In this document: positions 1 through 64,000 of the stretch, piece after piece
How the letters are laid out: the number at the start of each line of letters is the position of its first letter
How positions within the stretch are numbered: the stretch's first letter is position 1
DNA from: an uncultured Spirochaetia bacterium
Lineage (GTDB): Bacteria; Spirochaetota; UBA4802; UBA5368
DNA: 64,000 nucleotides
NCBI GenBank assembly: GCA_937877025.1
Contig: CALEGE010000009.1
Coordinates: 2,039 to 66,038, forward strand
Reading direction: 5' to 3'
Translations under genes and position numbers: made by a program
Notes under the pieces: generated by a model
Database searches by the model: none
The model's input: the letters and a program-made list of their open reading frames with translations, nothing else
What the model was told of the DNA's origin: nothing

Positions 1-2
1 GG

Positions 3-1034
3 GCGAAGCTGCTTTTGCCGATTAAATCGGACGGCTACGGCCACGGCGCGGTGGAGATATCACGGTTTGTGCAGGAGCGCGGGCTTGTCGACATGTTTGG
101 CGTTGCGACGATCATCGAGGGCAGGGAACTGAGGGACGCCGGCATCACCCTCCCGATACTGAACCTCGGGCTTATTCTCCCCGACGATGAAAGCATTGAC
201 ATGGTGATTGCGCAGAATATAACGCAGACGGTCGCCGACATGTCCCTCGCCGCGGCGATTTCAGCGCGCGCGGGAATGCTGCATAAAGCGGCGAGGCTCC
301 ACCTTAAGGTCGATACGGGGATGGGCCGTATAGGATGTCCCATTGAGTCGGCGGCGGATGTCGCGGAGGATATTTCTCGGTTGCCGAATGTGCAGCTCGA
401 AGGACTGTTTTCGCATTTTCCGGTATCGGATGACACGGGCTCCGATTTTACGGCACGGCAGATAGAGGCGTTTAAGGGCATTGTTCGCGAGTGCGAGGCG
501 CGCGGCGTTCGAATCCCGCTGAAGCACCTCGCCAACAGTACCGGCCTTTTATATTATCCCGAATCGCATCTCGATATGGTGCGTCCCGGAATCATGGCGT
601 ACGGCTATTACCCCTCGCCGGAATGTCGGCGTAAAATAAAATTATGCCCCTCGATGACGCTGAAGAGCACCGTCGTGTTCTCGAAGCGCGTGAAGGCGGG
701 CACCCCGCTGTCGTATGGCCTGACATACCGCGCGCCGGCCGACTGTACTATCGCCACGGTGCCGGTGGGTTACGGCGACGGCTACAGCCGATTTCTCTCG
801 AACAGGGGGAGGGTGATAATACGCGGTGCTGAATATCCGGTGGTGGGCAGGGTATGCATGGACCAGCTTATGGTGAACCTCGGCGACGACGAGTACCCGG
901 TCGGCGAGGAAGTGGTCCTCTTCGGCAATGGCAGCATTACCGCCGATACCCTTGCCGAATGGATCGGCACTATCCCTTACGAGATTGTGTGCCTCATAAC
1001 CAAGCGCGTACCCCGCACCTATGTCAACGGCTAA
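3..1034 (+). CDS. alr: Alanine racemase (5' end outside the window)
   Basis: Frame is open from the window start. Motifs: IKSDGYGHG (PLP lysine), HLKVDTGMGRIG, RPGIMAYG, GYGDGY (catalytic Tyr), GRVCMDQ. Confidence 0.95.
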   Translation, partial: AKLLLPIKSDGYGHGAVEISRFVQERGLVDMFGVATIIEGRELRDAGITLPILNLGLILPDDESIDMVIAQNITQTVADMSLAAAISARAGMLHKAARLHLKVDTGMGRIGCPIESAADVAEDISRLPNVQLEGLFSHFPVSDDTGSDFTARQIEAFKGIVRECEARGVRIPLKHLANSTGLLYYPESHLDMVRPGIMAYGYYPSPECRRKIKLCPSMTLKSTVVFSKRVKAGTPLSYGLTYRAPADCTIATVPVGYGDGYSRFLSNRGRVIIRGAEYPVVGRVCMDQLMVNLGDDEYPVGEEVVLFGNGSITADTLAEWIGTIPYEIVCLITKRVPRTYVNG

Positions 1035-2008
1035 TGCGACCACTGTGACACGACGCGCTCGCGCCGGTTGATGTACTGTTCGGCGGAGAGCGCCGCGATG
1101 CATCCCTCCGCAGCCGAAATGACCACCTGCCGTATCTTTTTGCAGGTAATGTCGCCGACGGCGAAAACGCCTTCGACCGATGTCGCCATGGTTTCGCGGT
1201 TGACCCCGATACAGCCTTCCGGTGTGGTTTCCACCGCGCCGTACAGATAATCCACGACCGGCTTGTTCCCGTGCAGATAGAGGAAGACGCCGTCGACGCC
1301 GATGGATTCGTCTGGAACGCCCGCACGCGCGATGGTAATGCCCGTGACGCGGTCGTTGCCGAGAATTTCCGTTATGCGGCTTGCGGTTTTTACTCGTATC
1401 CCTGGCATGCCCGCTATTGTGTCGTGCAGTTCGCCCGGCAGTTCCTTTTCGCGGGTGATGAGGTATATCGTGTCCGCGAATTTCGCGAGCGATTCGAGCT
1501 CTTCCAGTATTTCTTCCGTTTTTCCCGCTATGGCGGCGGTTTTCCCCCCGTAAAACGGGGCATCGCAGGCGGCGCAATAGCTGACGCCCCTGCCGGTCAG
1601 CTCCACCTCGCCTTTTATCGACGCGGCGCGGCCCATCGATCCGGTCGCGATAATGACGGCTCCGGCGTCGAGCGTTTCATCCTGCGTAAATACCTGTTTT
1701 GGCGATGCATTGAAATCGACGCCATACACCTGCTTCGCAGCGAACGTCGCGCCGAAGGATTCAGCCTGACGCCGCATGATCGAAAGGAGATCGGCGCCCC
1801 TGATCGCGCCCTCGACACCGGGATAGTTTTCTATTTTATCCGCGGAGCCGAGCGCGCCCGCGGCTGCGTTTTTGTCGAGCACGAGCGTTTTCAGCTTTGC
1901 GCGGGCTGTATACAGGGCCGCGGAAAGCCCCGCTGGTCCGCCGCCGATGATGATGACATCGTACATTGATTCGCTGTTCGATTTTATCGTGGAATTCTGA
2001 TCCGCCAT
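1031..2008 (-). CDS. trxB: Thioredoxin reductase-like flavoprotein with a degenerate NADPH-binding motif
   Basis: GGGPAGLSAA FAD motif, IENYPG, GVSYCAACD (CxxC), GVFAVGD. AGKTEE replaces the GGGxxA motif. Confidence 0.85.
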   Translation of the reverse strand: MADQNSTIKSNSESMYDVIIIGGGPAGLSAALYTARAKLKTLVLDKNAAAGALGSADKIENYPGVEGAIRGADLLSIMRRQAESFGATFAAKQVYGVDFNASPKQVFTQDETLDAGAVIIATGSMGRAASIKGEVELTGRGVSYCAACDAPFYGGKTAAIAGKTEEILEELESLAKFADTIYLITREKELPGELHDTIAGMPGIRVKTASRITEILGNDRVTGITIARAGVPDESIGVDGVFLYLHGNKPVVDYLYGAVETTPEGCIGVNRETMATSVEGVFAVGDITCKKIRQVVISAAEGCIAALSAEQYINRRERVVSQWSH

Positions 2009-2195
2009 ATGCGCACCTCCTGCGTGTAATACTCAATATACTGTATTAATTTCCTGAAGGCGAGCGGACAATGCGGAAATGAGAGTGAAAACACGGCTAT
2101 CATTCACAGGCAAAGAAGATTAATCGGAGTAAAGAGTTGTATTTGGCCGCATGCCGTGTTACAATCATGCTGTCAGGGCGCATCGAACATCTTTC

Positions 2196-2221
2196 TTGAC
2201 AAACGGTGAATTGGTTATAAT
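2196..2221 (+). promoter_or_regulatory. Possible sigma70 promoter of serS
   Basis: TTGACA at 2196-2201 and TATAAT at 2216-2221. The spacer is only 14 nt, so this is uncertain. Confidence 0.3.
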
Positions 2222-2256
2222 TATGCGATTTTATATTCAGGAGTGAGGTAGACACG

Positions 2257-3516
2257 ATGATTGATCCGAAGCTTTTAAGGGATAATATCGACTATATAAA
2301 GGAACTGCTGCAAAAACGCAACATGGCAGGCGCGATCGACCTCGATGCGCTCAAAAGAATCGATGACGAACGGCGCGCGGCAATCGCGAAAACCGGCGAG
2401 TTGCGCGAAACACGCAACCGCGTGTCAAAGGAAATAGGCGGCCGCAAGTCGAAAGGCGAGGATGCGGCCGCCTTAATGAAGGAAATGGAAGGCGTCAACG
2501 CCGGCATTAAGGACCTGGACGCGCTGCAGGAGTCATTGAATACGCAGTTTAACGATATTTTGCTGTCGCTACCCAACGTGCTCGATTCGTCAGTACCTGA
2601 AGGTAAAGACGAAAACGACAACAAGGTTGTGCGCTACTGGGGCGAGAAGCCGAAATTCGATTTCGAGCCGAAGCCGCACTTTGACATCGGCGCCGAGCTT
2701 AATATCCTCGATTTCGAGCGCGGGGTGAAGCTTGCCGGCGCGCGGTTTTACGTGTACCGCGGGCTTGCGGCGCGGCTCGAACGCGCGATCATCAACTTTA
2801 TGCTCGATCTGCACACCACCGAGCACGGCTATACCGAGATCTTCGCGCCATTCATCGTGAATGACGACAGCATGATCGGCACCGGCCAGTATCCAAAATT
2901 CAAGGATGAATATTATCGCATAGAGCGCGACGGGCTGTCGCTCATCCCCACTGCCGAGGTGCCGCTCACAAACCTCTACCGCGACGAGATCCTCGAGAAA
3001 GAGCAGCTGCCCCTGTACGTTACGATGCAGTCATCCTGCTTTCGCCGTGAGGCCGGTTCTGCCGGTAAGGACACTCGCGGCCTTGTCCGTGTGCACCAGT
3101 TTCAGAAGGTGGAGCTTGTGAAGTTCGTCGAGCCGGAAACGTCCTTTGACGAGCTTGAAAAACTTGTCGCAAACGCCGAAGAGGTGCTGAGGCGCCTTAA
3201 CATCCACTACCGCGTGGTGCTCCTCTGCAGCGGCGACGTTTCGGCGTCGTCGGCCAAGACCTACGATATTGAGGTGTGGATGCCGGGGCTCGACCGCTAT
3301 GTGGAGATATCGTCGTGCTCCAATTTTCTCGATTACCAGGCGCGGCGTGCGCGCATACGGTACCGCCGCGCGAAGGGCGAGAAACCGGCGCTTGTGCACA
3401 CGCTGAACGGCTCCGGGCTCGCCGCGGGACGAACGCTCGCCGCGGTTATGGAAAACTACCAGACGGCGGACGGCGCGATCACGATACCCGACGTCCTCCG
3501 CCCGTATATGAAATAA
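2257..3516 (+). CDS. serS: Seryl-tRNA synthetase
   Basis: N-terminal coiled-coil arm, [48 protein letters not shown]. Confidence 0.98.
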
Positions 3517-3519
3517 CCG

Positions 3520-4494
3520 ATGGTCGGGATATCGGTATCGCGCCTGGACCATGTGCTGCTCCGCCAGGCTGTTTCCCTCTCGCTGGCGGCGGGCACGCCG
3601 GTTTGCGTGGAAGGCGGTTTTCGTTATATACGCGAAAATCCGGCGGTGCAGCCGCTTGTGGCAGACTGGGAAAACGCGCTTTCGCAGATGAATGCGGGGC
3701 AATTCAGCGGCGCGGGTGATGATCTGATCTTTACGCCTGGTGCTGTTCGGTATGGCAATTTTTCGTTTGTCACCGGGGCGTACTCGTCGGCCGTCGAAAT
3801 AGTGCTGCTTTTGCTGCCAGCGCTTGCGTCGCGCGAATTCCGTTCGTCGCTTACCATAAAAGGCGCGACCCATGCGTCGATTTCGCATTCAACGGATTTT
3901 GTGCGTGAAACGCTGTTTTCATACGGCGAGGAGGTGGGGATATACGCGTCGATGGCCCTGAAGCGATTCGGATTTTACGGCTCGGGGGGCGGTATTCTCG
4001 AATCGAAGATATACCCGCGGGAACCGCGGGGCGCGGAGTTACGCGACGGGCTGGCGGGCATTGAATGTGCCGGCGCGCGCGTGTATATCGCGAAGCATTC
4101 GAGCGATATCGCGAAACGGCAGAAGGAAATGCTCTGCGACAGGCTGCGCCTGCCAGACGGAAAGGTGGGCATTATCGAGGTGTTAGACACCGACGGATAT
4201 GGAAATGTAATCCAGATATACTGCGTGCACGGCTCGCGGATGATAGTAACGTACGCAATCGTCGACGCGTATTCTCATGAGGGCGAATTGATGTATAGCG
4301 GCAACTCCGCCGAACACGCCGTCGACGATGCCGTGCGACGTTACGAAAGCATGATGCGGCGCGGGAAGATGCCGGTGGAGCTTGTGCGGGAACTGATGCC
4401 GGTGTACGCGGTCGCGAACGACCGGATTACGGTCGCTCGCGATTCTGGCGTGATTGACGATACATTTCGTATTATCGACGCGATATTCGGTTAA
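3520..4494 (+). CDS. RNA 3'-terminal phosphate cyclase (RtcA)-like protein, catalytic residues missing
   Basis: Collinear RtcA motifs LRQAVSLSL, LIFTPGAVRYG, LLPAL, GAT, DFVRETL, RFGFYGSGGG, GYGN. The GEGGGQ motif and the catalytic His are absent. Confidence 0.75.
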   Translation: MVGISVSRLDHVLLRQAVSLSLAAGTPVCVEGGFRYIRENPAVQPLVADWENALSQMNAGQFSGAGDDLIFTPGAVRYGNFSFVTGAYSSAVEIVLLLLPALASREFRSSLTIKGATHASISHSTDFVRETLFSYGEEVGIYASMALKRFGFYGSGGGILESKIYPREPRGAELRDGLAGIECAGARVYIAKHSSDIAKRQKEMLCDRLRLPDGKVGIIEVLDTDGYGNVIQIYCVHGSRMIVTYAIVDAYSHEGELMYSGNSAEHAVDDAVRRYESMMRRGKMPVELVRELMPVYAVANDRITVARDSGVIDDTFRIIDAIFG

Positions 4495-4622
4495 ACGAGC
4501 GTAATTATATGCTCTTCCTTTGCGCAGGCGAGGCAGTATCGTTTTCCCTCGCGCCCGTTTTTCGAGGGAACATAGTGATGATTGAGATTATTGATTTCCA
4601 TGCCGCATTTACAGCATTTCAT
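4491..4622 (-). CDS. 43-aa CxxC...CxxC zinc-finger microprotein (not in the ORF track)
   Basis: Hand translation gives MKCCKCGMEINNLNHHYVPSKNGREGKRYCLACAKEEHIITLV*. An AGGGG SD-like site lies upstream of the ATG. Confidence 0.7.
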   Translation of the reverse strand: MKCCKCGMEINNLNHHYVPSKNGREGKRYCLACAKEEHIITLV

Positions 4623-4745
4623 GGTGGCGCCCCTGTCAGTGTAGTGTGTAGTCCTTATTACAGATATATTCGGTAATTCTGGCGGGCGGATTGAGAAAAA
4701 TCCGCCTGGTAACCTGATTATATTCTTTTGACGTGATTTAAAGTA

Positions 4746-4775
4746 TTGACTTCCAGTGGTTGAATGGTGTATTCT
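4746..4775 (+). promoter_or_regulatory. Putative sigma70 promoter
   Basis: TTGACT (4746-4751), 18-nt spacer, TATTCT (4770-4775), followed by a leader of about 240 nt before 5023. Confidence 0.4.
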
Positions 4776-4802
4776 ATAGGAACTGTTATGCGCGCGGCGG
4801 AA

Positions 4803-4950
4803 CCATCAGGGGATGCGACCATAGAAAGAGCATCTTTTATATAATGGATCAAAAGAAATCGTTTGTTTTGTTGTAATAAGTCCGGTGCTGATGGGGCACG
4901 GCCGTGGATGTGTTGTTATCCCGACAGTGCGGGCTTCTGATAGTACCGGA
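4803..4950 (+). ncRNA. Putative structured leader RNA, family not recognised
   Basis: TCCGGTGCT (4881-4889) pairs with AGTACCGGA (4942-4950), with nested stems inside. Competing pairing CCATCAG (4803-4809) with CTGATGG (4888-4894). Confidence 0.25.
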
Positions 4951-5022
4951 AAAATGAGTTTACATTAAAGTGACGGAATTTTATCATCGCGAATTATTCA
5001 GATTTCAAAAGGGAGTATATGT

Positions 5023-5304
5023 ATGGTTGAAAAGAGCACCAGAGCTAAAGTTGCAAAACCAAGAAAAAAGACTAATTTGTACAAGCTTTGCACTCAAATG
5101 AACAAACTTGCCGTCGATGCGGTCGATAAAGAGGTGGTGAAACGGTTTAAAATCCTTATTGATACAAACACCGAAGAAATTACCAAGGCGAGCCTCGATC
5201 AGATATTTTCAAATCCTCTGGACGTGAATGTAAATTCCTTTCATGAAAGCTTGCAACCCTATATCAAGCACTATATCTTCATGTGCAAGAGAAACAGCAG
5301 ATAA
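5023..5304 (+). CDS. Hypothetical protein, 93 aa
   Basis: GGGAG SD, non-overlapping ORF, followed by a hairpin. Confidence 0.7.
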   Translation: MVEKSTRAKVAKPRKKTNLYKLCTQMNKLAVDAVDKEVVKRFKILIDTNTEEITKASLDQIFSNPLDVNVNSFHESLQPYIKHYIFMCKRNSR

Positions 5305-5305
5305 A

Positions 5306-5334
5306 AATCGTCCGGGCAGCGGCCCGGATGGATT
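5306..5334 (+). terminator. GC-rich hairpin, possible terminator
   Basis: TCCGGGC-agcg-GCCCGGA extended by AATC/GATT; weak U tract. Confidence 0.4.
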
Positions 5335-5446
5335 TATTCCCGCGAATAATGCCGGATACATACCGACGACAACAAGTTTCACTGGGTGCGATGATGGTAT
5401 AACAGCCACATATGAGTGAAATAACGATACAGAGGGGGCAGGTGAT

Positions 5447-5719
5447 ATGGCAAAGCCGATAGTTTCAATAATGATCGCGTTTGCGGTACTGCTGATTGTC
5501 GTCGCAGGCGCGGCCTTTCAAAAACAGAATAAATGCCGCCGTACGGTGGAAAACGGCGCGTATGGGAAAACGCCGATGCTTGTTCAATTCTACCCGGGAA
5601 TGCCGTCTTTTAACGGGACGCCGGGCTATTCGGGTACGCCCCCGTATTTTGGCTCGCCGCAGTACAACGCTACGCCGTCATACAACGGTACGCTACAGTA
5701 TGATACCCCGTCGTATTAA
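5447..5719 (+). CDS. Small exported or membrane-anchored protein with Tyr-Gly-Thr-Pro hexapeptide repeats
   Basis: Purine-rich SD-like tract, N-terminal hydrophobic helix, then YPGMPS FNGTPG YSGTPP YFGSPQ YNATPS YNGTLQ YDTPSY. Confidence 0.7.
   Translation: MAKPIVSIMIAFAVLLIVVAGAAFQKQNKCRRTVENGAYGKTPMLVQFYPGMPSFNGTPGYSGTPPYFGSPQYNATPSYNGTLQYDTPSY
5591..5716 (+). repeat. Seven degenerate 18-nt coding tandem repeats
   Basis: Aromatic codon every sixth codon; units such as TACAACGCTACGCCGTCA and TACAACGGTACGCTACAG. Confidence 0.75.
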
Positions 5720-5774
5720 TGCCGCTGCTCGTTCGGCGGCGGCGAAGGTGAACGAAATCTTCAGGGGCCGTCCG

Positions 5775-7451
5775 ATGGTGGCCTTTTTGCTATTTCTGGC
5801 GGTGCCGCTTGTACGATTCAGCTTGATACCTGCGTTCAGTATGACGCGGTATGCGTTATGCGTAATCGTGAGCGTTTCTCTGGCCGCGTATCTCATCGCA
5901 TCGATGCGCGCCGGCCGGCCGGAGTTTTCCGTTACGGCTATCGACGCGCTGTTTTTCATGATGTATGTCGTATATCTGCTCTCATGCGTTTTTTCCCGCA
6001 ATGTATATGTTTCGTTTGCCGAAGCGATGCAGGAGCTTGTGTATCCGCTCGCATATATCCTTCTCAGGATGCTTGTCTCAGGCGAAAAGACCGGTATTAT
6101 ATTTATGTCCGCGGCGGCGTTTTGCATTACCATATCCGCTGTCGTCATGTCTGCCTGGGGGCTCGCGCAGTACTTTCTCGAATTTGACGTGCCGTCGGGT
6201 ATGAAAGCGCTTTTTAAAACGTATCATTTTCCCGTCGTTGCGTCGATGGGAAATCCCAACTTTTTGGCGGAATATCTCGTGCTTGCGCTTCCGGCGGCGG
6301 TTTCATGGATGGCATGGCGCGGCAGGTACGGCGCACTGCGCATTATCGTGGTTTTGGTCGGGTTGACGGTATATCTGACATATTCCAGACTTGCGTGGTT
6401 TGCCCTTGCCGTATGCATGATTGCCATAATCGCCGCCGCTCCGTGGAAAAAACGGCTGAAGATCGGCGGTTCTTTTCTGCTGCTGATATGTGTCACCGGC
6501 GCGTTTTTTGCCCATCATTATACGTCGGGTTCCACGAAATCGGAAAGAATCATAAGAAGCTTCGATATGTCCGATGCCGCGCCGTTGTTCGAGCGGCGCG
6601 TGATATACAGATCAGCGCTTGCCATGGTTGAGGACGCAGGCATATTCGGGATGGGGCCCGGCATGTTTGGCTACAGGTATCTTGCGTACCAGGGAGACTA
6701 TATCCGGGCAAACAACAACAAGTCGTCGCGCCATCATTGCGTGGACCTCGATCATGCGCATAACGATTATATGGAAATTGTCGTTGATTCGGGATACCTC
6801 GCGGTTGCGCTGTACATTGCGTTGATCATTGCCGCGGGCGCTGCGGGTCTGCGGGCCGTTCGCAAAGGAAAAACGGACGAGCCGCTTTTTTATATGTATA
6901 TTTCACCGCTTCTTTTCGCGTTATTCTCATGCTGGTCGTTCCCGTTCTACCTTCCGAACAGTAAGATGCTGCTTGTGCTCGCCCTGGCGCTCGCGGCCGG
7001 GCACTCTGCCGTACTGAAACCCATACGGGTATCGGGACGAATCATACCAATTGCGCTTATTGTCGTGATTGTTGTCACGTGCTGTTATAGCACGAGAAAC
7101 GCGGTGTCGATATACCACTATAATCGAGGCTTGCGCTATTTCAGGTCAGATTTCGACAGGGCGTCGTTGCATTTTGCGCGAGGTATACAGGCATATCCTT
7201 TTAACGGCTACAACTATCTGTCCATGGGAGCGCTGCTGCTGAACCAAAAAAAGAGCATGGGATTGCGGTATCTGCGGGAATCGCTGCGGTATATGGACAA
7301 TTCTACGATATATCTCAATATCGCGCGAGGGTATCGCGAACACGGACGCATCGAACTCGCGAAGGCGTGGTACAAAAAGCTTGTCGATATGCGCCCCGAT
7401 ATCCGCCGGGCGTACTGGGAATACAGAGAAATTATTGACAGGGGGCGATGA
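5775..7451 (+). CDS. O-antigen ligase / O-oligosaccharyltransferase family (Wzy_C) membrane protein with C-terminal TPR-like region
   Basis: Many TM helices, GNPNFLAEYL, TYSRLAW, GMGPGMF, HAHNDYME. Start chosen at ATG 5775; the frame is open upstream to 5496. Confidence 0.85.
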   Translation: MVAFLLFLAVPLVRFSLIPAFSMTRYALCVIVSVSLAAYLIASMRAGRPEFSVTAIDALFFMMYVVYLLSCVFSRNVYVSFAEAMQELVYPLAYILLRMLVSGEKTGIIFMSAAAFCITISAVVMSAWGLAQYFLEFDVPSGMKALFKTYHFPVVASMGNPNFLAEYLVLALPAAVSWMAWRGRYGALRIIVVLVGLTVYLTYSRLAWFALAVCMIAIIAAAPWKKRLKIGGSFLLLICVTGAFFAHHYTSGSTKSERIIRSFDMSDAAPLFERRVIYRSALAMVEDAGIFGMGPGMFGYRYLAYQGDYIRANNNKSSRHHCVDLDHAHNDYMEIVVDSGYLAVALYIALIIAAGAAGLRAVRKGKTDEPLFYMYISPLLFALFSCWSFPFYLPNSKMLLVLALALAAGHSAVLKPIRVSGRIIPIALIVVIVVTCCYSTRNAVSIYHYNRGLRYFRSDFDRASLHFARGIQAYPFNGYNYLSMGALLLNQKKSMGLRYLRESLRYMDNSTIYLNIARGYREHGRIELAKAWYKKLVDMRPDIRRAYWEYREIIDRGR

Positions 7452-7470
7452 TGTGGTGGATATGTATATC

Positions 7471-7716
7471 ATGAATATTCATATAAAAACATTCGCCTCT
7501 GTCAGAGATATTTGCGGCTTCGACAACATTACGATGGAGCTTCCCGACGGAGCTTCCGTGAAGGATGCCGTGAGCTGTCTCTCGGAAAAGAATCCTGAAC
7601 TTGGGACAAAAATCGACATTCTGCTTTTCGCGATAAACGAAGAATACCGCGCTGTTGACGCCCGGTTGCAGGATAACGATGTGCTGGCAATTTTTCCGCC
7701 GGTGAGCGGCGGGTAA
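7471..7716 (+). CDS. moaD: Molybdopterin synthase sulfur carrier subunit (MoaD/ThiS family)
   Basis: FASVRD, AINEEY, C-terminal FPPVSGG, adjacent to moaE. Confidence 0.92.
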   Translation: MNIHIKTFASVRDICGFDNITMELPDGASVKDAVSCLSEKNPELGTKIDILLFAINEEYRAVDARLQDNDVLAIFPPVSGG

Positions 7717-7732
7717 TCCGGGAAAGCAGCCA

Positions 7733-8149
7733 ATGAAAATAGTCCAGATGCAAAAAGAACCGATTGATGTCACCGGCCTGCTGCATAAATCGGGAACAGT
7801 GGAAGACGGCGCAATCCTGACATTCATCGGGACGGCCAGAAAAAACTCCATGGGCCGGGAGGTGCACTATCTTCACTATGATGTCTATGAAGACATGGCG
7901 ATGCGCGAGCTTGATAAAATAGTAAAGCATGCCGTTGAAACATGGCCGCTGACAAACTGTATCGTTATTCACCGTTATGGAAGGGTCAATATCGGGGAGG
8001 CGAGCGTGTTTATCGCCGTGTCGGTAAAGCACCGGGAGGAGGGTTTTGCCGCTCTCAGATATATCATCGATACGATTAAAAAGACGGTACCCATTTGGAA
8101 AAAGGAGCATTATGCCGACGGCTCCGTGTGGGTGTCAGAGCGCCCCTGA
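7733..8149 (+). CDS. moaE: Molybdopterin synthase catalytic subunit
   Basis: GAILTFIGTAR, HRYGRV, HREEGF, LKKTVP-like IKKTVPIWKKE. Confidence 0.95.
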   Translation: MKIVQMQKEPIDVTGLLHKSGTVEDGAILTFIGTARKNSMGREVHYLHYDVYEDMAMRELDKIVKHAVETWPLTNCIVIHRYGRVNIGEASVFIAVSVKHREEGFAALRYIIDTIKKTVPIWKKEHYADGSVWVSERP

Positions 8150-8154
8150 CAGGG

Positions 8155-8544
8155 TTATGCGGAGAATTTTTCCGCTATTGTGGCGTGCAGCATTTTCGCG
8201 TTGGTATAAAACTTCTCCGCCTCTTCCCGTGTGGCGACCGCGTCCCGTACGGATTCCACACTGTCTCGGCAGGTTTTCGCTTCGCGTAAAATGCCGATTA
8301 TATCGACTCCCGTCCATCCCGCCGGTTCATAGTACGATTCCACAAGCTCAAGTATGCGGTCATGATCGTCCGAATCGCTGCCGTTTTGAATGAGAAGGAC
8401 GCGGACCGAATAGAACATGGAAAGATACGAACACAGAACCGAGTCGTTGTACATCCCCTTTTCGAGCATAATCGCCGCAAGCTCGAGCTTCTCCCTGCTC
8501 TGGGAGAGCCTGAAATTTATTTTGTTTTCGATTTCGTTTTCCAT
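8155..8544 (-). CDS. HEPN domain protein, orphan and degenerate
   Basis: Matches the HEPN pattern A.imLekG.Y..sv..sYlsmFysvrvLL...g....dH and ends EEAEKFYTNAK. Start chosen at ATG 8544. Confidence 0.7.
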   Translation of the reverse strand: MENEIENKINFRLSQSREKLELAAIMLEKGMYNDSVLCSYLSMFYSVRVLLIQNGSDSDDHDRILELVESYYEPAGWTGVDIIGILREAKTCRDSVESVRDAVATREEAEKFYTNAKMLHATIAEKFSA

Positions 8545-8773
8545 TATACATGCTCGTCCCGACTGTGCGTTCACCCGGACCTGCGTGGTATCGGCATGCA
8601 TGTGCGATATGCCGAAATTAGCCGCCGAGCATGAATAAGGATTACATGCGCGGCATGGTATAACTTCAAGCATTTTTTTGGAATATGCGGCGGTAAAAAA
8701 TTGGTTTACGCAACCACGCGATTATGATACGCATGCCCCAATTATCAAAATGGACGGTTTTTGTGGGCGGAAA

Positions 8774-9003
8774 ATGGCATCGCGGATAATAGGGCTTCTC
8801 ACGGATTTCGGTGCGAGCGATGCGTAGCGGTATCGGCGGGATGCGTCGACGGGCGGCTGCTGTGCGCCGCATATGCGGAACTGGGGGCCGGTGATGCGGG
8901 CGTTATCAATGGAAGCGAGGGACTTGTCGAGTTTGCGATGAACATGGTGTCGTGTGCGCGGACATATTCGATGGAGATAGATGATCCAGCGAGGATAGGA
9001 TAG
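8774..9003 (+). pseudogene. Remnant of a SAM-dependent chlorinase/fluorinase / SAM hydroxide adenosyltransferase (DUF62) gene
   Basis: N-terminal MASRIIGLLTDFGASDA* is joined in another frame to the C-terminal AYAELGAGDAGVINGSEGLVEFAMN...DDPARIG*. The middle of the gene is missing. Confidence 0.7.
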
Positions 9004-9004
9004 A

Positions 9005-10240
9005 ATGAGTAATAAGGGAATTGGAAAAATTGCGATACTTGTCGGCGACGGCATGGCGGATTATCCCATCGCGTCTCTGGGCGGCAGAACGCCCCTCGAT
9101 GTTGCGCAAACGCCGAATATGGATTATCTCGCGAAACACGGCGTGCTCGGCCTTGCGCGCACTGTGCCGACAGGACTTGCGCCAGGGAGCGATACTGCGA
9201 ATCTTTCGATTTTCGGCTACGATCCGGCGCTCAACTATACGGGAAGGGCGCCGCTCGAGGCGCTGAATATGGGTATCGACATGAAGCCGAACGACGTGGC
9301 CTTCAGGTGCAATCTGGTGACGATCGGGGACGACGGTGCGATGTCGGATTTCAGCGCCAACCATATCGACTCGGCGTTTTCGCGTATTGTTATAGACGAG
9401 TTTCAGAAGAAAATAACGCGGCCCGGGATCGAGTTTTTTCCGGGTGTTTCGTACCGCCACATTATGATCTGGCGGGAGTATCCGTACGACGATCTTCCCG
9501 ACACCACGCCGCCGCACGACATTCAGGGTGAAGCGGCATCAGGCTATTATCCTTGCGGAACCGGCTCGTCGGTGCTTGCCGAAATAATGGACCTTTCGAA
9601 AAAAGTGATTGCGGACTCGGCGGCGATACGCGACGCGCGTTCCCGGTATCAGGGCGCGCCGGTTTCCGCGTGGCTGTGGGGCGCGGGCCGCAAGCCGACG
9701 ATGAAAACGTTGAACGAGCGCTTTGGCCTGTACGGCCATACTATATCCGCGGTTGACCTCATCCACGGCATCGGCCGTGCGGCGGGTCTGACGCCACTGT
9801 GCGTCGAAGGCGCTACCGGGTATCTCGATACCAACTATACGGGCAAGGCCGACGCGCTCCTTTGCGCGCTCGATGACGCGAATTTCGTGTTTCTGCATGT
9901 TGAATCGCCCGATGAATCGGGCCACGAGGGGAATATTGCGCATAAAATACAGGCAATCGAGGATTTCGACGAAAAGGTCGTCGGCAGAGTCATGAAGGGG
10001 CTGAAAAAATTCGATGATGTCACGTTGCTCGTTATGCCCGATCACCCCACGCCGATTGCGCTGCGTACGCATGCGTCGGATCCCGTGCCGTTCTGCATTT
10101 TCAGGGAAAAGGGCTTTGCCGCGCGCGGATATCGCGGCGAAGGTGTGACCGGCTTCAACGAGGTTTCCGCGTCGGGAACGGGCATTCATATTGAAGAGGC
10201 GCACAGGCTTATTGAAATTATGAGAGAGGGCGGATTGTAA
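9005..10240 (+). CDS. apgM: Cofactor-independent phosphoglycerate mutase, ApgM type
   Basis: GDGMAD, PGSDTAN, HVESPDESGHEG, PDHPTP, THASDPVPF. Confidence 0.92.
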   Translation: MSNKGIGKIAILVGDGMADYPIASLGGRTPLDVAQTPNMDYLAKHGVLGLARTVPTGLAPGSDTANLSIFGYDPALNYTGRAPLEALNMGIDMKPNDVAFRCNLVTIGDDGAMSDFSANHIDSAFSRIVIDEFQKKITRPGIEFFPGVSYRHIMIWREYPYDDLPDTTPPHDIQGEAASGYYPCGTGSSVLAEIMDLSKKVIADSAAIRDARSRYQGAPVSAWLWGAGRKPTMKTLNERFGLYGHTISAVDLIHGIGRAAGLTPLCVEGATGYLDTNYTGKADALLCALDDANFVFLHVESPDESGHEGNIAHKIQAIEDFDEKVVGRVMKGLKKFDDVTLLVMPDHPTPIALRTHASDPVPFCIFREKGFAARGYRGEGVTGFNEVSASGTGIHIEEAHRLIEIMREGGL

Positions 10241-11743
10241 ATGATATACGAAAGGGAAACCGCCGTCAGACGGTTTGCGGTCATTGCGGCCGCTGTTGCG
10301 GTGTTGTGCGTAATCGTGTTTCTGATATCGCTTCTTTTCAGGGGCGGAAACATGGAATCGGCTATCGATGCGTACGACGATGAAAGATACCAGTCGTCGC
10401 TTGTCGCATTGAAAAAGCTTGCGGCCACGGCAGATTACGAATCGGGCGAAAAGGTATTGTATTATCGGTGCAAAGCCGTCAACGCGCTTGCCGCGGAACT
10501 CGAGGCCGATTACGCCGATGAGTTGAAGCTGCTGGGAGGCGAAAACAGGGACGTGAATCCCGCGGCGCGTGAAAAGGCGGGAAAGAAGCTGGAGAAAAAA
10601 CTGAAAAAAATAAACGAGCGGACCGGCGCCGACCTTGAGGTGTTTCCCGACGCGAAGAGGGCGCGCATCCTGCCGCGCGGCCGGTTCTACGAAGAATTTC
10701 TGTCCCGGTACAAGGGCAGCCGCTATATCGAAGACCTCGACTTCGACGGGATCAGGTCGCTGATGCGCACGGAGCCCGACAAGCTGCTGAACGCGATTGG
10801 CAACTTTTACATGAAGTACCCCAACACGTTCTACCTCTCATCCATCGTGAAGATGATCTTCGAATCCATGCGTGGGGGCGCCGTCAGCGCCGATGGAAAG
10901 GAGGAGCTTGCAAAAGGCATTATTATGGCGTATGGCGCGAAATACCCTACAAGCTCGGAAATCCAGAGAATCTACCTGTGCAGCGGCAATGACGTGAACC
11001 TGAGAAATTCTCCCGGCACCGATGGTGAAATTGTGGGGAAGGTGAAGGCGGATGAAATCCTCATCCAGCTTGAAAAGTCGATGGACACGTTCCAGATCGG
11101 CGACGTCAGGGATTACTGGTACCGTGTCGCGACACCGGCGGGGCTGCGGGGGTGGATATTCGGCAAGTTCCTGAGGCCCCTCGATGTCGCCGCACTGGCG
11201 GCGGCAGCGCCGTCGCAGGCGTGGACCGTCGACGACCACTTCACAGATCGGAAGAGCGTCGTGTAGGGAAAGAGCTGGCTGCATACAGCCAACGCCGAGA
11301 AATCGTCGATTTCATTTTCACAGCACGGCGATGCGAAGATAATAAAACTCAACTGTCCCAGAGGCAGAACCGCCGGTCTCTTCCGGCGATTCGATTCGGG
11401 TAACGCGTTTACCATCAAGGCGCGCGCCCGGTTTATCGCCGGCGGTTCTTTTGTGCTGTTCGCCTGCTGCCTCAACCCTGGTTTGGTGTATTATCTTCAG
11501 CTTCGCGACGAAGAAATCGACCTCTCGGGAAGACGGATACCCCTGCATACGTCGGATTGGCACGAATACACGCTTGAAAGCGATGACGGACGGCAGGCAA
11601 AGCTGATGGTCGACGGCGAAGTGATTTTAAGCCGCATCCCGCCCGTCAATGACGCCCGGTTTTCCGCACGGGGGATATACTGCCTGTATTCCCCCGACGA
11701 TGAGGCGTCGCTTGGCGAAATGGAGTATCTGAAAACGAGGTAG
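10241..11743 (+). CDS. Membrane-anchored SH3b-domain protein, artificially split by an adapter sequence
   Basis: N-terminal TM helix and SH3b (VNLRNSPG...YWYRV...RGWIFGKFL). The same frame stays open from the adapter to TAG 11743; the only internal stop lies inside the adapter. Confidence 0.75.
11245..11274 (+). other. Illumina TruSeq adapter sequence (assembly artifact)
   Basis: Exact AGATCGGAAGAGCGTCGTGTAGGGAAAGAG. Confidence 0.97.
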
Positions 11744-11749
11744 GCGGCA

Positions 11750-14122
11750 TTAAAAAACGATGTCGATTACCTCGTCAAAATAATTTACAAACCTGGCGTC
11801 AAGGCCCTTGCGGATGTGTTCCGGCAGTTCGTCGAAATCCTTCTTGTTCTCCAGCGGAAATATGATCGTCTTTACATTTGCCCGCTTGGCCGCCAGTGTT
11901 TTTTCTTTCACGCCACCGATCGGCAGCACCTTGCCGGTGATTGTGAGTTCACCTGTCATCGCGATGCGCAGTTTCACGGGTTTGTTTTTCGCGAACGAAT
12001 AAAGCGCCGTCGCCATCGTGATTCCCGCCGAGGGGCCGTCCTTTGGTGTGGCGCCGGCGGGTACGTGCAGGTGTATCAGGTGGTTTTCGAAAAAATCCTC
12101 CTGTATGCCGTACTCGCGCACCCTCGAACTGATATAGGTATAGGCGATCTCGGTCGATTCTTTCATTACGTTGCCGAGCTGCCCTGTCTGCTTGAATCCC
12201 CTCGCTTTCGACGGCACCGCCGTCGCTTCGATGTACAGGGTCGCGCCGCCGAGACTTGTCCATGCGAGCCCCAGCACCACGCCGGGGATTTTTTTGTCGT
12301 ACAGCGTTTCATCGGTGAACAGCGGTTTTCCAAGATACTCTTCAAGGTTATCGGCCGTTATGGAGATAGACGCGATGTCGCTTTCCGCGAACTTTCGTGT
12401 GGCCTTTCGCATTATCCGCTTGATGCTGTTTTCGAGGCTGCGCACGCCGGCCTCTCTCGCGTAACCGTCGATGATTTTTTTCAGCGCGTCCGTGCCGATG
12501 GCCACCATGCTCTTTGTCAGTCCGTGGTCTTTTATCTGTTTCGGGATGAGATACCTCTTTGCGATCTGTAATTTTTCTTCCATAATATATCCGGAAAGCT
12601 TCATCACTTCCATCCTGTCGAGCAGCGGCAGCGGTATGGTGTCAAGCTGGTTTGCCGTCGCGATAAAGAGTATGTTCGACAGGTCGTAACGCACATCGAG
12701 GTAGTGGTCCAGAAACTGGGAATTCTGCTCCGGGTCGAGCACCTCAAGCAGGGCCGATGCGGGATCGCCCTGAAAGCTCGCGCCTATCTTGTCGATCTCG
12801 TCGAGCATGATGACGGGATTGGCGGTGCCGACCGTTTTAAGGCTCTGAATGATTTTGCCCGGCATCGCGCCGATATATGTACGTCTGTGTCCCTTAATTT
12901 CGGCTTCGTCGCGCATGCCCCCCAGCGAAAACCGGTAAAATTTTCGGTTCAATGCCTCGGCAACCGATTTCCCGATAGATGTTTTGCCGACTCCTGGAGG
13001 GCCCACAAAGCAGATGATGGAACCGGAGATGTCGCCCTTCATTTTGCCCTTGCTGATGAATTCGAGTATGCGGTCTTTAATGTCGGCAAGCCCGTAGTGG
13101 TCGCGGTCGAGGATTTTCTTCGCTTTCTGGATGTCATAATTGTCGGTGGAGAATTTTCCCCACGGCACCGAGGTGAGCCAGTCTAAATAATTTCTGCTGA
13201 CGCCGTATTCGGCGGAGTGCGGCTCGAGCACTTTAAGCTTCTCGATCTCCTCGTCGAAGCGTTTTTTCGCCTCGTCCGTAAAAATCAGGCCCCTGGCCTT
13301 TTCTTCGAACTTTTCCACCTCGGATGTTTTTTCGTCTTTTTCAATGCCCAGCTCTTTCTTTATTTCCTTCAACTGTTCCTTGAGGAAGAATTCCTTCTGG
13401 TTCTGGGTTATCTTTTCCTCTATCTGCTTGGAAATTTTTTTCTGCAGCTTGTTGAGCTCTAACTCCTTGTTCAGGATAAGCAGCACCTTTTCGACGCGTT
13501 TTTTAATGTCGAAAGTTTCGAGGATTTCCTGTACTTCATGCGGTTCCGCCGAGGTCATTGACGCCACGAAGTCCGCCAGCTTGCCGGGGTCCTCTATGGT
13601 GAATCTGTTTATAAAAAGTTTTAACTCTTCCTGAAACAGCGAATTGTTTTTTATCAGTTCCTTGACCGCGGCGATTATCGCCATGGAGTATGCCTTCATC
13701 TCTTCCGAAGGACGAAATTCATCGTTATAGTGATGGTATACCTTCCACTGAATTATCGGTTCGTCCGCTATTGAGTTTTCCAGCCGGAAGCGATGAACCG
13801 CGTTTATCATGAGCTGTACGGTTTTCTCGTCGATGGGAGTCGCCTTGATCACTTTTACGGACGTGCCGACGGTATACAGGTCATCGGTGACAAGCGGCCC
13901 TTCGCGCTGGTTTTTTATAAGCACGACGCCGCAGGTTTTGCTTTCCGACTCTACAATTTCCTTCGCCGTCGCAATCATTTTGTCGCCGGTCAATACGAGC
14001 GGAATCATCATCCCGGGGAATATGGGCCGCTGGGAAATCGGGATGATCGGTATGATATCGGGTAAAATATCCGAAGGTATTATCAGGTGCTTGTTTTCAT
14101 TGATGTGTTCGTCATCTGCCAT
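11750..14122 (-). CDS. lon: ATP-dependent Lon protease
   Basis: LON N-domain, Walker A GPPGVGKTS, LDEIDK, DGPSAG (Ser), GGVKEK (Lys). Confidence 0.98.
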   Translation of the reverse strand: MADDEHINENKHLIIPSDILPDIIPIIPISQRPIFPGMMIPLVLTGDKMIATAKEIVESESKTCGVVLIKNQREGPLVTDDLYTVGTSVKVIKATPIDEKTVQLMINAVHRFRLENSIADEPIIQWKVYHHYNDEFRPSEEMKAYSMAIIAAVKELIKNNSLFQEELKLFINRFTIEDPGKLADFVASMTSAEPHEVQEILETFDIKKRVEKVLLILNKELELNKLQKKISKQIEEKITQNQKEFFLKEQLKEIKKELGIEKDEKTSEVEKFEEKARGLIFTDEAKKRFDEEIEKLKVLEPHSAEYGVSRNYLDWLTSVPWGKFSTDNYDIQKAKKILDRDHYGLADIKDRILEFISKGKMKGDISGSIICFVGPPGVGKTSIGKSVAEALNRKFYRFSLGGMRDEAEIKGHRRTYIGAMPGKIIQSLKTVGTANPVIMLDEIDKIGASFQGDPASALLEVLDPEQNSQFLDHYLDVRYDLSNILFIATANQLDTIPLPLLDRMEVMKLSGYIMEEKLQIAKRYLIPKQIKDHGLTKSMVAIGTDALKKIIDGYAREAGVRSLENSIKRIMRKATRKFAESDIASISITADNLEEYLGKPLFTDETLYDKKIPGVVLGLAWTSLGGATLYIEATAVPSKARGFKQTGQLGNVMKESTEIAYTYISSRVREYGIQEDFFENHLIHLHVPAGATPKDGPSAGITMATALYSFAKNKPVKLRIAMTGELTITGKVLPIGGVKEKTLAAKRANVKTIIFPLENKKDFDELPEHIRKGLDARFVNYFDEVIDIVF

Positions 14123-14460
14123 AGAATTCTTTCCTGCTGATTATCATGGTTATTATAAACGATATTTGTATAAGATACTGGATTTTCGGCGGATCGGCCA
14201 GCGATTATTTTTCATGATGCGGCGAAAATTAAGCCATGGCCGGAAAAAACAACCGCCGGAGTTATATGAAACAATTCTAATTTCGTCCCGGTAATATTTC
14301 AAAGATTTTTCAATTCGTTTCTTGAAAAATACAGGGGAATGAGGTATCTCTGATGTGGATGCGCTTGCCGGCATACGCGGATATTCACGGGTGCGTACAA
14401 TAAAAATTGACCCCAGCCGGGGAGTGCGATAGGCTCATACTCTGATTTCAGGGGGATGCC

Positions 14461-14895
14461 ATGCTTCACATGATGCAGTCACAGACTGAAATAAAAGTAC
14501 GTGCGTATCACCTTGACGGATTCGGGCGAATAAACAGTGTCAGGTATCTCGAATTTCTCGAGCACGCAAGGTGGGAGTATGTTGAAAAACTCCCCGGTGT
14601 TGACGGTGCGAGTTTTTTCCGCGAAAAAGGCATGGCCTTCGTCGTCGTAAATATCAATATCAACTACCGCCATCCGGCCGGCCTTGGCGATGTGCTGCTG
14701 GTTGAAACCGAAGTAACGCGCGTCGGAAACAGAAGCATCACCATGGCGCAGCGAATATGCCTGAAGTCAAATAATACGCTTATCGCCGACGCGGAAGTGA
14801 CGTTTGTCATTATCGACGTCTTGACGGGAAGATCCATACCCCTTGAAGGCGAATTGAAGAGGTACTGGAGCGGCGGCGATTATCCATTCGAATAA
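14461..14895 (+). CDS. Acyl-CoA thioesterase, YbgC/4HBT hotdog family
   Basis: LDGFGRINSVRYLEFLEHAR, NINYRHPA, ADAEVTFV. Confidence 0.88.
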   Translation: MLHMMQSQTEIKVRAYHLDGFGRINSVRYLEFLEHARWEYVEKLPGVDGASFFREKGMAFVVVNININYRHPAGLGDVLLVETEVTRVGNRSITMAQRICLKSNNTLIADAEVTFVIIDVLTGRSIPLEGELKRYWSGGDYPFE

Positions 14896-14982
14896 CATCT
14901 TTTTGCTTGACGAAATCCCCGATCTGTGAATAGCTAATGGCGCGTGAGCGCTATAATTGCACACCGGGAAGGAGAATATACT

Positions 14983-15549
14983 TTGAAAAAAATAATTATG
15001 CTTTTCGCAATCTGGTTCGCGTCAATGTCCGCGGCGGCAGCCGCTGTGTATGTAGACGGTATGGGCGCCTACACCGGTGCGGGGGATGCGAAAAACCAGT
15101 TCGGATTCGGATTCGGTGCGGGGCTGAGCATAACCGATAATGTCAATGTTCTGGCTCGTGGAATAATGAACAGCGTCACGAAGAATGCAAACGATCCGAA
15201 CGAAACGCGATATTATTATAATATGATTATGGGCGCGGTGGAATACGCCTACGGTTTCAAAGAAGTTCCGCTTCTCTGGACATCTTCCGCCGGCGTGGGC
15301 ATGGGAATGGTGCGTGTGCAGCTCGATATCGTGGATAATGAATTCAGTGATAACGGCATATGCATTGCCGGGTGGACCGGGCTGACGTATGTTGCCACGC
15401 AGCACGTTGCCCCCTTTATCCAGGTTGGATATCACAAATCTTTTTTCAATTCCGATTTTAAGGGTGAAAACATCTCCGGTTTTCAGTTTCTTGCCGGTGT
15501 CAGAATAACGTTGTTGGGCGGCAACAGAGCGATTGGCGGCGGATATTGA
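14983..15549 (+). CDS. Small outer-membrane beta-barrel protein
   Basis: TTG start after AAGGAG, signal peptide, amphipathic beta strands (APFIQVGYH, FLAGVRITL). Confidence 0.75.
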   Translation: MKKIIMLFAIWFASMSAAAAAVYVDGMGAYTGAGDAKNQFGFGFGAGLSITDNVNVLARGIMNSVTKNANDPNETRYYYNMIMGAVEYAYGFKEVPLLWTSSAGVGMGMVRVQLDIVDNEFSDNGICIAGWTGLTYVATQHVAPFIQVGYHKSFFNSDFKGENISGFQFLAGVRITLLGGNRAIGGGY

Positions 15550-15597
15550 TTCGCTGCCGTAATGTCAGGAGCGGAGATATTCTTGTACGCCGTCGTG

Positions 15598-16662
15598 TTA
15601 TTTTTCAAAGGGATTTTTAATTTCCTCTTCCATAGATGAAGCGATTTTTTCACCAATGGCGGTGATTGGGTCGGCGCGGAACGAATCCGGCGTGATCGGC
15701 GACTGCATCCAGATAAGCTCTTTTCCGTTTACATCTATCGCGCGCAGCCACGCCGTCTTCCTATTGTTACTGAATCCGACGATAAGCAGCACATCCACCC
15801 TGTTATTGAAGGCTTTTTTCAGCTTTTCCATCGCGTCGTTTTTCATTGAAAGAAGATTATCCTCGTACATCGAATACATGGCGCGTGTCTCCCGAATATG
15901 GCGGTCGTCGGCAGCGGCGTTCCACGCTGTGCGCTTCAGCGATACCGACCGCCAATCGGCAATCGAATCGAATGAATTGGTGCGCGTCCGTATATGCCAG
16001 AATGCGCCGAACCGGTCGGAACCGGTTGCGGCGTGAAGATCGTTGCTTTGTATGCAGATAACGGGGCACCCTTTTTCTAAAAATGGGGCGTACAGTCGGT
16101 TTAGCTCGCTGCCGTCGATATTGGTAAGTATCGCGATGCGCGATCCGGCCGGTATGCCGCGAAGTTTGAACACACTGGTGTCGTTGAGAAAGCTTGTGAC
16201 GATAAGCGATATTCTGTCGACCAATTTGAATATTTCCGTTTCCATCTTCCCGACGTTAGTGAAGGAAAATACTTCGCGAGAGTCCTTCATGTAGAGTTGC
16301 AGCACTATCTGAATTCGATTGTTCGGCAGGGGGGTAAACGAACCGAAAATAAAAATATCGGCCCCGGCTGCGTCGGCCACGCCTGGCAGGTCGCCGTATT
16401 CGTATGTCTTTTTAAGCTGCATGTTCTTCTTGTTCAGCACTTCCTCGATCTGGAGAGGTTTGATCGTATCGACATCGTAGATTGACTGAATCGAGGATGC
16501 GAAAGAATTCGGGAAAATGGTTTCGAGATAATTGTAGTTGATGTTGCCGGAGCTGTTGTTCAGATAGCCGAACGCGACGACCATTTTCGCCTGCGCGGCG
16601 CCGGCCGCGCCGAAGACGAATAAAAACAGCGGGAGGCAGAGTTGTGCAAGTATGCGGATCAT
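15598..16662 (-). CDS. Exported hypothetical protein with a TolB-N/CsgG-like N-terminal domain
   Basis: Signal peptide, VVAFGYLNN, ADIFIFGSF. Domain call is by pattern only. Confidence 0.6.
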   Translation of the reverse strand: MIRILAQLCLPLFLFVFGAAGAAQAKMVVAFGYLNNSSGNINYNYLETIFPNSFASSIQSIYDVDTIKPLQIEEVLNKKNMQLKKTYEYGDLPGVADAAGADIFIFGSFTPLPNNRIQIVLQLYMKDSREVFSFTNVGKMETEIFKLVDRISLIVTSFLNDTSVFKLRGIPAGSRIAILTNIDGSELNRLYAPFLEKGCPVICIQSNDLHAATGSDRFGAFWHIRTRTNSFDSIADWRSVSLKRTAWNAAADDRHIRETRAMYSMYEDNLLSMKNDAMEKLKKAFNNRVDVLLIVGFSNNRKTAWLRAIDVNGKELIWMQSPITPDSFRADPITAIGEKIASSMEEEIKNPFEK

Positions 16663-16676
16663 GAATTTTTCGGCGC

Positions 16677-17261
16677 TTACATGCCGCTCATGCTGCCGAT
16701 CATGTGATCGACAACCGTTTCAAGGGTGTCTTTATACCGGGTTGGATAGTTTTCAATCCAGACCAGTTCGTAGGAGGCGAGATTGATGGCTCGTCCCCAT
16801 GATACGTTCTCCCAGTCGTTCAGCTCGAGAAGAACGAGGTATTGCACGCTCCATTTATCCTTCAATTCGGCAAGGGTTTCCGCCTTGTTAATCTCATAAT
16901 TGTAGATGTGCAACTTGTAGATGTTCTCGGCCAGTTTCTGTGATGCGAAAATGGAATCGGGACCGGCGATGTTCGATGTATACGCTATTTTTTTCATGTC
17001 CTTTACGTCGAATACGTCCTGCGAGGTGTAAAGGTCGGAGGCGTTGAATGCTTTTACCCTGAAATCCCTGCTCATGAACTTTGCCAGCACCACGTTCTGG
17101 ATATTCGACGGACAGTTGATGATTACGACAATCGACGAGCCGGGGGCGATTTTCTGCTTTGAAACCTTTACCGATTTCTTCGTTGCACAGCCGGCCGCTG
17201 TCAGCATGAGTAATATCACCGTGAAAGCTGATATTTTTTTCATAATAGGGGAGATTGGCAT
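16677..17261 (-). CDS. Lipoprotein of unknown function
   Basis: Lipobox LTAAGC after a hydrophobic segment. Confidence 0.75.
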   Translation of the reverse strand: MPISPIMKKISAFTVILLMLTAAGCATKKSVKVSKQKIAPGSSIVVIINCPSNIQNVVLAKFMSRDFRVKAFNASDLYTSQDVFDVKDMKKIAYTSNIAGPDSIFASQKLAENIYKLHIYNYEINKAETLAELKDKWSVQYLVLLELNDWENVSWGRAINLASYELVWIENYPTRYKDTLETVVDHMIGSMSGM

Positions 17262-17400
17262 AATGGCACCTTCTGTTTTTCAGTAGTTTTCTGGTTCGCC
17301 CAAAACAATAAAAACACGACATCGGCGGATAAAATTATTATATTCGTTTGTACAAATGTCAATTACAAAAAAAGAGCGCCCTGCGCGCCGTTATGCGATC

Positions 17401-17435
17401 ACGAAAAAAGCCGGCTATGCGCCGGCTTTTTTCGT
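17401..17435. terminator. Bidirectional intrinsic terminator
   Basis: Perfect 15-bp inverted repeat ACGAAAAAAGCCGGC-tatgc-GCCGGCTTTTTTCGT just past the 17453 stop codon. Confidence 0.85.
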
Positions 17436-17452
17436 AGCAGTATGTTCAGGGA

Positions 17453-18088
17453 TTACTTGTTTTCGATCGGCTTCGACAGGAGTTTCTTCTGTTCTTTCTC
17501 TAACAGCTCGGAGTTTTTCCGTATTCCCTTTTCGTCACGAAGCTTTTCGACGAGATCGCGTATCTTTATCTGGAGCTTCTGCTGCTGTAACTGCTGTTTT
17601 ATGAACATTTCGGCCTGGTCGACAGGGACGCCCTGGAACTTCGCTTTCTGCTGGATGTAAATGTCTTCCACTTCCTTCTGCGTGGGCTCGATGTCGTGTT
17701 TAAATTTTTCGCGCACATAGTAACCGACTACCACCGCTTCTTTCGCCATTTCGACCAGTGCGTCGACTTCTTTATCCTTTAAAATGCCTTCTTCTTTTGC
17801 CTTGTTGTAGACAAGTCGCTGGCGTATAAGCTGCTCCAGGAATTCCTGCTTGTTCAGCGTGGGGTTCTTCGCCAACTGGGCCGGGTCGGCGGCCATCTCG
17901 TCTATTTTTTCTTTCGGCAGATTGTAGAGGGATTTCTGCTGCGCGTAGTACAGCGTGTTCAGTTCGTCGATGGTGACGGTTTCCTTGTCGAGTTTCGCGA
18001 CCCATTCACCCGAGTATTTCGCGCATGAAAAAACGCTTGCGGCGACGAAAACCATAATCAGCGCGATAAAAATTCTTTTTGATGTCAT
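17453..18088 (-). CDS. SurA-N/PrsA-like lipoprotein, LipL31-like
   Basis: Lipobox VFSC, VAKLDKETVTIDEL, FLEQLIRQRLVY..AKEEG. No PPIase domain; lies downstream of mfd. Confidence 0.7.
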   Translation of the reverse strand: MTSKRIFIALIMVFVAASVFSCAKYSGEWVAKLDKETVTIDELNTLYYAQQKSLYNLPKEKIDEMAADPAQLAKNPTLNKQEFLEQLIRQRLVYNKAKEEGILKDKEVDALVEMAKEAVVVGYYVREKFKHDIEPTQKEVEDIYIQQKAKFQGVPVDQAEMFIKQQLQQQKLQIKIRDLVEKLRDEKGIRKNSELLEKEQKKLLSKPIENK

Positions 18089-18120
18089 AATTCGGTTCCT
18101 TGGAATAATGTAGTAGAAGT

Positions 18121-18143
18121 CACGGCCTGCGGAACAGGCCGTG
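18121..18143. other. Intergenic hairpin
   Basis: CACGGCCTG-cggaa-CAGGCCGTG between mfd and the lipoprotein gene. Confidence 0.45.
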
Positions 18144-18176
18144 CGTCACGGAACAACAGCTGAGAAAGGTAACAAT

Positions 18177-21100
18177 TTACGATATTTGTTGCAACCATTT
18201 TTTTAATTCTTCGAGCTTTTTTTCGTCCCCTTTCTCGAAGGGCTTGAATAAAAGGACCTCGTGGTCCAGCGGGTCCAGCGAAACGCGGGCGTCTTTTTTT
18301 AGCTTGCTCACAATCTTCTGCCTGTCAACCTTCGCGTCGGATGATATGCGGATGCGCACGCCGCGCGAGTCTTCGAGAATTTCGTCGATCCACAGAAACG
18401 ACGCGAGTGCGCGGATTGTCTCAAGGCGTATCAGAATTCGCACCTCGGCGGGCGGCGGACCGAACCTGTCGATAAGCTCCTTCTCAAGGTCGTCGACTTC
18501 GCCCACGCTTTCGCACGATTCAAAGCGCTTGTAAAATTCTATTTTCTGGCGCTCATCGTTGATGTACGTATCGGGAATGAAAAAGTTCGTTTTAAGAAAA
18601 ACCGGCGTGCGGAACGCGTGCACCGGTTTTTCCCCCTTCAGCTTTCGCACCGCGTCTTCGAGCATCTGGCAATAGAGGTCGAATCCCACCTCCATAATGT
18701 TGCCCGACTGCTCGCGCCCCAGGATGTTGCCCGAGCCGCGTATCTCCATGTCTTTCATCGCGATCTTGAAGCCGCTGCCGAGGTCCGAGTATTCAGCGAT
18801 TACCTGGAGGCGCTTCTGCGCCGTTTCTGAAAGCGGGATGTGCCGCGGGTAGGTGAGGTACGCGTACGCGCGCGTGATCGATCGTCCTACGCGGCCCTTC
18901 AACTGGTAGAGCTGCGAAAGGCCGAACGCGTCGGCGCGGTTTATGATGATGGTGTTGACGTTGGGCATGTCCAGCCCCGATTCGATAATCGAGGTGCTGA
19001 GGAGCACGTCATATTGTTTTTCCAGGAAATCGATCATCACCTCTTCAAGCTGGTGCTCGTGCATCTGGCCGTGCGCTACACACACGGTGGCCTCAGGAAC
19101 GAGTTCGGTGATGAGTTTCGCCTGCGCCTCGATGGTTTGCACGCGGTTGTGCACGTAAAACACCTGCCCGCCGCGCTCTAACTCCCTGAGCATTGCCATG
19201 CGGACGATATCGGGATTTTCTTCGATGACGTATGTTTCGATCGCCTGGCGGTTTTCCGGCGGCGTTGCGATGATTGAGAGGTCGCGGATGCCCGAAAGCG
19301 ACATGTGGAGCGTGCGCGGAATGGGCGTTGCCGAGAGGGTCATAACGTCGACCATGGTGCGCATCTTCTTGAGACGTTCCTTGTGCTTTACGCCGAAGCG
19401 CTGCTCTTCGTCGATGACGAGCAGCCCCAGGTTCTTGATGATAATATCTTTTGCAAGAAGCGCGTGTGTGCCGATGACGATGTCGATCTCGCCGTGTTCA
19501 AGCTTGTGCTTTACCGCCTGTGTTTCGGTGCGTGTGCGGAAGCGCGACATCATGTCGATGGTGATGGGGTAGTCGGCGAAGCGCTTTTTGAAGGTGGAAA
19601 AATGCTGCATTGCCAGCACTGTCGTTGGTACGAGCACCGCGACCTGCTTGCCCGCCATCACCGCCTTGAAGGCGGCCCGGATTGCGACCTCGGTTTTGCC
19701 GAACCCCACATCGCCGCAGATAAGCCTGTCCATGGGCTCGGGCTTTTCCATGTCGTCCTTTATATCCTCGATTGCCGTGATCTGGTCGGGCGTTTCCTCG
19801 AATTCGAACTTCGACTCGAACTCCTCCTGCCACATCGTGTCGGGGGGAAATTGGAAACCGCGGAGGGCCTTGCGCTTCGAGTATATCTGGATCAGCTCCC
19901 CGGCGATCTCCTCGACCGATTTCTGCACCTTCTCCTTGATGCGGTTCCATGCGGATTTTCTGCCGAGCGCGTCGATGCGCGGCGTCTTGCCGTCCATGCC
20001 GATGTATTTCTGCACCATCGTGATCTGGTCGAGCGGCACATAGAGCTTGTCGCTGTCTTCGTACTCGATGAGGAGAAAATCACGCTCGACACCGCCGGCC
20101 GCCATGCGCTCGATACCCTTGAAGATGCCGATGCCGTGATTTATGTGCACCACGTAATCATTGACCTCGAGTTCGAGAAACGATTCGATGGGGCGGGAAA
20201 ATTTTTTCTTGAACTGTCGTTTCTTTCTGTACGACTTGCCGAATATCTCATGGTCGGTCAGGATGAGGATTTTGCATTCGAGAAGCTCGAACCCCTCATG
20301 GAGCGGCGTGATAAGAATATTGAGCGGCGACGTGTCGTTCAGCAGACCGTACTCGTTGTCGGGGCGCATCTCGGCGAAAAGGTCGCTCAGGCGGCGGGCC
20401 TGGCCCTCGAAGCCGGTTGAGAGCACGATCTTCCATCCCTCCGATATCCTTGCGCCGAGGTCTTCGCGCACCTGGGCGATCCTGCCGTGGAAGTTGGGGA
20501 TGCTGCGTATTTTCCACTGTTGCGCGCCGGGCGTCGCGGTGAACACCTGCAGTTCCACGGAACCGGAACGGGCCTCGCTGAATGCGTCGGTTTTCAACAG
20601 GCGTTCGGGCGGAAGGCAGAACGCGGTCCCGCATTTCCGCCGATGAAGCTCTTGAAATACTTTTACAAGCTGGTCGCGCTGTGTCATCAGTTCCAGGGTT
20701 TCGAGAAAGAACACACGCCTGTTCTTGTTAAAATAGGAGAGCACCGACTCCTCACGGATGATGAGGGGGAATACGTCTTCGATGCCGCCGTCGGATTGTT
20801 CGCCCGTATCGTCGCCCCTGAGCGCGGGCGGCATTTCGATGCCGGCGGTGCGCGATTCCTCGAGTTTTTTTATAAGGGATTTCCGTTCCGACGCGGAAAG
20901 CACCAGTTCCCTGCGGGGATAGATTGTTATGCCGGGAATGCTTCCTGTCGAGATCTGGCTCTCGATATCGAATTCGCGGATCGATTCCAGCGTGTCGCCG
21001 AAGAATTCGAGCCGCACCGGATTCTCGTGCGTGGGAAGAAACACGTCGATGATGCCGCCCTTCACGGAAAACTGTCCGAACGATTCGACGCGGTACTCGC

Positions 21101-21590
21101 GTGTGTAGCCGTAATCGGCCAGGGCGGCAATGATGTCGTCGAAGGGATATTCGTCGCCGGCTTCGAGCGATATCCCTTTTTTAATAAGAAATTCCTTCGC
21201 CGGAACGGCGCGCATCAGCGATTCTACCGTTGCCACAATGATGGCCGGCTCGCCGCTGATGATTTTATACAGGGCGGCGATGCGCTCGCGCTCGGTCTTC
21301 TCGGGCGGTGACACGAATTCGTAGGGAAGCGTTTCCCAGGGGGTTAGCGTAAAGACGTTTCCGGGCTCGGTGAAGCACGTGAGGTCGATATATACCTCGT
21401 GCATTCGCTGCGCGTTTTTTGTTATCACGAGCGTCTGCCGCGGTGTGCTGTTAAACGCGGACGCGACGATGAACGGGAACGACGACGGAGCGATTCCTTC
21501 GATGGAAGCGCCGCCGGCTGCCTTCCCGTAGCCGGCGAACTCGCCGGAGCGGATAAACGTGTCGGTTATCGATTTAAGCAGCATAGTCAC
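18177..21590 (-). CDS. mfd: Transcription-repair coupling factor
   Basis: UvrB-like N-terminus, RID domain, CGDVGFGKTEVA, DEEQRFG, SATPIPRT, QLKGRVGRS, C-terminal TRCF domain. Confidence 0.98.
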   Translation of the reverse strand: MTMLLKSITDTFIRSGEFAGYGKAAGGASIEGIAPSSFPFIVASAFNSTPRQTLVITKNAQRMHEVYIDLTCFTEPGNVFTLTPWETLPYEFVSPPEKTERERIAALYKIISGEPAIIVATVESLMRAVPAKEFLIKKGISLEAGDEYPFDDIIAALADYGYTREYRVESFGQFSVKGGIIDVFLPTHENPVRLEFFGDTLESIREFDIESQISTGSIPGITIYPRRELVLSASERKSLIKKLEESRTAGIEMPPALRGDDTGEQSDGGIEDVFPLIIREESVLSYFNKNRRVFFLETLELMTQRDQLVKVFQELHRRKCGTAFCLPPERLLKTDAFSEARSGSVELQVFTATPGAQQWKIRSIPNFHGRIAQVREDLGARISEGWKIVLSTGFEGQARRLSDLFAEMRPDNEYGLLNDTSPLNILITPLHEGFELLECKILILTDHEIFGKSYRKKRQFKKKFSRPIESFLELEVNDYVVHINHGIGIFKGIERMAAGGVERDFLLIEYEDSDKLYVPLDQITMVQKYIGMDGKTPRIDALGRKSAWNRIKEKVQKSVEEIAGELIQIYSKRKALRGFQFPPDTMWQEEFESKFEFEETPDQITAIEDIKDDMEKPEPMDRLICGDVGFGKTEVAIRAAFKAVMAGKQVAVLVPTTVLAMQHFSTFKKRFADYPITIDMMSRFRTRTETQAVKHKLEHGEIDIVIGTHALLAKDIIIKNLGLLVIDEEQRFGVKHKERLKKMRTMVDVMTLSATPIPRTLHMSLSGIRDLSIIATPPENRQAIETYVIEENPDIVRMAMLRELERGGQVFYVHNRVQTIEAQAKLITELVPEATVCVAHGQMHEHQLEEVMIDFLEKQYDVLLSTSIIESGLDMPNVNTIIINRADAFGLSQLYQLKGRVGRSITRAYAYLTYPRHIPLSETAQKRLQVIAEYSDLGSGFKIAMKDMEIRGSGNILGREQSGNIMEVGFDLYCQMLEDAVRKLKGEKPVHAFRTPVFLKTNFFIPDTYINDERQKIEFYKRFESCESVGEVDDLEKELIDRFGPPPAEVRILIRLETIRALASFLWIDEILEDSRGVRIRISSDAKVDRQKIVSKLKKDARVSLDPLDHEVLLFKPFEKGDEKKLEELKKWLQQIS

Positions 21591-21596
21591 ATAGTA

Positions 21597-22385
21597 TCAG
21601 AAGCGCAGTTCCATTTCCACCTGCGCGCTGTCTTTGTCCATGCCGCCTTTCAGGGACGTGCCGGCGCCCGTTTCGAGAATTGTGCGCAATTTATTACGGT
21701 TGCTGAAATACCGGTAGCCGTACCACGCCGATGCGGTTATCCCCGCGGTTGCCGACGCGAACGACACTACCGACAGCACCGTACTGACGACGCCGAAGTC
21801 GATAACCGTGGCGAAGAGGATGCCGATGCCAAGGGATACGGCTCCCGATCCGGCGAAGAACAGGCTGTTGTAGCCGTTAGTAATAGTATTCTCTTTCGAC
21901 AGATACAGGTAACGGATGAGATTCTGCGGCGCAAGCCTGCCGATATCGTCAGCCCGCGCCGTATCTATCGTAAAGGTTTTTTGTATGGGATAGCGCAGGT
22001 AGTGGTAATATTTTGCATCGACGGGCCGGCCATGGAAAATTCGCTCGATGGTATACCCATAGGCCCCGTTTGTCAGCGCGGTGGGAATCTGAAATGCGTA
22101 AAAGCTGTTATGCATAATATCCGGATTTGTCGTGAACGAAAAGTCCTTCTGCGCGTTCTCCGCCGCCGGCCCTTTCGGGCGCACGGTGATGCGGTACAGC
22201 GCGGGCGCGGTGCCGTCTTTCGTATTGTAGATGTCCTGCCATATAAAATACGGCCTCTCGACGCCGATCGTGCCGATCGGGTACACGAGGGGATCGACGA
22301 TGCCCTGCGCTGCCAGCGGCAGGCACGTCATGATGATCGCAATCGCGGTCGTCGCCATTATACGCAGTGTGGCTGCCATTATCAT
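21597..22385 (-). CDS. Exported/membrane hypothetical protein
   Basis: Signal peptide, soluble domain, two C-terminal hydrophobic helices; 6 bp from mfd. Confidence 0.7.
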   Translation of the reverse strand: MIMAATLRIMATTAIAIIMTCLPLAAQGIVDPLVYPIGTIGVERPYFIWQDIYNTKDGTAPALYRITVRPKGPAAENAQKDFSFTTNPDIMHNSFYAFQIPTALTNGAYGYTIERIFHGRPVDAKYYHYLRYPIQKTFTIDTARADDIGRLAPQNLIRYLYLSKENTITNGYNSLFFAGSGAVSLGIGILFATVIDFGVVSTVLSVVSFASATAGITASAWYGYRYFSNRNKLRTILETGAGTSLKGGMDKDSAQVEMELRF

Positions 22386-22822
22386 CCCCGATTATTTATT
22401 TTCGATTGTGCGCACTCCATGTGATTGCCGTTTCGTACATATCTCGCAATCAAAGCGACCGTCGGCGGCCGGAATAGAGCGCCGTGTGCGCCTCTTGTGC
22501 GGTGATATATCTGACGGGGCTGTTTTCGTAAATCATTTTATTTTTATACTGCGGTTTCGTGGAAAAACACCGTTGCCGCAATCTTTTACATGAATGCGCA
22601 CGTTGCGGTGTGCGTGCGCCTCTCCGCGCCGTGCGGCGATAATTTTGCGATACTGGTTGACAAAATTTTGAATATGTGCAATAATTCATCACGCATGGGG
22701 GCGTTTTTCCCATGTATGCCATGCCTCAATCTTTGGGGGAAGCGTCTTTTGTGTTGTATAATGCCGACAATATCATGCCCTGCGGTCCATTCAGTCACTC
22801 TGCTGGTAAAGGAAGGTGCGTA

Positions 22823-23554
22823 ATGGCGCGTGTGGTGATGCAATTCGTTTTTTTCTTCTACCGCCCGGTTTTTTTCATTCTGGCGGCGCTGGATACGGCG
22901 GTTCTCGGTGTCATCGTAATCATCATCTCATATTTCGATCCCGGCGGTAACGTTGTCCACTACATCGGCAGGTTCTGGTCGCGGGCCAACCTGTTGCTCT
23001 CGGGGGTACGCATGCGCGTATACGGCAGGGAGCATATCCGCAAAGGACAGCCGTACGTTGTGATGATCAATCACCAGAGCCACTACGACGTGTGGGCTGC
23101 CATCGGTTATCTTCCGCTCCAGCTTCGCTGGGTAATGAAGATGGAGCTTCGCGGCATACCGATATTCGGCCTCGGGTGCGAGCGGATGGGCCATATTTAT
23201 ATAGAGCGCAGGGACCCTGAAAAGGCGCATCGGAGCCTTGCCGTGGCCGGCGAGAAGATACGAAGCGGGGCGTCGGTGGTGTTTTTCCCGGAGGGGACGC
23301 GCAGCCGCGACGGCAGGCTGCAAGAATTCAAGAAGGGAGGATTCGTTATCGCGCTTTCCGCGGGAGTGCCCATCCTGCCGGTTACTGTCAATGGCGGAAG
23401 AAAAATACTGCCGAAGGGCAGTGTGATGGTGCGTCCCGGCGTGATGGAGATTATAATCCATCCCCCCGTGGACGTATCTGAGTATACCGCCGCGGACAAG
23501 GGGCCCCTTATCACGAAGGTGCGTGAAATTATTGAAAGCGCGCTCGTGGTATAG
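22823..23554 (+). CDS. plsC: 1-acyl-sn-glycerol-3-phosphate acyltransferase
   Basis: NHQSHYD and FFPEGTRS motifs. Start chosen at ATG 22823 after GGAAGG. Confidence 0.9.
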   Translation: MARVVMQFVFFFYRPVFFILAALDTAVLGVIVIIISYFDPGGNVVHYIGRFWSRANLLLSGVRMRVYGREHIRKGQPYVVMINHQSHYDVWAAIGYLPLQLRWVMKMELRGIPIFGLGCERMGHIYIERRDPEKAHRSLAVAGEKIRSGASVVFFPEGTRSRDGRLQEFKKGGFVIALSAGVPILPVTVNGGRKILPKGSVMVRPGVMEIIIHPPVDVSEYTAADKGPLITKVREIIESALVV

Positions 23555-23695
23555 TATCGCGATTATTTTTTACGCGCCGGGACGGGGCAATCAGTAAATT
23601 AATTGACGCGCCGTCCGCGGGGCGTTATACGGCGATCGATATACGGTGCGGCCATGGCGCGCCGGTGCGTGTAATGCGGCCGCATGGAGGGATGT

Positions 23696-24175
23696 ATGAT
23701 TGAAATGCTTTTTCTGCTCGGGTTTTCGCTTCACAATATCGAAGAGGCGCTGTGGCTTCCGCAGTGGTCGAAACGGGCGCGACGGTTTCACCGGGAGGTG
23801 TCTGAAAACGAATTCCGGTTTTCGGTTATTATCGTGACGGCGGTGGGCTATCTTCTGACCTTCCAGTATTACATATGGTCGGATGTATATGCGTGGTCGA
23901 AATATGTGTATCTGGGATTTGTTTTGATGATGGTGATTAACGCGGTTTTTCCGCACCTGCTGGCGACGATTGTGCTGAAAAGCTATGCGCCGGGAACTAT
24001 CACGGGACTTATGCTCAACGTCCCTGTTGGATTGTATATTCTTGCGACGGATATCAATGGCCGCGGGGATTTGATTGCCCTGGGGATAGCGCTTGCGGGA
24101 GTGGCCGCCGTTACGCTTGCAATTATCAATATTCTTTTTAAAGCGGCACCCACATTGCTCTCGGGCAATGAATGA
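23696..24175 (+). CDS. HXXEE domain membrane protein
   Basis: LHNIEE, NAVFPHL, YAPGTITG; hydrophobic. Confidence 0.85.
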   Translation: MIEMLFLLGFSLHNIEEALWLPQWSKRARRFHREVSENEFRFSVIIVTAVGYLLTFQYYIWSDVYAWSKYVYLGFVLMMVINAVFPHLLATIVLKSYAPGTITGLMLNVPVGLYILATDINGRGDLIALGIALAGVAAVTLAIINILFKAAPTLLSGNE

Positions 24176-24214
24176 CTGTAAAACCTATATTTTCGTTATG
24201 AAGGTTTCAGTGTA

Positions 24215-25315
24215 ATGATACGGATACTGTTTCTTGGTGTCGTTGCCGTGCACGGATTGATTCACTGCATGGGTTTTATAAAGGCGATCAGGCCCGAAAA
24301 GATACCACAGATGGCGCAGCACATTGCGCGTCCCGTGGGACTTTTGTGGCTGTCGGCAGCCCTGCTGTTCGCATGCACTGCCGCTCTTTTTTTGCTGAGG
24401 AAGGACTGGTGGTGGATGGCTGCAGTGCCGGCGCTTGTGCTCTCGCAGCCGCTCATCATCATGTCCTGGAAGGACGCGAAATTTGGCACGATCGCTAATG
24501 TGCTTATCTGCGCGGCTGCCGTGGTCGCGTACGGGAACTGGCGCTTTTCATCGATGACTGCCCGGGAGCTTGCGCTGCTTGTTCCGGACCCGGCCGAGCG
24601 ACCCGTCATAATAACAGACGACATGCTGAGCGGCCTTCCGCCCGTTGTGCGGCGATGGCTTGTGCGGTCGAATGTTTCCGGAAAGGTGATGACGCGAATC
24701 GTGCATCTTGCCCAGTCGGGGCGCATGCGCAATAGTCCCGACGGGAAATGGACGAATGTCGAGGCGGAGCAGTGGTTCAACGCGGAACACCCCGGATTTA
24801 TCTGGAGGGCGGACGTGTCGATGGCGCCGGGTGTATTCCTTGCCGGGAGGGACCGCTACCTGAACGGGAAGGGGCAGATGCTGATCAAACTGCTGTCACT
24901 TTTTCCCGTTGCCGAAAGTTCGGGCCCGGAGGCCGATCAGGGTACGTTGTTGCGCTATCTTGCGGAGATTGTCTGGTTCCCTTCCGCTGCCCTTCGTAAT
25001 TATATCAGGTGGCGCCAGGTTGACATGACAACAGCGGAAGCCACAATGACATACGGCGGCGTTACCGCGTCAGGTGTGTTCACGTTTGATGTGAACGGCG
25101 ATATGACGAAATTCGAGGCAAAGCGGTATTATTACCGTCCTGAAGGGGCAACGCTTGAGGACTGGATGATACAGGTGGAGCCGAACGGTTACCGTGAGTT
25201 TGAGGGCGTTCGTGTCGCGGCGCGCGCGTCAGCGACCTGGCGGTTAAAGGAAGGCGATTTCACGTGGTACCGGCTCGAGGTTACGGACATTCGGTATAAC
25301 GAAGCGCCGCGCTGA
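24215..25315 (+). CDS. DUF6544-like membrane-anchored protein
   Basis: HGLIH TM region, LPPVVRRWL, QSGRMR, FIWRA, RYLAEIVWFPSA. Confidence 0.75.
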   Translation: MIRILFLGVVAVHGLIHCMGFIKAIRPEKIPQMAQHIARPVGLLWLSAALLFACTAALFLLRKDWWWMAAVPALVLSQPLIIMSWKDAKFGTIANVLICAAAVVAYGNWRFSSMTARELALLVPDPAERPVIITDDMLSGLPPVVRRWLVRSNVSGKVMTRIVHLAQSGRMRNSPDGKWTNVEAEQWFNAEHPGFIWRADVSMAPGVFLAGRDRYLNGKGQMLIKLLSLFPVAESSGPEADQGTLLRYLAEIVWFPSAALRNYIRWRQVDMTTAEATMTYGGVTASGVFTFDVNGDMTKFEAKRYYYRPEGATLEDWMIQVEPNGYREFEGVRVAARASATWRLKEGDFTWYRLEVTDIRYNEAPR

Positions 25316-25339
25316 AGGAAAGTCTGAAATGCCCGTATC

Positions 25340-25382
25340 AACAGTACCGCATAACGGGGTGTATGCGCAGTATTGTTTTTTT
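25340..25382 (+). terminator. Intrinsic terminator
   Basis: AACAGTAC-CGCATA...TATGCG-CA-GTATTGTT followed by a T run. Confidence 0.55.
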
Positions 25383-25442
25383 AACTGCGAAAAGATTGTT
25401 TACATATAAACATTATGGTGTAAGAATAAAGTAAACAACACA

Positions 25443-27521
25443 ATGAATGCAAGTACCGCACATATTCTTTACATCTCCCTGACGATTCTCTTTGCCGGAT
25501 TTGTTGCCCATGCCGTGATACAATTCGCATATACGTATATTGCACAGCGCTGGAAGAAAGCGCTGCCTCCCCTGTTCCTGACTGGAGCGGCGTTCCTCTA
25601 TTGTATCAGCGATGTTCTGGCGTCGATTTTTGCCTTCATTACTCCGGAGGCAGGCCTGTCGCGTTTTTTTGTAATGCAGAGAGAGTTATCCCTGCTGCTG
25701 TTCGTTATCATCACGCCATATTATATGAACCGGATTTTTGCGATACGCGAGCGGATTAAAAATGTTAACCGTGTTCTTTTTTGGATCGGGATAATCGCAA
25801 CTGCCGCGATGGCATCCATTGCAGCATATAATCCCGATCTTCTTGTGGCCTGGCCAAACCGCGATGGAACAACGGGCGGACATTTTGGCATTATATACGA
25901 TGTGCGGAATATGGGCCCCCTTCTGATAATCCGCAATAGTATAATGACGGCATATCTGCTGTATTCAACGGGCGTTGTTTTGTTTTCAGGGCTCAGGAGA
26001 AATGAGCCGCACAGGTATGCCAGAAGCCTGATCGTGTGCGTGGTATTGAGCTATTTCGTATTCAGTTATCTGTATTCCATTTTGTTTGCTCGCAATCCGG
26101 CGGGATACGGCAGTATTCCGTATCCGCATTTCGGCCTTGGGATCGTAATCTTCATTATATTCATGACGTCCGGAACAATCAGTAACATTATTGACAATTA
26201 TTCCCAACTGGTCAACGTTAAAAAGAATGTTAATAAGATAGTATTATACGATATGCTCACCGACATTCCGAATCGAATAAGTTTTATACGTGATCTCCGA
26301 TCGGCTCTGGAAGAAACGAGAACGCACGGGGGGGCCTTTTCTCTGCTCTTTCTGGATATCGACGATTTTCAAAACCTTAACGAGTGTTATGGGGAAAGCG
26401 TCGGCGATGAAATTTTGCGCAAGTTCTCGGCCCGTCTTATTGATCTGTTCGGACGGGCGGGATATCTCTATCGCATCGGCGGCGACGACTTTGTTTTTTT
26501 GCTCAGGGATTCGCGCCGCGAAGATGACGCAAAAAATCTTGCCGACAGAATCATCACATCGTTGAGAAATCCATTTCTCGTCTCCGGCGTTTCGTACCCG
26601 GTGACCGCCAGTATCGGGATTCTTTATGTCCCCAGAGACGGAGCGGACCACGAGGAGATACTGAAGAACGCCTACAGCGTTATCCGCAGCGCGAAAAAGA
26701 TCAAGAATACCTGCGAGGTCTTCTCATTAGGCCTGCTCGACGATTCATTTAACAGGATTCGCACTGTCAACATTCTGCGGGACAACATCAACAGGGACCG
26801 TTTTACGCTCTATTACCAGCCCGTTGTGGACAGCGATGAAAACATATTTTACGCCGAGGCCCTGCTGCGCTGCACCGATGAAAACCAGCCGCTCGGCGGT
26901 CCGGGGCGCTTCATTCCGCTTATCGAGAAGGCGGGCATGGCGAAAGAGGTTGACAATATGGTTGTCCGCAAGGCCTTTCACGACATGGAGTTGCATGTTA
27001 AAAACCGGTTCAACATCAGCATCAACCTGTCAACAGATCAGCTTGTCAACCAGAAGTACAGCAAATTTCTCTCGTCGTTTGCCGCCCAGCATGGAATTGA
27101 AAACCGGCAGATCATTCTCGAAGTCACCGAGAATCAATTGATGGCCAATCTTTCTTCGGCGCGAGACAGCCTGACGAAGCTGCGAAACAGCGGCTTCGCC
27201 GTGGCAATCGACGATTTTGGCACCGGATTTTCCTCGCTTGCTTACCTGGCGGAGCTGCCCGTTGATTTTATCAAGCTCGATATGATTTTTGTCCAGTCTA
27301 TCCCCGGCGATCTCAGAAAAGAAGCGATGGCGCGGCATATTATTGAGCTTGCTCATTCACTTGACCTCAAGGTTGTTGCCGAGGGTTTCGAGTTGCGCGA
27401 ACAGTTTGATTTTTTCAGGGAGCTGGGGTGTGACTATTTTCAGGGATTTCTTTTTTTACGTCCGATGCCGCTTCACACGATATTACAGGTTTACACCGAT
27501 GAGCGCGATGCCGTGAAATAA
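25443..27521 (+). CDS. Membrane-bound GGDEF-EAL c-di-GMP enzyme
   Basis: About 7 TM helices, YDMLTDIPNR, RIGGDDF, YQP, EALLR, DDFGTGFSSL, IKLD, VAEG. Confidence 0.93.
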   Translation: MNASTAHILYISLTILFAGFVAHAVIQFAYTYIAQRWKKALPPLFLTGAAFLYCISDVLASIFAFITPEAGLSRFFVMQRELSLLLFVIITPYYMNRIFAIRERIKNVNRVLFWIGIIATAAMASIAAYNPDLLVAWPNRDGTTGGHFGIIYDVRNMGPLLIIRNSIMTAYLLYSTGVVLFSGLRRNEPHRYARSLIVCVVLSYFVFSYLYSILFARNPAGYGSIPYPHFGLGIVIFIIFMTSGTISNIIDNYSQLVNVKKNVNKIVLYDMLTDIPNRISFIRDLRSALEETRTHGGAFSLLFLDIDDFQNLNECYGESVGDEILRKFSARLIDLFGRAGYLYRIGGDDFVFLLRDSRREDDAKNLADRIITSLRNPFLVSGVSYPVTASIGILYVPRDGADHEEILKNAYSVIRSAKKIKNTCEVFSLGLLDDSFNRIRTVNILRDNINRDRFTLYYQPVVDSDENIFYAEALLRCTDENQPLGGPGRFIPLIEKAGMAKEVDNMVVRKAFHDMELHVKNRFNISINLSTDQLVNQKYSKFLSSFAAQHGIENRQIILEVTENQLMANLSSARDSLTKLRNSGFAVAIDDFGTGFSSLAYLAELPVDFIKLDMIFVQSIPGDLRKEAMARHIIELAHSLDLKVVAEGFELREQFDFFRELGCDYFQGFLFLRPMPLHTILQVYTDERDAVK

Positions 27522-27565
27522 ACCGGCGCATTTGGGCGCCGATACCGTGTTGCGTACCCCGCATG

Positions 27566-28588
27566 TCAGCGGGCAATGACAATACCCGTTGGCATCCCGT
27601 CAAGTTGAAGAAACTTTTCCACGTTTGAATTCGGCGCGGCAAGATCGGCGCGATAGATGCTGTTGTCGGCGCCGGACGTCCAGTATATCTTTCCACCCTT
27701 TTTGTCCAGTGCGATCTTCTCGATGCTGAAACCGGCCGCCGTTACCCATTCTGACGGACTTTGCACATTCAGATTCGCCCGTTTAATAGACAGGATAAAC
27801 GGATTTGCGATAGTGTAGTCCACATAATAGACATGGCCTCCGCTGCCATCGACGGCGATGCCCCTGAAGGGGGTTGAGGGGTTTGCCGAACCAGTTCCGG
27901 TAATTTGCTGCATATAGGTGTCGTTATCCATTTCACTCTGGTATACGGCTCCGGAGTTTCCGCTACCGAAAGCGGCATGCACGTTCCAGTATGAACCGGC
28001 GTTCAGGTATGTTTTCCGGTTTATCGTATCGAGGCACAGGGCGTAGGTGTAAATATCAGTGATCTTCTTAAACTGTTTCTCCGGTGTCAATACCGGAACT
28101 GGTGCGTTGAGATATGACCGCAAAAGGTCATTTTTAGGCGCGCTAATATTAGTTTCGTTCCAGTATATCATCTGTGCAACGGGGTCGATGGCGATGGCCG
28201 TAGGTCCGTGGCCGGAGTAAGAACGAAAAAGCTCCTCACCGGTTCCGTCCAGGCCGGTCCTCCTGATCTGAAACGTGGTTCCCCCGGAATATTCGGCCCA
28301 GTACACCTTTCTACCGGTCATATCAAGGGCGATGTCGAGGGGCACGCGTGGGGAGATGATGGATGCCACGGTTTCAATCACCGTTTCGTCGGTTAAAATG
28401 CGCTTTATGCCGCTCCCCGATTCGGTCCAGTACAAGAGGACGTTCGGCGGATCTGCCGAGCCTTTGTCATCCAGCAATATCTCGAATTCCGAGCCACAGC
28501 GGCCGCCGAATAGTAAGAAACAGATTATGATGACAGCCAGTAGCGTGCAACACGTGGCGCCCGATTGTATATTTGTTTTCTTACGCAT
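27566..28588 (-). CDS. Exported YWTD (LDL-receptor class B-like) beta-propeller protein, possible lipoprotein
   Basis: Repeats KVYWAE, MIYWNE, HVYYVD, KIYWTS, each preceded by IALD/IAID/IAVD. Start chosen at ATG 28588. Confidence 0.8.
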   Translation of the reverse strand: MRKKTNIQSGATCCTLLAVIIICFLLFGGRCGSEFEILLDDKGSADPPNVLLYWTESGSGIKRILTDETVIETVASIISPRVPLDIALDMTGRKVYWAEYSGGTTFQIRRTGLDGTGEELFRSYSGHGPTAIAIDPVAQMIYWNETNISAPKNDLLRSYLNAPVPVLTPEKQFKKITDIYTYALCLDTINRKTYLNAGSYWNVHAAFGSGNSGAVYQSEMDNDTYMQQITGTGSANPSTPFRGIAVDGSGGHVYYVDYTIANPFILSIKRANLNVQSPSEWVTAAGFSIEKIALDKKGGKIYWTSGADNSIYRADLAAPNSNVEKFLQLDGMPTGIVIAR

Positions 28589-28656
28589 CAGTAACGCATA
28601 TACCTCTGCTGAACATATATAAGAGCAAAAATAAACCGGCGAAATTAAGGAATATT

Positions 28657-29493
28657 TTATCGGGAAAATCGATAGCCCGCGCCGATGCCGATACCAAATC
28701 CGTACATGGGGACGCTGCCGTCGTATATATAATCGAACCTGATCTGGGGAGAGATTACAACGACATCTATGAAGAAGCTCGGGCCTGTGCCGCAGCCGAT
28801 ATTCCATTTTATGCATGAGGTCTGCTCGGAGCGGCCATCGATTTTATACCAGCCGATTCCGATTACAGGCGCACCGGCCCAGTCAAAGCGGAAGCCGCGG
28901 ATTGAAAAAGGGAACCGCCACAGTGGTCCCGCCGATACACGCCCGCCGGCTACCTGTTTTACGCCCTTTTTTGAATGAAAAAATGCCATCTCGCTTCGTA
29001 CGCCGGCAGGGTGAATGTTCCGTGTAAAACCGGATTGATTTAGATTGATATCGCCAGTCAGCGCGGCCCCGGCGCCGTACGGCAGCACCGATCCAAGCTT
29101 TCCCGCAGTAATGCCGCAAAACGGCGCGAGAAACACGGCGTATCGTTGTTCAGCAATGGCGCCGTCCCCCGCACGTTGGCTTCGCCCTTCAAGCTTCTCG
29201 ATGCCCGCCTGATAGTTTATTTTCGCTTCACTCTCATTGACAGGTTTCCCCATTTTCTGAAATATCTTTACGTCTTCCTGGAAGCTTTCGGTTTCGTACA
29301 TCGTTTTGATCTGCGAGCGTTCTATGGTGAAGGTGCCATGATAGTTTCCGAGAACAACGTGATTCACTTTTTTTTCGAGTATTTTCCCGTTGAGTATCAT
29401 ATTGTCGTTTGTGACAACGATGTCGCCGTGCAGGGGTGCATGTGGGATAAGGAAAATGATTATCGTTATTATCAGCGCTGCGTAATTTTGCAT
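28657..29493 (-). CDS. Outer-membrane beta-barrel protein with a small N-terminal beta domain
   Basis: Signal peptide, amphipathic strands, C-terminal GAGYRF. Confidence 0.7.
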   Translation of the reverse strand: MQNYAALIITIIIFLIPHAPLHGDIVVTNDNMILNGKILEKKVNHVVLGNYHGTFTIERSQIKTMYETESFQEDVKIFQKMGKPVNESEAKINYQAGIEKLEGRSQRAGDGAIAEQRYAVFLAPFCGITAGKLGSVLPYGAGAALTGDINLNQSGFTRNIHPAGVRSEMAFFHSKKGVKQVAGGRVSAGPLWRFPFSIRGFRFDWAGAPVIGIGWYKIDGRSEQTSCIKWNIGCGTGPSFFIDVVVISPQIRFDYIYDGSVPMYGFGIGIGAGYRFSR

Positions 29494-29494
29494 G

Positions 29495-30796
29495 CTATTC
29501 CTTTACGGTGATACGTGTTATCCTGTCCCTTTTCACGTTGATTATTCCAATTGAAGATTTCAGGGTAATGTGATCGTTCGTCTCTTCCATGACGGCGCCC
29601 TTGAATGTGTTGCCGTCGCTTGTCTCGATGACAAGATATCTGATGGTATCGGCCGATCTGGAGGTGCTCTTCTGAATTTGATCTGCCTGCCTGAGAATTT
29701 TTTCCGATGCCGCAAATTCTTTGACACGGGCCACATCCGGTATTGCGGGCTCGGGATTCGCCTCATTTTCGATCATTTCAACAAGGACGGGGTCCTGTAA
29801 CCGTTTGTTCATCTGGATGGCAATCTTTCGTATTGCGTTATCCCCTCCCGCCCTCGATCCGATAATGAAGAGCTTGCGGTTCGAGAGCTTTGCATATTGT
29901 GATGACGGCGATTTTGTAATTATGTCGATATACGTTTCAATCGCCTTGCCCGGTTTGCCGAGTCCGCTATAACAGCGCGCTTTGTAATACCGTATCATGT
30001 CAGAATCCTTCGGCCCCGGCAACGACTCGGCCTTTTCAAGAATGCTGAGGGCCTGCTCGTAGGCCATAAGATTGACAAGCGACCGGCTTTGCAACAGGGG
30101 GTCAGAGCCGCTCGTCAGAACCTTTTCGCGGGCGATGATGAATCCCTCAAGATACTTCGATAATATTGTGGCGGTTATAGCACTGCTTTCCTGATTGTAG
30201 TCGCGTATAATGGTCTGATAATTCTTTCTGGCGCTGCCGTTCATGCCGGCGAGTGCGTAGCAGTACCCCTGGTGAAGCAGCATGCTGGCCCTCAACGAAG
30301 CATCGATATTTTTGTTTGAAAGCGCTTTTTCATATTGGTCTACCGCGCGTTTAAACAAGAAATTTCTTTCATAATAATAGGCGATATCCAGATCAATAAG
30401 TTCCCCATCCTGCCGTTGATTATATGACAATGGTTTTTTCCCAAGGATCGCGCGGTTCAGGTTTATCAGCTTGATGGCGGGCAATGAAATGATTTTGTAT
30501 CGTGACGGCATAACCGCGGGATAATTTTTTTCGCGCACTATCAGGGAGTGCACCCTCTCTTCTATCGCGTCGGCGCTTTCCTGCGTAAGCCGCTTCTCGT
30601 ACATTTTTTTATGTATTTCATATGTCGCGATGAGCGCGATGTGGTCTATGCTTCCTTCGCGTTGGTCCAATCTTTGCAGGTGCGTTTTGAGCTCGTCCAA
30701 TCGCAGGGAAATATTGAGTTCGTTGATGAACAGCAGAAAAGCGACAGCGCCCAGGGAAACAAGAACGAGAATGGCTGGAATTGTCTGTTTTCTCAC
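29495..30796 (-). CDS. Membrane-anchored TPR protein
   Basis: N-terminal TM helix, TPR-like helices (AVDQYEKAL, HQGYCYALAG, YYKARCYSGLG), C-terminal beta domain. Confidence 0.8.
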   Translation of the reverse strand: MRKQTIPAILVLVSLGAVAFLLFINELNISLRLDELKTHLQRLDQREGSIDHIALIATYEIHKKMYEKRLTQESADAIEERVHSLIVREKNYPAVMPSRYKIISLPAIKLINLNRAILGKKPLSYNQRQDGELIDLDIAYYYERNFLFKRAVDQYEKALSNKNIDASLRASMLLHQGYCYALAGMNGSARKNYQTIIRDYNQESSAITATILSKYLEGFIIAREKVLTSGSDPLLQSRSLVNLMAYEQALSILEKAESLPGPKDSDMIRYYKARCYSGLGKPGKAIETYIDIITKSPSSQYAKLSNRKLFIIGSRAGGDNAIRKIAIQMNKRLQDPVLVEMIENEANPEPAIPDVARVKEFAASEKILRQADQIQKSTSRSADTIRYLVIETSDGNTFKGAVMEETNDHITLKSSIGIINVKRDRITRITVKE

Positions 30797-30809
30797 GGAA
30801 GGGGTACCT

Positions 30810-32138
30810 CTACCGGCTGATTTCTACCCTGTTTCGTCCGCGCAGCTTGGCCTCAAGGAGCGCCGTTTCCGCTGACTGGGAAATATCGTAATAGCCGTCG
30901 GCCGTGTTGGGGCTGGCGGGATCGAAATATGAAACGCCGATGCTGATCGTTACAGGGATTTCGCCATCGGGCGTGATGATATTCTTTTTTTCGACAGTAG
31001 CCCTGATTTCTTCCGCGAGGTTGTGAACCTGTGCAGGTGTGCGTCCCGACGACATAACGGCGAATTCTTCCCCTCCGAACCGTGCAACTATGTCGGTATC
31101 CATGCAGGTGTGCAGTATCGTTTTGGCTGTTTCCATCAGCACTATGTTGCCGGTCTGGCGTCCGTAGACGTTGTTTATATTTTGGAAATTGTCTATGTCG
31201 ATAAGGAAAAACGCCATAAGGTCTCCCGTTTTCCCCGCTTTTTTAATCTCTTCCTGAACACGTTCAAGCATGTAGGCGCGGCCCACAAGCCCGGTCAATC
31301 TATCCCTTAACGCCGTGTGATCACTTTTTCCAGGGCCTTCCTTCTCTGTTTCAATCTGGTTGGATAGTTTGGTCATATTGGCGTGTATCGATTCAGCCAT
31401 TCCGTTGAACGTGTCCGCGAGGGAGCCGAATTCATCTTTTCGTTGTATCGATACCCGCGCGGTGAGATCTCCTTCTGAAAGCTTCTTCCCGGCCTGGTTG
31501 AGCAGTTTAAGAGGGTGAATAATATATCGAAAAAGAACCAGGGCGAAAATAAGATGAAAGAAAAGGATGACAAGTAGTACGTATACGGCCTGGAAATAAA
31601 GGTTCTTCAGTGATTTACTCGCTCCGTGTATGTCTTTCCGAACCAGCAGAATGGCGCTGGAAAGGTCGAACGCGCGAAGCGGGATGTAGCAGTATATTAT
31701 TTCTTTTGCCTCGTCGATTCGTATATAGTAATCTTTCCCGCTGAACGTCATGGAGGTGATCGAGCGGAGGCCATCCTCAATGAAGGTTTCAGGAGGATTT
31801 GTTGTATCGCCGGATTTATAGAGAACGTCGCCCTTTTCTGTAAAAAAAACATAGTCTGTGACGTGCGGCCCGATTAATGCAGCGATCTGTTTTATCGTAA
31901 ATTCATTGCCTGCCGTTTCGAACAGGCGCCCTTTTTTCATTTCAAGAGTGAATTTTTTAAGCGAATCGATGAGCGTCACGAGCTGTTTTTCCGATTCGAG
32001 CTTTGTAATGGCGCCGATAAGGTCGGCCTGGTTTTCAAAAATTACAGAAATTACAAAGGATATATTAATAAGCGCAAGCAGCGCATACAGTGCGATGATT
32101 TTAAAACCGATGGAGCGCCCAATTTTATGTTTCATCAA
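30810..32138 (-). CDS. HAMP-GGDEF diguanylate cyclase
   Basis: Two TM helices, HAMP (RKDEFGSLADTFNGM), RDRLTGL, DIDNFQNIN, RFGGEEF, GRNR. Confidence 0.92.
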   Translation of the reverse strand: MMKHKIGRSIGFKIIALYALLALINISFVISVIFENQADLIGAITKLESEKQLVTLIDSLKKFTLEMKKGRLFETAGNEFTIKQIAALIGPHVTDYVFFTEKGDVLYKSGDTTNPPETFIEDGLRSITSMTFSGKDYYIRIDEAKEIIYCYIPLRAFDLSSAILLVRKDIHGASKSLKNLYFQAVYVLLVILFFHLIFALVLFRYIIHPLKLLNQAGKKLSEGDLTARVSIQRKDEFGSLADTFNGMAESIHANMTKLSNQIETEKEGPGKSDHTALRDRLTGLVGRAYMLERVQEEIKKAGKTGDLMAFFLIDIDNFQNINNVYGRQTGNIVLMETAKTILHTCMDTDIVARFGGEEFAVMSSGRTPAQVHNLAEEIRATVEKKNIITPDGEIPVTISIGVSYFDPASPNTADGYYDISQSAETALLEAKLRGRNRVEISR

Positions 32139-32430
32139 TGTGTTTATCTCACTATGTGTAATAATACGACATAGTGAGCACTGTGTTCACAAAAATTTCA
32201 AGTAACTAACTTGAGTCAGGTGAAAAATGATACGTAAATACGAAAAAATCCGCCGGTAGTGACACCCTGAATCTCCCGGATAAATACAAAATTGACTGAC
32301 GCGGCTCAATAATTTCTTCCGTGATAAATCCGCGGCAGTGCATTAATCGTGATTGCAATAGCATCATCGATATAGTACATCTGTCGGGAGTATGTTTCGA
32401 CTGTGGTTATCACACAATGTGGAAGCGTAT

Positions 32431-33195
32431 ATGGACAAAAGAAACAGCAGGTATGCATTGATCGCGGCGGTGTGCGCCGTATGCGTGGTTGTATGCGCCG
32501 CACTTCTGGACGCCGCCGAACCGCGCTTCGGCGATATCGTGCGCCAGGGAGCGGCGGTACGCGCAATAGACGCGGAAATCGTTCAATACATAGATAGCGG
32601 CGCGGCGCCGCGCGAGGTGTTCCGGGGAAGATACAGGGCCGATGAAGCCGGTAATTTTCGCATCGACTACTCCGCGCCGTCGCGGCAGATTGTGATTAAA
32701 AACAGTCGGGGCCTCTTCTGGTATTATCCTGACGACAGGCTGCTCTACGAGATTGCGCGGCGCGGCGCTGAATCGTCGAAGCCGCAATTCAATCCACTCC
32801 ATGAATTTGCGCGTGATTTCGAACGTCGCTTCGATGTGCGGTACCGGGGAAAACGGATATATGGAGTATTCCGCCGCGCGCACCGTTTCGATCTCGTCGA
32901 CAGGGCGAGCAATCTGCGCATGACGGTCTGGGTCGATCCGGCGGACAGCCGACTTCTTGAAAAAAATGTGCGTGACCCTGCCGGGCGTGAGATAATGAAG
33001 GAATTGTACGGCGATTACTTGGTGGTAAAAGGCATTCTGTTTCCCCGCAGGGTTGAGGTCTCGGCATTGACAGCGCGCGGCGTTACAAAAAATATTACGC
33101 ACTATAAAAATATTACTCTCAATCCTGCGTTTCACGGCGCGGTGTTTACGATGGAGTATCCCCGCAACGTGACGCGCAAAGCGATCCATGAATAG
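32431..33195 (+). CDS. LolA/LolB-like outer-membrane lipoprotein-sorting protein
   Basis: Signal peptide, FRIDYSAPSRQIVI...LFWYYP, WVDP, FPRRVEV. Confidence 0.65.
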   Translation: MDKRNSRYALIAAVCAVCVVVCAALLDAAEPRFGDIVRQGAAVRAIDAEIVQYIDSGAAPREVFRGRYRADEAGNFRIDYSAPSRQIVIKNSRGLFWYYPDDRLLYEIARRGAESSKPQFNPLHEFARDFERRFDVRYRGKRIYGVFRRAHRFDLVDRASNLRMTVWVDPADSRLLEKNVRDPAGREIMKELYGDYLVVKGILFPRRVEVSALTARGVTKNITHYKNITLNPAFHGAVFTMEYPRNVTRKAIHE

Positions 33196-34627
33196 GGTGG
33201 GGGCGCTGGTATGCGGCATATGCGCCGCGCTTATTGCAGTATCGGCGGTAGCCGGGGCGGAACCGATACGTGATATTGTTCTGGTCGGCTCGACGATTAA
33301 TATCGATGTGCGCGCCATACCGGGTGTTGCGGCCGGCAACCTGGGGGATGCTGATATCAGGTCCGTCGGTGCGCGTGTGACCGCCGAGTATCACCGCCTG
33401 GGCTACACCACATCGTATGTCGAGCGCCTTGTCGTCAGAAAAGACGGCACGCTCGAGGTGCACGTGAGGGAATCTCGAATTGCCGGTATCGAAGTAACGG
33501 GCATTGGCGCGCGGGACGCGCGCGAACTGGAATCCCTGCTTTTTCCAGTTAAAAACGAGATTTACAATAAACTCGTAATTCAGGACCGGATGAAGCGCGC
33601 CCGTGAGCTCTACAACCTTGATACCCTCCGTGTTGTGCCCGTGAACTATAAAGACTCTGATGACGTGTTTCTCTCCGTGCGCGCTGAAAGGACGAGTGCC
33701 GGACGTTTTTCGGGCGGTGTCGTGCTCGACCCGATTTACGGCATCGGCCCCTTGCTGGGATGGCGCATGCCCTCGAAAGATTCCGATTTTTCGGTTACCG
33801 GCACCGCCGGCTACAGGGCGAATGAATGGCGAAAAATCGCGGGCGACCTGCGGTACTCACGGCGTATGGCGCCTGGCGAGGGTGCGTTGGCGCTTGGCAT
33901 GCGCGGCGGCCGCACTATTGAGCGATGGCAGTCGCGCGGCGATGAATTTACCGTTACGTCCTGCGCGCCATCGGTCGGTATTGGCGTCATAACGGATGTT
34001 ACCGATGATTTTCTTCTGTGGACCACGGTGAGCATAGCTGAGATTGTGAACGCGCTTGAGGATTACAGCGAACGCGGGGGGCGCGCGTACAATTACGACA
34101 CGCGGCTGACGCTCGATGTGCTGTTGTCGAATCGGTATTATAAAATGGAAAAAAACACCGCAACGGAAATGCACCTTGCGCTCTCCGGCGGCAGAAGCGG
34201 CCTTGAAAAAAAGGGATATGTGATTGCAGTATTCGACGCGTCCACGTCGGCGCCGTGTTTGTCGTGGCTGCGGCTTATACCGCGCTGCGCATCGTATTAT
34301 ACGTCGTCCAAGGAACGGCTGTATCATTCGTACGTGTTCGATGCGGCGCTTATGGGGTTTTCAAACGATTATACGGCATCGAAATGGAAAAACACCGCGG
34401 GGTTAGATGTCGAGGCCGGTCTGTTGCCGGGAATGTTGTATGTCGGACCTTTCGTTAATGCGGGGTGCTTTCTTGACGAGCGCAATTACTGGCGTGCGAA
34501 AACGGGAACCGGCGCAAAGTGCAGAATCCGCGTAAAGAGCGCTATGGTGCAATTGTATTACGCCTGGAATGCGGCAGGTCCCCCGAAGAACGGCGGCATG
34601 TATATTTCAGCGTCGGGAGATTTTTAA
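33188..34627 (+). CDS. POTRA-containing outer-membrane beta-barrel (Omp85/TpsB-like)
   Basis: Signal peptide, POTRA-like AEYHRLGYTTSYV...LEVHVRESRIAGIEVTG, beta strands, terminal Phe. Confidence 0.7.
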   Translation: MNRVGALVCGICAALIAVSAVAGAEPIRDIVLVGSTINIDVRAIPGVAAGNLGDADIRSVGARVTAEYHRLGYTTSYVERLVVRKDGTLEVHVRESRIAGIEVTGIGARDARELESLLFPVKNEIYNKLVIQDRMKRARELYNLDTLRVVPVNYKDSDDVFLSVRAERTSAGRFSGGVVLDPIYGIGPLLGWRMPSKDSDFSVTGTAGYRANEWRKIAGDLRYSRRMAPGEGALALGMRGGRTIERWQSRGDEFTVTSCAPSVGIGVITDVTDDFLLWTTVSIAEIVNALEDYSERGGRAYNYDTRLTLDVLLSNRYYKMEKNTATEMHLALSGGRSGLEKKGYVIAVFDASTSAPCLSWLRLIPRCASYYTSSKERLYHSYVFDAALMGFSNDYTASKWKNTAGLDVEAGLLPGMLYVGPFVNAGCFLDERNYWRAKTGTGAKCRIRVKSAMVQLYYAWNAAGPPKNGGMYISASGDF

Positions 34628-34675
34628 GCGGAAAAATCATTCCCGCGGTAATGCAATAAAAGGAGGATATTCTAT

Positions 34676-35128
34676 ATGAAAAGTATCAGATTTCCTCAGC
34701 CTTTCAGGCATGTGCATCCGCCAATCCGTAACGTGAACGAGCTGTTCGACGAAAGACGCACATATGGTCAGAGGGCCGCTGACAGAGTGGCGCTCGTCAT
34801 GGGATCGTGGAAATTCGTGATTATTCAGACGGCCGTTCTCTCGGTGTGGGTCGTTCTCAATGTGACGGCGTATATCTATCACTGGGACCCGTACCCGTTT
34901 ATACTCATGAACCTGGTGTTGTCGCTGCAAGCCGCCTATACCGCGCCGATTATCATGATGAGCCAGAACCGTCTCGCGGAAAAAGACAGAATCGAGGCCC
35001 ATAACGATTACATGGTCAACCAGAAGGCCGAAGAGGAGGTTCGTGTTATCCTCGAGCATCTGGATGCGCAGAACGAGGCCTTGGAAAAAATCCATCAGAT
35101 GCTGTTGGAAAAGAGCATGCGCGGCTGA
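34676..35128 (+). CDS. DUF1003 domain membrane protein
   Basis: GQRAAD, MGSWKF, DPYPFILMNLVLSLQAAYTAPIIMMSQNR. Confidence 0.92.
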   Translation: MKSIRFPQPFRHVHPPIRNVNELFDERRTYGQRAADRVALVMGSWKFVIIQTAVLSVWVVLNVTAYIYHWDPYPFILMNLVLSLQAAYTAPIIMMSQNRLAEKDRIEAHNDYMVNQKAEEEVRVILEHLDAQNEALEKIHQMLLEKSMRG

Positions 35129-35215
35129 AAACCCTTTCCCCATCGCTTGACGCGCCTTGATAAAATGTGTAAATTGTTGTATTTCAACGAATATATTTAA
35201 TTGGAGGATAAATGC

Positions 35216-35830
35216 ATGAGGATTCCAATTGTTTTCTATTCGGCATACGGCCATATTTACAGAATGGCCGAGGCTGTCGCGGAAGGGATTCGGGATGTAA
35301 AGGGGGCCGAACCGGTTTTGAAAATGGTTCCGGAAACGCTCCCGCAAAGCGTTCTTGAAAGCACCGGCATAGCCGCCGCCCGCAAGGCATTCGCGCATAT
35401 TCCTGCGGTGACGCTCGAAGACCTGGAAACCGCGGATGCGGTGATATTCGGTACGCCGACACGCTTCGGCAACATGTGCGCGCAGATGCGTGCGTTTCTC
35501 GATTCGACGGGTCCGCTCTGGCAGAAAAGGGCGCTTGTCGGGAAGGTGGGAAGCGTCTTCACAAGCTCCGCGACGCAGCATGGCGGCCAGGAGTCGACGA
35601 TACTGAGCTTTCATATCACCCTGCTTCATCACGGGATGATCATAGCCGGCCTTCCGTATGCGTATGAGGGGCTTGCACGTATCGATGAAATGAGCGGCGG
35701 GTCTCCGTATGGCGCCTCCACAATCGCCGGTGGAAAGGGCGAGCGAATGCCGAATGAAAATGAGCTCAACGGCGCGCGCTATCAGGGCCGGTACGTGGCG
35801 CAGATAGCCGCAAAGCTTGCGCGGCCGTAG
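35216..35830 (+). CDS. wrbA: NAD(P)H:quinone oxidoreductase type IV
   Basis: FYSAYGH, FGTPTRFGNM, TQHGGQEST, GGSPYGAST. Confidence 0.95.
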   Translation: MRIPIVFYSAYGHIYRMAEAVAEGIRDVKGAEPVLKMVPETLPQSVLESTGIAAARKAFAHIPAVTLEDLETADAVIFGTPTRFGNMCAQMRAFLDSTGPLWQKRALVGKVGSVFTSSATQHGGQESTILSFHITLLHHGMIIAGLPYAYEGLARIDEMSGGSPYGASTIAGGKGERMPNENELNGARYQGRYVAQIAAKLARP

Positions 35831-36007
35831 AAATCGCCGATGATGTCCACCCTGGAGACATTCTTGATTGCGGGCGCCGGCGAAAGCAGAAAAAACACCG
35901 GCGTCCGCAGTGCGATAAAAGACAAAAAATGATGTGGCAGCGTTACGCGCCGGGTTATTTATTACGTGCGGTTAGACGGTACCGTGATATAATTGCGTGC
36001 ATACGCG

Positions 36008-36496
36008 TTATTCCCGTCCTGCAAGCCTCATCTTTTCGCGCATGTCGATGAGGGTGATGATATGCGTGCGTTCTTCATTAATAAGCCTGGTAAGCAGGTT
36101 GTGCGCCTCCTTTTCGCCGGAATACATGGAGAGAAGTTCGGTATACCAGAGAATGGAGTCTTTTTCCGCGGTGAGCGCGAGATTGAAAACATCGGTCACC
36201 TTTGCGATGCCCTTGATCGCCGCGCTGACGTCGTCTTTGTCTTTGAACACGCGCTCGTCGCCGATTGCCTGCAGGTACTGGTAATACTCGCCGGTAAACT
36301 CGCCCGACGGCTCGCCGATTTCCGTAAGAAAAGTTTCGAAGAGCTCTTTGTGGCGGTGTTCCTCCTCGGCGAGGAATCCGAACATGTCAGCCAACTGCCG
36401 GTCGGTAAATTTTTTTCTGCACTCGGAATAGAAGAAACACCCGGAATCCTCGATCCCGACGGCGATATCGACAAGTTCTTTCACGGAAAATTTCAT
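36008..36496 (-). CDS. Ferritin-like (rubrerythrin-type) diiron protein
   Basis: AVGIEDSGCFFY, LAEEEHRH, AEKDSILWY, NEERTH. Confidence 0.85.
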   Translation of the reverse strand: MKFSVKELVDIAVGIEDSGCFFYSECRKKFTDRQLADMFGFLAEEEHRHKELFETFLTEIGEPSGEFTGEYYQYLQAIGDERVFKDKDDVSAAIKGIAKVTDVFNLALTAEKDSILWYTELLSMYSGEKEAHNLLTRLINEERTHIITLIDMREKMRLAGRE

Positions 36497-36546
36497 GCTG
36501 TATCTCCTCTCGTTGTACGGCGTTATCCCAGTGCGTTACAACGCCG

Positions 36547-38019
36547 TTATTCGGTGATGTTTTTAATCGCCTCAATGAACAGCCGCACGCCGAACCCTGT
36601 CGCATATTTCGGGCGATAGCCGCGTTGTTTCGAGTACCATGACGTTCCCGCGATGTCGATATGCGCCCACGGCGTTTTCTTCACGAAGTTCTTTAAAAAG
36701 GTGGCGCCCATTATCGTGCCCGCGTTCCTTCCCGAGGACACGTTGTTGATGTCGGCGATATCCGACTTGATATCGTCGGCGTATTCCCTGTACATTGGAA
36801 GCCGCCACAGCCTGTCGCCCGTCGTTTCGCCCGCGTTAAAAAGCGCGCCGGCTATTTCGTCGCTTTCGGTCAGCAGCCCGGCGATAATTTCGCCGAAACA
36901 GACGAGGCACGCGCCCGTGAGGGTCGCGATATCTATCATGTACGAAGGCTTCAACCTGTCCTCCGCGAACGCGAGCGCGTCGGCGAGAATGAGGCGGCCC
37001 TCGGCGTCGGTATTGCCTATTTCGACGCTTGTGCCGTTATACGCGATATGCACGTCGCCCGGACGGTAGGCGGTTTTGCCCACCATGTTTTCGCACAGCG
37101 GCAGCACTGCGTAGATGTTCTTTTTCAGCTTGAGCTCCGCCGCCGCCTTGATCGTGTACAGGCACGCCGCCGCGCCCGACATGTCGCTGCGCATGTCCTC
37201 GATATGGCCCGACGGCTTCAGGTTTATACCGCCGGAATCGAAGGTGATGCCCTTTCCAATGATTGCAACGGACTTTTTGCTTGAAGGATTGCCGGCGTAT
37301 TTCAGCACCACAAGCTGGGGAGGATATATGCTGCCGCGGCTGACCGCGAGAAGCAGCCCCATCTTCATCTTCTCGATTTCCTTTTTACCGTACACGGTGC
37401 ACGTTACGCCCCTGAGCTTCGCGAGCTTTTTCGCCTCTTTCGCGACGGCGACTGGATTGGTTACGTCGCTTATCTCATTGATGAGATCGCGGCACAGCAG
37501 CGTGTTTTCGCACAGGATTTCTATTTCTTCAAGCATCTTCGAAATCTTTCCGGCGGCCGGCGTAGACAGAATCGCCCTTTCAAGGGGATTCACCTGATCG
37601 TCGTTCTTCGATTTATAACGGTTGAATACATAATTTGAAAGGTATATGCCTTCTCCCAGCGCCCGGGCCGTTTCCTCGGACGATATATTTTCATATTCCG
37701 GAACAATTGCGTGAATGGCGGAAATCTTCTTTTTTCTGCATATTTCGGATACCGCGGCGGCGCTGTTTCGTAGCGTTTCTTTCGTCAGGTCGTCTTTTTT
37801 ACCGGCGCCGGAAACGATGACTGCTGGGTGCTCGCCGAACGGGATGAAGAGTGTTTCGCCGGGCTTTCCCTTGAAAAAGGAGAGGTTCGCTTTCTCCTTA
37901 ATGAAGGAAAGCGGCTCAGGAATGGCGTTGCCGTTTTTTGGGAAATCTTCGCAAAGAAAAACAGCAATGGTGTCTTTCCGGGTCAGGTGAGGGAGTGTCG
38001 ATTGTGCAATAAGTTTCAT
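36547..38019 (-). CDS. pepA: Leucyl aminopeptidase (M17)
   Basis: GKGITFDSGG, DMSGAA, NTDAEGRL, ATLTG, HIDIAG. Confidence 0.96.
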   Translation of the reverse strand: MKLIAQSTLPHLTRKDTIAVFLCEDFPKNGNAIPEPLSFIKEKANLSFFKGKPGETLFIPFGEHPAVIVSGAGKKDDLTKETLRNSAAAVSEICRKKKISAIHAIVPEYENISSEETARALGEGIYLSNYVFNRYKSKNDDQVNPLERAILSTPAAGKISKMLEEIEILCENTLLCRDLINEISDVTNPVAVAKEAKKLAKLRGVTCTVYGKKEIEKMKMGLLLAVSRGSIYPPQLVVLKYAGNPSSKKSVAIIGKGITFDSGGINLKPSGHIEDMRSDMSGAAACLYTIKAAAELKLKKNIYAVLPLCENMVGKTAYRPGDVHIAYNGTSVEIGNTDAEGRLILADALAFAEDRLKPSYMIDIATLTGACLVCFGEIIAGLLTESDEIAGALFNAGETTGDRLWRLPMYREYADDIKSDIADINNVSSGRNAGTIMGATFLKNFVKKTPWAHIDIAGTSWYSKQRGYRPKYATGFGVRLFIEAIKNITE

Positions 38020-38263
38020 CGGTCGTTGCTTCCATTATATGATAATTAAGATGTTGCGCCGCCGTGAGCATTACTCGGTACAGTCACCGGCATGTGCGCA
38101 GCGGTTTTGTACCGGCGGAATATATTAATTTCAACTATATTTTTAACAGAAAGTCAATTAAGTGCGCCCTATGCGGCTCCACTGCAATGTGCGATTGATG
38201 CGCCACGGAAAAGCTTCTCGGGGATGTGTATATTCCACGTCAGCGGGCGGAGACTGTGCGTGG

Positions 38264-38500
38264 TCAGAACGTGAATCCCAGTTCATCTTCAATGAACTTG
38301 ATCGCGAAATAGCCCACCATAAGCCCCTTGAGATCGTCCATCGGCAGAACGGGCATCCTCTTTTTTCTGTTGATGCCGGAAAGGATCTGGCTCTTTATCA
38401 TAGATATGTCCGATTCAGTAAAATTGTCGAGCTCGATTATCTTTTCAACGATCTCGCCCAGATGTTCGTGCACGAATTTGTTATAGGTTTGTTCTGTCAT
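38264..38500 (-). CDS. Hypothetical protein, 78 aa
   Basis: MTEQTYNKF...ELGFTF. Start chosen after a GAGAG SD-like site. Confidence 0.6.
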   Translation of the reverse strand: MTEQTYNKFVHEHLGEIVEKIIELDNFTESDISMIKSQILSGINRKKRMPVLPMDDLKGLMVGYFAIKFIEDELGFTF

Positions 38501-38725
38501 AACAACTCTCTCACCGCCGCGATGGTGTTCACGGGCCTTCATCGCCAGTTCGCCTGGAAAGCGGTCGTGAATCATCATCAGGAAACATACAGTATTCTCA
38601 ATAATATAGCATGAATATAGCATGCCGGCGGTGATGGAGCAATTTTAATGGGGAATAAAATGCAATTTTTTAATACACATTAGCATGTCAATGTAAATAT
38701 TAAGCGTACACCACGGCATCCGGCA

Positions 38726-40822
38726 TTATGCGATTTCGAAGTCTATGCGCATGGTGCCGGCATCGACGCCGACCAGCCGCACCCTGATGCGGTCGCCCAG
38801 CCTGAAGCGCCTGCCAAGGCGTTTGCCGACTACCGTGAAGTCGTCTTCCTGAACGAGATAATAGTCGTCGGTCAGCATGCGCAGGGGAACCATCCCTTCA
38901 ATGGGCTTTTCCATCAGCGTAACGTAAAATCCCGACCTGCCGACACCGCTTACGACCGCGTCGAACACCTCGCCCGTTCTGCCGTCGAGGAGCCTGCACG
39001 ATTTGAGCCTGAAAAGGTCGCGTTCTGCGCTCTGCGCCACTCGTTCCATTTCGGAACTTTTTTCACCCAGCGGCCGCAGCTCCTCGATATCGTAGGGGGC
39101 CGGAGCGGCGTCGATTATGCTTTTAAGGCAGCGGTGCACCACGAGGTCGGGATACCGGCGGATGGGTGAAGTAAAATGCGTGTAATCCTTGAAACCAAGA
39201 CCGAAGTGGCCGAGCGGCTCGACGCCGTAGTATGCCTGCATCATCGATTTCAGGATGATAAAATTCACTACTTCCTCGTATTCCATGCCGCGTACGCTGT
39301 CGATAACACCCTGCAGCGTTTTGCCGATGTCCTTTTTTTTGCTCATGGTCAGCCCGAGCGAGTTGAGGAAACGAACGAGCGTAACAAGCTTTTCGTCGCT
39401 GATGCTCTCATGCACGCGGTAGAGGGCGGGGATGCCGTGCTCTCTGAGCGTCCTGCTGACTGTCTCGTTGGCGCTCAGCATGAACTCTTCTATTATTAAA
39501 TGGCTTTTAAGGCGCTGGGTCGTAATGAGGTCGACAAGCGTATTGCCCTTGTAAATGAATTCGGAATCGGTCAGGTTGAGGTCGACCCTTCCGTTCTGCA
39601 TGCGCCGCTCCTTCAGCAACTGCGCGAAATCGTACATCTGCCGCAACAGGAGGGGCAGCTTCGTTTTTTTCCCGCTTTCAATAAGTTCGTGCGCCGTGGC
39701 GTAGGTGAGCCGTTTGTTAACCCTGATGATGCCCCTGAAAAATTCGTGTCCCACGATATCGCCGCGCCGGTTGAATTTCATGCGCACGGAAAGTGTGATC
39801 CGGTCGACGCCCTCCCTCAGCGAACACAGGTCGTTCGACAGCAGTTCCGGCAGCATGGGGATGACGGTGTTGCCCACGTAAAAGCTGGTGCCGCGCCGCG
39901 TTGCCTCTGCGTCGAGGGGAGTGCCCTTATCGACGAAGGCTGATACGTCGGCGATATGCACGTAGAGGGAATACCCATCGCGCGTTTTCTCGAACGAAAT
40001 GGCGTCGTCGAAATCCTTTGCGTTGTCGCCGTCGATCGTCACGGTGTAGAATTTTTTCAGATTTTTTCTATGCTTCAGCTCGGATTCGATAAATGCCGCA
40101 TTTTTCGACGCAAGCTCCTCATAGTCGCCATGGGGGCCGGGAAGCGAATGTTTGAGGATGATTCTCCGCACGTCGTACAATTCGTCCCTTTCGTCGAACG
40201 TTTCTTCGACGGTACATTCGGGAATGCCGGCGATGATTTTTCCGGTAAGCTGCACGATGGCGCAATCGCCGACGGCGGGTTTACTACCGCTGCGGGACGA
40301 GCAGGCCTCGGCGCCGCCCGCCAGGTCGATCAGGCGGTAGAATATCATGCTTTTTGTCATGCCCGTAACGCGGGCGGTGTAAAATTCCTTTTTTCTCTTG
40401 AGTATCCGCGTGACGCGCGCGTACAGCACGCCCTGCTGGAACTCGACGATCTCCGCCTCGACGGCGTCGTTGTTGTGCGCGTTGTTGAGGTGCTCGCGCC
40501 GCACTGCGTATGTCGTACCATCGGCGGCCTGCAGCACGGTATCGTCGCGGCCCTTTATTTTTATTACGCCGGCGCACGAAAACGACGCCGATCTGGCGTA
40601 GCGTTTTTTCTTTTTTTCAAGATAGCCGGCGGCAAGGAGCGCCGCCAGCATGGTCTCGATACGTTCGAGGCTCTTTGCGCCGCGGCGCGTGTTCGTTTTG
40701 CCCCCGGTTTTTTTCCCGGAGTGCTGCCGCTCGGATGATGATGCGCGTACAAGCTCTTCGGCGGTAAAACCGCCTTCAATTGCGTTGATTTTTGATAAAA
40801 TACTTCTGGATGTAATTGGCAT
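38726..40822 (-). CDS. rnr: Ribonuclease R
   Basis: TIDGDNAKDFDDA, VHIADVS, IEEFMLSAN, YTHFTSPIRRYPDL, C-terminal S1 domain. Confidence 0.93.
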   Translation of the reverse strand: MPITSRSILSKINAIEGGFTAEELVRASSSERQHSGKKTGGKTNTRRGAKSLERIETMLAALLAAGYLEKKKKRYARSASFSCAGVIKIKGRDDTVLQAADGTTYAVRREHLNNAHNNDAVEAEIVEFQQGVLYARVTRILKRKKEFYTARVTGMTKSMIFYRLIDLAGGAEACSSRSGSKPAVGDCAIVQLTGKIIAGIPECTVEETFDERDELYDVRRIILKHSLPGPHGDYEELASKNAAFIESELKHRKNLKKFYTVTIDGDNAKDFDDAISFEKTRDGYSLYVHIADVSAFVDKGTPLDAEATRRGTSFYVGNTVIPMLPELLSNDLCSLREGVDRITLSVRMKFNRRGDIVGHEFFRGIIRVNKRLTYATAHELIESGKKTKLPLLLRQMYDFAQLLKERRMQNGRVDLNLTDSEFIYKGNTLVDLITTQRLKSHLIIEEFMLSANETVSRTLREHGIPALYRVHESISDEKLVTLVRFLNSLGLTMSKKKDIGKTLQGVIDSVRGMEYEEVVNFIILKSMMQAYYGVEPLGHFGLGFKDYTHFTSPIRRYPDLVVHRCLKSIIDAAPAPYDIEELRPLGEKSSEMERVAQSAERDLFRLKSCRLLDGRTGEVFDAVVSGVGRSGFYVTLMEKPIEGMVPLRMLTDDYYLVQEDDFTVVGKRLGRRFRLGDRIRVRLVGVDAGTMRIDFEIA

Positions 40823-40887
40823 ATGCGTGATTTTGGCAAGAGTACCGGGATATCTGAGGCCGTACGGACGGGATATTCTGGAACAGC

Positions 40888-41208
40888 TTACTGGTTTACC
40901 TTTTTCGCGGCGGCTGCCTCCCTGATGTCGCGTATTTCCTGTCGTTTGCGGGAAATACTTTCCTTCAGTTCGTTGATCCTGCCCGCTGTCGTTTTGATAT
41001 AGTCGTCGGACAATGAGAGCTCTGTCGCCCCTTCATCTATCTTTTGCATTACATAGCGGCCCATGTCCGCCTGGGCCTGCGTTATCGACTCGTCGCATTT
41101 TTTTATATCGAGCGTCAGTTTGGCGATTCTTGTATATTCCTCTGTTTTTTCAACAATCTTTTCGCTGTATTTGATAAATGTTTTACCCGCGTCGCCAAGC
41201 AGCCCCAT
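40888..41208 (-). CDS. Hypothetical coiled-coil protein
   Basis: Clean ORF with AGGA SD; IAKLTLDIKK...MGRYV pattern. Confidence 0.7.
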   Translation of the reverse strand: MGLLGDAGKTFIKYSEKIVEKTEEYTRIAKLTLDIKKCDESITQAQADMGRYVMQKIDEGATELSLSDDYIKTTAGRINELKESISRKRQEIRDIREAAAAKKVNQ

Positions 41209-41344
41209 GAGATTCCTCGTAACTAATACATATAATTATAGCGCATTTCCACATACAGCATAAAATAAATCGATTACGTCAAAGTATACACCTCTCACCT
41301 GTTACAGGGTGACGCGAAAAAATTAGTGCCGCCGGTGGTTTTTG

Positions 41345-42061
41345 TCAAATCAAAGTTGGGATTTCGTCCAAAAAAGGCGCCGTGGCGGCCGCCGGTCCTA
41401 TCCTCCTTGTGATGCGTTCGGGAAGCTCGGCGATTATTGTGATTTCATCCCCGCTGACGGGATGGGCAACGCGCAGGCAACGCGCATGCAGGCAGATGGC
41501 CCCATCCTCAACGGTTTCGCCCGATCCGTACCGTGTATCGCCGACGATTGGAAATCCTATGGATGAGAGCTGTGCGCGTATCTGGTGCTTTCGTCCCGTG
41601 AGGAGCCGGACCATGATGAGCGCATATGCGTCGTTGCGCATCGTCATCCGGTAAAAAAGCGACGCCTCGCGGGCATCGTCTGATCGGCGCGTTACCACCG
41701 TGGTGTTTCCGCTGCGGGCCAGCATCTGCGTAAGCGCCGTCCAGTCCTTTGGGTTTGCTGCGGGCCCCGGTGCGGCATGCGCCAGGGCGGCGTACAGTTT
41801 TACGGCCCTCCGGTGATAAAATTCATTAAACAGGCGCGACGCCGCCTTGGATGTTTTCGCGAACAGCACTACGCCGGAAACCTGCCGGTCGAGCCGGTGC
41901 ACCAGACCGAGGTAGACGTTGCCCGGCTTGCTGTAGCGTTCTTTAAGATACGCCTTCACCTGCTCGAACAGCGTATCCCTGCCGGTTGAATCGCCCTGCA
42001 CAAGAAGCCCCGCCGGTTTGTCGACGGCGATGAGGTGGTTGTCTTCGTAGAGTATCTTCAT
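41345..42061 (-). CDS. RluA-family pseudouridine synthase
   Basis: VDKPAGL, HRLDRQVSG (catalytic Asp), GRKHQIR, GDTRYG, LHA. Confidence 0.93.
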   Translation of the reverse strand: MKILYEDNHLIAVDKPAGLLVQGDSTGRDTLFEQVKAYLKERYSKPGNVYLGLVHRLDRQVSGVVLFAKTSKAASRLFNEFYHRRAVKLYAALAHAAPGPAANPKDWTALTQMLARSGNTTVVTRRSDDAREASLFYRMTMRNDAYALIMVRLLTGRKHQIRAQLSSIGFPIVGDTRYGSGETVEDGAICLHARCLRVAHPVSGDEITIIAELPERITRRIGPAAATAPFLDEIPTLI

Positions 42062-42342
42062 GGTCGCGATGCGGTCGTGTCTCGTGGCGTCAAACGCCCA
42101 TATTATTCAGAAGGCACTCCGGGGTTGAAATGGCAAGTTATATTTTTACGCCCGGCGGAGAGCATACCGGAAAAATTTGTGAATATCTGTTTTTTGCACG
42201 ACAATACAGTATAATCAAATTTTAATTGACATAAAGAATATATGAATATTTTTTTATTCAATTTATTTTTTCAAATAATGTTTATGTATTATAATATGTA
42301 CATATTAATTAAAATGTTACAAAACGCGCCGGAGGCCGTGCC

Positions 42343-43295
42343 ATGCCGAATAATGAATACTTTAAATGGGCGGAGAGCCTTTTTGCATCGGGAAATCTGA
42401 ACGCGAAGCCAGAGGCGCTCAAGGATGTTACGGTTGTAGAACTGTGCACGCTCATCCTTGGGCCGTCCGTTTCCTCGCTTCTGGCCGAGTTTGGCGCCAC
42501 GGTCTTCAAGGTGGAACTTCCCGGCCTGGGCGACACGATGCGCTCGATTACGCCATTTTACAAATTTTACAGGGGGCAGGCGATCTCCTACATGAAGGAG
42601 GCGCGCACGCCGCGTTTGCGCTCCTCGGCGCGCTGCATTATCGCACACTCACGGGGAAGGGGCAGTATATCGACGTATCGCCGGCGGAGGCGTTCGGGAG
42701 ATGCATCAACTATGGGCTTACCTATTTCGACGAATTCGGCGAAACCATTCCGCGAGTGGGCAACTTCGACGTGGGCGTGTTTCCGTACACGTATTTTAAA
42801 TGCAGCGACGGCTATACGTTTATTGCCGCGTTTTCCGAGTCGAACTTCAAGGCGATGTGCGCGATGATAGACCGGCCCGACCTGCGTGACAGGTTTTTGT
42901 CTGAAAGATCGCGTGTCAACCTTGAGAACATGAAATACATTTACCACGAAATCGAGAAATGGACGATGGAGCACACCTTCGATGAAATTTCTGCGGCCAT
43001 TGTCGATTACAACAAAAACGTGGGCAAGGGCGTCGTTGTGCCGGGCCGCATATGTTCGCCCGCCGATACGCTGAAGGAGCCGAACTGGTGGGAGCGGATG
43101 GCGTTTGAAAAAATAGACGATCCGGTGTACGACGAGTTGATAATAACAAACCAGGCGTGGAAGATGACGGAAACACCGCCGCGCGTAAAATGGGTGTGCA
43201 GGCCCGTGGGAGCCGACAACGAGAAAATATACAGCGAACAACTGGGATACTCGGTCGCGGATGTGCTCTCGCTAAAAGAAAGCGGCGTTATTTGA
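42343..43295 (+). pseudogene. CaiB/BaiF family III CoA-transferase with internal deletion and frameshift
   Basis: Frame 1 (ALKDVTVVEL...LGP...FGATVFKVE...GDTMR...EAR) ends near 42606. Another frame resumes at 42600 (GAHAAFALLGAL...TGKGQYIDVS...PY..F.C.DG). Confidence 0.85.
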
Positions 43296-43532
43296 CCCAC
43301 ACCCCGGTGATTAAGCTTCCGGCAAAGCGGTTTATTTTTTGAATACTACACATGTGAGAAACAAGAATACAATCGCGCAGGCGTGAAAATATTTGACAGG
43401 CGTTGGAAAAGTGGTTATGTTTGACATCCAGCAGGGAAGTGTGCGCCTGTTGCCTTCTGATGCGCGCATTATGCACATTGCGTATTACGTATTAATTGAA
43501 TATATTAATTGAATAAAAGGAAGCGTTGTGCA

Positions 43533-44654
43533 ATGAAGAAAAAAACGGGCAGAAATGATCCATGTCCTTGCGGCAGTGGAAAAAAATACAAGAATTGCTG
43601 CCTGAACGTGCATGACAACATCATTCCATTCCCCGGGAGGCCTGACGGTGACGACGCACTGAAGCGATATCAAGACATGGCGGAAGCCTGGGACCCCGCG
43701 CGCGGCCCCGTTCCCTCTTTTATGGAAAGCATGGGTAAGCCCAATCCGGCGACCGATGCCCTGCGTGAAATAAAGGCGAAAATGGGTGATAGGGTATTCC
43801 AGTCCGAAGAAGAGCTCAGGGATTTTATAAATGACCAGATGCGCGCGTTGAACAGCGCCCCTCATGATGACTTTTTAGGGCTTTCGCCCGCGCAGATGCG
43901 TTCGATTACCACGGGGGATTTTAACGGCAATTCAATGATTGTCGGGTTTAACGAGATAGCGCCTTCCGATCTGTTTCGCGGGATTCCCGCCCTTGACCAG
44001 TGCCTGTATCTTCTTCGCGCGCTGGCGCAACCGGAGAAGGGGGTAAGGGCGACACAGAAAGGGAACTTTTCCCGCGCCATTGCGCGTGACTTTTATAACG
44101 TTTTTCTCAGGCAGAATGCGCTGTTTGATACCACGCCGATGGGGGAGGATGATGTACGCGAAGTCGGGATGCTGCGCTTTTTTTTAAGGGATTCGGGGCT
44201 TATCAAACTGCGGAACGGATGGTTCAGCCTTACGAAGGAAGGGAGAAAGATGCTGGAACACAACGATCTGCGGGCGATATACAAACGGCTGTTTTTCTAT
44301 TTTGCGGAAAGATTCAATTGGCTGTACGGCGCAAATTATCCGGATTCGATGGAATTTCTCCAGCGGTCGCTTATTTTTTGCCTCTACATCCTGAAAGTGA
44401 AGGCCGGTGATTTTGTTTTCGGGAGAGAGCTTTCCGAATATTATGCAAAGGCGTTTCCCGCGCTTGTGGAGGAGGGGGGTGAGAAATTCGGCAGGATCTT
44501 TGTTTGCTCTGGTTTCAGTTACATGTTTCTCGACCGGTTTGCGTGCTTTCTGGGGCTTGCCGAGCAAAGGTGTTCGGCGCGGGTTTTCCTGAGCGAGGAG
44601 AAGGAGTTCAGGGCGTCCGCTTTGTTTAAAAATGTTCTGGAATGGAAGGTGTAA
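43533..44654 (+). CDS. SEC-C motif protein
   Basis: GRNDPCPCGSGKKYKNCC at the N-terminus. Upstream TTGACA-17-TATGTT promoter candidate. Confidence 0.85.
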   Translation: MKKKTGRNDPCPCGSGKKYKNCCLNVHDNIIPFPGRPDGDDALKRYQDMAEAWDPARGPVPSFMESMGKPNPATDALREIKAKMGDRVFQSEEELRDFINDQMRALNSAPHDDFLGLSPAQMRSITTGDFNGNSMIVGFNEIAPSDLFRGIPALDQCLYLLRALAQPEKGVRATQKGNFSRAIARDFYNVFLRQNALFDTTPMGEDDVREVGMLRFFLRDSGLIKLRNGWFSLTKEGRKMLEHNDLRAIYKRLFFYFAERFNWLYGANYPDSMEFLQRSLIFCLYILKVKAGDFVFGRELSEYYAKAFPALVEEGGEKFGRIFVCSGFSYMFLDRFACFLGLAEQRCSARVFLSEEKEFRASALFKNVLEWKV

Positions 44655-44825
44655 AGAGGCAGCAGGGCGCCGTGAACGCGCGTATCGCATAAACAAGGAC
44701 GTTGATTCAATGCGTATATTCAGAAATCCATATTTAAAGAGATAATAGCGTGAGTCATCTTCACCAACAACTTGCCGACGGTGTTGACAGATGGCTGGAA
44801 GACTGTTGCTGCGTCTTCCGGCGCG

Positions 44826-47054
44826 CTATTGTGTCAGCTCAATTCCGCGTATGCGGATTGCCGCTCTTTCCGCCAGGGCCGTATCGATAGTGGCCGTGAG
44901 GATATTTCTGCTTTCGTGATGCCACGATGTAACCGGCAGCGACGCTGTTACCTCATCGAAATCACGGACGCAGAAAATCCGAACGACAAAGCGCCGCGGC
45001 TCGATGATTCTCCCCTCAAGATGCTCTATGCGGATCGTCATGTCGCTGCCGTTGTGTTCACACGATACGCCGGTGAGCGAAAACTCTCCCTTGCGGCAGC
45101 CGGTCCCTTCGCCGTAATCGTCGTACAGCCTGTATGTGCACGGTTGTCCTGGAAATATATTGAGATAAATTTTTGTAAAATACACGCGCTCCGGTATGTG
45201 CATCATTACATCGACCGTCGGTATAATGGAGCCGTCCCGTATAAACAGGGGGATGTCGCCGCTGCGCCATGGACGCGCGTCGATGCGGCGGTCGCCCTCG
45301 ATCTTTCGCAGCGTGCGGGGGTGACGCCAGTTGCCTGCGGGAAGGTACAGCGTTGCCTCGCTCCCATATAGCGGGCAGATCATAATTTCGCGTCCAAGCA
45401 TAAATTGCGAACCTGTCACGGCCGCCGCCGGGTCTTCCGGATACTCAAGTACGAGCGGGCGGACGATCGGCGTGCCGTCGGCGCTCGCGCGGTATGCGCA
45501 CGAATAATAATGCGGCAGCAGCCGATAGCGCAGTTTTACATACGAGCGGAAGAGCGTCTCATGTGCGGCACCGTAATGCCACGGGTCGCGCGTATGATCG
45601 AACGGCGACGAGAAATGCCGCGCAACGGGTGAAAAAATCGCGTACTGCATGTACCGCCGGTGCATAGCGGGCGACACGCGTCCCGACAGGCCGTAAAGAT
45701 CGGCCGTCCAGTACGCGAAGCCAATTATGCTCATTGAGAGGCCGGCGTAGAGCGAGCGGGCTATGCCGCGTTCGCACGCCTTCTGGTCGCCGAGGAACAC
45801 CGCGGGGTATCGCTGCGAGCCGGCCCATACGCACCGCGCGTAGCATATCCCCCGCTGGCCCGTGAAGGTTTCGTTGTTTTCGTGCACCGCTTTACCGTAA
45901 TAGAAACCGTAGAGATTTCTGTATTCGGGCGTACTCAGCCCCGCGGCGCTTGTTACGCCGTCCGATGGGAGGTATTCGCCGTCGTCGTTTTTAAAAAAGC
46001 GTATGCCGGCGGCAAGCAGCCTGTTTGTCAGCCGGTTCCAGAACGCGACGGCGTCGGGTGAGGTAAAATCGATCATGCCGCCGCGTCCAAACCACCACGG
46101 CGCGTTGTCGTGCGCGTATGCGCTGTGGGATTTGCCTTCCGCGTACAGACTGTGATCGGCGAACTTCGTCAGTTGCGACATCCCCACGGGGAAGTTTGGC
46201 CCGGCGATAAGGCGCGCAAAGAGCCTGAAGATGAGGTTTTCGCCGCTGTTGACGAACGGGGTGGTAATGAGGCCGAGTGTGACGCCCTCGCGTTTCGCCG
46301 ATTCTATAAATCGTTCTGGCTCGGGGAACAGCCGGGGATTCCACTGGAAATTATGGAAGCGCTCCTCCCAGTGGTAGTCGAGTATCACGGTGTCGAGGGG
46401 GATATGCCGCTTTCGGAATTCCCGTATAAAATCGAGCGTGGCGTTCTGGTCGACGGCGGGATATGATGTATTCCACAGGCCGAACGCCCATTTTGGGAAC
46501 AGCGGCGGCCTGCCGGAAATCCTCGTGTAACGCTCGATGACCGCGCCGATGCTGCCATCGAAGAAAAGCATGTCGAACCTTCGCATACCGCGCACGCGCA
46601 CTCCGTCGCTGGAAAACGAAAACCGTAACGGCCCCGCGTCGAGGATGAACATCCCCCATCCCGTGCTGCTGATGACAAACGGAATGTTGGAATAGCTGGC
46701 CCACCGCTGGATGATGTGCGGGGAGTCCCGGTTTTCTATGCAATACCGTCCCCCCGTAATAGGGAATTTCCGAAAGTTCATTCCCGTCCCGTAGAATACC
46801 TGCCGCTCCGGCGTGCGCACAACGACTTTGAAGCCCTTCCGCCGGCGTTTCGCGCGAATGGATATTTCGCAGGCATGCAACTGCAGTTTGATGTCTGTGT
46901 CTTTAGATGTGTGCGCGTCGCTGTATGGATGGTTTGTCAGTCCGGGGAACACGTCGTTCAGAAACGGGGGGTCAGAGCCTCCGATAAACACCCGCGTGCA
47001 GAGGTTGTAGAAGGTTCGTATGGTGACTTCGGGAGCGTCGTTGTTCACTGGCAT
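44826..47054 (-). CDS. Glycoside hydrolase family 31 (alpha-xylosidase/glucosidase-like)
   Basis: GRPPLFPKWAFGLW, ILDYHW, FFKNDDGE (nucleophile), GSQRYP, ADLYG, LRYRLLP, LPAGNW. Confidence 0.92.
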   Translation of the reverse strand: MPVNNDAPEVTIRTFYNLCTRVFIGGSDPPFLNDVFPGLTNHPYSDAHTSKDTDIKLQLHACEISIRAKRRRKGFKVVVRTPERQVFYGTGMNFRKFPITGGRYCIENRDSPHIIQRWASYSNIPFVISSTGWGMFILDAGPLRFSFSSDGVRVRGMRRFDMLFFDGSIGAVIERYTRISGRPPLFPKWAFGLWNTSYPAVDQNATLDFIREFRKRHIPLDTVILDYHWEERFHNFQWNPRLFPEPERFIESAKREGVTLGLITTPFVNSGENLIFRLFARLIAGPNFPVGMSQLTKFADHSLYAEGKSHSAYAHDNAPWWFGRGGMIDFTSPDAVAFWNRLTNRLLAAGIRFFKNDDGEYLPSDGVTSAAGLSTPEYRNLYGFYYGKAVHENNETFTGQRGICYARCVWAGSQRYPAVFLGDQKACERGIARSLYAGLSMSIIGFAYWTADLYGLSGRVSPAMHRRYMQYAIFSPVARHFSSPFDHTRDPWHYGAAHETLFRSYVKLRYRLLPHYYSCAYRASADGTPIVRPLVLEYPEDPAAAVTGSQFMLGREIMICPLYGSEATLYLPAGNWRHPRTLRKIEGDRRIDARPWRSGDIPLFIRDGSIIPTVDVMMHIPERVYFTKIYLNIFPGQPCTYRLYDDYGEGTGCRKGEFSLTGVSCEHNGSDMTIRIEHLEGRIIEPRRFVVRIFCVRDFDEVTASLPVTSWHHESRNILTATIDTALAERAAIRIRGIELTQ

Positions 47055-47373
47055 TACCCCGAATTGTGATTTTCCGCCGAGCCTGGTGCGGACATATCAT
47101 TCTCGCTAATGAAGTGAATGATATATCATGCGGTTTTGTAATTCAAACACAAATTATTGTGCTGGCGAAAATAACCGCCCGCCGCAGCCCCTGTAAAAAA
47201 GGCGCGCCGGATGAAAAATTTTGGAAACCGCCCGCGTGTGGTAAATTGTATCACTGGAAAAAAATTTTCTTGCGAATATACCGCAACAGTGGAAGCATAC
47301 AGCCTATGCGAGGAAAACGCATGTGGCGTATGATCGATATCCCTTGCCGGGCGGCGGCATATTTGGATGATAC

Positions 47374-48099
47374 ATGAAACCAAAGCTACAAATAGAAATA
47401 TTGCCGCAGCCGAATGACACGACCTGCGGGCCGACAAGCCTGCATGCTGTATACCGCTATTACGGTGAGCGCATATCCCTTGAAAAGGTGATTTCCGAGG
47501 TGAAAAGTCTCGATGAAGGCGGCACCATGGCCGTGTTGCTTGCCTGCCATGCCCTCGGACGCGGCTACAAGGCTACAATTTACACCTATAATCTGCAGAT
47601 ATTCGACCCGACATGGTTTGTTCCGAAGGGGCCAGATATACGGGAGCGCCTTGCCCTTCGGCTGCAATACACGGATGCGCCAAAAATGAAAATCGCGATC
47701 CGTGCGTATCTGGAGTTTTACAGGCTTGGCGGAACGGTGCGTTTTGAAGATTTGCGTACGGGGCTGTTGAGGAAATATCTCAGCAGGTCTGTGCCGATTC
47801 TCACGGGATTAAGCTCGACGTATCTCTACAGGTGTCCGCGCGAATACGGCCCCCATGATGTCGAAGACGACGTGAGGGGCGATCCCCAGGGCCACTTTGT
47901 CGTTCTCTGCGGCTATAATAAAAAAGAAAAAAAAGTACTCGTGGCTGATCCGTATCAGCCGAATCCGATATCCGGAAAAAATTATTACGATGTCGAAATT
48001 AACAGGCTGTTGAATTCGATACTGCTCGGCATTGTCACATACGACGCGAATCTGTTGATAATTGAACCGAGTGAAAAACGTTTAACACACAGGAAATAG
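47374..48099 (+). CDS. Peptidase C39-like papain-fold protein
   Basis: QPNDTTCGPTSL (Cys), GHFVV (His), VADP (Asp). No ABC transporter domain. Confidence 0.85.
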   Translation: MKPKLQIEILPQPNDTTCGPTSLHAVYRYYGERISLEKVISEVKSLDEGGTMAVLLACHALGRGYKATIYTYNLQIFDPTWFVPKGPDIRERLALRLQYTDAPKMKIAIRAYLEFYRLGGTVRFEDLRTGLLRKYLSRSVPILTGLSSTYLYRCPREYGPHDVEDDVRGDPQGHFVVLCGYNKKEKKVLVADPYQPNPISGKNYYDVEINRLLNSILLGIVTYDANLLIIEPSEKRLTHRK

Positions 48100-48104
48100 C
48101 ATCC

Positions 48105-49574
48105 ATGCCAATACTTATTGTCGTTAATTATCCCAAGCGGTGGAAGTTCGATATCACCGGCGTCGATGTCGTATCGGCGAAGGATTATCTTACCAATCAC
48201 GATTACAGCGATATGCGCGGCGTCAAGGTGTTCAATCTCTGCCGGTCGTACCGCTACCAGAGCCTCGGGTACTATGTATCGCTGCTTGCCGCCGCGCGCG
48301 GCCACAAGGCCATACCCAGTGTTACCACCATACAGGAGATGAAGTCGCAGGAGGTGATACGTATCATCACTGAGGACCTCGACGATCTCATCCAGAAAAG
48401 CCTCTCGCACATCCAGTCGAACGAGTTTACGCTCAGCATCTATTTTGGAAAGAACATCGCGCGCCACTACGACCGGCTGTGCCTGCAGCTTTTCAATTTG
48501 TTCCAGGCGCCGATGTTGCGCGCGCACTTCGTCTATAACAAAAAGTGGCAGCTCCAGAACATCGGACCCATTCCCAATAGCGAAATCCCCGAAGAGCATA
48601 TGCCCTACGTGGAGGAGTTTGCGAAAAAATATTTCGCGAACCGGCGTTTCAGCGTTCCCAGGAGGGACGTCTCCGGCTACGACCTCGCGATTCTTTACAA
48701 TCCCAACGAGAAAGAGCCGCCATCGAGCGTTAAAACGATCAATCACATGGTCAAGATCGCCGAGAAAATGGATTTTAACGTCGAGTTAATTACCAAGGAT
48801 GATTACAGCAAGATCGCCGAGTTCGACGCGCTGTTTATCAGGGAAACGACGGCGGTCAATCATCACACCTACCGTTTCGCGCTCAGGGCCGAGGCCGAAG
48901 GAGTTGTCGCGATCGACGATTCTCGTTCGATCGTCAGGTGCACCAACAAGGTCTATCTCGCCGAATTGCTCGACCATCACGGGGTGCCGATACCGAAGAC
49001 GGTGATTCTGCACAGGGACAACAGGGACGCAGTCATCAACGATCTCGGTTTCCCCTGCGTGTTGAAACAGCCGGATTCCTCGTTTTCGCAGGGTGTCGTA
49101 AAGGCGAACAATATCGACGAATTTATCGAGGAGTCGGACAAACTGCTGGACAAATCGGAGCTGATCATTGCGCAGCAGTTTCAGCCGACTGCGTTCGACT
49201 GGCGCGTGGGCATCCTCGACCGGCAGCCCCTTTTTGTCTGCAAGTATTATATGGCCGACAACCACTGGCAGATAATCAACTGGCAGAAAAAGGGGATGCG
49301 CAAATACGGCATGTCGGAAACCATCGCGGTTGAGAATGCGCCCGAAAAGGTGGTAAAGACCGCGCTTCGCGCCGCGAACCTTATCGGCGACGGCCTGTAC
49401 GGCGTCGATTTAAAACAGGTCGGCGCGAAGTGTTATGTCATCGAGATCAATGACAATCCCAACATCGATGTCGGCATTGAAGACAAGGCGATCGGGGATG
49501 AGCTGTACCGCAGGACAATAAACGTATTCCACAAGCGTATACATAGCATTAAAGAAGGAAATTCCAAAAAATGA
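48105..49574 (+). CDS. RimK-family ATP-grasp ligase with N-terminal RLAN domain
   Basis: RLAN motif VFNLCRSYRYQSLGYYVSLLAAARGH; CTNKVY, PCVLKQPDSSFSQGV, DWRVGIL, GLYGVDLK, IEINDNP. Confidence 0.92.
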   Translation: MPILIVVNYPKRWKFDITGVDVVSAKDYLTNHDYSDMRGVKVFNLCRSYRYQSLGYYVSLLAAARGHKAIPSVTTIQEMKSQEVIRIITEDLDDLIQKSLSHIQSNEFTLSIYFGKNIARHYDRLCLQLFNLFQAPMLRAHFVYNKKWQLQNIGPIPNSEIPEEHMPYVEEFAKKYFANRRFSVPRRDVSGYDLAILYNPNEKEPPSSVKTINHMVKIAEKMDFNVELITKDDYSKIAEFDALFIRETTAVNHHTYRFALRAEAEGVVAIDDSRSIVRCTNKVYLAELLDHHGVPIPKTVILHRDNRDAVINDLGFPCVLKQPDSSFSQGVVKANNIDEFIEESDKLLDKSELIIAQQFQPTAFDWRVGILDRQPLFVCKYYMADNHWQIINWQKKGMRKYGMSETIAVENAPEKVVKTALRAANLIGDGLYGVDLKQVGAKCYVIEINDNPNIDVGIEDKAIGDELYRRTINVFHKRIHSIKEGNSKK

Positions 49575-50803
49575 ATTTCCACACCCTCCATCTGTTCGAG
49601 GGGTACGGCATCGAGCTCGAGTACATGATAGTGAAGAGCGACACCCTCGACGTGTATCCTGCCGCCGACATGCTGCTCGACGCGCTGGACGAAGCGAATG
49701 CGGGCGACGACATGCTGTCCTGGTCGAACGAACTCGTGCTTCATGTGATAGAGCTGAAAACCGGCGGCGCCGTGCCGTCGCTGGAGATGTTGCCGGCGGC
49801 GTTTGGCCGCAGCGTGCGGCGCATAAATGAAATATTGCAACCGCGTGGCGGAAGGCTGATGCCGACGGCGATGCATCCGTGGATGGACCCGTTGAAGGAA
49901 ACGCGGCTTTGGCCCCACGGCAGCGGGGAAGTCTACCAGGCGTTCAATAAAATATTCGATTGCCGGGGCCACGGCTGGGCGAACATTCAGAGCATGCACA
50001 TTAACCTCCCGTTTAACGGCGACGACGAATTCAGGCGGCTGCATGCGGCGGTACGGCTGGCGCTGCCGTTGATACCGGCGATTGCGGCGAGCTCGCCGCT
50101 GGTCGAAGGCCGTGTATCGGCGTTTAAAGATGCGCGGCTCGATTTCTACAGAAATAACCAGCGCCGCATTCCGTCGATTACCGGCATGATTATACCGGAG
50201 CCCGTCTTTACCCGCGACGAATACGAGCAAGTGATCAACCAGAAAATATACGCGGATATCGCGCCGCACGATCCCGATGGCATTTTGCGGGAGGAATGGC
50301 TCAATTCGCGCGGCGCGATCGCCCGTTTTACCCGCAACGCGATTGAAATCAGGATCATCGACATGCAGGAATGCCCGGAAGCTGATATGATCGTCGCCGC
50401 CGCGGTCATTGCTCTGATACGTGCGCTGGCCGACGAGCGGTGGATATCGTGTGAAGAACAGGCGCAATGGGATACGGCCGATCTCGCTGCGGTGCTTTCG
50501 TCGACCATCCTTGACGCCGAAAATGCCGTTATTCGAAACACAAACTACCCCGCGGCCTTCGGCATGCCGCCCGCGGAATGCGCCGCCGGCGATCTGTGGC
50601 GGCATATCGCCGGCCGCCTCTCGTCATGGCAGGCGGACTCTGCGTATTTCCCTGGCGGATTTGATGAAATGCTGCGGCGCGGCACGCTGTCCCGCCGCAT
50701 ACTTGGGGCGCTCGGCGGCCGGCCCGACCCGGAGCGGGTCCGCGCGGTGTACGCCGAGCTCTGTGACTGTCTCGACGAAGGGCGTTTTTTCCGCGGCCTG
50801 TAA
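49571..50803 (+). CDS. Glutamate--cysteine ligase family 2 (GCS2 / COOH-NH2 ligase)
   Basis: YGIELEY, NELVLHVIELKT, PTAMHP, NIQSMHINL, AASSP, IEIRIID. Overlaps the upstream stop (ATGA). Confidence 0.88.
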   Translation: MNFHTLHLFEGYGIELEYMIVKSDTLDVYPAADMLLDALDEANAGDDMLSWSNELVLHVIELKTGGAVPSLEMLPAAFGRSVRRINEILQPRGGRLMPTAMHPWMDPLKETRLWPHGSGEVYQAFNKIFDCRGHGWANIQSMHINLPFNGDDEFRRLHAAVRLALPLIPAIAASSPLVEGRVSAFKDARLDFYRNNQRRIPSITGMIIPEPVFTRDEYEQVINQKIYADIAPHDPDGILREEWLNSRGAIARFTRNAIEIRIIDMQECPEADMIVAAAVIALIRALADERWISCEEQAQWDTADLAAVLSSTILDAENAVIRNTNYPAAFGMPPAECAAGDLWRHIAGRLSSWQADSAYFPGGFDEMLRRGTLSRRILGALGGRPDPERVRAVYAELCDCLDEGRFFRGL

Positions 50804-50879
50804 TGGTGGTTGACATGCATCGTATATGACTGCATAACGCTTCCATTGCCGTGCAACGATTATGAACTGGAGATTGACA

Positions 50880-51500
50880 ATGACACCGCTTGCGCTTACC
50901 GCGATAACGAATTTCATGCTTGCCTGCGAGGTGTTTTTTTTCGCGGGATTATTGTTCGGCGGAAGGAGTGACATCTTTTCGGCGTATGGCTTCTGGGCGC
51001 TGTCGCAGTTTTTTCTTGGCGTGTCCGCGCTGATCGGCGGCGTGGATCACGGATTTTTCGAGCCAATGGGCCGGGATCATCCCGCGCGGGTTGTGTTCCA
51101 GAAATTGACCTGGTCGGCGATGGGACTGATGACATTCTGCATCCTCATGACGCTGACACTGCAATTTCTCCCGCAGCGGTATCACACCATCGTCGCCGTT
51201 GCCGGCATCCTTCAACTGGCTGTCTATTGCGTCTTGATGCTGAAAACCGACAAGTTTCTCACCGTGATACTCAATTACCTGCCGGTTGTATTGCTTTTTT
51301 TTATACTCAATGTCGCCGGTCTTGGCAGCGGTACAGGCAACTGGTGGTTCATAGCCGGTTTTCTTATATCGTTTGCGGCCTCCGTGTTGCAGATGATGAA
51401 GGTCAATATATTCGATCCTCTGAACTGGAATGGGCTCTACCATGTGATGATGATGGCTGCGGTTGTTTTTCTGTATTACGGGGGATTGTATTTGCAGTAA
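50880..51500 (+). CDS. Polytopic membrane protein (DUF6962-like) with conserved His residues
   Basis: About 7 TM helices, GGVDHGFF, NWNGLYHV. Confidence 0.7.
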   Translation: MTPLALTAITNFMLACEVFFFAGLLFGGRSDIFSAYGFWALSQFFLGVSALIGGVDHGFFEPMGRDHPARVVFQKLTWSAMGLMTFCILMTLTLQFLPQRYHTIVAVAGILQLAVYCVLMLKTDKFLTVILNYLPVVLLFFILNVAGLGSGTGNWWFIAGFLISFAASVLQMMKVNIFDPLNWNGLYHVMMMAAVVFLYYGGLYLQ

Positions 51501-51624
51501 GCGCTGAAATTGGTGTGCAGCAATTGATGTACGGTATGCATTTTTCCTTATAGATATTATATTTAATACATGCGGAATTGAGCATAATGCAGAAAAAGGA
51601 TGTATTGTAACGGGGGGATGCGCA

Positions 51625-52217
51625 ATGGCGACTCGCGGCGCGTACGGCGTGAAAATAGACGGCAAATACCGGTTGAATTATCACCACTTCGATTCGTTTC
51701 CCGAATATCTCGGCAGGGATATATGCAGCCTGATCGCGGAGATAAACCGTGACGGTGGATGGGACGTCTTTACGACGAATTTCAGAAAAGTGGCGCTGGT
51801 ATATCCTGGCGATACCGCCCCCGACGAGCTCGTGCAACGATACAAACATCCCAACGAGGAGGATGACGGAAAAGGGGTCGCCGAATGGTACAACCTTTTA
51901 CGCGGGTTTCAGGGCGCGCGTCTTTTACGGGGGATTTACAAAGGTGTACACCCCTGTAATATTCAAAAACCATTTCTTCGCACTTTCCGGAGGCGTCGGA
52001 TTTTATTCGGGATTCGTACTGTGAATACGCGTACGCCATCAATTGCGACGAAATGGTTTTTGAATATTACAGGGGTGGACAGACCTCGCCCCAGCCCGGC
52101 AATCCCTTCGGTATTACCCCCAACGCCGACGGCTATTATCCATGCAGGCTTGTCGTAAAAATTCCTCTTGCCGACATTGACGAAAACACATTTATGGAAC
52201 TGATCGACAGGGGCTGA
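51625..52217 (+). pseudogene. Frameshifted hypothetical gene of a phage-associated MxTRG...YxHxDxYP-type family
   Basis: N-terminal MATRGAYG...YHHFDSFPEYLG. The family-like C-terminus (PEASDFIRDSYCEYAYAINCD...YYPCRLV...IDRG*) is in the -1 frame from about 51960 to 52217. Confidence 0.65.
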
Positions 52218-52224
52218 TCTGGCG

Positions 52225-53361
52225 CTATCTTTGCAGCAGCGCTATTACCTCGATATGCTGCGTTGCGGGAAACATGTCGATGAACGTGATTTCCCGTATG
52301 CGGTAGCCGTCGGCGCCGAAGAGGCGCGTGTCACGCGCGAACGTTGACGGATCGCACGAGACGTATACGATGCGCTCCGGTTCGGCGGCGGCGATCATTG
52401 CGAGCGTCGATTTTGTAAGCCCGGCGCGCGGCGGGTCGACGATAATCGCGCGCATGCCTTTTTTTGGCGCCTGCATTGATGATGATGGCGCGGCGGTAAA
52501 GACGGCCGTGGGAATCGTGTTTGTTGCGGCATTGCGGTTTGCCCACATGATGCTTTTTCTATCGATGTCGACGCCCGTGCCGCGGGCGCCGTTTTTCGCG
52601 AGATGCAGCGTAAAGAATCCCACGCCGCAGCCGATATCGATAAATTCATCATCCGGACCGGCACCCGCGTACGCCGCCGCCGCGTTCAGCATCGACGTCC
52701 GCAGAAACCGGTTCGCCTGAAAAAAACAATCGATGTCCCTCTCGAACGCCAGGCCGTTTTCCGTCTCTCGCACAACGGTATTCTCGTCGACCGATGCCGC
52801 GACGCGGCCGTCCGCGCCAACCGCCAGCCGGAATTCACCGTTGCCGGGAAACGCGCCGGCATTCAGCCGTTGCGTAATCCGCTCGTCTAACAGGACGCAG
52901 CCTTCGGCGGGGAGCGGCACAAGCGTGTTCGATGCGCGCGCGAAAAATCCGGTATGCCCGGCTGAATCCCGCTGAATTCTCGCGTGGCTGCGGTAGTGCA
53001 GCCTGGGGCCATGAACACATGTAATTTCGGGGATTTGGCTGTCTGACAGCTTTGCGATGCGCTTCAGGTTTTCCGCGGCAATCGACGATTTTATTTCGAG
53101 CTCGGTTGCGTAATCGGCGTGAAGGTAATCACACCCGCCGCACCGAGAGAAGTTGGGGCATTCTGGTTGGCGCCGTGACGGTGATGGCGTGATGATTTCG
53201 AGCATGCGGCCGAAAGCGTGGGATTTTTTTGAGTCGGTGATTTCCACCGCCACGATGTCGCCCGGCAGCGTATAGGGAATGAATACAGCCCTGCCGCCGA
53301 GAAAGCCCAGACCGTAGCCGCCGTATACGCATTTTGCGATTGTAATGACGCTTCGTTCCAT
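52225..53361 (-). CDS. rlmD: 23S rRNA m5U methyltransferase, RlmD/TrmA family with TRAM domain
   Basis: CPNFSRCGGC, FFQAN, DIGCGVG, DPPRAG, YVSCDP, DMFPATQHIE. Confidence 0.9.
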   Translation of the reverse strand: MERSVITIAKCVYGGYGLGFLGGRAVFIPYTLPGDIVAVEITDSKKSHAFGRMLEIITPSPSRRQPECPNFSRCGGCDYLHADYATELEIKSSIAAENLKRIAKLSDSQIPEITCVHGPRLHYRSHARIQRDSAGHTGFFARASNTLVPLPAEGCVLLDERITQRLNAGAFPGNGEFRLAVGADGRVAASVDENTVVRETENGLAFERDIDCFFQANRFLRTSMLNAAAAYAGAGPDDEFIDIGCGVGFFTLHLAKNGARGTGVDIDRKSIMWANRNAATNTIPTAVFTAAPSSSMQAPKKGMRAIIVDPPRAGLTKSTLAMIAAAEPERIVYVSCDPSTFARDTRLFGADGYRIREITFIDMFPATQHIEVIALLQR

Positions 53362-53397
53362 TACGGCAAGACCATCCCACTACCGTGAAAAATGCAA

Positions 53398-54966
53398 TCA
53401 GATATTGGCGGGTGTTTTCCGCGTCCGCACACGGATTGCGGCGCTGCCGTGAACGGGGCATTTGTTTTCGCATATGCCGCACCCGATGCACACGGTTTCG
53501 AGCACGAAGGGAAGTTTTACTTTTACCGGCCGGCCTGTTTTGTCGATGATGGTTTCTTCCTTAAGCCTTATTGATTTCATTGCGGTGGGGCATACCTCTT
53601 CGCACACGATGCAGTTGCGGTGCTCCGCCCACGGAATACACAGATCGCGGGTGATGACCGCCGTACCAATGACGGCTGTTTCTTTCTGCGGAACCTCAAG
53701 CGGGCGAAGCGCGCCCGAAGGGCATACCTGCATACAGAGGTTACAGTTTTTTTCGCACCATCCGATTCGCGGGATGAGGCGGGGAGTAAACATCCCCTCG
53801 ATTCCCGATTCCACGAACGTCGGATGCAGGCCGTTCGTTGGACACACCTTCATGCATTCGCCGCAGCGCACGCATAACGAGAGGAATTCACTTTCGGGCA
53901 GCGCGCCCGGCGGTCGTATAACGGCGGAGCTGTCAGCCCTGTATGCCGCGTTCAGCCTGAATGCGGGAACAAGCGTCAGGGCGGTAATTGCCCCGGCAAG
54001 CACATCGCGCCGCGAAAAGCCGGGGCGCACACTTTTACGGGGGTCGCCCCCCGCCTTTTTTTTAAACGCTCTGATAAAGCCGAAACGAATGGCACCGTAT
54101 TCGCACGAGTCGAGGCATTCGAGGCATTGAATGCATTCGACGGGGCTTGTGCCGGTTCCGTCGTCCGAGATCGCGTTCATTCTGCACGCCTTTACGCACC
54201 TGAGACAACGCGTGCATTTCTCCGTGTCGACGATTCGCCTGAAAAAACTGATGCGCGACGATAACGCCAGGATCGCGCCAAGCGGGCACAGCGACTGGCA
54301 CCAGAACCGTCGCATCAGCGACGAGAGCGAAAGCAGCAGAATAAAGAACAGCAAAACCCACAGGTGATTGGCAAAGAGTACGGGGTTATAATCGAGTACG
54401 GAGTCTTTCAGGAACGAAAAGACCGGTTCAGTGATTGCGCCGATCAGCGGGAAGCCGCCGGCAATGGTAAAGACGCCCTTGACAATATAATCGGCGAATG
54501 GATACAAAACCGTGATGTAGCTTCTTGTGGCGAGCGATAGCGGATCGATGATGCCTGCGGCCTGAATGCCCGAAAGAGCCAAAAGCAGCGACACGGCGGC
54601 CAGTATGTATTTATACCGTTTCAGCGATATTGATTTTTCCGCATTTTTTAGCCTGTTCCTTTTTGCCGGATTCCACAGTCTGTCTGAAACATCGAGTGTT
54701 GCGCCGAGGGGGCACAGCCATCCGCAGAAGAGCCTGCCGAATACGGCCGTTGCGAGCACAATAATCGCTCCCGGCAAAAACGCCGAAAGAACCGTTCGCG
54801 CGGAGAACGACGCGGCAATGCCGAGGTGAACGGACATTTGCGGTACGATATCGCTTGCGCCGCCTGCGGGCAGGGGGTCGCGCGTGGCTATAAGCAGCGC
54901 AATAAAGGCAACCCACGCGGCGCATTGAACGGCGGCGCGTACCGTTGACCAGCGCGGGCTGTTCAT
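53398..54966 (-). CDS. Membrane-bound multi-[4Fe-4S] protein (NapH/MauN + MauM-like)
   Basis: FCGWLCPLG, WCQSLCPLG, several CxxCxxCxxxC motifs, RPPGA. Confidence 0.9.
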   Translation of the reverse strand: MNSPRWSTVRAAVQCAAWVAFIALLIATRDPLPAGGASDIVPQMSVHLGIAASFSARTVLSAFLPGAIIVLATAVFGRLFCGWLCPLGATLDVSDRLWNPAKRNRLKNAEKSISLKRYKYILAAVSLLLALSGIQAAGIIDPLSLATRSYITVLYPFADYIVKGVFTIAGGFPLIGAITEPVFSFLKDSVLDYNPVLFANHLWVLLFFILLLSLSSLMRRFWCQSLCPLGAILALSSRISFFRRIVDTEKCTRCLRCVKACRMNAISDDGTGTSPVECIQCLECLDSCEYGAIRFGFIRAFKKKAGGDPRKSVRPGFSRRDVLAGAITALTLVPAFRLNAAYRADSSAVIRPPGALPESEFLSLCVRCGECMKVCPTNGLHPTFVESGIEGMFTPRLIPRIGWCEKNCNLCMQVCPSGALRPLEVPQKETAVIGTAVITRDLCIPWAEHRNCIVCEEVCPTAMKSIRLKEETIIDKTGRPVKVKLPFVLETVCIGCGICENKCPVHGSAAIRVRTRKTPANI

Positions 54967-55913
54967 ACCGAGGCGCGCGTAATTTTCATGCGCGAGGTGT
55001 CGATTTCACCCATGCCCTCTTTCGACGCGAGCGCTAAAAACATTAGGTCGCGGGGTTTCATGCCGAAAAGCGTCGCGGTGAACGCGTCGACGGTGACGGG
55101 ATTCGTGCCGAAGACGATGGTTTTCGTTTCCCTCACGTCGCGCTGCGTGCCGCCGTTTGGCCCGTGACGCAGCAGAATGCGCGTGGCGTCCATGATGACA
55201 AGGTGCACTTTTATCGCCTTGTTGAAGTCGACAATGCTCGAATGGATGTCACCGTGATAGATACCGCGGTTGCCGCCGAGCACGCCCATCAGATTTTTCA
55301 TCGAGAGCGTCAGGGTCGATGATGAATGGTGTTTGGCGACAGGCATGTTGATGACGCAATCGGCGTTCAGTATATCCTCGTATACATGCAGCGTTGAATG
55401 CAGCAGTGCTCCGGGCACGCGCACCGTGCGGAACTTTCTGTCGTCGACAAACACGATATCGGCGCCTGCGTTTTCAGCGGCCTGCCGGATTCCGCTTGCG
55501 CGGTAGGTGAGGCGCGCCGAATTGACGCTTCTGTCGAATATGGTTACGCGGGCTCCTGCGCGTACGCACGTGCGGGCGACGGCCTCGACCATATACGGGT
55601 TTGTGTTATGCGGCATCTCCGGTGACGAGTTCCATCCGATATTGGGCTTGATGACCACATTCATGCCCTTTTTAACGAACCGCCCCACGTCGCCGATTCC
55701 CGCGAACCCCTTTTCGATCATTCTGAAAATGGTATCTTTCGAAATATCGTTCCCCTGAACGACAAAAAGGGAGTCGCCTGTCAGGGGCATGGGCGCTGCC
55801 GCATACAATTTTCGAAATTTGCCTGTTATTAATGGGAGCAAAATATATCCCGCAAGAAGACCCGCCGTGGCGCGGATAAAATCCCGCCGGGGAAGTTTCA
55901 GGTGAAAATTCAT
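54963..55913 (-). CDS. DUF362 domain protein with Tat-like signal
   Basis: RRDFI, VVIKPNIGW, TNP, PVAKHH, SMKNLMG, NPVTVD. Confidence 0.88.
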   Translation of the reverse strand: MNFHLKLPRRDFIRATAGLLAGYILLPLITGKFRKLYAAAPMPLTGDSLFVVQGNDISKDTIFRMIEKGFAGIGDVGRFVKKGMNVVIKPNIGWNSSPEMPHNTNPYMVEAVARTCVRAGARVTIFDRSVNSARLTYRASGIRQAAENAGADIVFVDDRKFRTVRVPGALLHSTLHVYEDILNADCVINMPVAKHHSSSTLTLSMKNLMGVLGGNRGIYHGDIHSSIVDFNKAIKVHLVIMDATRILLRHGPNGGTQRDVRETKTIVFGTNPVTVDAFTATLFGMKPRDLMFLALASKEGMGEIDTSRMKITRASV

Positions 55914-56456
55914 GGCGTATTCCTCCGTACGAATGAACGTCGTCCCCTCAGCGCGCAACGCCCCCCTCAGACCGTCACGTGTGTATCTTCGCGCAATGCG
56001 CCGCTCAAAGCGCGGCAGTACACAACGCCATTGCGGAATTCCACGGCCTGTCCTCGATTCCGTAATGCATAGCAGAGAGGTTTCTTTCAGTATACGCTAT
56101 CCGGCGGGTGGCGTAAACATAAATATTGAATTTGCCCCAGCCGTCACGTGTCAAAAAATAAGTGAAAAATATAAAAAAATGTTGACATATATTTCGAAAG
56201 GCGGCAATAGTATTTTATTGATTGGATGATAAATCAATATATTGGATGTTAAATCAAAATTTGTATACGCAAATAATTACTCATTGAAGGATAAAATTAA
56301 ACTGGTCACGTCCAGGGTGTGCTGGTCGTGATGCAGGCGCGCGAACAGGCGAAGCGCCCTTCATTGAGGAAAGAAAAAACTCGTGAAGTATTGGTTGGAT
56401 GACCAAATAAATATATGGCGGGCGGCCGGTTTGCTGCCCGTGAGGGATGATGCGCA

Positions 56457-57041
56457 ATGCTGTTGAAGGGGTGCCTGCATACGCATACCACATGCTCTGA
56501 CGGCACAATGACGCCGCAACAGGTGGCCGACGCGTATCAGGCGAAGGGATACGATTTCATCGCGTTTACCGATCACGATTATCTCCTCAAATCTGACAGC
56601 ATTGAGCGTTACCGGAGCGTTAAATCGGATATTGTAATACTGACCGGAATTGAGCTCACGGTGTTTATCAAGGGATATGTCCATGTGAGCAGAATTTATG
56701 GAAATGAGGAGCAGTTGCACGTGTTGAATCACCTTGGGGAATACGATCTTGCGATGGAACAGGTGTTAGACAGGATAGCGTGCGCCGCGGCGATGTTTCC
56801 GCTCGACGCGGTGGAAATCACATCGAAGGGATTTCGCGACAGGCGGTATGAAATCCCCGAAATACGGTATCCGAAAATCGCGTCGGACGACTCGCACGCG
56901 TTGGTGGGCATAGGAAGGGCGTGGATTGAGCTTGATGCGCGGCGCGACAAAGACGCGATTCTCAGGGAAATCAAACGCGGGAATTTCTGGAACTGCTATC
57001 TCGGGCAACGTGAGATGACGGGGGGAATAAAACAAATCTGA
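56457..57041 (+). CDS. PHP-family metallohydrolase
   Basis: LHTHTTCSDG, FIAFTDHD, GIE, NH, SDDSH. Confidence 0.85.
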   Translation: MLLKGCLHTHTTCSDGTMTPQQVADAYQAKGYDFIAFTDHDYLLKSDSIERYRSVKSDIVILTGIELTVFIKGYVHVSRIYGNEEQLHVLNHLGEYDLAMEQVLDRIACAAAMFPLDAVEITSKGFRDRRYEIPEIRYPKIASDDSHALVGIGRAWIELDARRDKDAILREIKRGNFWNCYLGQREMTGGIKQI

Positions 57042-57113
57042 TATACACGGCGAAACAAGCATCATGCCGCGCAGCGAAACCGTGCGGCAAAAAAGAGAGG
57101 AGGTCATTGTGTA

Positions 57114-58259
57114 ATGGGTAAACGAGTCGCACTATGCGCTGTGGCGCAAATTAAAAACGAGGGCGACCTCTGGCATGCTCGTTTTCAAAACATGCTCGTC
57201 GGATGCTTTGAATCGATTGTGCAGCAGACCGGGATTACCTTCGACATGGATAACGGCATACGGAACATCATTACCTGTTCCGATGACGTGTTCGATGCGC
57301 GTACAATCTCCGACAACGGCGTGACAGATGTCGTGGGCGCGCAATTCAGGGGCGAGGAAAAAATGGCGCAGGAAAGCATCAACGGCCTCGGCTACGCGAT
57401 GGCATGTATTCTGTCTGGGCATGATGATGTTATTCTGTACATGGGCCATTGCAAGGAATCGCAGGGCGAGAGCCGCGGGATGATAACCAACCTCGCATTC
57501 GATCCGTTCTATTGCAGGCCGCTCGGCCTTGATTTTATGAACGTGAACGCGCTGCAGGCGAGGGAGTACATGCAAAAATCGGGCCTGACCGACGGACACC
57601 TCGCGAAGGTTGTTGTGCGCTCGCGAAAGAACGCCAGAAAAAACCCATTTGCCCGCGACACGAAGGACGTGAGCGAGAACGATGTGATGCAATCGCCGTT
57701 TCTGGCCGACCCGATACGCGAACTGCATTATTACCCCGTTACCGACTGGGCGTACGGCATGCTGCTGTGTTGCGAGGAGCGGGTAAAGGAATTTACCGAC
57801 AGACCGGTGTGGATTACCGGCTACGGTTCGTGCATGGATTCGTACTTCCCCGGCGACAGGGACCTTACATCGAATTTCTCTCTGAAAAACGCGACAGCGC
57901 GCGCCTGCGAAAAAGCTGGCATAAAAAATATCCGAAAAAATATCGGCCTTTTCGAGCTCTGCGATCACGCGGCATATCAGCTTCCCATGTGGGCCGAAGG
58001 CGTCGGTATTGCGGCCGAGGCGAAAGGCGGCGCATGGATCGACAGCGGCGGCATGGACGAGTTCAATGTGAACCTTTCGGGCGGGCAGTTGAACGGGAAT
58101 CCCCTGCTTCTCGGCGGCGCGGCGAGAGCTATCGATTGTTTTTATCAGCTCCGCGGCGAAGCGGGAGGCCGGCAGGTGAAAGGCGTACAGCGCGCCCTCG
58201 CGCACGGCACCTATGGTGCGGCCGGACAGCACCAGGGTGTTGTCATAATGGAAGTATAG
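57114..58259 (+). CDS. Thiolase-fold (SCP-x type) protein, Ltp4-like
   Basis: DPFYCRPL, ALQAR, PFLADPIR, NLSGGQLNGNP, ALAHGTYG. No thiolase Cys or GHP motif. Confidence 0.85.
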   Translation: MGKRVALCAVAQIKNEGDLWHARFQNMLVGCFESIVQQTGITFDMDNGIRNIITCSDDVFDARTISDNGVTDVVGAQFRGEEKMAQESINGLGYAMACILSGHDDVILYMGHCKESQGESRGMITNLAFDPFYCRPLGLDFMNVNALQAREYMQKSGLTDGHLAKVVVRSRKNARKNPFARDTKDVSENDVMQSPFLADPIRELHYYPVTDWAYGMLLCCEERVKEFTDRPVWITGYGSCMDSYFPGDRDLTSNFSLKNATARACEKAGIKNIRKNIGLFELCDHAAYQLPMWAEGVGIAAEAKGGAWIDSGGMDEFNVNLSGGQLNGNPLLLGGAARAIDCFYQLRGEAGGRQVKGVQRALAHGTYGAAGQHQGVVIMEV

Positions 58260-58271
58260 GGAGGCGTATTC

Positions 58272-59471
58272 ATGACACACAGAAAAAAGAACAGGAATGT
58301 CGGCATTATCGGAATAGGCCAGACGAAGTATTCGAGCCACAGGGAAGATGTGAACCAGCCTGAAATGATACATGAAGCGGTTGAAGCGGCGCTCAAAGAC
58401 GCCGGCATCACGATGAAGGATGTCGACTGCGTTGTTCACGGAAACATGGAGCTCTTCGAGATGATACACCAGCCGGACCTTTGGCATACGATCGGCACAG
58501 GGGCGTGCGGCAAGGATTGCATCCGCATTACCACGGGCGGCACCGTCGGTGCGACGATATCGTGCGCGGCCGACAACCTTATTGCGTCGGGCATGTACGA
58601 TATCGTGATGGCGATAGGTTTTGAAAAACTGCAGGAAGGCCATACCACGGGCGGTATCACCAACATGGCCGACGCCCTCTGGTTTCGAAATTTACAGACC
58701 GGCGCGCTTACCGGGTCGAAGGCGTACGATGTTATACGCGAATTCGGGGAAGAGCGGGCGAAGCGGGTATCGATGAAGTACCGTATCATCATGGATAAGC
58801 ACGCGATGCGCAATCCGAAGGCGCACAGGGCCTTCGGCCTCGAATTTGAACAGATGGATAACCTCATTAAAACATCCCCGAAGCTTGTCGGCGACCTGAA
58901 GCTTATAGAGATGTGCTCGCAGTCGGACGGCGCGTGCGTGGTGATCTACGCCTGCGAAAAAAAAGCGAAACAACTTTCGAAAAACCCCGTGTGGATCCGC
59001 GACCACATTACCGTGCATCGCGAAGAGGTGTTCGTTATGTTCGGGTACGACGAAAAATACCCGTTCCCGATGACTCACAGGTTCGCGGCGGAACAGTTGT
59101 ACAAACGCAACGGTATTGACAGCCCGGTCGAATACTTCGACGTGTTCGAAATGTACGATCCCGCGTCATGGTGGGCGGTCGACTGGATTCGCGATTTCTT
59201 CCAGCTTAAAGGCGACGAGCATCTGAAGCTTGTTGAAAACGAGGAGATCATGATCGGCGGGAAGATGCCCATTAATCCGTCGGGCGGCGTTATTGCGTCG
59301 AATCCCATCGGTGCGACCGCGCTTGTGCGCATCGCCGAGGCGGCGCTGCAGATTCGGGGGGATGCGGGCGATCACCAGATCCCGACACCGGTAAGCCACG
59401 CCCTTGCGTCGGGATTCGGCGGAACCATGTGGACGGTGCTTACGATGCTTGAAAAGGAACTCAACTGGTAA
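58272..59471 (+). CDS. Thiolase-fold (SCP-x type) protein, Ltp3-like
   Basis: GIGQTKY, IRITTGGTVGAT, SDGAC, EMYDP, NPSGGVIASNPIGAT. Confidence 0.88.
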   Translation: MTHRKKNRNVGIIGIGQTKYSSHREDVNQPEMIHEAVEAALKDAGITMKDVDCVVHGNMELFEMIHQPDLWHTIGTGACGKDCIRITTGGTVGATISCAADNLIASGMYDIVMAIGFEKLQEGHTTGGITNMADALWFRNLQTGALTGSKAYDVIREFGEERAKRVSMKYRIIMDKHAMRNPKAHRAFGLEFEQMDNLIKTSPKLVGDLKLIEMCSQSDGACVVIYACEKKAKQLSKNPVWIRDHITVHREEVFVMFGYDEKYPFPMTHRFAAEQLYKRNGIDSPVEYFDVFEMYDPASWWAVDWIRDFFQLKGDEHLKLVENEEIMIGGKMPINPSGGVIASNPIGATALVRIAEAALQIRGDAGDHQIPTPVSHALASGFGGTMWTVLTMLEKELNW

Positions 59472-59483
59472 GGGGGGAAGGCG

Positions 59484-60671
59484 ATGAGTGAATATTGGGG
59501 TATAAAGGTAGAGGATATTTTCAACACCATGCCGGAACGATTCCGCCCCGAGGGCGCGAAGGGCGTCAATGCCTGTTTCGGCTATGACATCAAGGGCGAG
59601 GGGAAATGGAAACTGACTGTGGCGAATGAAACCCTGAAGGTTGAAAAAACCGGCGACCTCACCGGGTGCGTATCGGTAATGCTGGCCGATGGCGAGACGT
59701 TTGTGGGCGTGAACACCGGCAAGGTTGACGGCGTGAGCGCCTTTACCTCGGGCAGGGTCACGGTAGAGGGCGATTTCAGCGCCTTTGGAAAAACCGCGAA
59801 GATGTTCAAAAAGTATGTAAACGGCAAAAAAGAGATGAGCACGCGTGACTATATCCTCGACATGTTCGGGACGCTGGTAAGCCGTTTTCAGCCGAACGCG
59901 ATACCGGGGCTTGACGCGAAGGTGTGCTACGACATCGGCGGAAATGACGGCGGTGTGTGGACGGCTATCATTAAGGAAGGAAAATGCGAGCTGGTGGAAG
60001 GAAAGGCCGACAGGCCGACAACGATCCTGCATGTTAACGAAGCGAAGGACTGGGTTGACGTGATGCTTGGTAAATCGGACCCGTTTACGCTGCTTTCCGC
60101 GGGCAGGGCGTCGATCGAGGGCGAAACACAGATTGCCCTGAAGTTAGGGGAAATCTTCGCGAAGTACAAATCGCCCATCCCCGAAGGCGAGCCCGAGCAG
60201 GAGCTTATCGCCCTGAAAAAGGTTATATCGGTCAACCAGCGGTTTGCCACAGGGCCCGTTATGGGAAAATTTCTCAACGCGCTCAAGGAAAAGAAAATTT
60301 ATACAAACAAGTGCCCGAAGTGCGGACGCATTCATCTTCCCGCGCGGGAGGTGTGCGCCGAATGCCGTGTGCGCGCCGACGAATGGCTGGAGGTAGGCCC
60401 CAAAGGGCAGGTGCGTTACATGGAATACGTCTATTACTCGAGCCCCGACCCGCTTACCGGCGAGACGCGCGAAACGCCGTACGGGATGGTGAACATTTTG
60501 CTTGATGGCTGCAAAGGCAACGATACCTTCGCCCACCTCATCCGCCGCGACCAGATCGACAAAATCAAAGGCGGTAACAACGAAGTAGCGGGCACGCGGG
60601 TACGGCCTGTGTGGAACGAGCACCGTGTTGGCAGCATATTCGATATCAAGTATTTCGAAATCGATGAGTAG
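59484..60671 (+). CDS. SCP2-SCP2-DUF35 (Zn-ribbon/OB-fold) fusion protein
   Basis: Two SCP2-like repeats (FRPEGAKGVNACFGYDI; FQPNAIPGLDAKVCYDI), then CPKC...CAEC and the OB fold PYGMVNILLDG. Confidence 0.85.
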   Translation: MSEYWGIKVEDIFNTMPERFRPEGAKGVNACFGYDIKGEGKWKLTVANETLKVEKTGDLTGCVSVMLADGETFVGVNTGKVDGVSAFTSGRVTVEGDFSAFGKTAKMFKKYVNGKKEMSTRDYILDMFGTLVSRFQPNAIPGLDAKVCYDIGGNDGGVWTAIIKEGKCELVEGKADRPTTILHVNEAKDWVDVMLGKSDPFTLLSAGRASIEGETQIALKLGEIFAKYKSPIPEGEPEQELIALKKVISVNQRFATGPVMGKFLNALKEKKIYTNKCPKCGRIHLPAREVCAECRVRADEWLEVGPKGQVRYMEYVYYSSPDPLTGETRETPYGMVNILLDGCKGNDTFAHLIRRDQIDKIKGGNNEVAGTRVRPVWNEHRVGSIFDIKYFEIDE

Positions 60672-60682
60672 GGAGGGTGATG

Positions 60683-62107
60683 ATGAGTTTGAATTATGAA
60701 ACGAATGAATGTTTTACCGTGGAAGGGAAACTTGCGCTCCCCTACACATACTTCGCCGGAAAACTTGGCAGCAGGTTTATAACGACCATCCGCGACCAGA
60801 AAAAGATCATGGGCGTAAAGTGCCCGGCCTGCAACAGGGTGTACATCCCACCCCGCCAGACCTGCGAACGCGACATGACCGACCTTCGCGACGCATGGGT
60901 CGATCTGAAGAACACCGGGGAGGTCGTCAACTTCACGGTTGTCCGCTATAATGACAGGCACCTTCCGAGAAAAGCCCCGTTCGTGCTGGCAATGATAAAG
61001 CTCGATGGCGCCGATACGCCGTTTGCCCACATTCTCGAAGGGATCGAACCCGACAGCGTTAAAATCGGGATGAGGGTGGAAGCGGTATTTGCGAAACAGA
61101 CGACAAATACAATTCTCGACATCGATCATTTTCAGCCAATCAGGGATACAAAGGTATACGTTAAAGAAAGGGCCGGGGACGTTGCGAAACCGGAGGCTCC
61201 GGTAAAAACAAAAAACCAGATGGAAAAGGAGGAAAAAAGAAAAGCCATGTCAAGGAAGGTTATTATAACCGCGGCGCTGGCCGGCGCGGCGACAATGAAG
61301 AACCAGAATCCGGCGGTGCCGTATACGCCGAAAGAATTCGCCGAGGAAGCCGCGCGGTGCTACAAGGCGGGGGCGGCCATGGTGCACGTGCATTCGCGGG
61401 AAGAGAATGGCATGCCGACCCATGAGCATGCGCGCATCAAAGAAACGCACGACGCGATAAAAGACATGACCCCCGAGCTTATCGTCAACCTGAGTTCGGC
61501 GGTCGGCATGGGAAAAACTCCCGAGCAGCGGATCAGCCAGATTATTCACGTGAAGCCCGAAATGGCGTCGCTGAACACGAACACCATGAATTTCAGCATT
61601 GTCGACAGAAAGAGCGGCAAGATCTTCATCGATTTCGTATTCGAGAACACGTTTACGATGCTTCAGGATTTCGGCAAGGCGATGGAAGAAAACGGCGTGA
61701 AGCCCGAGATAGAAATCTATGACATGGGCGGACTCGATAACGTACTCATTATAATGAAGCAGGGCTTTTTCAGCGCGCCGATGAACTTCAACTTCGTATG
61801 GGGCGTGGCGGGCGGCCAGTCGTTCAGGCCTGAATCGTTTATTGCGCTTAAGAATGCGCTGCCCGCGGGCTCTAACTTTACCACCTGCGGCGTTGGTATA
61901 GAGCAGTTCCAGGCGATAACCATGTCGACACTGGTAGGCGGCCATATGCGTGTCGGCCTTGAGGATAACATCCGCATACCGAACGGCGAAATGGCGAAAG
62001 GCAGTTGGGAACAGGTCGAGTGGGCCGTAAGAATCGCGGAGGTGCTTGGCCGCGAGATTGCGACGCCCGACGAGGCTCGTGAAATTATGGGATTAAAGAA
62101 GCGATAG
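60683..62107 (+). CDS. DUF35 fused to a beta-keto acid cleavage enzyme (BKACE/Kce, DUF849)
   Basis: N-terminal CPAC...CERD and PFVLAMIKLDGAD. C-terminal KVIITAALAG, HVHSR, KPEMASLN, RVGLED. Confidence 0.88.
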   Translation: MSLNYETNECFTVEGKLALPYTYFAGKLGSRFITTIRDQKKIMGVKCPACNRVYIPPRQTCERDMTDLRDAWVDLKNTGEVVNFTVVRYNDRHLPRKAPFVLAMIKLDGADTPFAHILEGIEPDSVKIGMRVEAVFAKQTTNTILDIDHFQPIRDTKVYVKERAGDVAKPEAPVKTKNQMEKEEKRKAMSRKVIITAALAGAATMKNQNPAVPYTPKEFAEEAARCYKAGAAMVHVHSREENGMPTHEHARIKETHDAIKDMTPELIVNLSSAVGMGKTPEQRISQIIHVKPEMASLNTNTMNFSIVDRKSGKIFIDFVFENTFTMLQDFGKAMEENGVKPEIEIYDMGGLDNVLIIMKQGFFSAPMNFNFVWGVAGGQSFRPESFIALKNALPAGSNFTTCGVGIEQFQAITMSTLVGGHMRVGLEDNIRIPNGEMAKGSWEQVEWAVRIAEVLGREIATPDEAREIMGLKKR

Positions 62108-62121
62108 TGTGATTGAGCACG

Positions 62122-62183
62122 TACGGGGCGTCACTGTATATCCTGCTCCGGGGAATTCAGGGGACTTTCAGTACAGCCCCGTA
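62122..62183 (+). other. Intra-operon imperfect hairpin
   Basis: TACGGGGC (62122-62129) pairs with GCCCCGTA (62176-62183), with an inner CCTG/CAGG stem. Confidence 0.4.
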
Positions 62184-62217
62184 GCGATTGTTGAATTATC
62201 GAGGAAGAAGATCACTC

Positions 62218-62994
62218 ATGGATAAATGTGCATATGCGGTCGATGAGAAGGGGGTCGCGCTGCTTACGATAAGCAATCCTCCAATGAACGCGCTCGACGA
62301 GCAGACAATGAGGGAATTGGAGGCTTCGCTTATACGCATCGCGTCGGATGACAGTGTCAAGGTTGTGGTGGTGACAGGCGGCGGGCCGACGTTTGTCGTC
62401 GGGGCGGACGTGAACAAGGTGAGAGAAATAAATACCTGCGAGAGCGGGATTGCGACGACGTCCGAGGCGCAGGGGATTATCAACAGAATACAGGATTCGA
62501 GAAAACCGTTTATCGCCGCGATCAACGGATTGTGCCTTGGCGGAGGCACGGAGCTTGCGCTTGCGTGCCATATGCGGATAGCGGGCGATCAGGCGCAGAT
62601 GGGTTTGCCGGAGATATTGCTGGGGATAATGCCCGCGTTCGGCGGCACGCAGCGCGCGGCGCGGCTGCTTGGTCCGTCGCGGGCATTGGAGATTATGCTG
62701 ACGGGAAGGTTTGTCGATATGAGCGATGCCGACCGCATCGGGCTGGTTGACCGTGTGGTGCCGCACGCGGACGTTGTCGCAGAGGCGCAAAAACTTGCGC
62801 GGGGTATTGCGTCGAAAGGGCAGCTCGCGGTGCGGGCGATCGTGGAGGCGGTGATGGACGGCGTGAAGCTTCCCCTGGAGCAAGGGCTGCGGCTTGAGAG
62901 CGCGCTTTTTGGGCGGCTTGCCGCAAGCGAGGACAAGGAGGAGGGAATACGCGCGTTTTTGGAAAAACGCAGGGCAATATTCAAAGACAGATAA
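62218..62994 (+). CDS. Enoyl-CoA hydratase/isomerase (crotonase)
   Basis: PPMNAL, FVVGAD, AAINGLCLGGGTEL, GLPEILLGIMPAFGGTQR; both catalytic Glu present. Confidence 0.93.
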   Translation: MDKCAYAVDEKGVALLTISNPPMNALDEQTMRELEASLIRIASDDSVKVVVVTGGGPTFVVGADVNKVREINTCESGIATTSEAQGIINRIQDSRKPFIAAINGLCLGGGTELALACHMRIAGDQAQMGLPEILLGIMPAFGGTQRAARLLGPSRALEIMLTGRFVDMSDADRIGLVDRVVPHADVVAEAQKLARGIASKGQLAVRAIVEAVMDGVKLPLEQGLRLESALFGRLAASEDKEEGIRAFLEKRRAIFKDR

Positions 62995-63010
62995 AATAAT
63001 TTGGGGGGCT

Positions 63011-64000
63011 ATGGAGAAAACAATAAATGATGTTTTCAGAAATCGCGTAAAAAAATACGGGGACAGGCTCGCCATCGAGAAGAAACGTAAGGGCGCATGG
63101 GAACAGGCGACATGGAATCAGTACTACGGACGGGCGCGGGCTGCCGGTCTGGGCATGATTGCGCTCGGCGTGAAAAAAGGGGACCGGATATCGCTGATGT
63201 CGGAAAACAGGCTTGAGTGGCTTTACACCGACATGGGCGCTCTTGGAATCGGGGCGTGTGTGGTGCCGATATATCCAACACTCATCGCGGAGGAAGTGGA
63301 ATATATCGTCTCTCATTCGGAATCGAAGCTGCTCATCGTCGAAAATAAAACGCAGTACGAAAAAGCCCTCGCTGCGCTGAAAAAATGCCCCAGACTTCAA
63401 ACGATAATCATCATCGATACGGAGGATATCTCACCGCTGCCGAAATTCGCGATGACATTCAACGACATGATGGAACTGGGAAAGGCGGCGTACAACGAAG
63501 ACGCCGGTCTTTTCGAACGGCTTTCAGACGATGTCGGGCTCGACGACCTCGCCACAATTGTGTACACATCCGGCACTACGGGTCCGCCCAAGGGGGCGAT
63601 GATCAGCCATAAAAACATCATGGCGCAGATGCTGGCGCTTTCGAAGGTTACTCCGCCGTACGCGTACGATACCGACAGCACGGTGCCCTTTCTGCCGCTC
63701 AGTCACGTGTTCGAGCGCATCGCCGGGCATTTCTTCGGCATGTATGTCGGGATTACGTCGTCGTACGCCGAGAGCATGGACACGATCGTGCAGGATATTC
63801 AGGAAAAGCGCCCGACGATGATTCTCGCAGTTCCGCGCGTGTGCGAAAAGGTGTTTCAGCGTATCACCATGCAGGTGAAAGAAGAGCCGTTATGGAAACA
63901 GAAGGTCTTTTTCTGGGGCCAGAAGGTGGGGGCCGGAATAAGCGAATACCGCGAGATGAAAAAGAAAATACCGCTGGGGTTGCGGCTGAAATACGCGATA
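63011..64000 (+). CDS. fadD: Long-chain acyl-CoA synthetase (FadD-like), 3' end outside the window
   Basis: Hand translation MEKTINDVFRNRVKKYG..., ENRLEW, IVYTSGTTGPPKGAMISH, LPLSHVFER, VPRVCEK. Confidence 0.93.
   Translation, partial: MEKTINDVFRNRVKKYGDRLAIEKKRKGAWEQATWNQYYGRARAAGLGMIALGVKKGDRISLMSENRLEWLYTDMGALGIGACVVPIYPTLIAEEVEYIVSHSESKLLIVENKTQYEKALAALKKCPRLQTIIIIDTEDISPLPKFAMTFNDMMELGKAAYNEDAGLFERLSDDVGLDDLATIVYTSGTTGPPKGAMISHKNIMAQMLALSKVTPPYAYDTDSTVPFLPLSHVFERIAGHFFGMYVGITSSYAESMDTIVQDIQEKRPTMILAVPRVCEKVFQRITMQVKEEPLWKQKVFFWGQKVGAGISEYREMKKKIPLGLRLKYAI

Follow-up and report, generated by a model that had tools for sequence, protein, structure and literature searches.

What do a papain-fold peptidase and two different amide-bond ligases build, or modify, when their genes sit end to end in the genome of an anaerobic-digester spirochaete? 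We pursued this question in a 64-kb stretch of DNA (hereafter the window), where a first-pass annotation had described an orphan peptide-ligation operon. Our open reading frame (ORF) map placed its three genes at the given positions, all on the + strand (Table 1), and both of the junctions it had described were seen: TAG-CATCC-ATG at 48097-48107, which leaves a 5-bp gap between the peptidase and ATP-grasp genes, and an ATGA overlap at 49571-49574 between the ATP-grasp and GCS2 genes. Purine-rich, Shine-Dalgarno-like runs lie ahead of both junctions. All three are genuine genes, coupled in translation and with their catalytic residues kept. Their promoter presumably lies in the intergenic region shared with a divergent GH31 gene. 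A consensus scan of this region returned no sigma-70-like promoter on the + strand, and no riboswitch or leader RNA was matched in Rfam, either in the window or in 11 related loci.

Table 1 Features of the cassette and its upstream flank, in window positions
Feature	Position	Strand	Size or basis
GH31 glycosidase gene, upstream, divergent	44826-47054	-	ORF map
Divergent intergenic region, GH31 gene to cassette	47055-47373	.	ORF map, sequence
C39-like papain-fold cysteine peptidase gene	47374-48099	+	241 aa; ORF map and Pfam
Peptidase catalytic codons	Gln12 47407-47409, Cys18 47425-47427, His174 47893-47895, Asp192 47947-47949	+	alignment
RLAN and RimK-like ATP-grasp amide ligase gene	48105-49574	+	489 aa; ORF map and Pfam
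RLAN domain (PF14401)	48177-48611, aa 25-169	+	Pfam 1.5e-49
Pre-ATP-grasp region	about aa 190-280	+	within 489-aa ligase
ATP-grasp core (Pfam RimK)	48945-49469, aa 281-455	+	Pfam 1.5e-08
GCS2-family carboxylate-amine (COOH-NH2) ligase gene	49571-50803	+	410 aa; ORF map and Pfam

The label 'orphan' proved wrong. At least 573 species-level genomes contain a relative of the RLAN-ATP-grasp protein, and such relatives fall into at least 8,000 protein clusters. Carriers span Spirochaetota, Planctomycetota, Bacteroidota and Desulfobulbaceae, and cultured ones include Adhaeribacter aquaticus DSM 16391, Pontibacter, Rufibacter glacialis and Planctomicrobium piriforme. The annotation's own caveat, that the genes might not be conserved together, found no support: among 80 related loci, drawn from more than 12 phyla, 68 have all three genes in collinear order. 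The C39 gene adjoins the ATP-grasp gene on its upstream side in 74 of the 80 and the GCS2 gene adjoins it downstream in 73, always in the same order and on the same strand, an association far beyond chance. The commoner form of the cassette has four genes, with an FGase-type amidohydrolase (PF05013, a family named for hydrolysis of N-acyl-glutamate) following GCS2 in 41/80 loci. The three-gene form seen in the window accounts for 19-27 of 80, and tblastn with five FGase homologues gave no match within the window. Going by these comparisons, the window locus is almost certainly one intact copy, lacking FGase, of a widespread peptidase/RLAN-ATP-grasp/GCS2 cassette.

The cassette is of a known but uncharacterised kind. 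A full-text literature search found no paper characterising it, in keeping with the first-pass description of its function as uncharacterised, and we know of no member with an experimentally established product. An amidoligase survey by Iyer, Abhiman, Burroughs and Aravind (2009, Mol Biosyst) reportedly flagged an RLAN-ATP-grasp/GCS2/papain-like/FGase neighbourhood. The window copy is like it in domain set, gene order and tight coupling and differs in having no FGase.

The tree is ordered mostly by phylum (16 label changes, where shuffling gave a mean of 42.8) and places the window copy with Spirochaetota; descent of the cassette is mostly vertical, with strong purifying selection acting on it. 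Some Fibrobacterota keep the ligase pair alone, and the ligases can therefore be taken as the core and the hydrolases as accessory. Were the three genes merely neighbours by chance, or decaying remnants with no joint function, the missing FGase of the window copy would be the one feature in keeping with it. Against this, the frames are intact, the catalytic residues are all kept, the order recurs across phyla in the 68 collinear loci, and the cassette stretch is present in many sludge metagenomes and three metatranscriptome assemblies (97-100% of sampled words). Conservation effectively refutes chance or decay, leaving it a probability close to nil. The metatranscriptome contigs are uninformative on operon structure because they run to 26 kb and take in both strands; a boundary hint at ~50860 appeared in one run only. 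The window copy itself adds little beyond the existence of the three-gene, FGase-less form in an anaerobic-digester spirochaete and its presence in community RNA libraries.

The first-pass domain assignments all stood, beginning with the peptidase, which matched Pfam families Peptidase_C39_2 (6.9e-12) and Peptidase_C39 (4.5e-07). The Cys18/His174/Asp192 triad reported as intact is indeed so and, together with Gln12, forms a papain-type set that is invariant in 27-50 homologues. Foldseek searches of the PDB with an AF2 model (pLDDT 81.1) returned the C39 domains of PCAT1 and ComA, the phytochelatin-synthase-like Alr0975 and the isopeptidase PeiR (E 1.6e-05 to 1e-04, TM 0.43-0.52), and the Alr0975 structures matched are of the glutathione acyl-enzyme (E about 5e-05). 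By sequence, its nearest relatives are found among C39 domains whose substrates are ribosomal peptides. The protein has no N-terminal hydrophobic stretch, so a cytoplasmic location is a reasonable inference. Bacteriocin-processing C39 peptidases, which cleave double-glycine leaders, are fused to or encoded with an ABC exporter and a precursor peptide; the window peptidase is a stand-alone protein of 241 aa and scored 20.8 bits against a cut-off of 150 with the PA2778-type C39 model.

Searches for a peptide substrate encoded nearby bore out the first-pass statement that precursor and transporter are missing. Neither an ABC transporter nor a conserved small precursor ORF was found in the window or at the 80 related loci, where no transporter or other neighbour is conserved beyond the cassette core. 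No precursor or carrier ORF of 18-90 aa is conserved across these loci, the recurrent short-ORF clusters in that size range all being alternate-frame or antisense shadows of C39, FGase or ClpB. The 103-aa ORFs of the intergenic region have neither a Pfam match nor a conserved counterpart in related loci, and on these grounds the one at 47066-47377, whose end overlaps the first codons of the peptidase gene, was dismissed as a precursor. The lack of any conserved precursor, carrier or neighbour fits substrates that are universal metabolites. Individual neighbourhoods do offer hints (CitMHS, M28, PALP, SBF), in single or few cases each.

The GCS2 ligase (Pfam GCS2, 3.4e-28, aa 13-292) belongs to a distinct GCS2 subfamily. 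Its alignment has ~65 invariant columns, and among them are acidic, His and Arg positions of the kind seen in a glutamine-synthetase-like fold. We judged GshA, YbdK, GshB and RimK identity by the curated cut-offs of NCBIfam. The protein fell short of both GshA (gshA_cyano, 28.2 against 249 bits; PRK13517, 40.9 against 409) and YbdK (TIGR02050, 53.5 against 176.4), and the ATP-grasp partner fell short of GshB (NF009110, 31.3 against 408). The family profile barely detected a solved plant glutamate-cysteine ligase (E = 0.12). Because the subfamily lies so far from characterised enzymes, glutamate as its carboxylate donor is a family-level guess.

These distances bear on a glutathione- or phytochelatin-type thiol pathway, in which GCS2 would form gamma-Glu-Cys, the ATP-grasp enzyme would add a third residue in the role of GshB, and the papain-like enzyme would resemble phytochelatin synthase or an Alr0975-type glutathione hydrolase. 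The GCS2 family does include plant, cyanobacterial and EgtA-type gamma-Glu-Cys ligases, GshB too belongs to the ATP-grasp enzymes, the Alr0975-glutathione acyl-enzyme is among the matches of the peptidase model, and in one locus (L012) a gene for a PLP-dependent enzyme directly follows GCS2. Set against these points are the gshA, gshB and YbdK scores, all far under their cut-offs, the faint detection of solved ligases, the assignment of the peptidase to C39 families rather than the phytochelatin synthase family, and the weakness of the structural matches (TM 0.4-0.47). We consider a thiol pathway improbable.

The RLAN-ATP-grasp protein is 55-72% identical to its 80 homologues in more than 12 phyla, and 55-60% between phyla, with ~100 invariant columns that include the RLAN motif FNLCRSYRYQSxGYYVSLLAxARGH. 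With an AF2 model (pLDDT 81.7), the Foldseek matches to Ddl, RimK, ArgX and LysX (1e-17 to 1e-15) were confined to the C-terminal ~300 aa, and the ATP-grasp part dominated this whole-protein search. A search of the PDB with an RLAN profile returned no relative at E up to 10, and the notion that RLAN is a degenerate copy of the ATP-grasp fold was dropped (hhalign probability at most 6%, no sequence support). The Pfam entry for RLAN, PF14401, reportedly stems from the survey of Iyer et al. 2009.

The closest sequence match of the ATP-grasp core is RimK (3.7e-06 to 7.6e-06). The curated RimK models were nevertheless missed, at 65.6 against 143.4 bits for TIGR00768 (rimK_fam) and 27.0 against 331 for the S6-Glu ligase model PRK10446, and the Ngg model of the NAGGN osmolyte pathway (TIGR03103, cut-off 569 bits) was not matched. 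With the RimK, GshA, GshB and YbdK cut-offs all missed, the two outcomes that the first-pass annotation had said would undo its proposal, simply glutathione or simply S6 (RpsF) polyglutamylation, are not supported. The RimK (RimB) system for S6 poly-alpha-glutamylation in E. coli and Pseudomonas is like the cassette in its ATP-grasp core and in pairing a ligase with a peptidase. The window ligase differs in its ~180-aa RLAN module, which has no equivalent in RimK; it is partnered by a papain-fold enzyme in place of a retropepsin-like one, and a second, GS-fold ligase is added.

A further reading is the synthesis and turnover of a polymer, with GCS2 supplying a primer, the RimK-like enzyme extending it processively into an acidic chain (oligo- or poly-alpha-glutamate, or some other), and the peptidase setting its length. 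RimK itself can make poly-alpha-glutamate in vitro, RimK enzymes are the nearest solved structures, and RimK-RimB provides a precedent for a length-controlling hydrolase partner. However, no storage-granule or export genes are linked, and several lineages do without the accessory hydrolases. A polymer is very improbable.

A sister architecture helped us think about what the GCS2 enzyme contributes. Here a GNAT acyltransferase is fused ahead of RLAN-ATP-grasp and GCS2 is absent, which suggests that GCS2 and GNAT are alternative N-capping activities. The GNAT domain is most like RimI, with a score under the RimI cut-off and a match generic for small GNATs. CitMHS carboxylate transporter genes lie beside the sister form in two contexts, and a SET-domain gene follows it in one locus. 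The fused protein is not Ngg (TIGR03103, at most 32.9 against 569 bits).

Our preferred reading, which we hold at a probability of roughly 0.45, is that the ligase pair makes a small peptide, capped and containing glutamate, which the peptidase trims or recycles. The ligases would work one after the other, taking common metabolites of the cytoplasm as substrates. GCS2, with ATP, would condense the amino group of an amino acid or amine with a carboxylate, the gamma-carboxyl of glutamate being the likeliest candidate, to give an N-capped intermediate. RLAN would serve as the substrate-recognition module of the RimK-like ATP-grasp enzyme, which would activate the free alpha-carboxylate of this intermediate as an acyl phosphate and add glutamate or another amino acid; the expected result is a small peptide, capped and of gamma-Glu-X-Glu type. 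The papain-fold enzyme may then hydrolyse or transfer one bond, for turnover, size control or recycling, much as the CHAP amidase of glutathionylspermidine synthetase/amidase (GspSA) does, or phytochelatin-synthase-like enzymes do on glutathione, and in four-gene versions the FGase-type enzyme may remove a C-terminal N-acyl-glutamate unit. We infer both the order of reactions and the identity of every substrate.

Chemistry of this kind has precedents. In the RimK family, NAT8L and RIMKLA yield N-acetyl-Asp-Glu and RIMKLB yields beta-citrylglutamate; further capped peptides come from Ngg (N-acetyl-Gln-Gln) and from GshA with GshB (glutathione). GshA-GshB, NAT8L-RIMKLA and Ngg follow the logic proposed here, N-capping followed by ATP-grasp extension of a free carboxylate, and none is orthologous to the cassette proteins. 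GspSA and Alr0975 together recall the cassette, in that an ATP-dependent amide ligase for a gamma-glutamyl peptide has a papain-superfamily Cys enzyme as its companion. The window peptidase differs in belonging by sequence to the C39-like branch, not to CHAP or C83, and the cassette proteins are separate rather than fused.

The first-pass annotation had offered a choice between a gamma-glutamyl peptide and a reversible writer/eraser of protein tags. For tagging, the target protein would be encoded elsewhere: RLAN would dock on a conserved housekeeping protein, the ATP-grasp enzyme would add one or more C-terminal glutamates, as RimK does on S6, GCS2 would add to or cap the tag through a side-chain carboxylate, and the papain-like enzyme (with FGase where present) would remove the tag or expose the acceptor end. 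Several observations favour tagging and count against a small peptide. RimK, LysX and ArgX, the closest enzymes to the ATP-grasp ligase by sequence as well as fold, all have protein substrates. C39-type peptidases work on peptides, ribosomal ones in the case of the nearest relatives, and one structural match, PeiR, is an isopeptidase. Conservation of RLAN across phyla is extreme although descent is mostly vertical, and the inter-phylum identity and near-invariant RLAN surface might be expected if a conserved macromolecule were recognised. The RimI-like GNAT of the sister form and its single SET-domain neighbour point the same way.

Other findings speak for the small peptide, including the FGase, the CitMHS genes beside the sister form and the likeness of the peptidase to the Alr0975 glutathione acyl-enzyme. 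LysW, Pup and RimK-associated systems usually have their partners nearby, and at 0/80 loci was a substrate, tag or carrier gene linked to the cassette. The missed RimK cut-offs and the generic, sub-threshold nature of the RimI-like match further weaken tagging. The evidence leans modestly to a small peptide and proves neither; tagging in general is the main rival and somewhat unlikely. We regard as unlikely, too, its specific tag-gene-free version, in which RLAN docks on a universal cytoplasmic protein, both ligases equip its C terminus or a side chain with a short tag (glutamyl, or capped by gamma-glutamyl), and the papain-like enzyme (with FGase where present) erases it. If true, such a system would give bacteria of more than a dozen phyla their own equivalent of tubulin glutamylation or pupylation.

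With the cassette in at least hundreds of species and thousands of clusters, an answer would add either a widespread protein-tagging system or a widespread peptide, which might be an osmolyte, a redox or metal buffer, or a signal. Immediately downstream, a DUF6962 membrane gene (50862-51500) was discarded as the missing transporter or a fourth gene because it is absent at 80/80 related loci. Together with orf177, it resembles an insertion relative to the closest locus (L001), placed between the cassette and a RumA-like methyltransferase gene that both loci share.

The three genes that the first-pass annotation called an "orphan" peptide-ligation operon encode a C39-like peptidase, an RLAN-RimK-like ATP-grasp ligase and a GCS2-family carboxylate-amine ligase. 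The ORF map, junction sequences and Pfam searches bear out its reading frames, tight coupling and domain assignments. A 5-bp gap (TAG-CATCC-ATG) separates the peptidase and ATP-grasp genes, the ATP-grasp and GCS2 genes share an ATGA stop/start overlap, and a purine-rich, ribosome-binding-like run lies ahead of both junctions. The peptidase triad, described as intact, is indeed kept: Cys18, His174 and Asp192, together with Gln12, are invariant in the homologue alignment.

Features of the window and of related loci, with positions. L-numbers up to L080 denote the best 80 related loci; L081 onwards are loci with the GNAT-RLAN-ATP-grasp form.
Sequence	Feature	Position	Strand	Details
Window	Family III CoA-transferase frames	42343-43295		apparently split
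Window	GH31 glycosidase gene	44826-47054	-	upstream of cassette, divergent
Window	C39-like peptidase ORF	47374-48099	+	241 aa; Peptidase_C39_2 6.9e-12, Peptidase_C39 4.5e-07
Window	RLAN + RimK-type ATP-grasp ORF	48105-49574	+	489 aa; RLAN 1.5e-49 (aa 25-169), RimK-type ATP-grasp 1.5e-08 (aa 281-455)
Window	GCS2 ORF	49571-50803	+	410 aa; GCS2 3.4e-28
Window	DUF6962 membrane protein gene	50862-51500		downstream of cassette
Window	orf177, no family			177 aa; downstream of cassette, between DUF6962 and RumA-like genes
Window	Small-deletion cluster inside orf177	51947-51978		26 bases in total, plus substitutions
Window	RumA-like TRAM/U5-methyltransferase gene			beyond orf177; convergent with cassette
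Window	Thiolase-like pair and DUF35-like protein	57114-60671	+	by eye
L012	PLP-dependent enzyme gene	8724-9707		4 bp beyond GCS2
L032	FGase-HD fusion	8705-9967
L065	Long FGase protein	5478-6731		417 aa
L066	M28 peptidase gene	8331-9443		overlaps FGase stop
L080	FGase-NUDIX fusion	8871-10130
L081	GNAT-RLAN-ATP-grasp gene	5001-6992
L082	GNAT-RLAN-ATP-grasp gene	3517-5457
L085	GNAT-RLAN-ATP-grasp gene	3590-5500

Scanning one genome per species revealed at least 573 loci that encode a protein related to the ATP-grasp ligase; the top 80 are 55-72% identical to it. The annotation had allowed that the genes might not be conserved together; across these 80 loci they are, with a same-strand peptidase gene directly upstream of the ATP-grasp gene in 74 and a same-strand GCS2 gene directly downstream in 73. 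A gene of the FGase (N-formylglutamate amidohydrolase) family (PF05013, 2.6e-25) follows GCS2 in 41 loci, giving a four-gene architecture; a forty-second match lies ~4 kb beyond GCS2 in L079. The three-gene form seen in the window occurs in 19 loci, and in 8 more the fourth position is off the contig. The remainder comprise peptidase and ATP-grasp only (6), ATP-grasp and GCS2 only (5, all Fibrobacterota) and ATP-grasp alone (1). That some lineages keep the bare ligase pair marks the ligases as core and the hydrolases as accessories.

Added genes, as in L066 and L012, are occasional, and lineage-specific synteny aside, no further neighbour recurs in the 80 loci. When related loci were searched specifically for short ORFs (18-90 aa), only frame-shadows of conserved genes came up, in agreement with the earlier failure to find a precursor peptide. 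Since no linked substrate, carrier or export gene was found in the 80 loci, genomic context favours common metabolites as substrates. In some loci, such as L032 and L080, the FGase is fused to a C-terminal phosphohydrolase domain; a phosphorylated or nucleotide-linked compound may therefore be involved, as intermediate or as regulator.

An exhaustive RLAN profile search of 1.84 billion representatives returned only 946 RLAN proteins. Fragments aside, the sole alternative architecture is GNAT-RLAN-ATP-grasp (about 636-663 aa), encoded by genes that stand alone, without GCS2 or peptidase. These were rejected as N-acetylglutaminylglutamine synthetases (TIGR03103, ≤33 versus a cut-off of 569 bits). 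They adjoin a CitMHS-type carboxylate transporter gene in L081-L083, spanning two unrelated contexts; in L081 a SET-domain gene follows, and polyamine biosynthesis genes lie on the opposite strand. The fused GNAT of this form thus stands where the cassette has its separately encoded GCS2; GCS2 and GNAT enzymes both acylate an amine.

In every small-molecule reaction established for the RimK family, the substrate extended at its carboxylate has an amino group that is blocked, or none at all. This holds for the conversions of N-acetyl-Asp to NAAG and of citrate to beta-citrylglutamate, and for the F420 and methanopterin tails; GshB, which converts gamma-Glu-Cys to glutathione, is related to this family. 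Given this rule and the alternation of GCS2 and GNAT as capping enzymes, capping followed by extension is the simplest model. GCS2 would make a gamma-glutamyl (or other acyl) amine, the RLAN-ATP-grasp protein would add a C-terminal residue, probably Glu, and the papain-fold enzyme, with the FGase where present, would hydrolyse or transfer the resulting bonds. The FGase family takes its name from cleaving an N-acyl-glutamate. We give this small-peptide model a probability of roughly 45%.

The main rival, protein tagging with RLAN as a docking domain, strikes us as rather unlikely. It draws on the protein-directed roles of the nearest relatives (RimK, LysX, ArgX and C39) and on the extreme conservation of RLAN. 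Among 26 sequences from many phyla, the ATP-grasp protein has ~100 invariant columns, including Lys, Glu, Asn and Asp positions of the ligase and the striking RLAN motif FNLCRSYRYQSxGYYVSLLAxARGH; the GCS2 alignment has ~65. AF2 models were usable (pLDDT 81.7 for the ATP-grasp protein, 81.1 for the peptidase). The former matched Ddl, RimK, ArgX and LysX (E 1e-17 to 1e-15) over its C-terminal ~300 residues only, and the RLAN profile detected no solved structure related to it. The idea of RLAN as a defunct copy of the ATP-grasp domain was unsupported, with no similarity detectable between the two halves (hhalign ≤6%). Modest matches to the peptidase model (E 1.6e-05 to 1e-04, TM 0.43-0.52) were the C39 domains of the PCAT1, ComA and LahT-type transporters, the isopeptidase PeiR and the phytochelatin-synthase-like Alr0975, captured as a glutathione acyl-enzyme.

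The annotation had also considered that the products might simply be glutathione or polyglutamylated S6. NCBIfam scores fell below cut-off for the RimK S6-Glu ligase (PRK10446, 27 versus 331 bits), the rimK_fam subfamily (TIGR00768, 65.6 versus 143.4), GshB (NF009110, 31 versus 408), GshA (TIGR02048, 28 versus 249; PRK13517, 41 versus 409), YbdK (TIGR02050, 53.5 versus 176.4) and the PA2778-type C39 peptidase (20.8 versus 150), and the GCS2 family profile matched solved plant glutamate-cysteine ligases at E = 0.12 at best. Membership therefore supports neither proposal, though either chemistry may yet apply. Of the narrower variants, a thiol version (glutathione or phytochelatin-like) is improbable and a polymer version more improbable still.

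A broader protein search returned at least 8000 clusters, and names among the listed matches were all generic ('RimK family protein', 'glutathione synthase'). Our full-text literature search found no paper on the cassette, nor on N-acetylglutaminylglutamine synthetase with ATP-grasp; comparative genomics by Iyer et al. (2009) reportedly defined RLAN and noted the cassette neighbourhood. The first-pass observation is confirmed and its interpretation holds in part: the locus is an unremarkable, FGase-less copy of a cassette already catalogued though biochemically uncharacterised, not a new discovery. It is the cassette class, rather than this copy, that makes an attractive experimental target.

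In a maximum-likelihood tree built from 69 ATP-grasp proteins, phyla largely held together (16 label changes, where at least 11 are needed and shuffling gives 42.8 on average), and the window copy fell within a Spirochaetota clade with 95% support. High between-phylum identity therefore reflects strong purifying selection, not recent transfer. Many metagenomes from anaerobic sludge, fermenters and landfill contain 97-100% of the words sampled from the stretch; it is also present in three metatranscriptome assemblies, whose contigs (≤26 kb, both strands covered) are evidence of presence, not operon structure. One RNA run shows a contig break and depth change at ~50860, just past the GCS2 stop.

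Around the cassette, the 320-bp upstream spacer gave no Rfam match, and its 103-aa ORFs have neither a family nor a conserved counterpart in related loci. The DUF6962 gene is absent from all 80 loci. In L001, the closest locus (Spirochaetota), the RumA-like gene directly follows the cassette, so the DUF6962 gene and orf177 (50862-52158) look like a local insertion. The deletions and substitutions inside orf177, relative to contigs of the three metatranscriptome runs, probably reflect differences between strains, in sequence that is non-coding or under little constraint. The CoA-transferase appears to occupy two overlapping frames, an N-terminal-looking one of 174 aa and one of 309 aa matching profile positions 166-366 only, a pattern that a frameshift, a pseudogene or an assembly error might explain. 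Further downstream, a run of three genes looks by eye like a thiolase-like pair and, after it, a DUF35-like zinc-ribbon/OB-fold protein with an SCP2-like N-terminus.

Follow-up and report, generated by a model that had tools for sequence, protein, structure and literature searches.

The genetic definition of the Ltp3-Ltp4 aldol-lyase reportedly goes back to work by Wilbrink in 2012. Ltp3 (Rv3523) and Ltp4 (Rv3522), which are associated with the tandem-DUF35 protein Rv3521 and encoded beside echA19 and fadD19, have been genetically defined as an aldol-lyase for C24-branched sterol side chains (PMC6678751). Retro-aldol cleavage by Ltp3-Ltp4 in this route yields a β-keto acid, which has yet to be thioesterified (PMC3546705, PMC6678751). 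Cys-less aldolases of the thiolase fold stabilized by DUF35 proteins are also found in the complexes ChsH1-ChsH2(DUF35)-Ltp2 (PDB 6OK1) and Shy(DUF35)-Sal; in TcLtp2 (YDHF) and CtSal (YDCY), the catalytic base is the Tyr opening the motif equivalent to HDCF (PMC12329534). The anaerobic limonene route processes a 3-substituted glutaryl-CoA by way of a tertiary alcohol and a lyase of the thiolase superfamily (PMC12583861).

Gene content and extent of the locus

The 64,000-nucleotide stretch of DNA analyzed here (the window) originates from an uncultured anaerobic spirochaete of digester sludge. Positions 56457–64000 of its plus strand encode, in this order, a PHP protein, two thiolase-fold proteins (ThlA and ThlB), a protein combining two SCP2 domains with DUF35, a DUF35-BKACE fusion, a crotonase, and a long-chain acyl-CoA ligase truncated by the window end (Table 1). 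These ORFs and domains are those of the original prediction. Its suggestion of an anaerobic spirochaete host also agrees with the digester origin and with the nearest operon copies, which carry the labels Spirochaetes or Leptospirales. Genes 2 to 5 are separated by gaps of 11–12 nt. Translation starts were assigned to ATG 60683 by the gene callers, rather than GTG 60677, for DUF35-BKACE, and to 62218, rather than 62188, for the crotonase. The candidate promoter site lies within the 498-nt gap that follows a divergent DUF362 gene. In metatranscriptome run X27, one contig spans positions 56232–63609 and is covered twice as deeply as the contig upstream, although this is weak evidence for expression because these runs also contain DNA-like long contigs.

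Table 1. Coordinates of the features detected in the window.
Feature	Position	Strand	Basis
Promoter-like site TTGACA-18-AATAGT	56182..56211	+	Consensus scan 10/12
Metal phosphoesterase of the PHP family, 194 aa, encoded at the head of the operon	56457..57041	+	PHP 35.5 bits, PHP_C 25.1 bits (Pfam)
ThlA, Ltp4-type Cys-less thiolase-fold subunit, 381 aa	57114..58259	+	Pfam: Thiolase_C_1 only
ThlB, Ltp3-type Cys-less thiolase-fold subunit, 399 aa	58272..59471	+	Best NCBIfam match PRK08313
Tandem SCP2 + four-Cys DUF35 adaptor, 395 aa	59484..60671	+	Pfam SCP2 (two stretches), zf-ChsH2
DUF35-BKACE fusion	60683..62107	+	Pfam zf-ChsH2, OB_ChsH2_C 54.9 bits, BKACE 313.7 bits
Internal Shine-Dalgarno-like GGAGG (61228-61232) and in-frame ATG (61247)	61228..61249	+	BKACE domain start
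Crotonase-family enoyl-CoA hydratase, 258 aa	62218..62994	+	Pfam ECH_1 214.8 bits
Acyl-CoA ligase of the long-chain type, incomplete at the window end	63011..64000	+	Pfam AMP-binding 201 bits

The downstream genes were read from near-identical contigs with identical ThlB and ThlC and few substitutions relative to the window. The genes listed in the original prediction are present, but they form only the 5' third of an operon of about 21 kb and 20 genes, which is some three times longer and includes a second, unfused gene set. The complete ligase comprises 606 residues (contigs L001 and L007). Beyond the window, the operon encodes a GctAB-type CoA-transferase, the set DUF35-ThlC-ThlD-DUF35, a PP2C-like protein, a TetR regulator, two adjacent acyl-CoA dehydrogenases (ACADs), one of which lacks the MCAD-type catalytic Glu, and a split MaoC hydratase. 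The ACAD pair and the split hydratase are points of similarity to the ChsH1-ChsH2-Ltp2 and Shy-Sal steroid systems. Neither a 3-hydroxyacyl-CoA dehydrogenase nor a Cys thiolase was found in the full operon. The original prediction had pointed to the downstream region as a possible location of ACADs or carboxylases; the former were detected, but no carboxylase able to make a carboxylated branch was found in the operon or its 20-kb flanks.

The gene order is kept in at least 80 species genomes from Spirochaetota, Smithella/Syntrophaceae, and others, a recurrence far beyond chance. The crotonase gene was detected in 44 of the 80 loci and is missing from most Smithella-type copies.

Two pairs of Cys-less thiolase-fold subunits

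All four thiolase-fold proteins (ThlA to ThlD) lack the Cys nucleophile, and ThlA, ThlB, and ThlD additionally lack the GHP His. ThlB harbors Gly at the nucleophile site, YDPA in place of HDCF, and SNP in place of GHP. ThlA has, according to the alignment used, Ser or Met at the first of these sites, CDHA at the second, and GNP at the third. The alignments therefore agree with the missing Cys, the (G/S)NP, and the YDP of ThlB originally noted. Judged by these residues, the predicted pairs cannot act as thiolases. Residues Y295, D296, P297, and N344 of ThlB were invariant in 67 sequences. The aldolase-type Tyr, which opens the HDCF-equivalent motif as it does in Ltp2 and Sal, was invariant in ThlB (67 sequences) and in ThlD (51 sequences), as were the Asn-Pro and the Gly-rich loop of both proteins across phyla. 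The active-site positions of ThlA were variable among 65 homologues. This pattern suggests that ThlB is likely to be the catalytic aldolase subunit and that ThlA, with its degenerate active site, is probably a non-catalytic partner.

Reference Ltp4 and Ltp3 orthologues were taken from Tsukamurella tyrosinosolvens, and their identity was checked by NCBIfam, where PRK07937 gave 593 bits and PRK08313 gave 734 bits, both above cut-off. Their motifs are E, HAPF, and GNP for Ltp4 and G, YVPF, and SNP for Ltp3. A maximum-likelihood tree, which took in the validated Tsukamurella and Nocardia orthologues and left out Ltp2 and Sal, placed ThlA and ThlC inside the Ltp4 clade (support 97/97) and ThlB and ThlD inside the Ltp3 clade (99/99), with a support of 100/99 for the joint clade. 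The resemblance to Ltp4 and Ltp3 put forward in the original prediction was thus borne out. Forcing the four proteins to group with Cys thiolases (BbsB, SCP2-thiolase, and archaeal thiolases), the outcome that the prediction had set against its own reading, was rejected (p-AU 9e-5). The aldol-lyase assignment is consistent with the Ltp clades, the invariant Tyr of ThlB, and the lack of dehydrogenase and Cys thiolase genes, but none of the four proteins reaches the curated Ltp3 and Ltp4 HMM cut-offs: ThlB reached 269 bits with PRK08313 (cut-off 514), and ThlA 174 bits with PRK06066 and 144 bits with PRK07937 (Ltp4).

The locus shares with the Ltp3-Ltp4 system two adjacent Cys-less SCP-x-type subunits, the Ltp4 type preceding the Ltp3 type, a complement of two DUF35 modules for each pair, and a crotonase and an acyl-CoA ligase close by. 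The Gly, Y-x-P, and x-N-P motifs are common to the Ltp3 type, and GNP to the Ltp4 type. The two systems differ by their modest sequence identity (30–40%), the duplication of the pair, the non-orthologous crotonase and ligase, and the strictly anaerobic spirochaete host, which lacks steroid genes in the operon or flanks. Relative to Ltp2 and Sal, which form homodimeric complexes, the spirochaete pairs look heteromeric. The third motif residue is His in Ltp2 or Cys in Sal and Pro or Ala in the spirochaete proteins; it is Pro in ThlB and ThlD, in which a general acid is not evident. Structure 6OK1 matches the spirochaete sequences less well than Cys thiolases do.

DUF35 adaptors and the BKACE fusion

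In contrast to Rv3521, the spirochaete DUF35 modules are encoded by separate genes, and they are either free or fused to SCP2 or BKACE, whereas DUF35 is fused to a hydratase in ChsH2 and Shy. The C-terminal 144 residues of the SCP2 fusion are 36% identical to the free downstream DUF35_2, and the four Cys of the zinc ribbon were invariant in 72 sequences. The BKACE-fused DUF35 and the free DUF35_1 share 42% identity; the ribbon of the fused module consists of C47, C50, C61, and D64, the latter being replaced by Cys in 16 of 80 sequences. The Tsukamurella protein has the same Cys3-Asp ribbon in its C-terminal DUF35. ThlA and ThlC are 37% identical, and ThlB and ThlD 39%. The downstream set is thus paralogous and, being unfused, the closer counterpart of Rv3521-Ltp4-Ltp3. 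Its presence indicates that the fused adaptors stem from a DUF35 pair that was already split when it was duplicated, rather than from the splitting of a double DUF35 with fusion of each half to a new partner, as first proposed.

These features lead us to favor, at slightly better than even probability and jointly with the route proposed below, an operon encoding two paralogous Ltp4/Ltp3-type complexes for C–C bond cleavage. Each would be assembled from a Cys-less heterodimer and two DUF35 adaptors. Complex 1 (ThlA-ThlB), encoded in the window, would contain one adaptor carrying two SCP2 domains and one carrying BKACE; complex 2 (ThlC-ThlD), encoded downstream, would contain free adaptors.

The fusion comprises DUF35 (residues ~1–150), a Lys/Glu-rich linker, and BKACE (residues ~189–474). 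As in Kce of lysine fermentation and the BKACE/DUF849 family, the latter is a complete TIM-barrel domain with an HxH...E zinc site (H235, H237, and E427, invariant in 80 sequences). It aligns over its full length with Kce (PDB 2Y7D, E 7e-50), although its score with the Kce model, 281.5 bits, is below the equivalog cut-off of 382. It differs from Kce by the fusion to DUF35, an 11-residue insertion, and the absence of lysine-fermentation genes close by. The reaction expected for this family is conversion of a β-keto acid and acetyl-CoA into an acyl-CoA and acetoacetate, and a CoA-transferase for acetoacetate would be encoded next to it. This CoA-transferase belongs to the glutaconate type, matching 1POI with E 1e-35 for chain A and E 4.5e-45 for chain B, and has an invariant catalytic Glu. 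BKACE and the same CoA-transferase pair also occur in an unrelated Desulfobacteraceae locus (identities of 77%, 58%, and 69%).

In 78 of 80 related loci, an in-frame ATG is present where the BKACE domain begins. GGAGG precedes it at positions −21 to −5 in 61 of these 78 loci, versus 1.7% of background windows, with a spacing mostly of 6 or 10 nt (14 nt in the window). In a Chloroflexota locus, DUF35 and BKACE are separate adjacent ORFs.

Proposed route and alternatives

From the anatomy, residue patterns, phylogeny, and conservation described above, we infer a reaction order, an aldolase activity, channelling, and a substrate class. We consider, with only a little more confidence than doubt, that the operon specifies an aldolytic route resembling β-oxidation for a bulky or β-branched acid, with BKACE processing the aldol product. 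The long-chain ligase or the GctAB-type CoA-transferase would activate a lipophilic acid of this type. The ACADs would then introduce a double bond, and addition of water by the split MaoC hydratase or the crotonase would give a non-oxidizable 3-hydroxyacyl-CoA, with the SCP2 domains holding the hydrophobic tail. With its invariant Tyr acting as base, the Ltp3-type subunit would then perform retro-aldol cleavage, releasing acetyl-CoA or propionyl-CoA along with a carbonyl product. If the branch has a carboxyl, as in substrates of the 3-hydroxy-3-alkylglutaryl-CoA type (cf. the published Ltp3/Ltp4 scheme), this product would be a free β-keto acid. The tethered BKACE could combine it with the acetyl-CoA just released to form a shortened acyl-CoA and acetoacetate, a step that would require neither ATP nor a thiolase, and the CoA-transferase would then activate acetoacetate. 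The original prediction gave no role to BKACE; the one proposed here is our own. The operon, with its Cys-less thiolase-fold proteins and BKACE, points to oxygen-free cutting of branched or bulky lipids.

A model for the proposed hand-over from aldolase to BKACE is provided by a biosynthetic DUF35 complex, in which the adaptor joins two enzymes exchanging a CoA-bound intermediate. Both of these enzymes, unlike the spirochaete proteins, use Cys, the complex contains neither BKACE nor SCP2, and its thiolase falls outside the Ltp3/4 clade. In the Atu/Liu and Lrc limonene routes, a blocked β-carbon is likewise dealt with by forming a 3-substituted glutaryl-CoA that bears a tertiary alcohol and is then cleaved by a lyase (PMC12583861). 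These routes differ by relying on other lyase families (HMG-CoA-lyase or HMGCS-like cleavage of 3-hydroxy-3-alkylglutaryl-CoA); their 3-oxoacyl part stays a CoA ester or a cluster-encoded biotin carboxylase is used, and neither route involves BKACE.

The variable active site of ThlA, the general acid missing from view in ThlB and ThlD, PhlC-type proteins among the distant PDB matches, and the varied chemistries known in DUF35 complexes could also mean that the pairs are non-catalytic scaffolds or perform non-aldol chemistry, such as hydrolysis or CoA-independent acyl transfer as in PhlACB, the real work being left to BKACE, the ACADs, and the hydratases. We regard this as unlikely: the invariant Tyr, Asn-Pro, and Gly-rich loop argue for a conserved active site, the PhlC Cys is absent from all four proteins, and they belong to the same clade as genetically defined aldol-lyases. 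An anaerobic version of actinobacterial degradation of C24-branched sterol or bile-acid side chains, the original prediction in its narrower form, is improbable. The Ltp clades, the resemblance of the split MaoC and ACAD pairs to ChsH1/ChsH2 and ChsE1/ChsE2, the TetR regulator, the SCP2 domains, and the sterol-rich digester sludge would fit it. Nothing steroid-specific was found, however: KstD, 3-beta-HSD, Cyp125, and Mo-hydroxylase genes for steroid-ring or side-chain activation are missing from the operon and flanks, and the crotonase (31% identical to EchA19; 205 bits versus an HMM cut-off of 400) and the ligase (24% identical to FadD19) are not orthologous to their counterparts. The CoA-transferase is GctAB-like, not IpdAB-like, sterols are no obvious substrate for the Smithella, peat, fen, and deep-groundwater hosts (MAGs in the last three cases), and a module similar to ThlC-ThlD occurs in Cupriavidus in a non-steroid context. 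A steroid substrate is thus not supported.

It is quite improbable that the reactions run in the reverse order with catalytic CoA, BKACE first converting a 5-hydroxy-3-oxo acid, the oxygen analogue of the substrate of its closest relative Kce, into acetoacetate and 3-hydroxyacyl-CoA, which ThlA-ThlB would split into an aldehyde and acetyl-CoA for return to BKACE. DUF35 tethering suits recycling of acetyl-CoA whichever reaction comes first, and an aldehyde:ferredoxin oxidoreductase gene adjoins the Chloroflexota variant, but no aldehyde-oxidizing enzyme was found in the 80 main loci, the BKACE score is under the Kce cut-off, and the ACADs, the hydratases, and the second aldolase complex would be left unexplained. 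Ordinary thiolytic β-oxidation of aromatic or alkyl-succinate-type substrates is contradicted by the sequence and very improbable, even if the association of DUF35 with an SCP-x-type thiolase fold recalls BbsAB and Smithella hosts degrade hydrocarbons and fatty acids. Besides the missing Cys, the missing 3-hydroxyacyl-CoA dehydrogenase, and the rejected grouping with BbsB, scores with the BbsB HMM were only 64–166 bits for a cut-off of 750.

The best NCBIfam matches of the ligase were of the long-chain-fatty-acid-CoA ligase and FadD11 types, below cut-off. Neither the PHP phosphoesterase nor the PP2C-like protein has a place in the proposed aldolytic route, an observation that speaks against it. 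The PHP gene heads the operon in 61 of 80 loci, and the putative metal ligands of its product (H8, H10, D15, H40, E66, H92, D144/D145, and H147) were invariant in 60 homologues.

Organization and distribution of the operon

The seven plus-strand genes of the original prediction were confirmed, in place and domain content, by ORF and domain searches (Table). Only 11-12 nt lie between successive genes from gene 2 to gene 5. The called start of the DUF35-BKACE fusion gives a protein of 474 residues; the 476-residue GTG-start form has no exact database match. The operon is about three times longer than the part within the window, and its downstream genes were read from contigs encoding identical ThlB and ThlC proteins, such as that of locus L007. 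The PP2C-like protein (31-51% identity across loci) showed a weak match to SpoIIE/PP2C of 22 bits, below the cut-off. The hydratase motif SGDFNPIH is located in the C-terminal-domain subunit (MaoC_C) of the split MaoC enzyme. Beyond the operon end lie convergent genes for rubrerythrin and desulfoferrodoxin, which are typical of anaerobes.

Table. Genes of the operon. Positions refer to the window unless locus L007 is named.
Feature	Position	Strand	Evidence or placement
PHP	56457-57041	+	domain search
Thiolase-fold A (ThlA)	57114-58259	+	domain search
Thiolase-fold B (ThlB)	58272-59471	+	domain search
Two SCP2 + DUF35 zinc ribbon	59484-60671	+	domain search
DUF35 (ribbon + OB fold) fused to complete BKACE	60683-62107	+	domain search
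Crotonase	62218-62994	+	domain search
Long-chain-type acyl-CoA ligase	from 63011, past window end	+	
Two-subunit CoA-transferase, 336 and 256 aa			directly after ligase
DUF35 158 aa, ThlC 381 aa, ThlD 387 aa, DUF35 154 aa			in this order, after CoA-transferase
PP2C-like protein, 286 aa	L007 12865-13725		after second free DUF35
TetR regulator			after PP2C-like gene
Two adjacent acyl-CoA dehydrogenases (ACADs)	L007 14488-16831		after TetR
Split MaoC hydratase (MaoC_N, MaoC_C genes)			after ACAD pair
Histone-deacetylase-family amidohydrolase	L007 17749-18693		overlaps MaoC gene end

The original prediction had singled out the downstream contig as a place to look for ACADs or carboxylases. Two ACADs were found there; no carboxylase was detected in the operon or nearby, in either the operon contigs or 80 related loci. 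Reading of the whole downstream operon revealed neither a 3-hydroxyacyl-CoA dehydrogenase nor a Cys thiolase. In ACAD1, an invariant GGGT replaces the MCAD-type catalytic Glu and an invariant W-D-R is present at the IVD/LCAD-type position; ACAD2 harbors the canonical GEGT. The two proteins may combine into a heteromeric enzyme, as ChsE1 and ChsE2 do, and the ACAD pair and split MaoC resemble heteromeric enzymes acting on bulky steroid side chains. In the Ltp2 and Sal systems, it is the MaoC hydratase (ChsH2 or Shy) that contributes DUF35, whereas the MaoC_N and MaoC_C genes of this operon are devoid of DUF35.

When the locus scan was limited to a single genome per species, 80 loci were obtained, all from metagenome-assembled genomes (MAGs); the operon occurs in at least 80 species. 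The hosts are mostly Spirochaetota, many of them labelled Leptospirales, and Smithella, Smithellaceae or Syntrophaceae, with a minority of Desulfomonilia and one Chloroflexota. As assessed by tblastn, gene order was near-universal in the 80 loci for both the 5' half, PHP-ThlA-ThlB-SCP2x2-DUF35-DUF35-BKACE-(crotonase)-ligase-(CoA-transferase), and the 3' half, DUF35-ThlC-ThlD-DUF35-PP2C-like-TetR-ACAD-ACAD-MaoC pair. The crotonase is optional (44/80 loci) and the CoA-transferase pair is absent from some full-length loci (first subunit gene in 57/80), both counts being also limited by flank length. The histone-deacetylase-family gene was detected in none of the 80 loci, the 10-kb flanks of which seldom reach beyond the MaoC pair. 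Some spirochaete MAGs contain a second, minimal copy composed only of ThlA, ThlB, the SCP2 adaptor, the BKACE fusion, and two ACADs. The DUF35-BKACE fusion has dozens of relatives at 68-80% identity, and the PHP phosphoesterase is strictly conserved with invariant metal ligands. Comparison of the window with the related loci (L019-L098) showed very high identities between Spirochaetota and Smithellaceae/Syntrophaceae (81-89% for ThlB, 80-89% for ThlD, and 86-92% for the CoA-transferase beta subunit), suggesting that the whole operon moved laterally between phyla, and recently. The window sequence is present in many sludge and digester metagenomes.

Relationship of the thiolase-fold proteins to Ltp3 and Ltp4

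Active-site motifs were read from residue-level alignments to solved Cys thiolases. These alignments bore out the claim that ThlA and ThlB lack the nucleophilic Cys, that both have (G/S)NP in place of GHP, and that ThlB carries YDP. In ThlB, the nucleophilic Cys is replaced by Gly, HDCF by YDPA, and GHP by SNP. In ThlA, the nucleophile position is not occupied by Cys, and the equivalents of HDCF and GHP are CDHA and GNP. The Cys nucleophile is also absent from the downstream paralogues ThlC (G/YDAF/GHP) and ThlD (G/YQPY/CNP). Only ThlC retains the His of GHP, and none of the four proteins combines this residue with the CxS-loop Cys, as Cys-dependent SCP-x and BbsB enzymes do. The Ltp3-type pattern (G/Y-x-P/x-N-P) is common to Ltp3 (G/YVPF/SNP), ThlB, and ThlD.

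The catalytic base of thiolase-fold aldolases is the Tyr at position 1 of the HDCF-equivalent motif (YDHF in TcLtp2 and YDCY in CtSal) (PMC12329534). This Tyr is present in ThlB, ThlC, and ThlD, but position 3 is occupied by Pro or Ala rather than by the His or Cys of Ltp2 and Sal, and no general acid is evident in ThlB and ThlD. ThlB residues T87-T-G-G-T91, F292-E-M-Y-D-P297, W300, and N344-P345 were unchanged in 67/67 sequences, and Y283-Q-P-Y-S and N332 of ThlD were kept in 51 sequences. In ThlC, Y278 was found in 46 of 52 sequences and H327 was kept. The matching positions of ThlA varied among homologues (Ser, Cys, or Met; His, Gln, or Ala). Catalysis is therefore likely to reside in the Ltp3-type subunits ThlB and ThlD, ThlA being likely a degenerate partner subunit.

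A reference set of Ltp proteins was obtained from a Tsukamurella tyrosinosolvens record (tblastn among plasmid-labelled records), in which the locus has the classical order of crotonase, ligase, tandem-DUF35 protein, two thiolase-domain genes, P450, and steroid thiolase. Its products scored above the cut-offs of the corresponding families: 593 bits for Ltp4 (PRK07937, cut-off 419), 734 bits for Ltp3 (PRK08313, cut-off 514), and 428 bits for the crotonase (EchA19, cut-off 400). A second Ltp4/Ltp3 pair came from a 49 kb Nocardia farcinica region, which carries Ltp4, Ltp3, and FadA5 and from which Ltp2 was absent. The maximum likelihood tree (LG+C20, PMSF) also included FadA5-type thiolases, BbsB, an SCP2-thiolase, two archaeal-type thiolases, and relatives from Cupriavidus and Rhodococcus; Ltp2 and Sal sequences were not part of it. 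ThlA and ThlC fell in the Ltp4 clade (support 97/97), in which Ltp4 itself is on a long stem branch (1.45), and ThlB and ThlD grouped with the Tsukamurella and Nocardia Ltp3 proteins (99/99). The Ltp4 and Ltp3 clades were sisters (100/99). The order of A-B and C-D is that of ltp4-ltp3, the Ltp4-type gene lying directly upstream of its partner.

Grouping of the four proteins with Cys thiolases or BbsB, which would contradict the kinship with Ltp4 and Ltp3 put forward originally, was rejected on this tree: constraining ThlA to ThlD to join the Cys thiolases cost 95.5 log-likelihood units (p-AU 9e-5). Scores against the BbsB HMM were 64-166 bits for a cut-off of 750. Family scores were well below curated cut-offs for Ltp3 (NF006180/PRK08313, Rv3523, cut-off 514; ThlB 268.6 and ThlD 353 bits) and for Ltp4 (NF005924/PRK07937, Rv3522, cut-off 419; ThlA 143.9 and ThlC 191.3 bits). 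Thus, ThlA to ThlD should be described as relatives of the Ltp3 and Ltp4 types rather than as orthologues. By sequence, 6OK1 matched the thiolase-fold proteins less well than did Cys thiolases. Genetic work in Rhodococcus showed that Ltp3 is needed to degrade sterol side chains branched at C24, as cited in PMC10398937 (Wilbrink 2012). The proposal of a rearranged Ltp4/Ltp3-like retro-aldolase operon thus stands for the kinship and for the aldolase-type reading. Its assignment to steroids does not hold: no steroid genes were found in the operon or its flanks, hosts and habitats are broad, and the crotonase and ligase are not orthologues of EchA19 and FadD19. The crotonase scored 205.4 bits against EchA19 (NF051848, cut-off 400) and is 31% identical to the Tsukamurella enzyme.

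Cupriavidus necator, an aerobic betaproteobacterium, harbors on plasmid p1 (L017 7557-17086) a pair of ThlC-like and ThlD-like genes (42% and 36% identity). Two free DUF35 genes come next, and genes for crotonases and acyl-CoA ligases lie on either side. Occurrence of the basic module therefore extends well beyond anaerobes and actinobacteria.

Adaptor fusions, BKACE, and the proposed reaction

Pfam searches identified zf-ChsH2 and OB_ChsH2_C beside a thiolase-fold partner, the combination used to recognize DUF35 adaptors. DUF35 domains of the operon are free or fused to SCP2 or BKACE. The four Cys residues of the zinc ribbon are invariant in the SCP2 fusion; the BKACE fusion has three Cys residues plus Asp or Cys. 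ThlA is 37% identical to ThlC and ThlB is 39% identical to ThlD. The best match of the BKACE-fused DUF35 is the first free DUF35 (42%), and that of the SCP2-fused DUF35 is the second (36%). These pairings indicate that the window holds a duplicated module of two subunits and two adaptors, a copy in which, judging from sequence relationships, each adaptor acquired a passenger domain.

The BKACE domain is complete (Pfam PF05853, 313.7 bits for a gathering threshold of 24.8, profile positions 1-274 of 274), and its zinc ligands H235, H237, and E427 (HxH...E) are invariant in 80 sequences. The domain can be aligned over its full length with Kce (2Y7D, E 7e-50), its score against the Kce equivalog (NF052387) being 281.5 bits for a cut-off of 382; kam, kdd, and kal genes were not found nearby in the operon contigs. 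BKACE enzymes convert a beta-keto acid and acetyl-CoA into an acyl-CoA and acetoacetate. The CoA-transferase belongs to the glutaconate type (1POI, E 1e-35 for chain A and 4.5e-45 for chain B) with an invariant catalytic Glu. An IpdAB reading of this enzyme was rejected since the GctAB match is much stronger, and an AibAB-type decarboxylase/carboxylase reading since the Glu that is missing in AibB is invariant here. In a Desulfobacteraceae MAG (GCA_014237275.1, L011 6238-14574), an unfused BKACE, 77% identical, adjoins the same GctAB-type pair. BKACE and the CoA-transferase therefore look like a functional unit, probably for acetoacetate. The Desulfobacteraceae locus, in which this common unit lies directly 3' of genes for a 1008-residue glycyl radical enzyme, its activase, and a 3-beta-HSD/epimerase-family protein, belongs to a different, likewise uncharacterised pathway. 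In a Chloroflexota MAG (L097 284-13281), DUF35 and BKACE are separate neighbouring ORFs after a ThlC/ThlD-like pair, which supports a functional link between the fused halves. Genes for a true Cys-type thiolase, a GNAT protein, and an aldehyde:ferredoxin oxidoreductase are also found near that locus. A literature search for BKACE and DUF35 returned no paper mentioning both, and searches for Rv3521-3523 and for Smithella with SCP2/DUF35 returned nothing useful.

Degradation of C24-branched sterol side chains has been proposed to involve desaturation, carboxylation of the branch, hydration, and retro-aldol cleavage by Ltp3-Ltp4, which frees propionyl-CoA and leaves a beta-keto acid still to be thioesterified (PMC3546705, PMC6678751). 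BKACE thioesterifies such acids without ATP and can use the released acyl-CoA. On this basis, ThlA/ThlB, SCP2-SCP2-DUF35, and DUF35-BKACE might form one CoA-recycling lyase-transacylase and provide, with the ThlC/ThlD complex, an undescribed aldolytic beta-oxidation, a proposal that we regard as rather unlikely in its entirety. For the first complex, we propose the following mechanism, all of it inferred. ThlA/ThlB would cleave a lipophilic tertiary alcohol of the 3-hydroxy-3-alkylglutaryl-CoA type by Tyr-dependent retro-aldol chemistry, the hydrophobic tail being held by the SCP2 domains. Acetyl-CoA and the free beta-keto acid would both be passed to the tethered BKACE, which would deliver a shortened acyl-CoA and acetoacetate without ATP, free CoA, thiolase, or oxygen. 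Anaerobic limonene degradation, in which 3-substituted glutaryl-CoAs are processed via a tertiary alcohol and a thiolase-superfamily lyase (PMC12583861), offers a precedent for this chemistry. The weak points are that no carboxylase gene is nearby, that a general acid is not evident in ThlB and ThlD, and that the mechanism assigns no role to the PHP protein, the metal ligands of which are invariant. Our best guess for the substrate is a lipophilic acid that is bulky, beta-branched or carboxy-branched. Aldol cleavage as a means of straight-chain fatty-acid beta-oxidation was rejected on energetic reasoning, as the thioester energy would be forfeited in every cycle.

If the proposal is correct, strict anaerobes such as Smithella and Leptospirales-like spirochaetes could debranch isoprenoid or sterol-like lipids at the beta position in digesters, peat, and subsurface environments, and the beta-keto-acid step that the Ltp3/Ltp4 pathway lacks would be identified. 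To our knowledge, Ltp3/Ltp4-type proteins are known from genetics only, with no in vitro chemistry. The operon offers a compact, highly conserved version, and its fused BKACE and SCP2 domains hint at products and substrates, making the mechanism directly testable. Smithella and other Syntrophaceae are key syntrophs of digesters and hydrocarbon-degrading communities; the proposal bears on the poorly understood oxygen-free breakdown of beta-branched or bulky lipids by such organisms. Docking of BKACE to an aldolase via DUF35 would add a further case to the known ones of adaptor-mediated channelling and would give ATP-free reactivation of beta-keto acids, with possible use in biocatalysis.

Expression signals and strain variation

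A promoter-like site is present at 56182-56211 and one contig from the RNA runs begins at 56232, which is weak evidence for a promoter of the operon. An inverted-repeat search did not reveal a TetR operator. Since the locus appears in metatranscriptome runs as contigs of 26-41 kb with flat depth, these do not prove transcription. Divergently from the operon, a DUF362 protein and a 522-residue membrane polyferredoxin (Fer4_5, several 4Fe-4S motifs) are encoded on the minus strand (53398-55958), a neighbourhood that is not kept in the Deltaproteobacteria copy.

In 78 of the 80 related loci, the fusion gene contains an internal in-frame ATG where the BKACE domain starts, preceded in 61 of these 78 by GGAGG located 5-14 nt upstream (1.7% in background windows). 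In the window, the Shine-Dalgarno-like GGAGG is at 61228-61232 and the ATG at 61247. Both elements are kept although the amino acids of the linker differ between loci, suggesting that free BKACE may also be produced from the internal start. Public runs contained two strain-level indels, a 10-nt insertion (TCAAGGGGTC) behind position 63001 of the window, between the crotonase and ligase genes, and the absence of about 26 nt around positions 51947-51976.

Follow-up and report, generated by a model that had tools for sequence, protein, structure and literature searches.

A DUF35-BKACE fusion protein encoded beside cysteine-less thiolase-fold proteins in Spirochaetota and Smithellaceae/Syntrophaceae

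Beta-keto acid cleavage enzymes (BKACEs), which convert a beta-keto acid and acetyl-CoA into an acyl-CoA and acetoacetate, have to our knowledge been described only in free form, and tethering by DUF35 only for the hydratases of aerobic steroid degraders. The closest described systems are the hydratase-aldolase complexes of steroid and bile-acid side-chain degradation, ChsH2 (MaoC-DUF35) with Ltp2 and Shy (DUF35-MaoC) with Sal (PDB 6ok1; PMC12329534), in which DUF35 is covalently fused to an enzyme of the pathway and attaches to a lyase with a cysteine-less SCP2-thiolase fold. Ltp2 and Sal both use the Tyr of their YDxF motif as catalytic base (PMC12329534). Similarly, DUF35 staples enzymes of consecutive C-C bond reactions together in the archaeal acetoacetyl-CoA thiolase/HMG-CoA synthase/DUF35 complex (6esq) and in the benzoylsuccinyl-CoA thiolase BbsAB (7pxp). 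BKACEs have been described as Zn homotetramers with a Glu base, and the roles of E171 and R254 were established for BKACE15 (PMC11961710).

The locus analyzed here lies in a stretch of 64,000 nucleotides (the window) and repeats the layout of the ChsH2-Ltp2 and Shy-Sal systems with a putative partner, the adjacent thiolase-fold pair ThlA/ThlB, and with a Tyr in the YDxx motif of ThlB, though not in that of ThlA. In contrast to these systems, the tethered enzyme is a BKACE, whose step would follow that of the lyase or start from a free acid instead of preceding the lyase, and the predicted zinc site is Cys3Asp instead of the Cys3His of Shy. The proposed lyase core, unlike Ltp2 or Sal, is a heteropair with two different putative DUF35 partners, and the hosts are strict anaerobes. 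The complexes 6esq and 7pxp resemble the locus in the putative stapling role of DUF35, but there DUF35 stands alone and the partners keep their catalytic cysteines. ThlA and ThlB matched, below cut-off, the NCBIfam models PRK07937 and PRK08313, the groups to which Ltp3/Ltp4 of actinobacterial C24-branched sterol side-chain degradation belong. We also liken them to Ltp3/Ltp4, a heteromeric pair of thiolase-like 'lipid-transfer proteins' that is presumably an aldol-lyase; the sequence relation is distant, and no BKACE partner is known for Ltp3/Ltp4. No characterised precedent of, or paper on, the DUF35-BKACE architecture was found in the searchable literature, as the first-pass annotation had surmised.

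Architecture of the fused protein

The single 474-aa frame with a DUF35 domain, a Lys/Glu-rich linker and a complete BKACE including HxH and RVGLED, which had been read from the letters in the first-pass annotation, was confirmed by ORF analysis, Pfam and alignments (Table 1). The ORF is uninterrupted, with its 5' limit at 60677/60683, and the ATG at 60683 is preceded by a Shine-Dalgarno sequence (GGGAGGG, 5 nt upstream) and agrees with the aligned N-termini of homologues. In order, the modules are an N-terminal arm that is conserved, a predicted zinc ribbon of Cys3-Asp type, an OB fold, the linker and the BKACE TIM barrel, and in the AF2 model (pLDDT 76) a disordered linker separated two folded domains. 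That the fusion arose by misassembly or a frameshift in this metagenome-assembled genome was rejected as virtually impossible, since dozens of independent assemblies share the frame, free of stops, together with a length of 473-476 aa and the position of the linker.

Table 1. Features of the DUF35-BKACE gene and its operon neighbours, in window positions
Feature	Position	Strand	Evidence
PHP-domain protein, 194 aa, first gene of conserved operon	56457..57041	+	Pfam PHP, PHP_C
ThlA, thiolase-fold, 381 aa	57114..58259	+	Pfam Thiolase_C_1, PDB matches, motif alignment
ThlB, thiolase-fold, 399 aa	58272..59471	+	alignments to 6hsj, 6esq, 7pxp; motif table
SCP2-SCP2-DUF35a protein, 395 aa, four-Cys zinc ribbon	59484..60671	+	Pfam SCP2 x2, zf-ChsH2
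DUF35b-BKACE fusion gene, 474 aa	60683..62107	+	ORF, Pfam, alignments, AF2, Foldseek
N-terminal arm, residues 10-38	60710..60796	+	homologue alignment, AF2
Predicted zinc ribbon C47-x2-C50...C61-x2-D64 (Cys3-Asp)	60821..60874	+	sequence, alignment
DUF35 OB fold, residues 72-152	60896..61138	+	Pfam OB_ChsH2_C, Foldseek
Flexible Lys/Glu-rich linker, residues 153-188	61139..61246	+	AF2, alignment
AAGGAGG (61225-61231) and internal ATG of Met189 (61247-61249)	61225..61249	+	sequence, relatives compared
BKACE TIM-barrel domain, residues 192-474	61256..62104	+	Pfam, Kce 2y7d alignment, Foldseek
Crotonase-family enoyl-CoA hydratase	62188..62994	+	Pfam ECH_1
Long-chain-type acyl-CoA ligase	63011..64000 (window end; contig to 64831)	+	Pfam AMP-binding

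The N-terminal arm reached the conservation level of the catalytic domain (0.86) with a pLDDT below 50 when modelled alone, and it is a candidate partner-binding segment. The zinc ribbon matched zf-ChsH2 (PF12172) at residues 38-62 with 18.7 bits, under the cut-off of 23.2. Its fourth position, already noted as an Asp ligand on first reading, is D64 of a CxxC...CxxD pattern; Asp was found in 49/50 fused loci, whereas some fused relatives and 14 of the 22 loci with separate genes have Cys. Because Asp and Cys alternate there among relatives, which is the pattern expected of a metal ligand, D64 is read as a putative ligand. The OB fold was recognized by OB_ChsH2_C (PF01796) at residues 72-136 (E 8.5e-15; 54.9 bits, cut-off 27.1), and the structurally nearest DUF35 in Foldseek was ChsH2(DUF35) (6ok1_D, E 1.6e-7), with further matches to 7pxp, 6esq and 3irb, the last also matched by phmmer at 3e-8.

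The linker comprises about 36 residues here and 32-43 in relatives. The stretch of residues 153-190 holds 8 Lys and 5 Glu per 38 residues, with a conservation of 0.41 and a pLDDT below 50, and such a long flexible connection would bring partners close together but is no tunnel, in contrast to the channelling between a retro-aldol and a cleavage step proposed in the first-pass annotation. Near its end AAGGAGG stands 15 nt from the conserved internal ATG of Met189, and in most relatives an exact GGAGG lies 6-10 nt ahead of this ATG, which suggests that free BKACE is also made.

The BKACE domain is full-length (PF05853, residues 192-471, profile positions 1-274 of 274; E 1.3e-93; 313.7 bits, cut-off 24.8), and in the AF2 model it matched Kce 2y7e/2y7f with a target-normalised TM-score of 0.90-0.91 (E ~1e-26, Foldseek). 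Alignment to Kce 2y7d placed the predicted Zn ligands at H235, H237 (HxH) and E427 and the catalytic residues at E344, R423 and D428, corresponding to H46, H48, E230, E143, R226 and D231 of Kce. HxH, E427, E344 and RVGLED (423-428) were invariant across 55 homologues. With all catalytic residues kept, the domain would be expected to perform acetyl-CoA-dependent cleavage of a beta-keto acid. Although the fold, the Zn ligands, the Glu base and both RVGLED residues (Arg and Asp) are shared with Kce, the identity to it is 33%, the loops are longer, as in 3lot, and the N-terminal DUF35 is unique to the present group. Glu14 of Kce, which we take to be the amine binder, is Ala here. None of the NCBIfam BKACE equivalogs scored above cut-off (Kce 281.5 bits vs 382; others 201 vs 430 and 186 vs 350), and assignment as the Kce of lysine fermentation was rejected on this score and because kamA, kamDE, kdd and kal were missing from the neighbourhood.

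Fused, split and stand-alone forms

Among 85 related loci from species-representative genomes, 50 carry the DUF35-BKACE fusion, in Spirochaetota and Smithellaceae/Syntrophaceae, and in 22 further loci DUF35b and BKACE are encoded by two neighbouring genes that fill this operon slot, e.g. a DUF35b of 154-181 aa immediately 5' of a 288-aa BKACE (L005, L090). The conserved arrangement extends over approximately 70 species-representative genomes of these groups, all of them metagenome-assembled. The fused architecture recurs in more than 80 clusters at 90% identity, the fused gene was found in 27/61 genomes of the same order, and 48/50 fused genes formed one clade of the BKACE tree (SH-aLRT 96). 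A search of 1.84 billion representatives with DUF35b gives no count of fusions, as the fused proteins themselves were unlisted and probably clustered under others, but it brought other DUF35 fusions to light.

The first-pass annotation had named a stop between the domains in relatives as evidence against a functional fusion. Such a separation does occur, in the 22 split loci, but these retain both genes in the same operon and thereby support the functional DUF35-BKACE link instead of refuting it. The occurrence of split and fused forms in one slot, together with other DUF35b fusions, also lends support to the earlier proposal that DUF35 may tether the BKACE to the adjacent thiolase-fold proteins. 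DUF35b-like domains are elsewhere joined to thiolase-fold proteins, AMP-ligases and a MaoC hydratase, and in one locus (L089) to a ligase-SCP2x2 protein. Among the related loci, DUF35b was always accompanied by a thiolase-like pair. On the other hand, BKACE homologues of 74-77% identity stand without DUF35 in other contexts (L003, L088, L089 and L091); the gene contexts of those in L088 and L091 yielded no substrate clue. In a Chloroflexota locus (L062) a DUF35 gene adjoins BKACE in a different arrangement.

Operon context and the thiolase-fold neighbours

The operon runs from the PHP gene, which holds the first slot in most related loci, through ThlA, ThlB, SCP2x2-DUF35 and DUF35-BKACE to the crotonase, the acyl-CoA ligase and CoA-transferase-like A/B, followed by another thiolase pair that is cysteine-less and accompanied by two DUF35 proteins. 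The nucleophilic Cys is missing from all four thiolase-fold proteins of the cluster. In ThlA the HDCF motif reads CDHA and the GHP motif GNP, while in ThlB the nucleophile is Gly and these motifs read YDPA and SNP. The Tyr of aldolase type is thus present in ThlB and absent from ThlA. At the third position of the ThlB motif stands Pro, and no equivalent of the second catalytic residue (Ltp2 Tyr344, Sal Cys304) was identified in ThlB. ThlA and ThlB are highly conserved, with an identity of 73-89% for the fused and 56-70% for the split loci.

Acyl-CoA dehydrogenase pairs, MaoC/crotonase hydratases and TetR regulators belong to the clusters, in which neither a 3-hydroxyacyl-CoA dehydrogenase nor a Cys-bearing thiolase was found. 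The crotonase, whose true start is probably near 62218, is present in loci of the Spirochaetota type and missing from many of the Smithella type. The ligase scored 390 bits against the FadD11-like NCBIfam model. CoA-transferase A/B accompanies BKACE outside this cluster too; in this genome the B gene contains an in-frame TGA. No promoter or terminator signal exceeded the chance level in the scans. A cholesterol-oxidase-like GMC flavoprotein (509 bits to NCBIfam ChoxAB, below cut-off) is encoded 5' of PHP in only five loci, and it was rejected as a substrate clue on account of this small number and the absence of the GMC part from this genome.

Proposed function and competing explanations

We consider it probable that the DUF35 module docks the BKACE onto a ThlA/ThlB core which acts as a retro-aldol lyase, and that the BKACE cleaves a beta-keto acid; here we infer how the modules dock, what chemistry the lyase performs, which way the flux runs and what the substrate is. 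The ligase, acyl-CoA dehydrogenases and hydratases of the cluster would generate a hindered 3-hydroxyacyl-CoA, on which ThlA/ThlB would most likely perform a Tyr-dependent retro-aldol cleavage. The arm, Cys3-Asp ribbon and OB fold would together form the docking domain, with the second DUF35, on the SCP2-SCP2 protein, at the other flank of the core, and the flexible tether would keep the C-terminal BKACE beside it. With acetyl-CoA, the BKACE would turn the free beta-keto acid into a two-carbon-shorter acyl-CoA and acetoacetate, and the downstream CoA-transferase-like A/B would re-activate the latter. The thioester would be conserved in the BKACE step and no ATP spent; the first-pass annotation had termed the cleavage CoA-sparing, which is better put as conservation of the thioester at no ATP cost, and had suggested that it may suit an energy-limited anaerobe.

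Docking is supported by genomic adjacency and the natural thiolase-DUF35 fusions. Several observations weigh against the proposed reading, namely the close BKACE homologues without DUF35, the length and flexibility of the linker, which fits proximity and not a sealed channel, the conserved internal start with its suggestion of free BKACE, and the zinc-ribbon score under the Pfam cut-off. The in-frame TGA in CoA-transferase B likewise speaks against it. That DUF35 serves the BKACE itself, in acyl-CoA binding or regulation, with a neighbourhood reflecting merely a shared pathway, would agree with the Chloroflexota locus and with the original annotation of DUF35 as an acyl-CoA-associated domain. 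We regard this as improbable, since DUF35 is bound to a thiolase-fold enzyme in every solved complex (6ok1, 6esq, 7pxp, Sal-Shy), DUF35b never occurs without the thiolase-like pair among related loci and its relatives are covalently joined to thiolase-fold proteins. The lyase assignment is in turn challenged by ThlB, which has Pro where Ltp2 (His/Tyr) and Sal (Cys) carry their second catalytic residue. ThlA/ThlB could be catalytically dead scaffolds or acyl-CoA binders that leave the BKACE as the sole C-C cleaver of the first module, given that the thiolase residues Cys, His and Cys are missing from both, and that ThlB keeps just one of the two known aldolase catalytic residues and ThlA none of the Tyr type. 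Their strong conservation and a gene content resembling the igr operon of Mycobacterium tuberculosis cholesterol side-chain degradation (ACAD pair, MaoC pair, thiolase-like protein and DUF35) make such a passive role rather unlikely.

A more specific route, possible though doubtful in our view, would have ThlA/ThlB cut a lipophilic 3-hydroxy-3-alkylglutaryl-CoA into a labile beta-keto acid and acetyl-CoA, both of them substrates of the tethered BKACE, to give acyl-CoA and acetoacetate. Beta-keto acids decarboxylate spontaneously, which would explain why tethering pays. This HMG-CoA-lyase-like cleavage would account for the ligase, ACAD, crotonase/MaoC, lyase, BKACE and CoA transferase and would need neither dehydrogenase nor thiolase. 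A precedent is the proposed cleavage of 3-hydroxy-3-isopropenylglutaryl-CoA by a thiolase-superfamily enzyme in a methanogenic enrichment (PMC12583861). However, 3-alkylglutarates would have to be supplied by a carboxylase or a ring-opening enzyme, neither of which lies in the cluster, and the route assigns no role to the PHP protein or to the second thiolase-like module. Synthetic operation, with the BKACE making a beta-keto acid from acyl-CoA and acetoacetate for condensation on the thiolase-like core, appears very unlikely: the BKACE reaction is a Claisen-type acyl exchange and reversible in principle, and SCP2 carriers could suit lipid synthesis, but TetR, acyl-CoA ligase, acyl-CoA dehydrogenase and CoA-transferase-like genes form a typical catabolic set.

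A more far-reaching possibility, likewise doubtful, is that the fusion marks an undescribed C-C cleavage machine of strict anaerobes, in which the lyase would cut a hindered tertiary 3-hydroxyacyl-CoA of the 3-hydroxy-3-alkylglutaryl type and hand both of its products, the labile beta-keto acid and acetyl-CoA, to the DUF35-tethered BKACE. If this is true, acyl-CoA and acetoacetate would be formed without ATP, NAD or a thiolase, and DUF35 'plugs' would be a general means by which cores of this kind carry modules such as ligase, hydratase, SCP2 or BKACE. The locus offers an expressible four-protein candidate complex for testing how DUF35 adaptors assemble metabolons, and pathway engineering could gain from it a way of converting free beta-keto acids into acyl-CoAs that needs no ATP. 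Methanogenic digesters, peat and sites affected by hydrocarbons are typical habitats of the Smithellaceae/Syntrophaceae and Spirochaetota hosts. For these organisms the arrangement points to an unrecognised variant of beta-oxidation that would need neither a dehydrogenase nor a thiolase and would deal with substrates that block normal beta-oxidation, and, if true, it could explain the degradation of beta-branched, alicyclic or sterol-like acids by syntrophs and spirochaetes.

Domain composition of the fusion protein

The frame encoding the fusion protein opens with an ATG 5 nt downstream of GGGAGGG and 11 nt downstream of the stop codon of the preceding gene, a start that agrees with the N-termini of its homologues. 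The first-pass annotation, which had described one 474-aa frame with a DUF35 domain (Asp at the fourth zinc-binding site), a linker and a complete BKACE (beta-keto acid cleavage enzyme), was confirmed by the open frame, the Pfam matches and alignment with Kce (2y7d).

By profile, fold and residues, all the BKACE criteria that could be tested, the C-terminal domain belongs to this family. In the Kce alignment the zinc ligands were matched by H235, H237 and E427, the RVGLED residues by R423 and D428, and the catalytic Glu, which is E171 in BKACE15 (PMC11961710), by E344; all six were invariant among 55 homologues. Barrel fold and zinc/catalytic residues are thus shared with Kce, but the domain scored below the equivalog cut-offs for Kce, the 3,5-dioxohexanoate enzyme and 3-oxoadipate:acetyl-CoA acetyltransferase.

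The N-terminal domain is DUF35 by both profile and fold. In relatives the three Cys of its predicted zinc ribbon were invariant and position four was only Asp or Cys, the pattern that a metal ligand would show. That the ribbon stays below the zf-ChsH2 threshold is probably due solely to this Asp; among earlier examples, Shy has a Cys3His ribbon (PMC12329534).

An AlphaFold2 model made from the 55 homologues (mean pLDDT 76) was folded over residues 40-152 (DUF35) and 190-474 (TIM barrel). Between these domains lie residues modelled with low confidence (155-175), followed by a helix (177-189), and pLDDT was below 50 for residues 1-38. In Foldseek searches the barrel matched Kce (target-normalised TM-score 0.9) and the best match of the small domain (E 1.6e-7) was ChsH2(DUF35), taken from the complex with the Ltp2 aldolase, followed by BbsA and archaeal DUF35. 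Column conservation was 0.86 both at residues 10-38 and in BKACE, 0.83 over the ribbon plus OB fold and 0.41 in the linker, which spans 32-43 residues among relatives. Being strongly conserved and not foldable alone in the model, the N-terminal arm (10-38) may be a segment that folds upon a partner.

Coordinates of the fusion gene, its domains and related loci (L, locus; C, source-genome contig)
Feature	Location	Evidence or content
DUF35b-BKACE fusion gene	window 60683-62107 (+)	one uninterrupted frame, 474 codons
zf-ChsH2	residues 38-62	Pfam, weak: 18.7 bits vs cut-off 23.2
Zinc ribbon (predicted)	C47-x2-C50...C61-x2-D64	sequence pattern
OB_ChsH2_C	residues 72-136	Pfam, E 8.5e-15
BKACE	residues 192-471	Pfam, 313.7 bits, 274/274 profile positions covered
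PHP-domain phosphoesterase, short	window 56457-57041	conserved first operon gene in nearly all loci; no evident acyl-CoA role
AAGGAGG to Met189 ATG	window 61225-61249	possible internal start; AAGGAGG 15 nt before the ATG
Remainder of cluster	C56 (its part of the second module, C56:1-1926)	Thl2 end, Thl3, DUF35d, SpoIIE-like protein, TetR
In-frame TGA, CoA-transferase-like B gene	L007:4415-4417 (contig C9; window-equivalent 66415-66417)	2415 bases beyond window end
Second module	L001:15997-19286	DUF35c-Thl2-Thl3-DUF35d
GMC flavoprotein	L036:4548-6149; L039:1332-3620	509 bits vs NCBIfam ChoxAB, under cut-off
Ligase-SCP2-SCP2-DUF35a protein	L089:1-1399 (GCA_020723325.1)	1006 aa, AMP-forming ligase
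BKACE locus, Desulfobacteraceae MAG	L003/L075:4249-14574	BKACE 76-77% identical to that of the fusion

Gene cluster, recurrence and origin

The fusion gene is the fourth in a tightly packed operon (gaps of 11-12 nt), in which the order is PHP protein, the thiolase-fold proteins ThlA and ThlB, SCP2-SCP2-DUF35a, DUF35b-BKACE, crotonase and a long-chain-type acyl-CoA ligase. Past the window come, on the same contig, the two genes of a CoA-transferase-like A/B pair, then DUF35c and a further thiolase-fold gene (the third), the cluster of the source genome being divided between the end of this contig and a second one. About 70 species representatives, metagenome-assembled genomes throughout, share this gene order, frequently with a pair of acyl-CoA dehydrogenases and a MaoC hydratase in split form behind it. 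Neither a 3-hydroxyacyl-CoA dehydrogenase nor a thiolase retaining its cysteine was present in any cluster examined.

In 29 homologues the position of the in-frame TGA of the CoA-transferase-like B gene is taken by the Gly of ITSPGY(L/I). The TGA is followed by 94 further open codons; candidate explanations are a nonsense mutation, an error of sequencing and read-through. Upstream of PHP, five Smithella/Syntrophaceae loci (L036, L039, L043, L049 and L023) carry a GMC flavoprotein akin to cholesterol oxidase, immediately preceding PHP in L036, L039 and L049 and extended by about 230 C-terminal aa in L039 (762 aa); its GMC part was absent from the source genome. The Desulfobacteraceae BKACE has a different pathway context, being accompanied by a glycyl-radical enzyme of 1008 aa with its activase, an SDR, CoA-transferase A/B and an acetyl-CoA hydrolase/transferase.

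In a 5.8-billion-protein collection the same architecture recurred, at 68-80% identity, in over 80 of the clusters drawn at 90% identity. A one-genome-per-species scan yielded 80 loci which, annotated with the window's own proteins as queries and combined with separately fetched loci, gave 85 classified loci: 50 fused, 22 split into adjacent separate genes (DUF35b 154-182 aa, BKACE 286-299 aa) and 13 with BKACE alone. Within the order of the source genome, 27 of 61 genomes encoded a full-length fusion without stops. A stop between the domains in relatives had been named beforehand as grounds for rejecting the fusion; such stops exist in the split loci, and the presence of both fused and split forms, a classic pattern, favours a functional link of DUF35b and BKACE instead. 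When BKACE domains were compared in a maximum-likelihood tree, a single clade (SH-aLRT 96) took in 48 of the 50 fused genes and the other two sat at its base without clear placement, so that the fusion may have had a single origin. Spirochaetota sequences enclosed those of Smithellaceae/Syntrophaceae, which indicates that the whole cluster moved between phyla, among organisms of the same kinds of anoxic habitat.

Of 48 fused genes (loci L001-L078), 34 had an exact GGAGG 6-10 nt ahead of the conserved Met189 codon. Since the motif occurs in two peptide contexts, AGG-AGG (Arg-Arg) and GGA-GGN (Gly-Gly), and the first Gly codon is GGA or GGG in every case and GGC in none, although GGC accounts for 44% of the Gly codons of the fused genes, the pattern points to nucleotide-level selection for an internal ribosome-binding site from which free BKACE would also be made. 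Internal initiation is doubtful in the source genome: AAA-AGA has replaced the Arg-Arg codons there, and the sole strong site that is left, AAGGAGG, has 15 nt between it and the Met189 ATG downstream.

DUF35 cargo and putative thiolase-fold partners

A search with residues 1-160 against 1.84 billion representatives returned stand-alone and tandem DUF35 proteins as well as DUF35b-like domains joined to AMP-forming ligases, MaoC hydratase and thiolase-fold proteins. The ligase-SCP2-SCP2-DUF35a protein adjoins ThlB, ThlA and PHP in a locus with free BKACE, divergently transcribed with CoA-transferase A/B, and no DUF35b. Judged from these fusions, DUF35 is repeatedly a carrier of pathway enzymes. 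BKACE as its cargo has not been described before, since full-text literature searches gave no paper pairing BKACE or DUF849 with DUF35.

ThlB aligned with SCP2-type thiolases over its full length, with Gly at the nucleophilic Cys site, YDPA for HDCF and SNP for GHP; ThlA, Thl2 and Thl3 likewise lack the nucleophile cysteine, and the Thl2/Thl3 module has the motifs YDAF and YQPY. The motif Tyr is the catalytic base in two aldolases that act on steroid side chains, Ltp2 (YDHF) and Sal (YDCY), whose crystals contain a dimer with two flanking DUF35 domains, both of them parts of the preceding hydratase (PMC12329534). ThlB shares this Tyr but has Pro in place of the second residue, so that retro-aldol chemistry is plausible for it, not assured. 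The earlier proposal of a BKACE tethered to an aldolase scaffold held in part: DUF35 is repeatedly joined to pathway enzymes including thiolase-fold proteins, but a retro-aldol partner is less certain.

Proposed route

In the best-supported account, DUF35b would dock the fusion protein onto ThlA/ThlB and DUF35a would attach the lipid-carrying SCP2 domains to that core as well. BKACE would transfer the acetyl group of acetyl-CoA to the alpha-carbon of a beta-keto acid, giving a shortened acyl-CoA and acetoacetate, and the CoA-transferase-like pair, also found beside close BKACE homologues in unrelated clusters, would re-activate the acetoacetate. Free beta-keto acids decarboxylate spontaneously. 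A specific version, possible though rather unlikely, has ThlA/ThlB cleaving 3-hydroxy-3-alkylglutaryl-CoA into a beta-keto acid and acetyl-CoA, exactly the two BKACE substrates; tethering would then pay, because both products are consumed and the beta-keto acid would otherwise be lost. The ligase, acyl-CoA dehydrogenase and hydratase genes are consistent with this route, and limonene degradation by a methanogenic culture has been proposed to include a similar cleavage (PMC12583861). As solved BKACE relatives are zinc homotetramers (PMC11961710), the BKACE tetramer might link up to four lyase units. The system would work in a similar way to ChsH2-Ltp2 and Shy-Sal, but its different cargo, predicted heteropair lyase and one missing defining catalytic residue place it outside these families.
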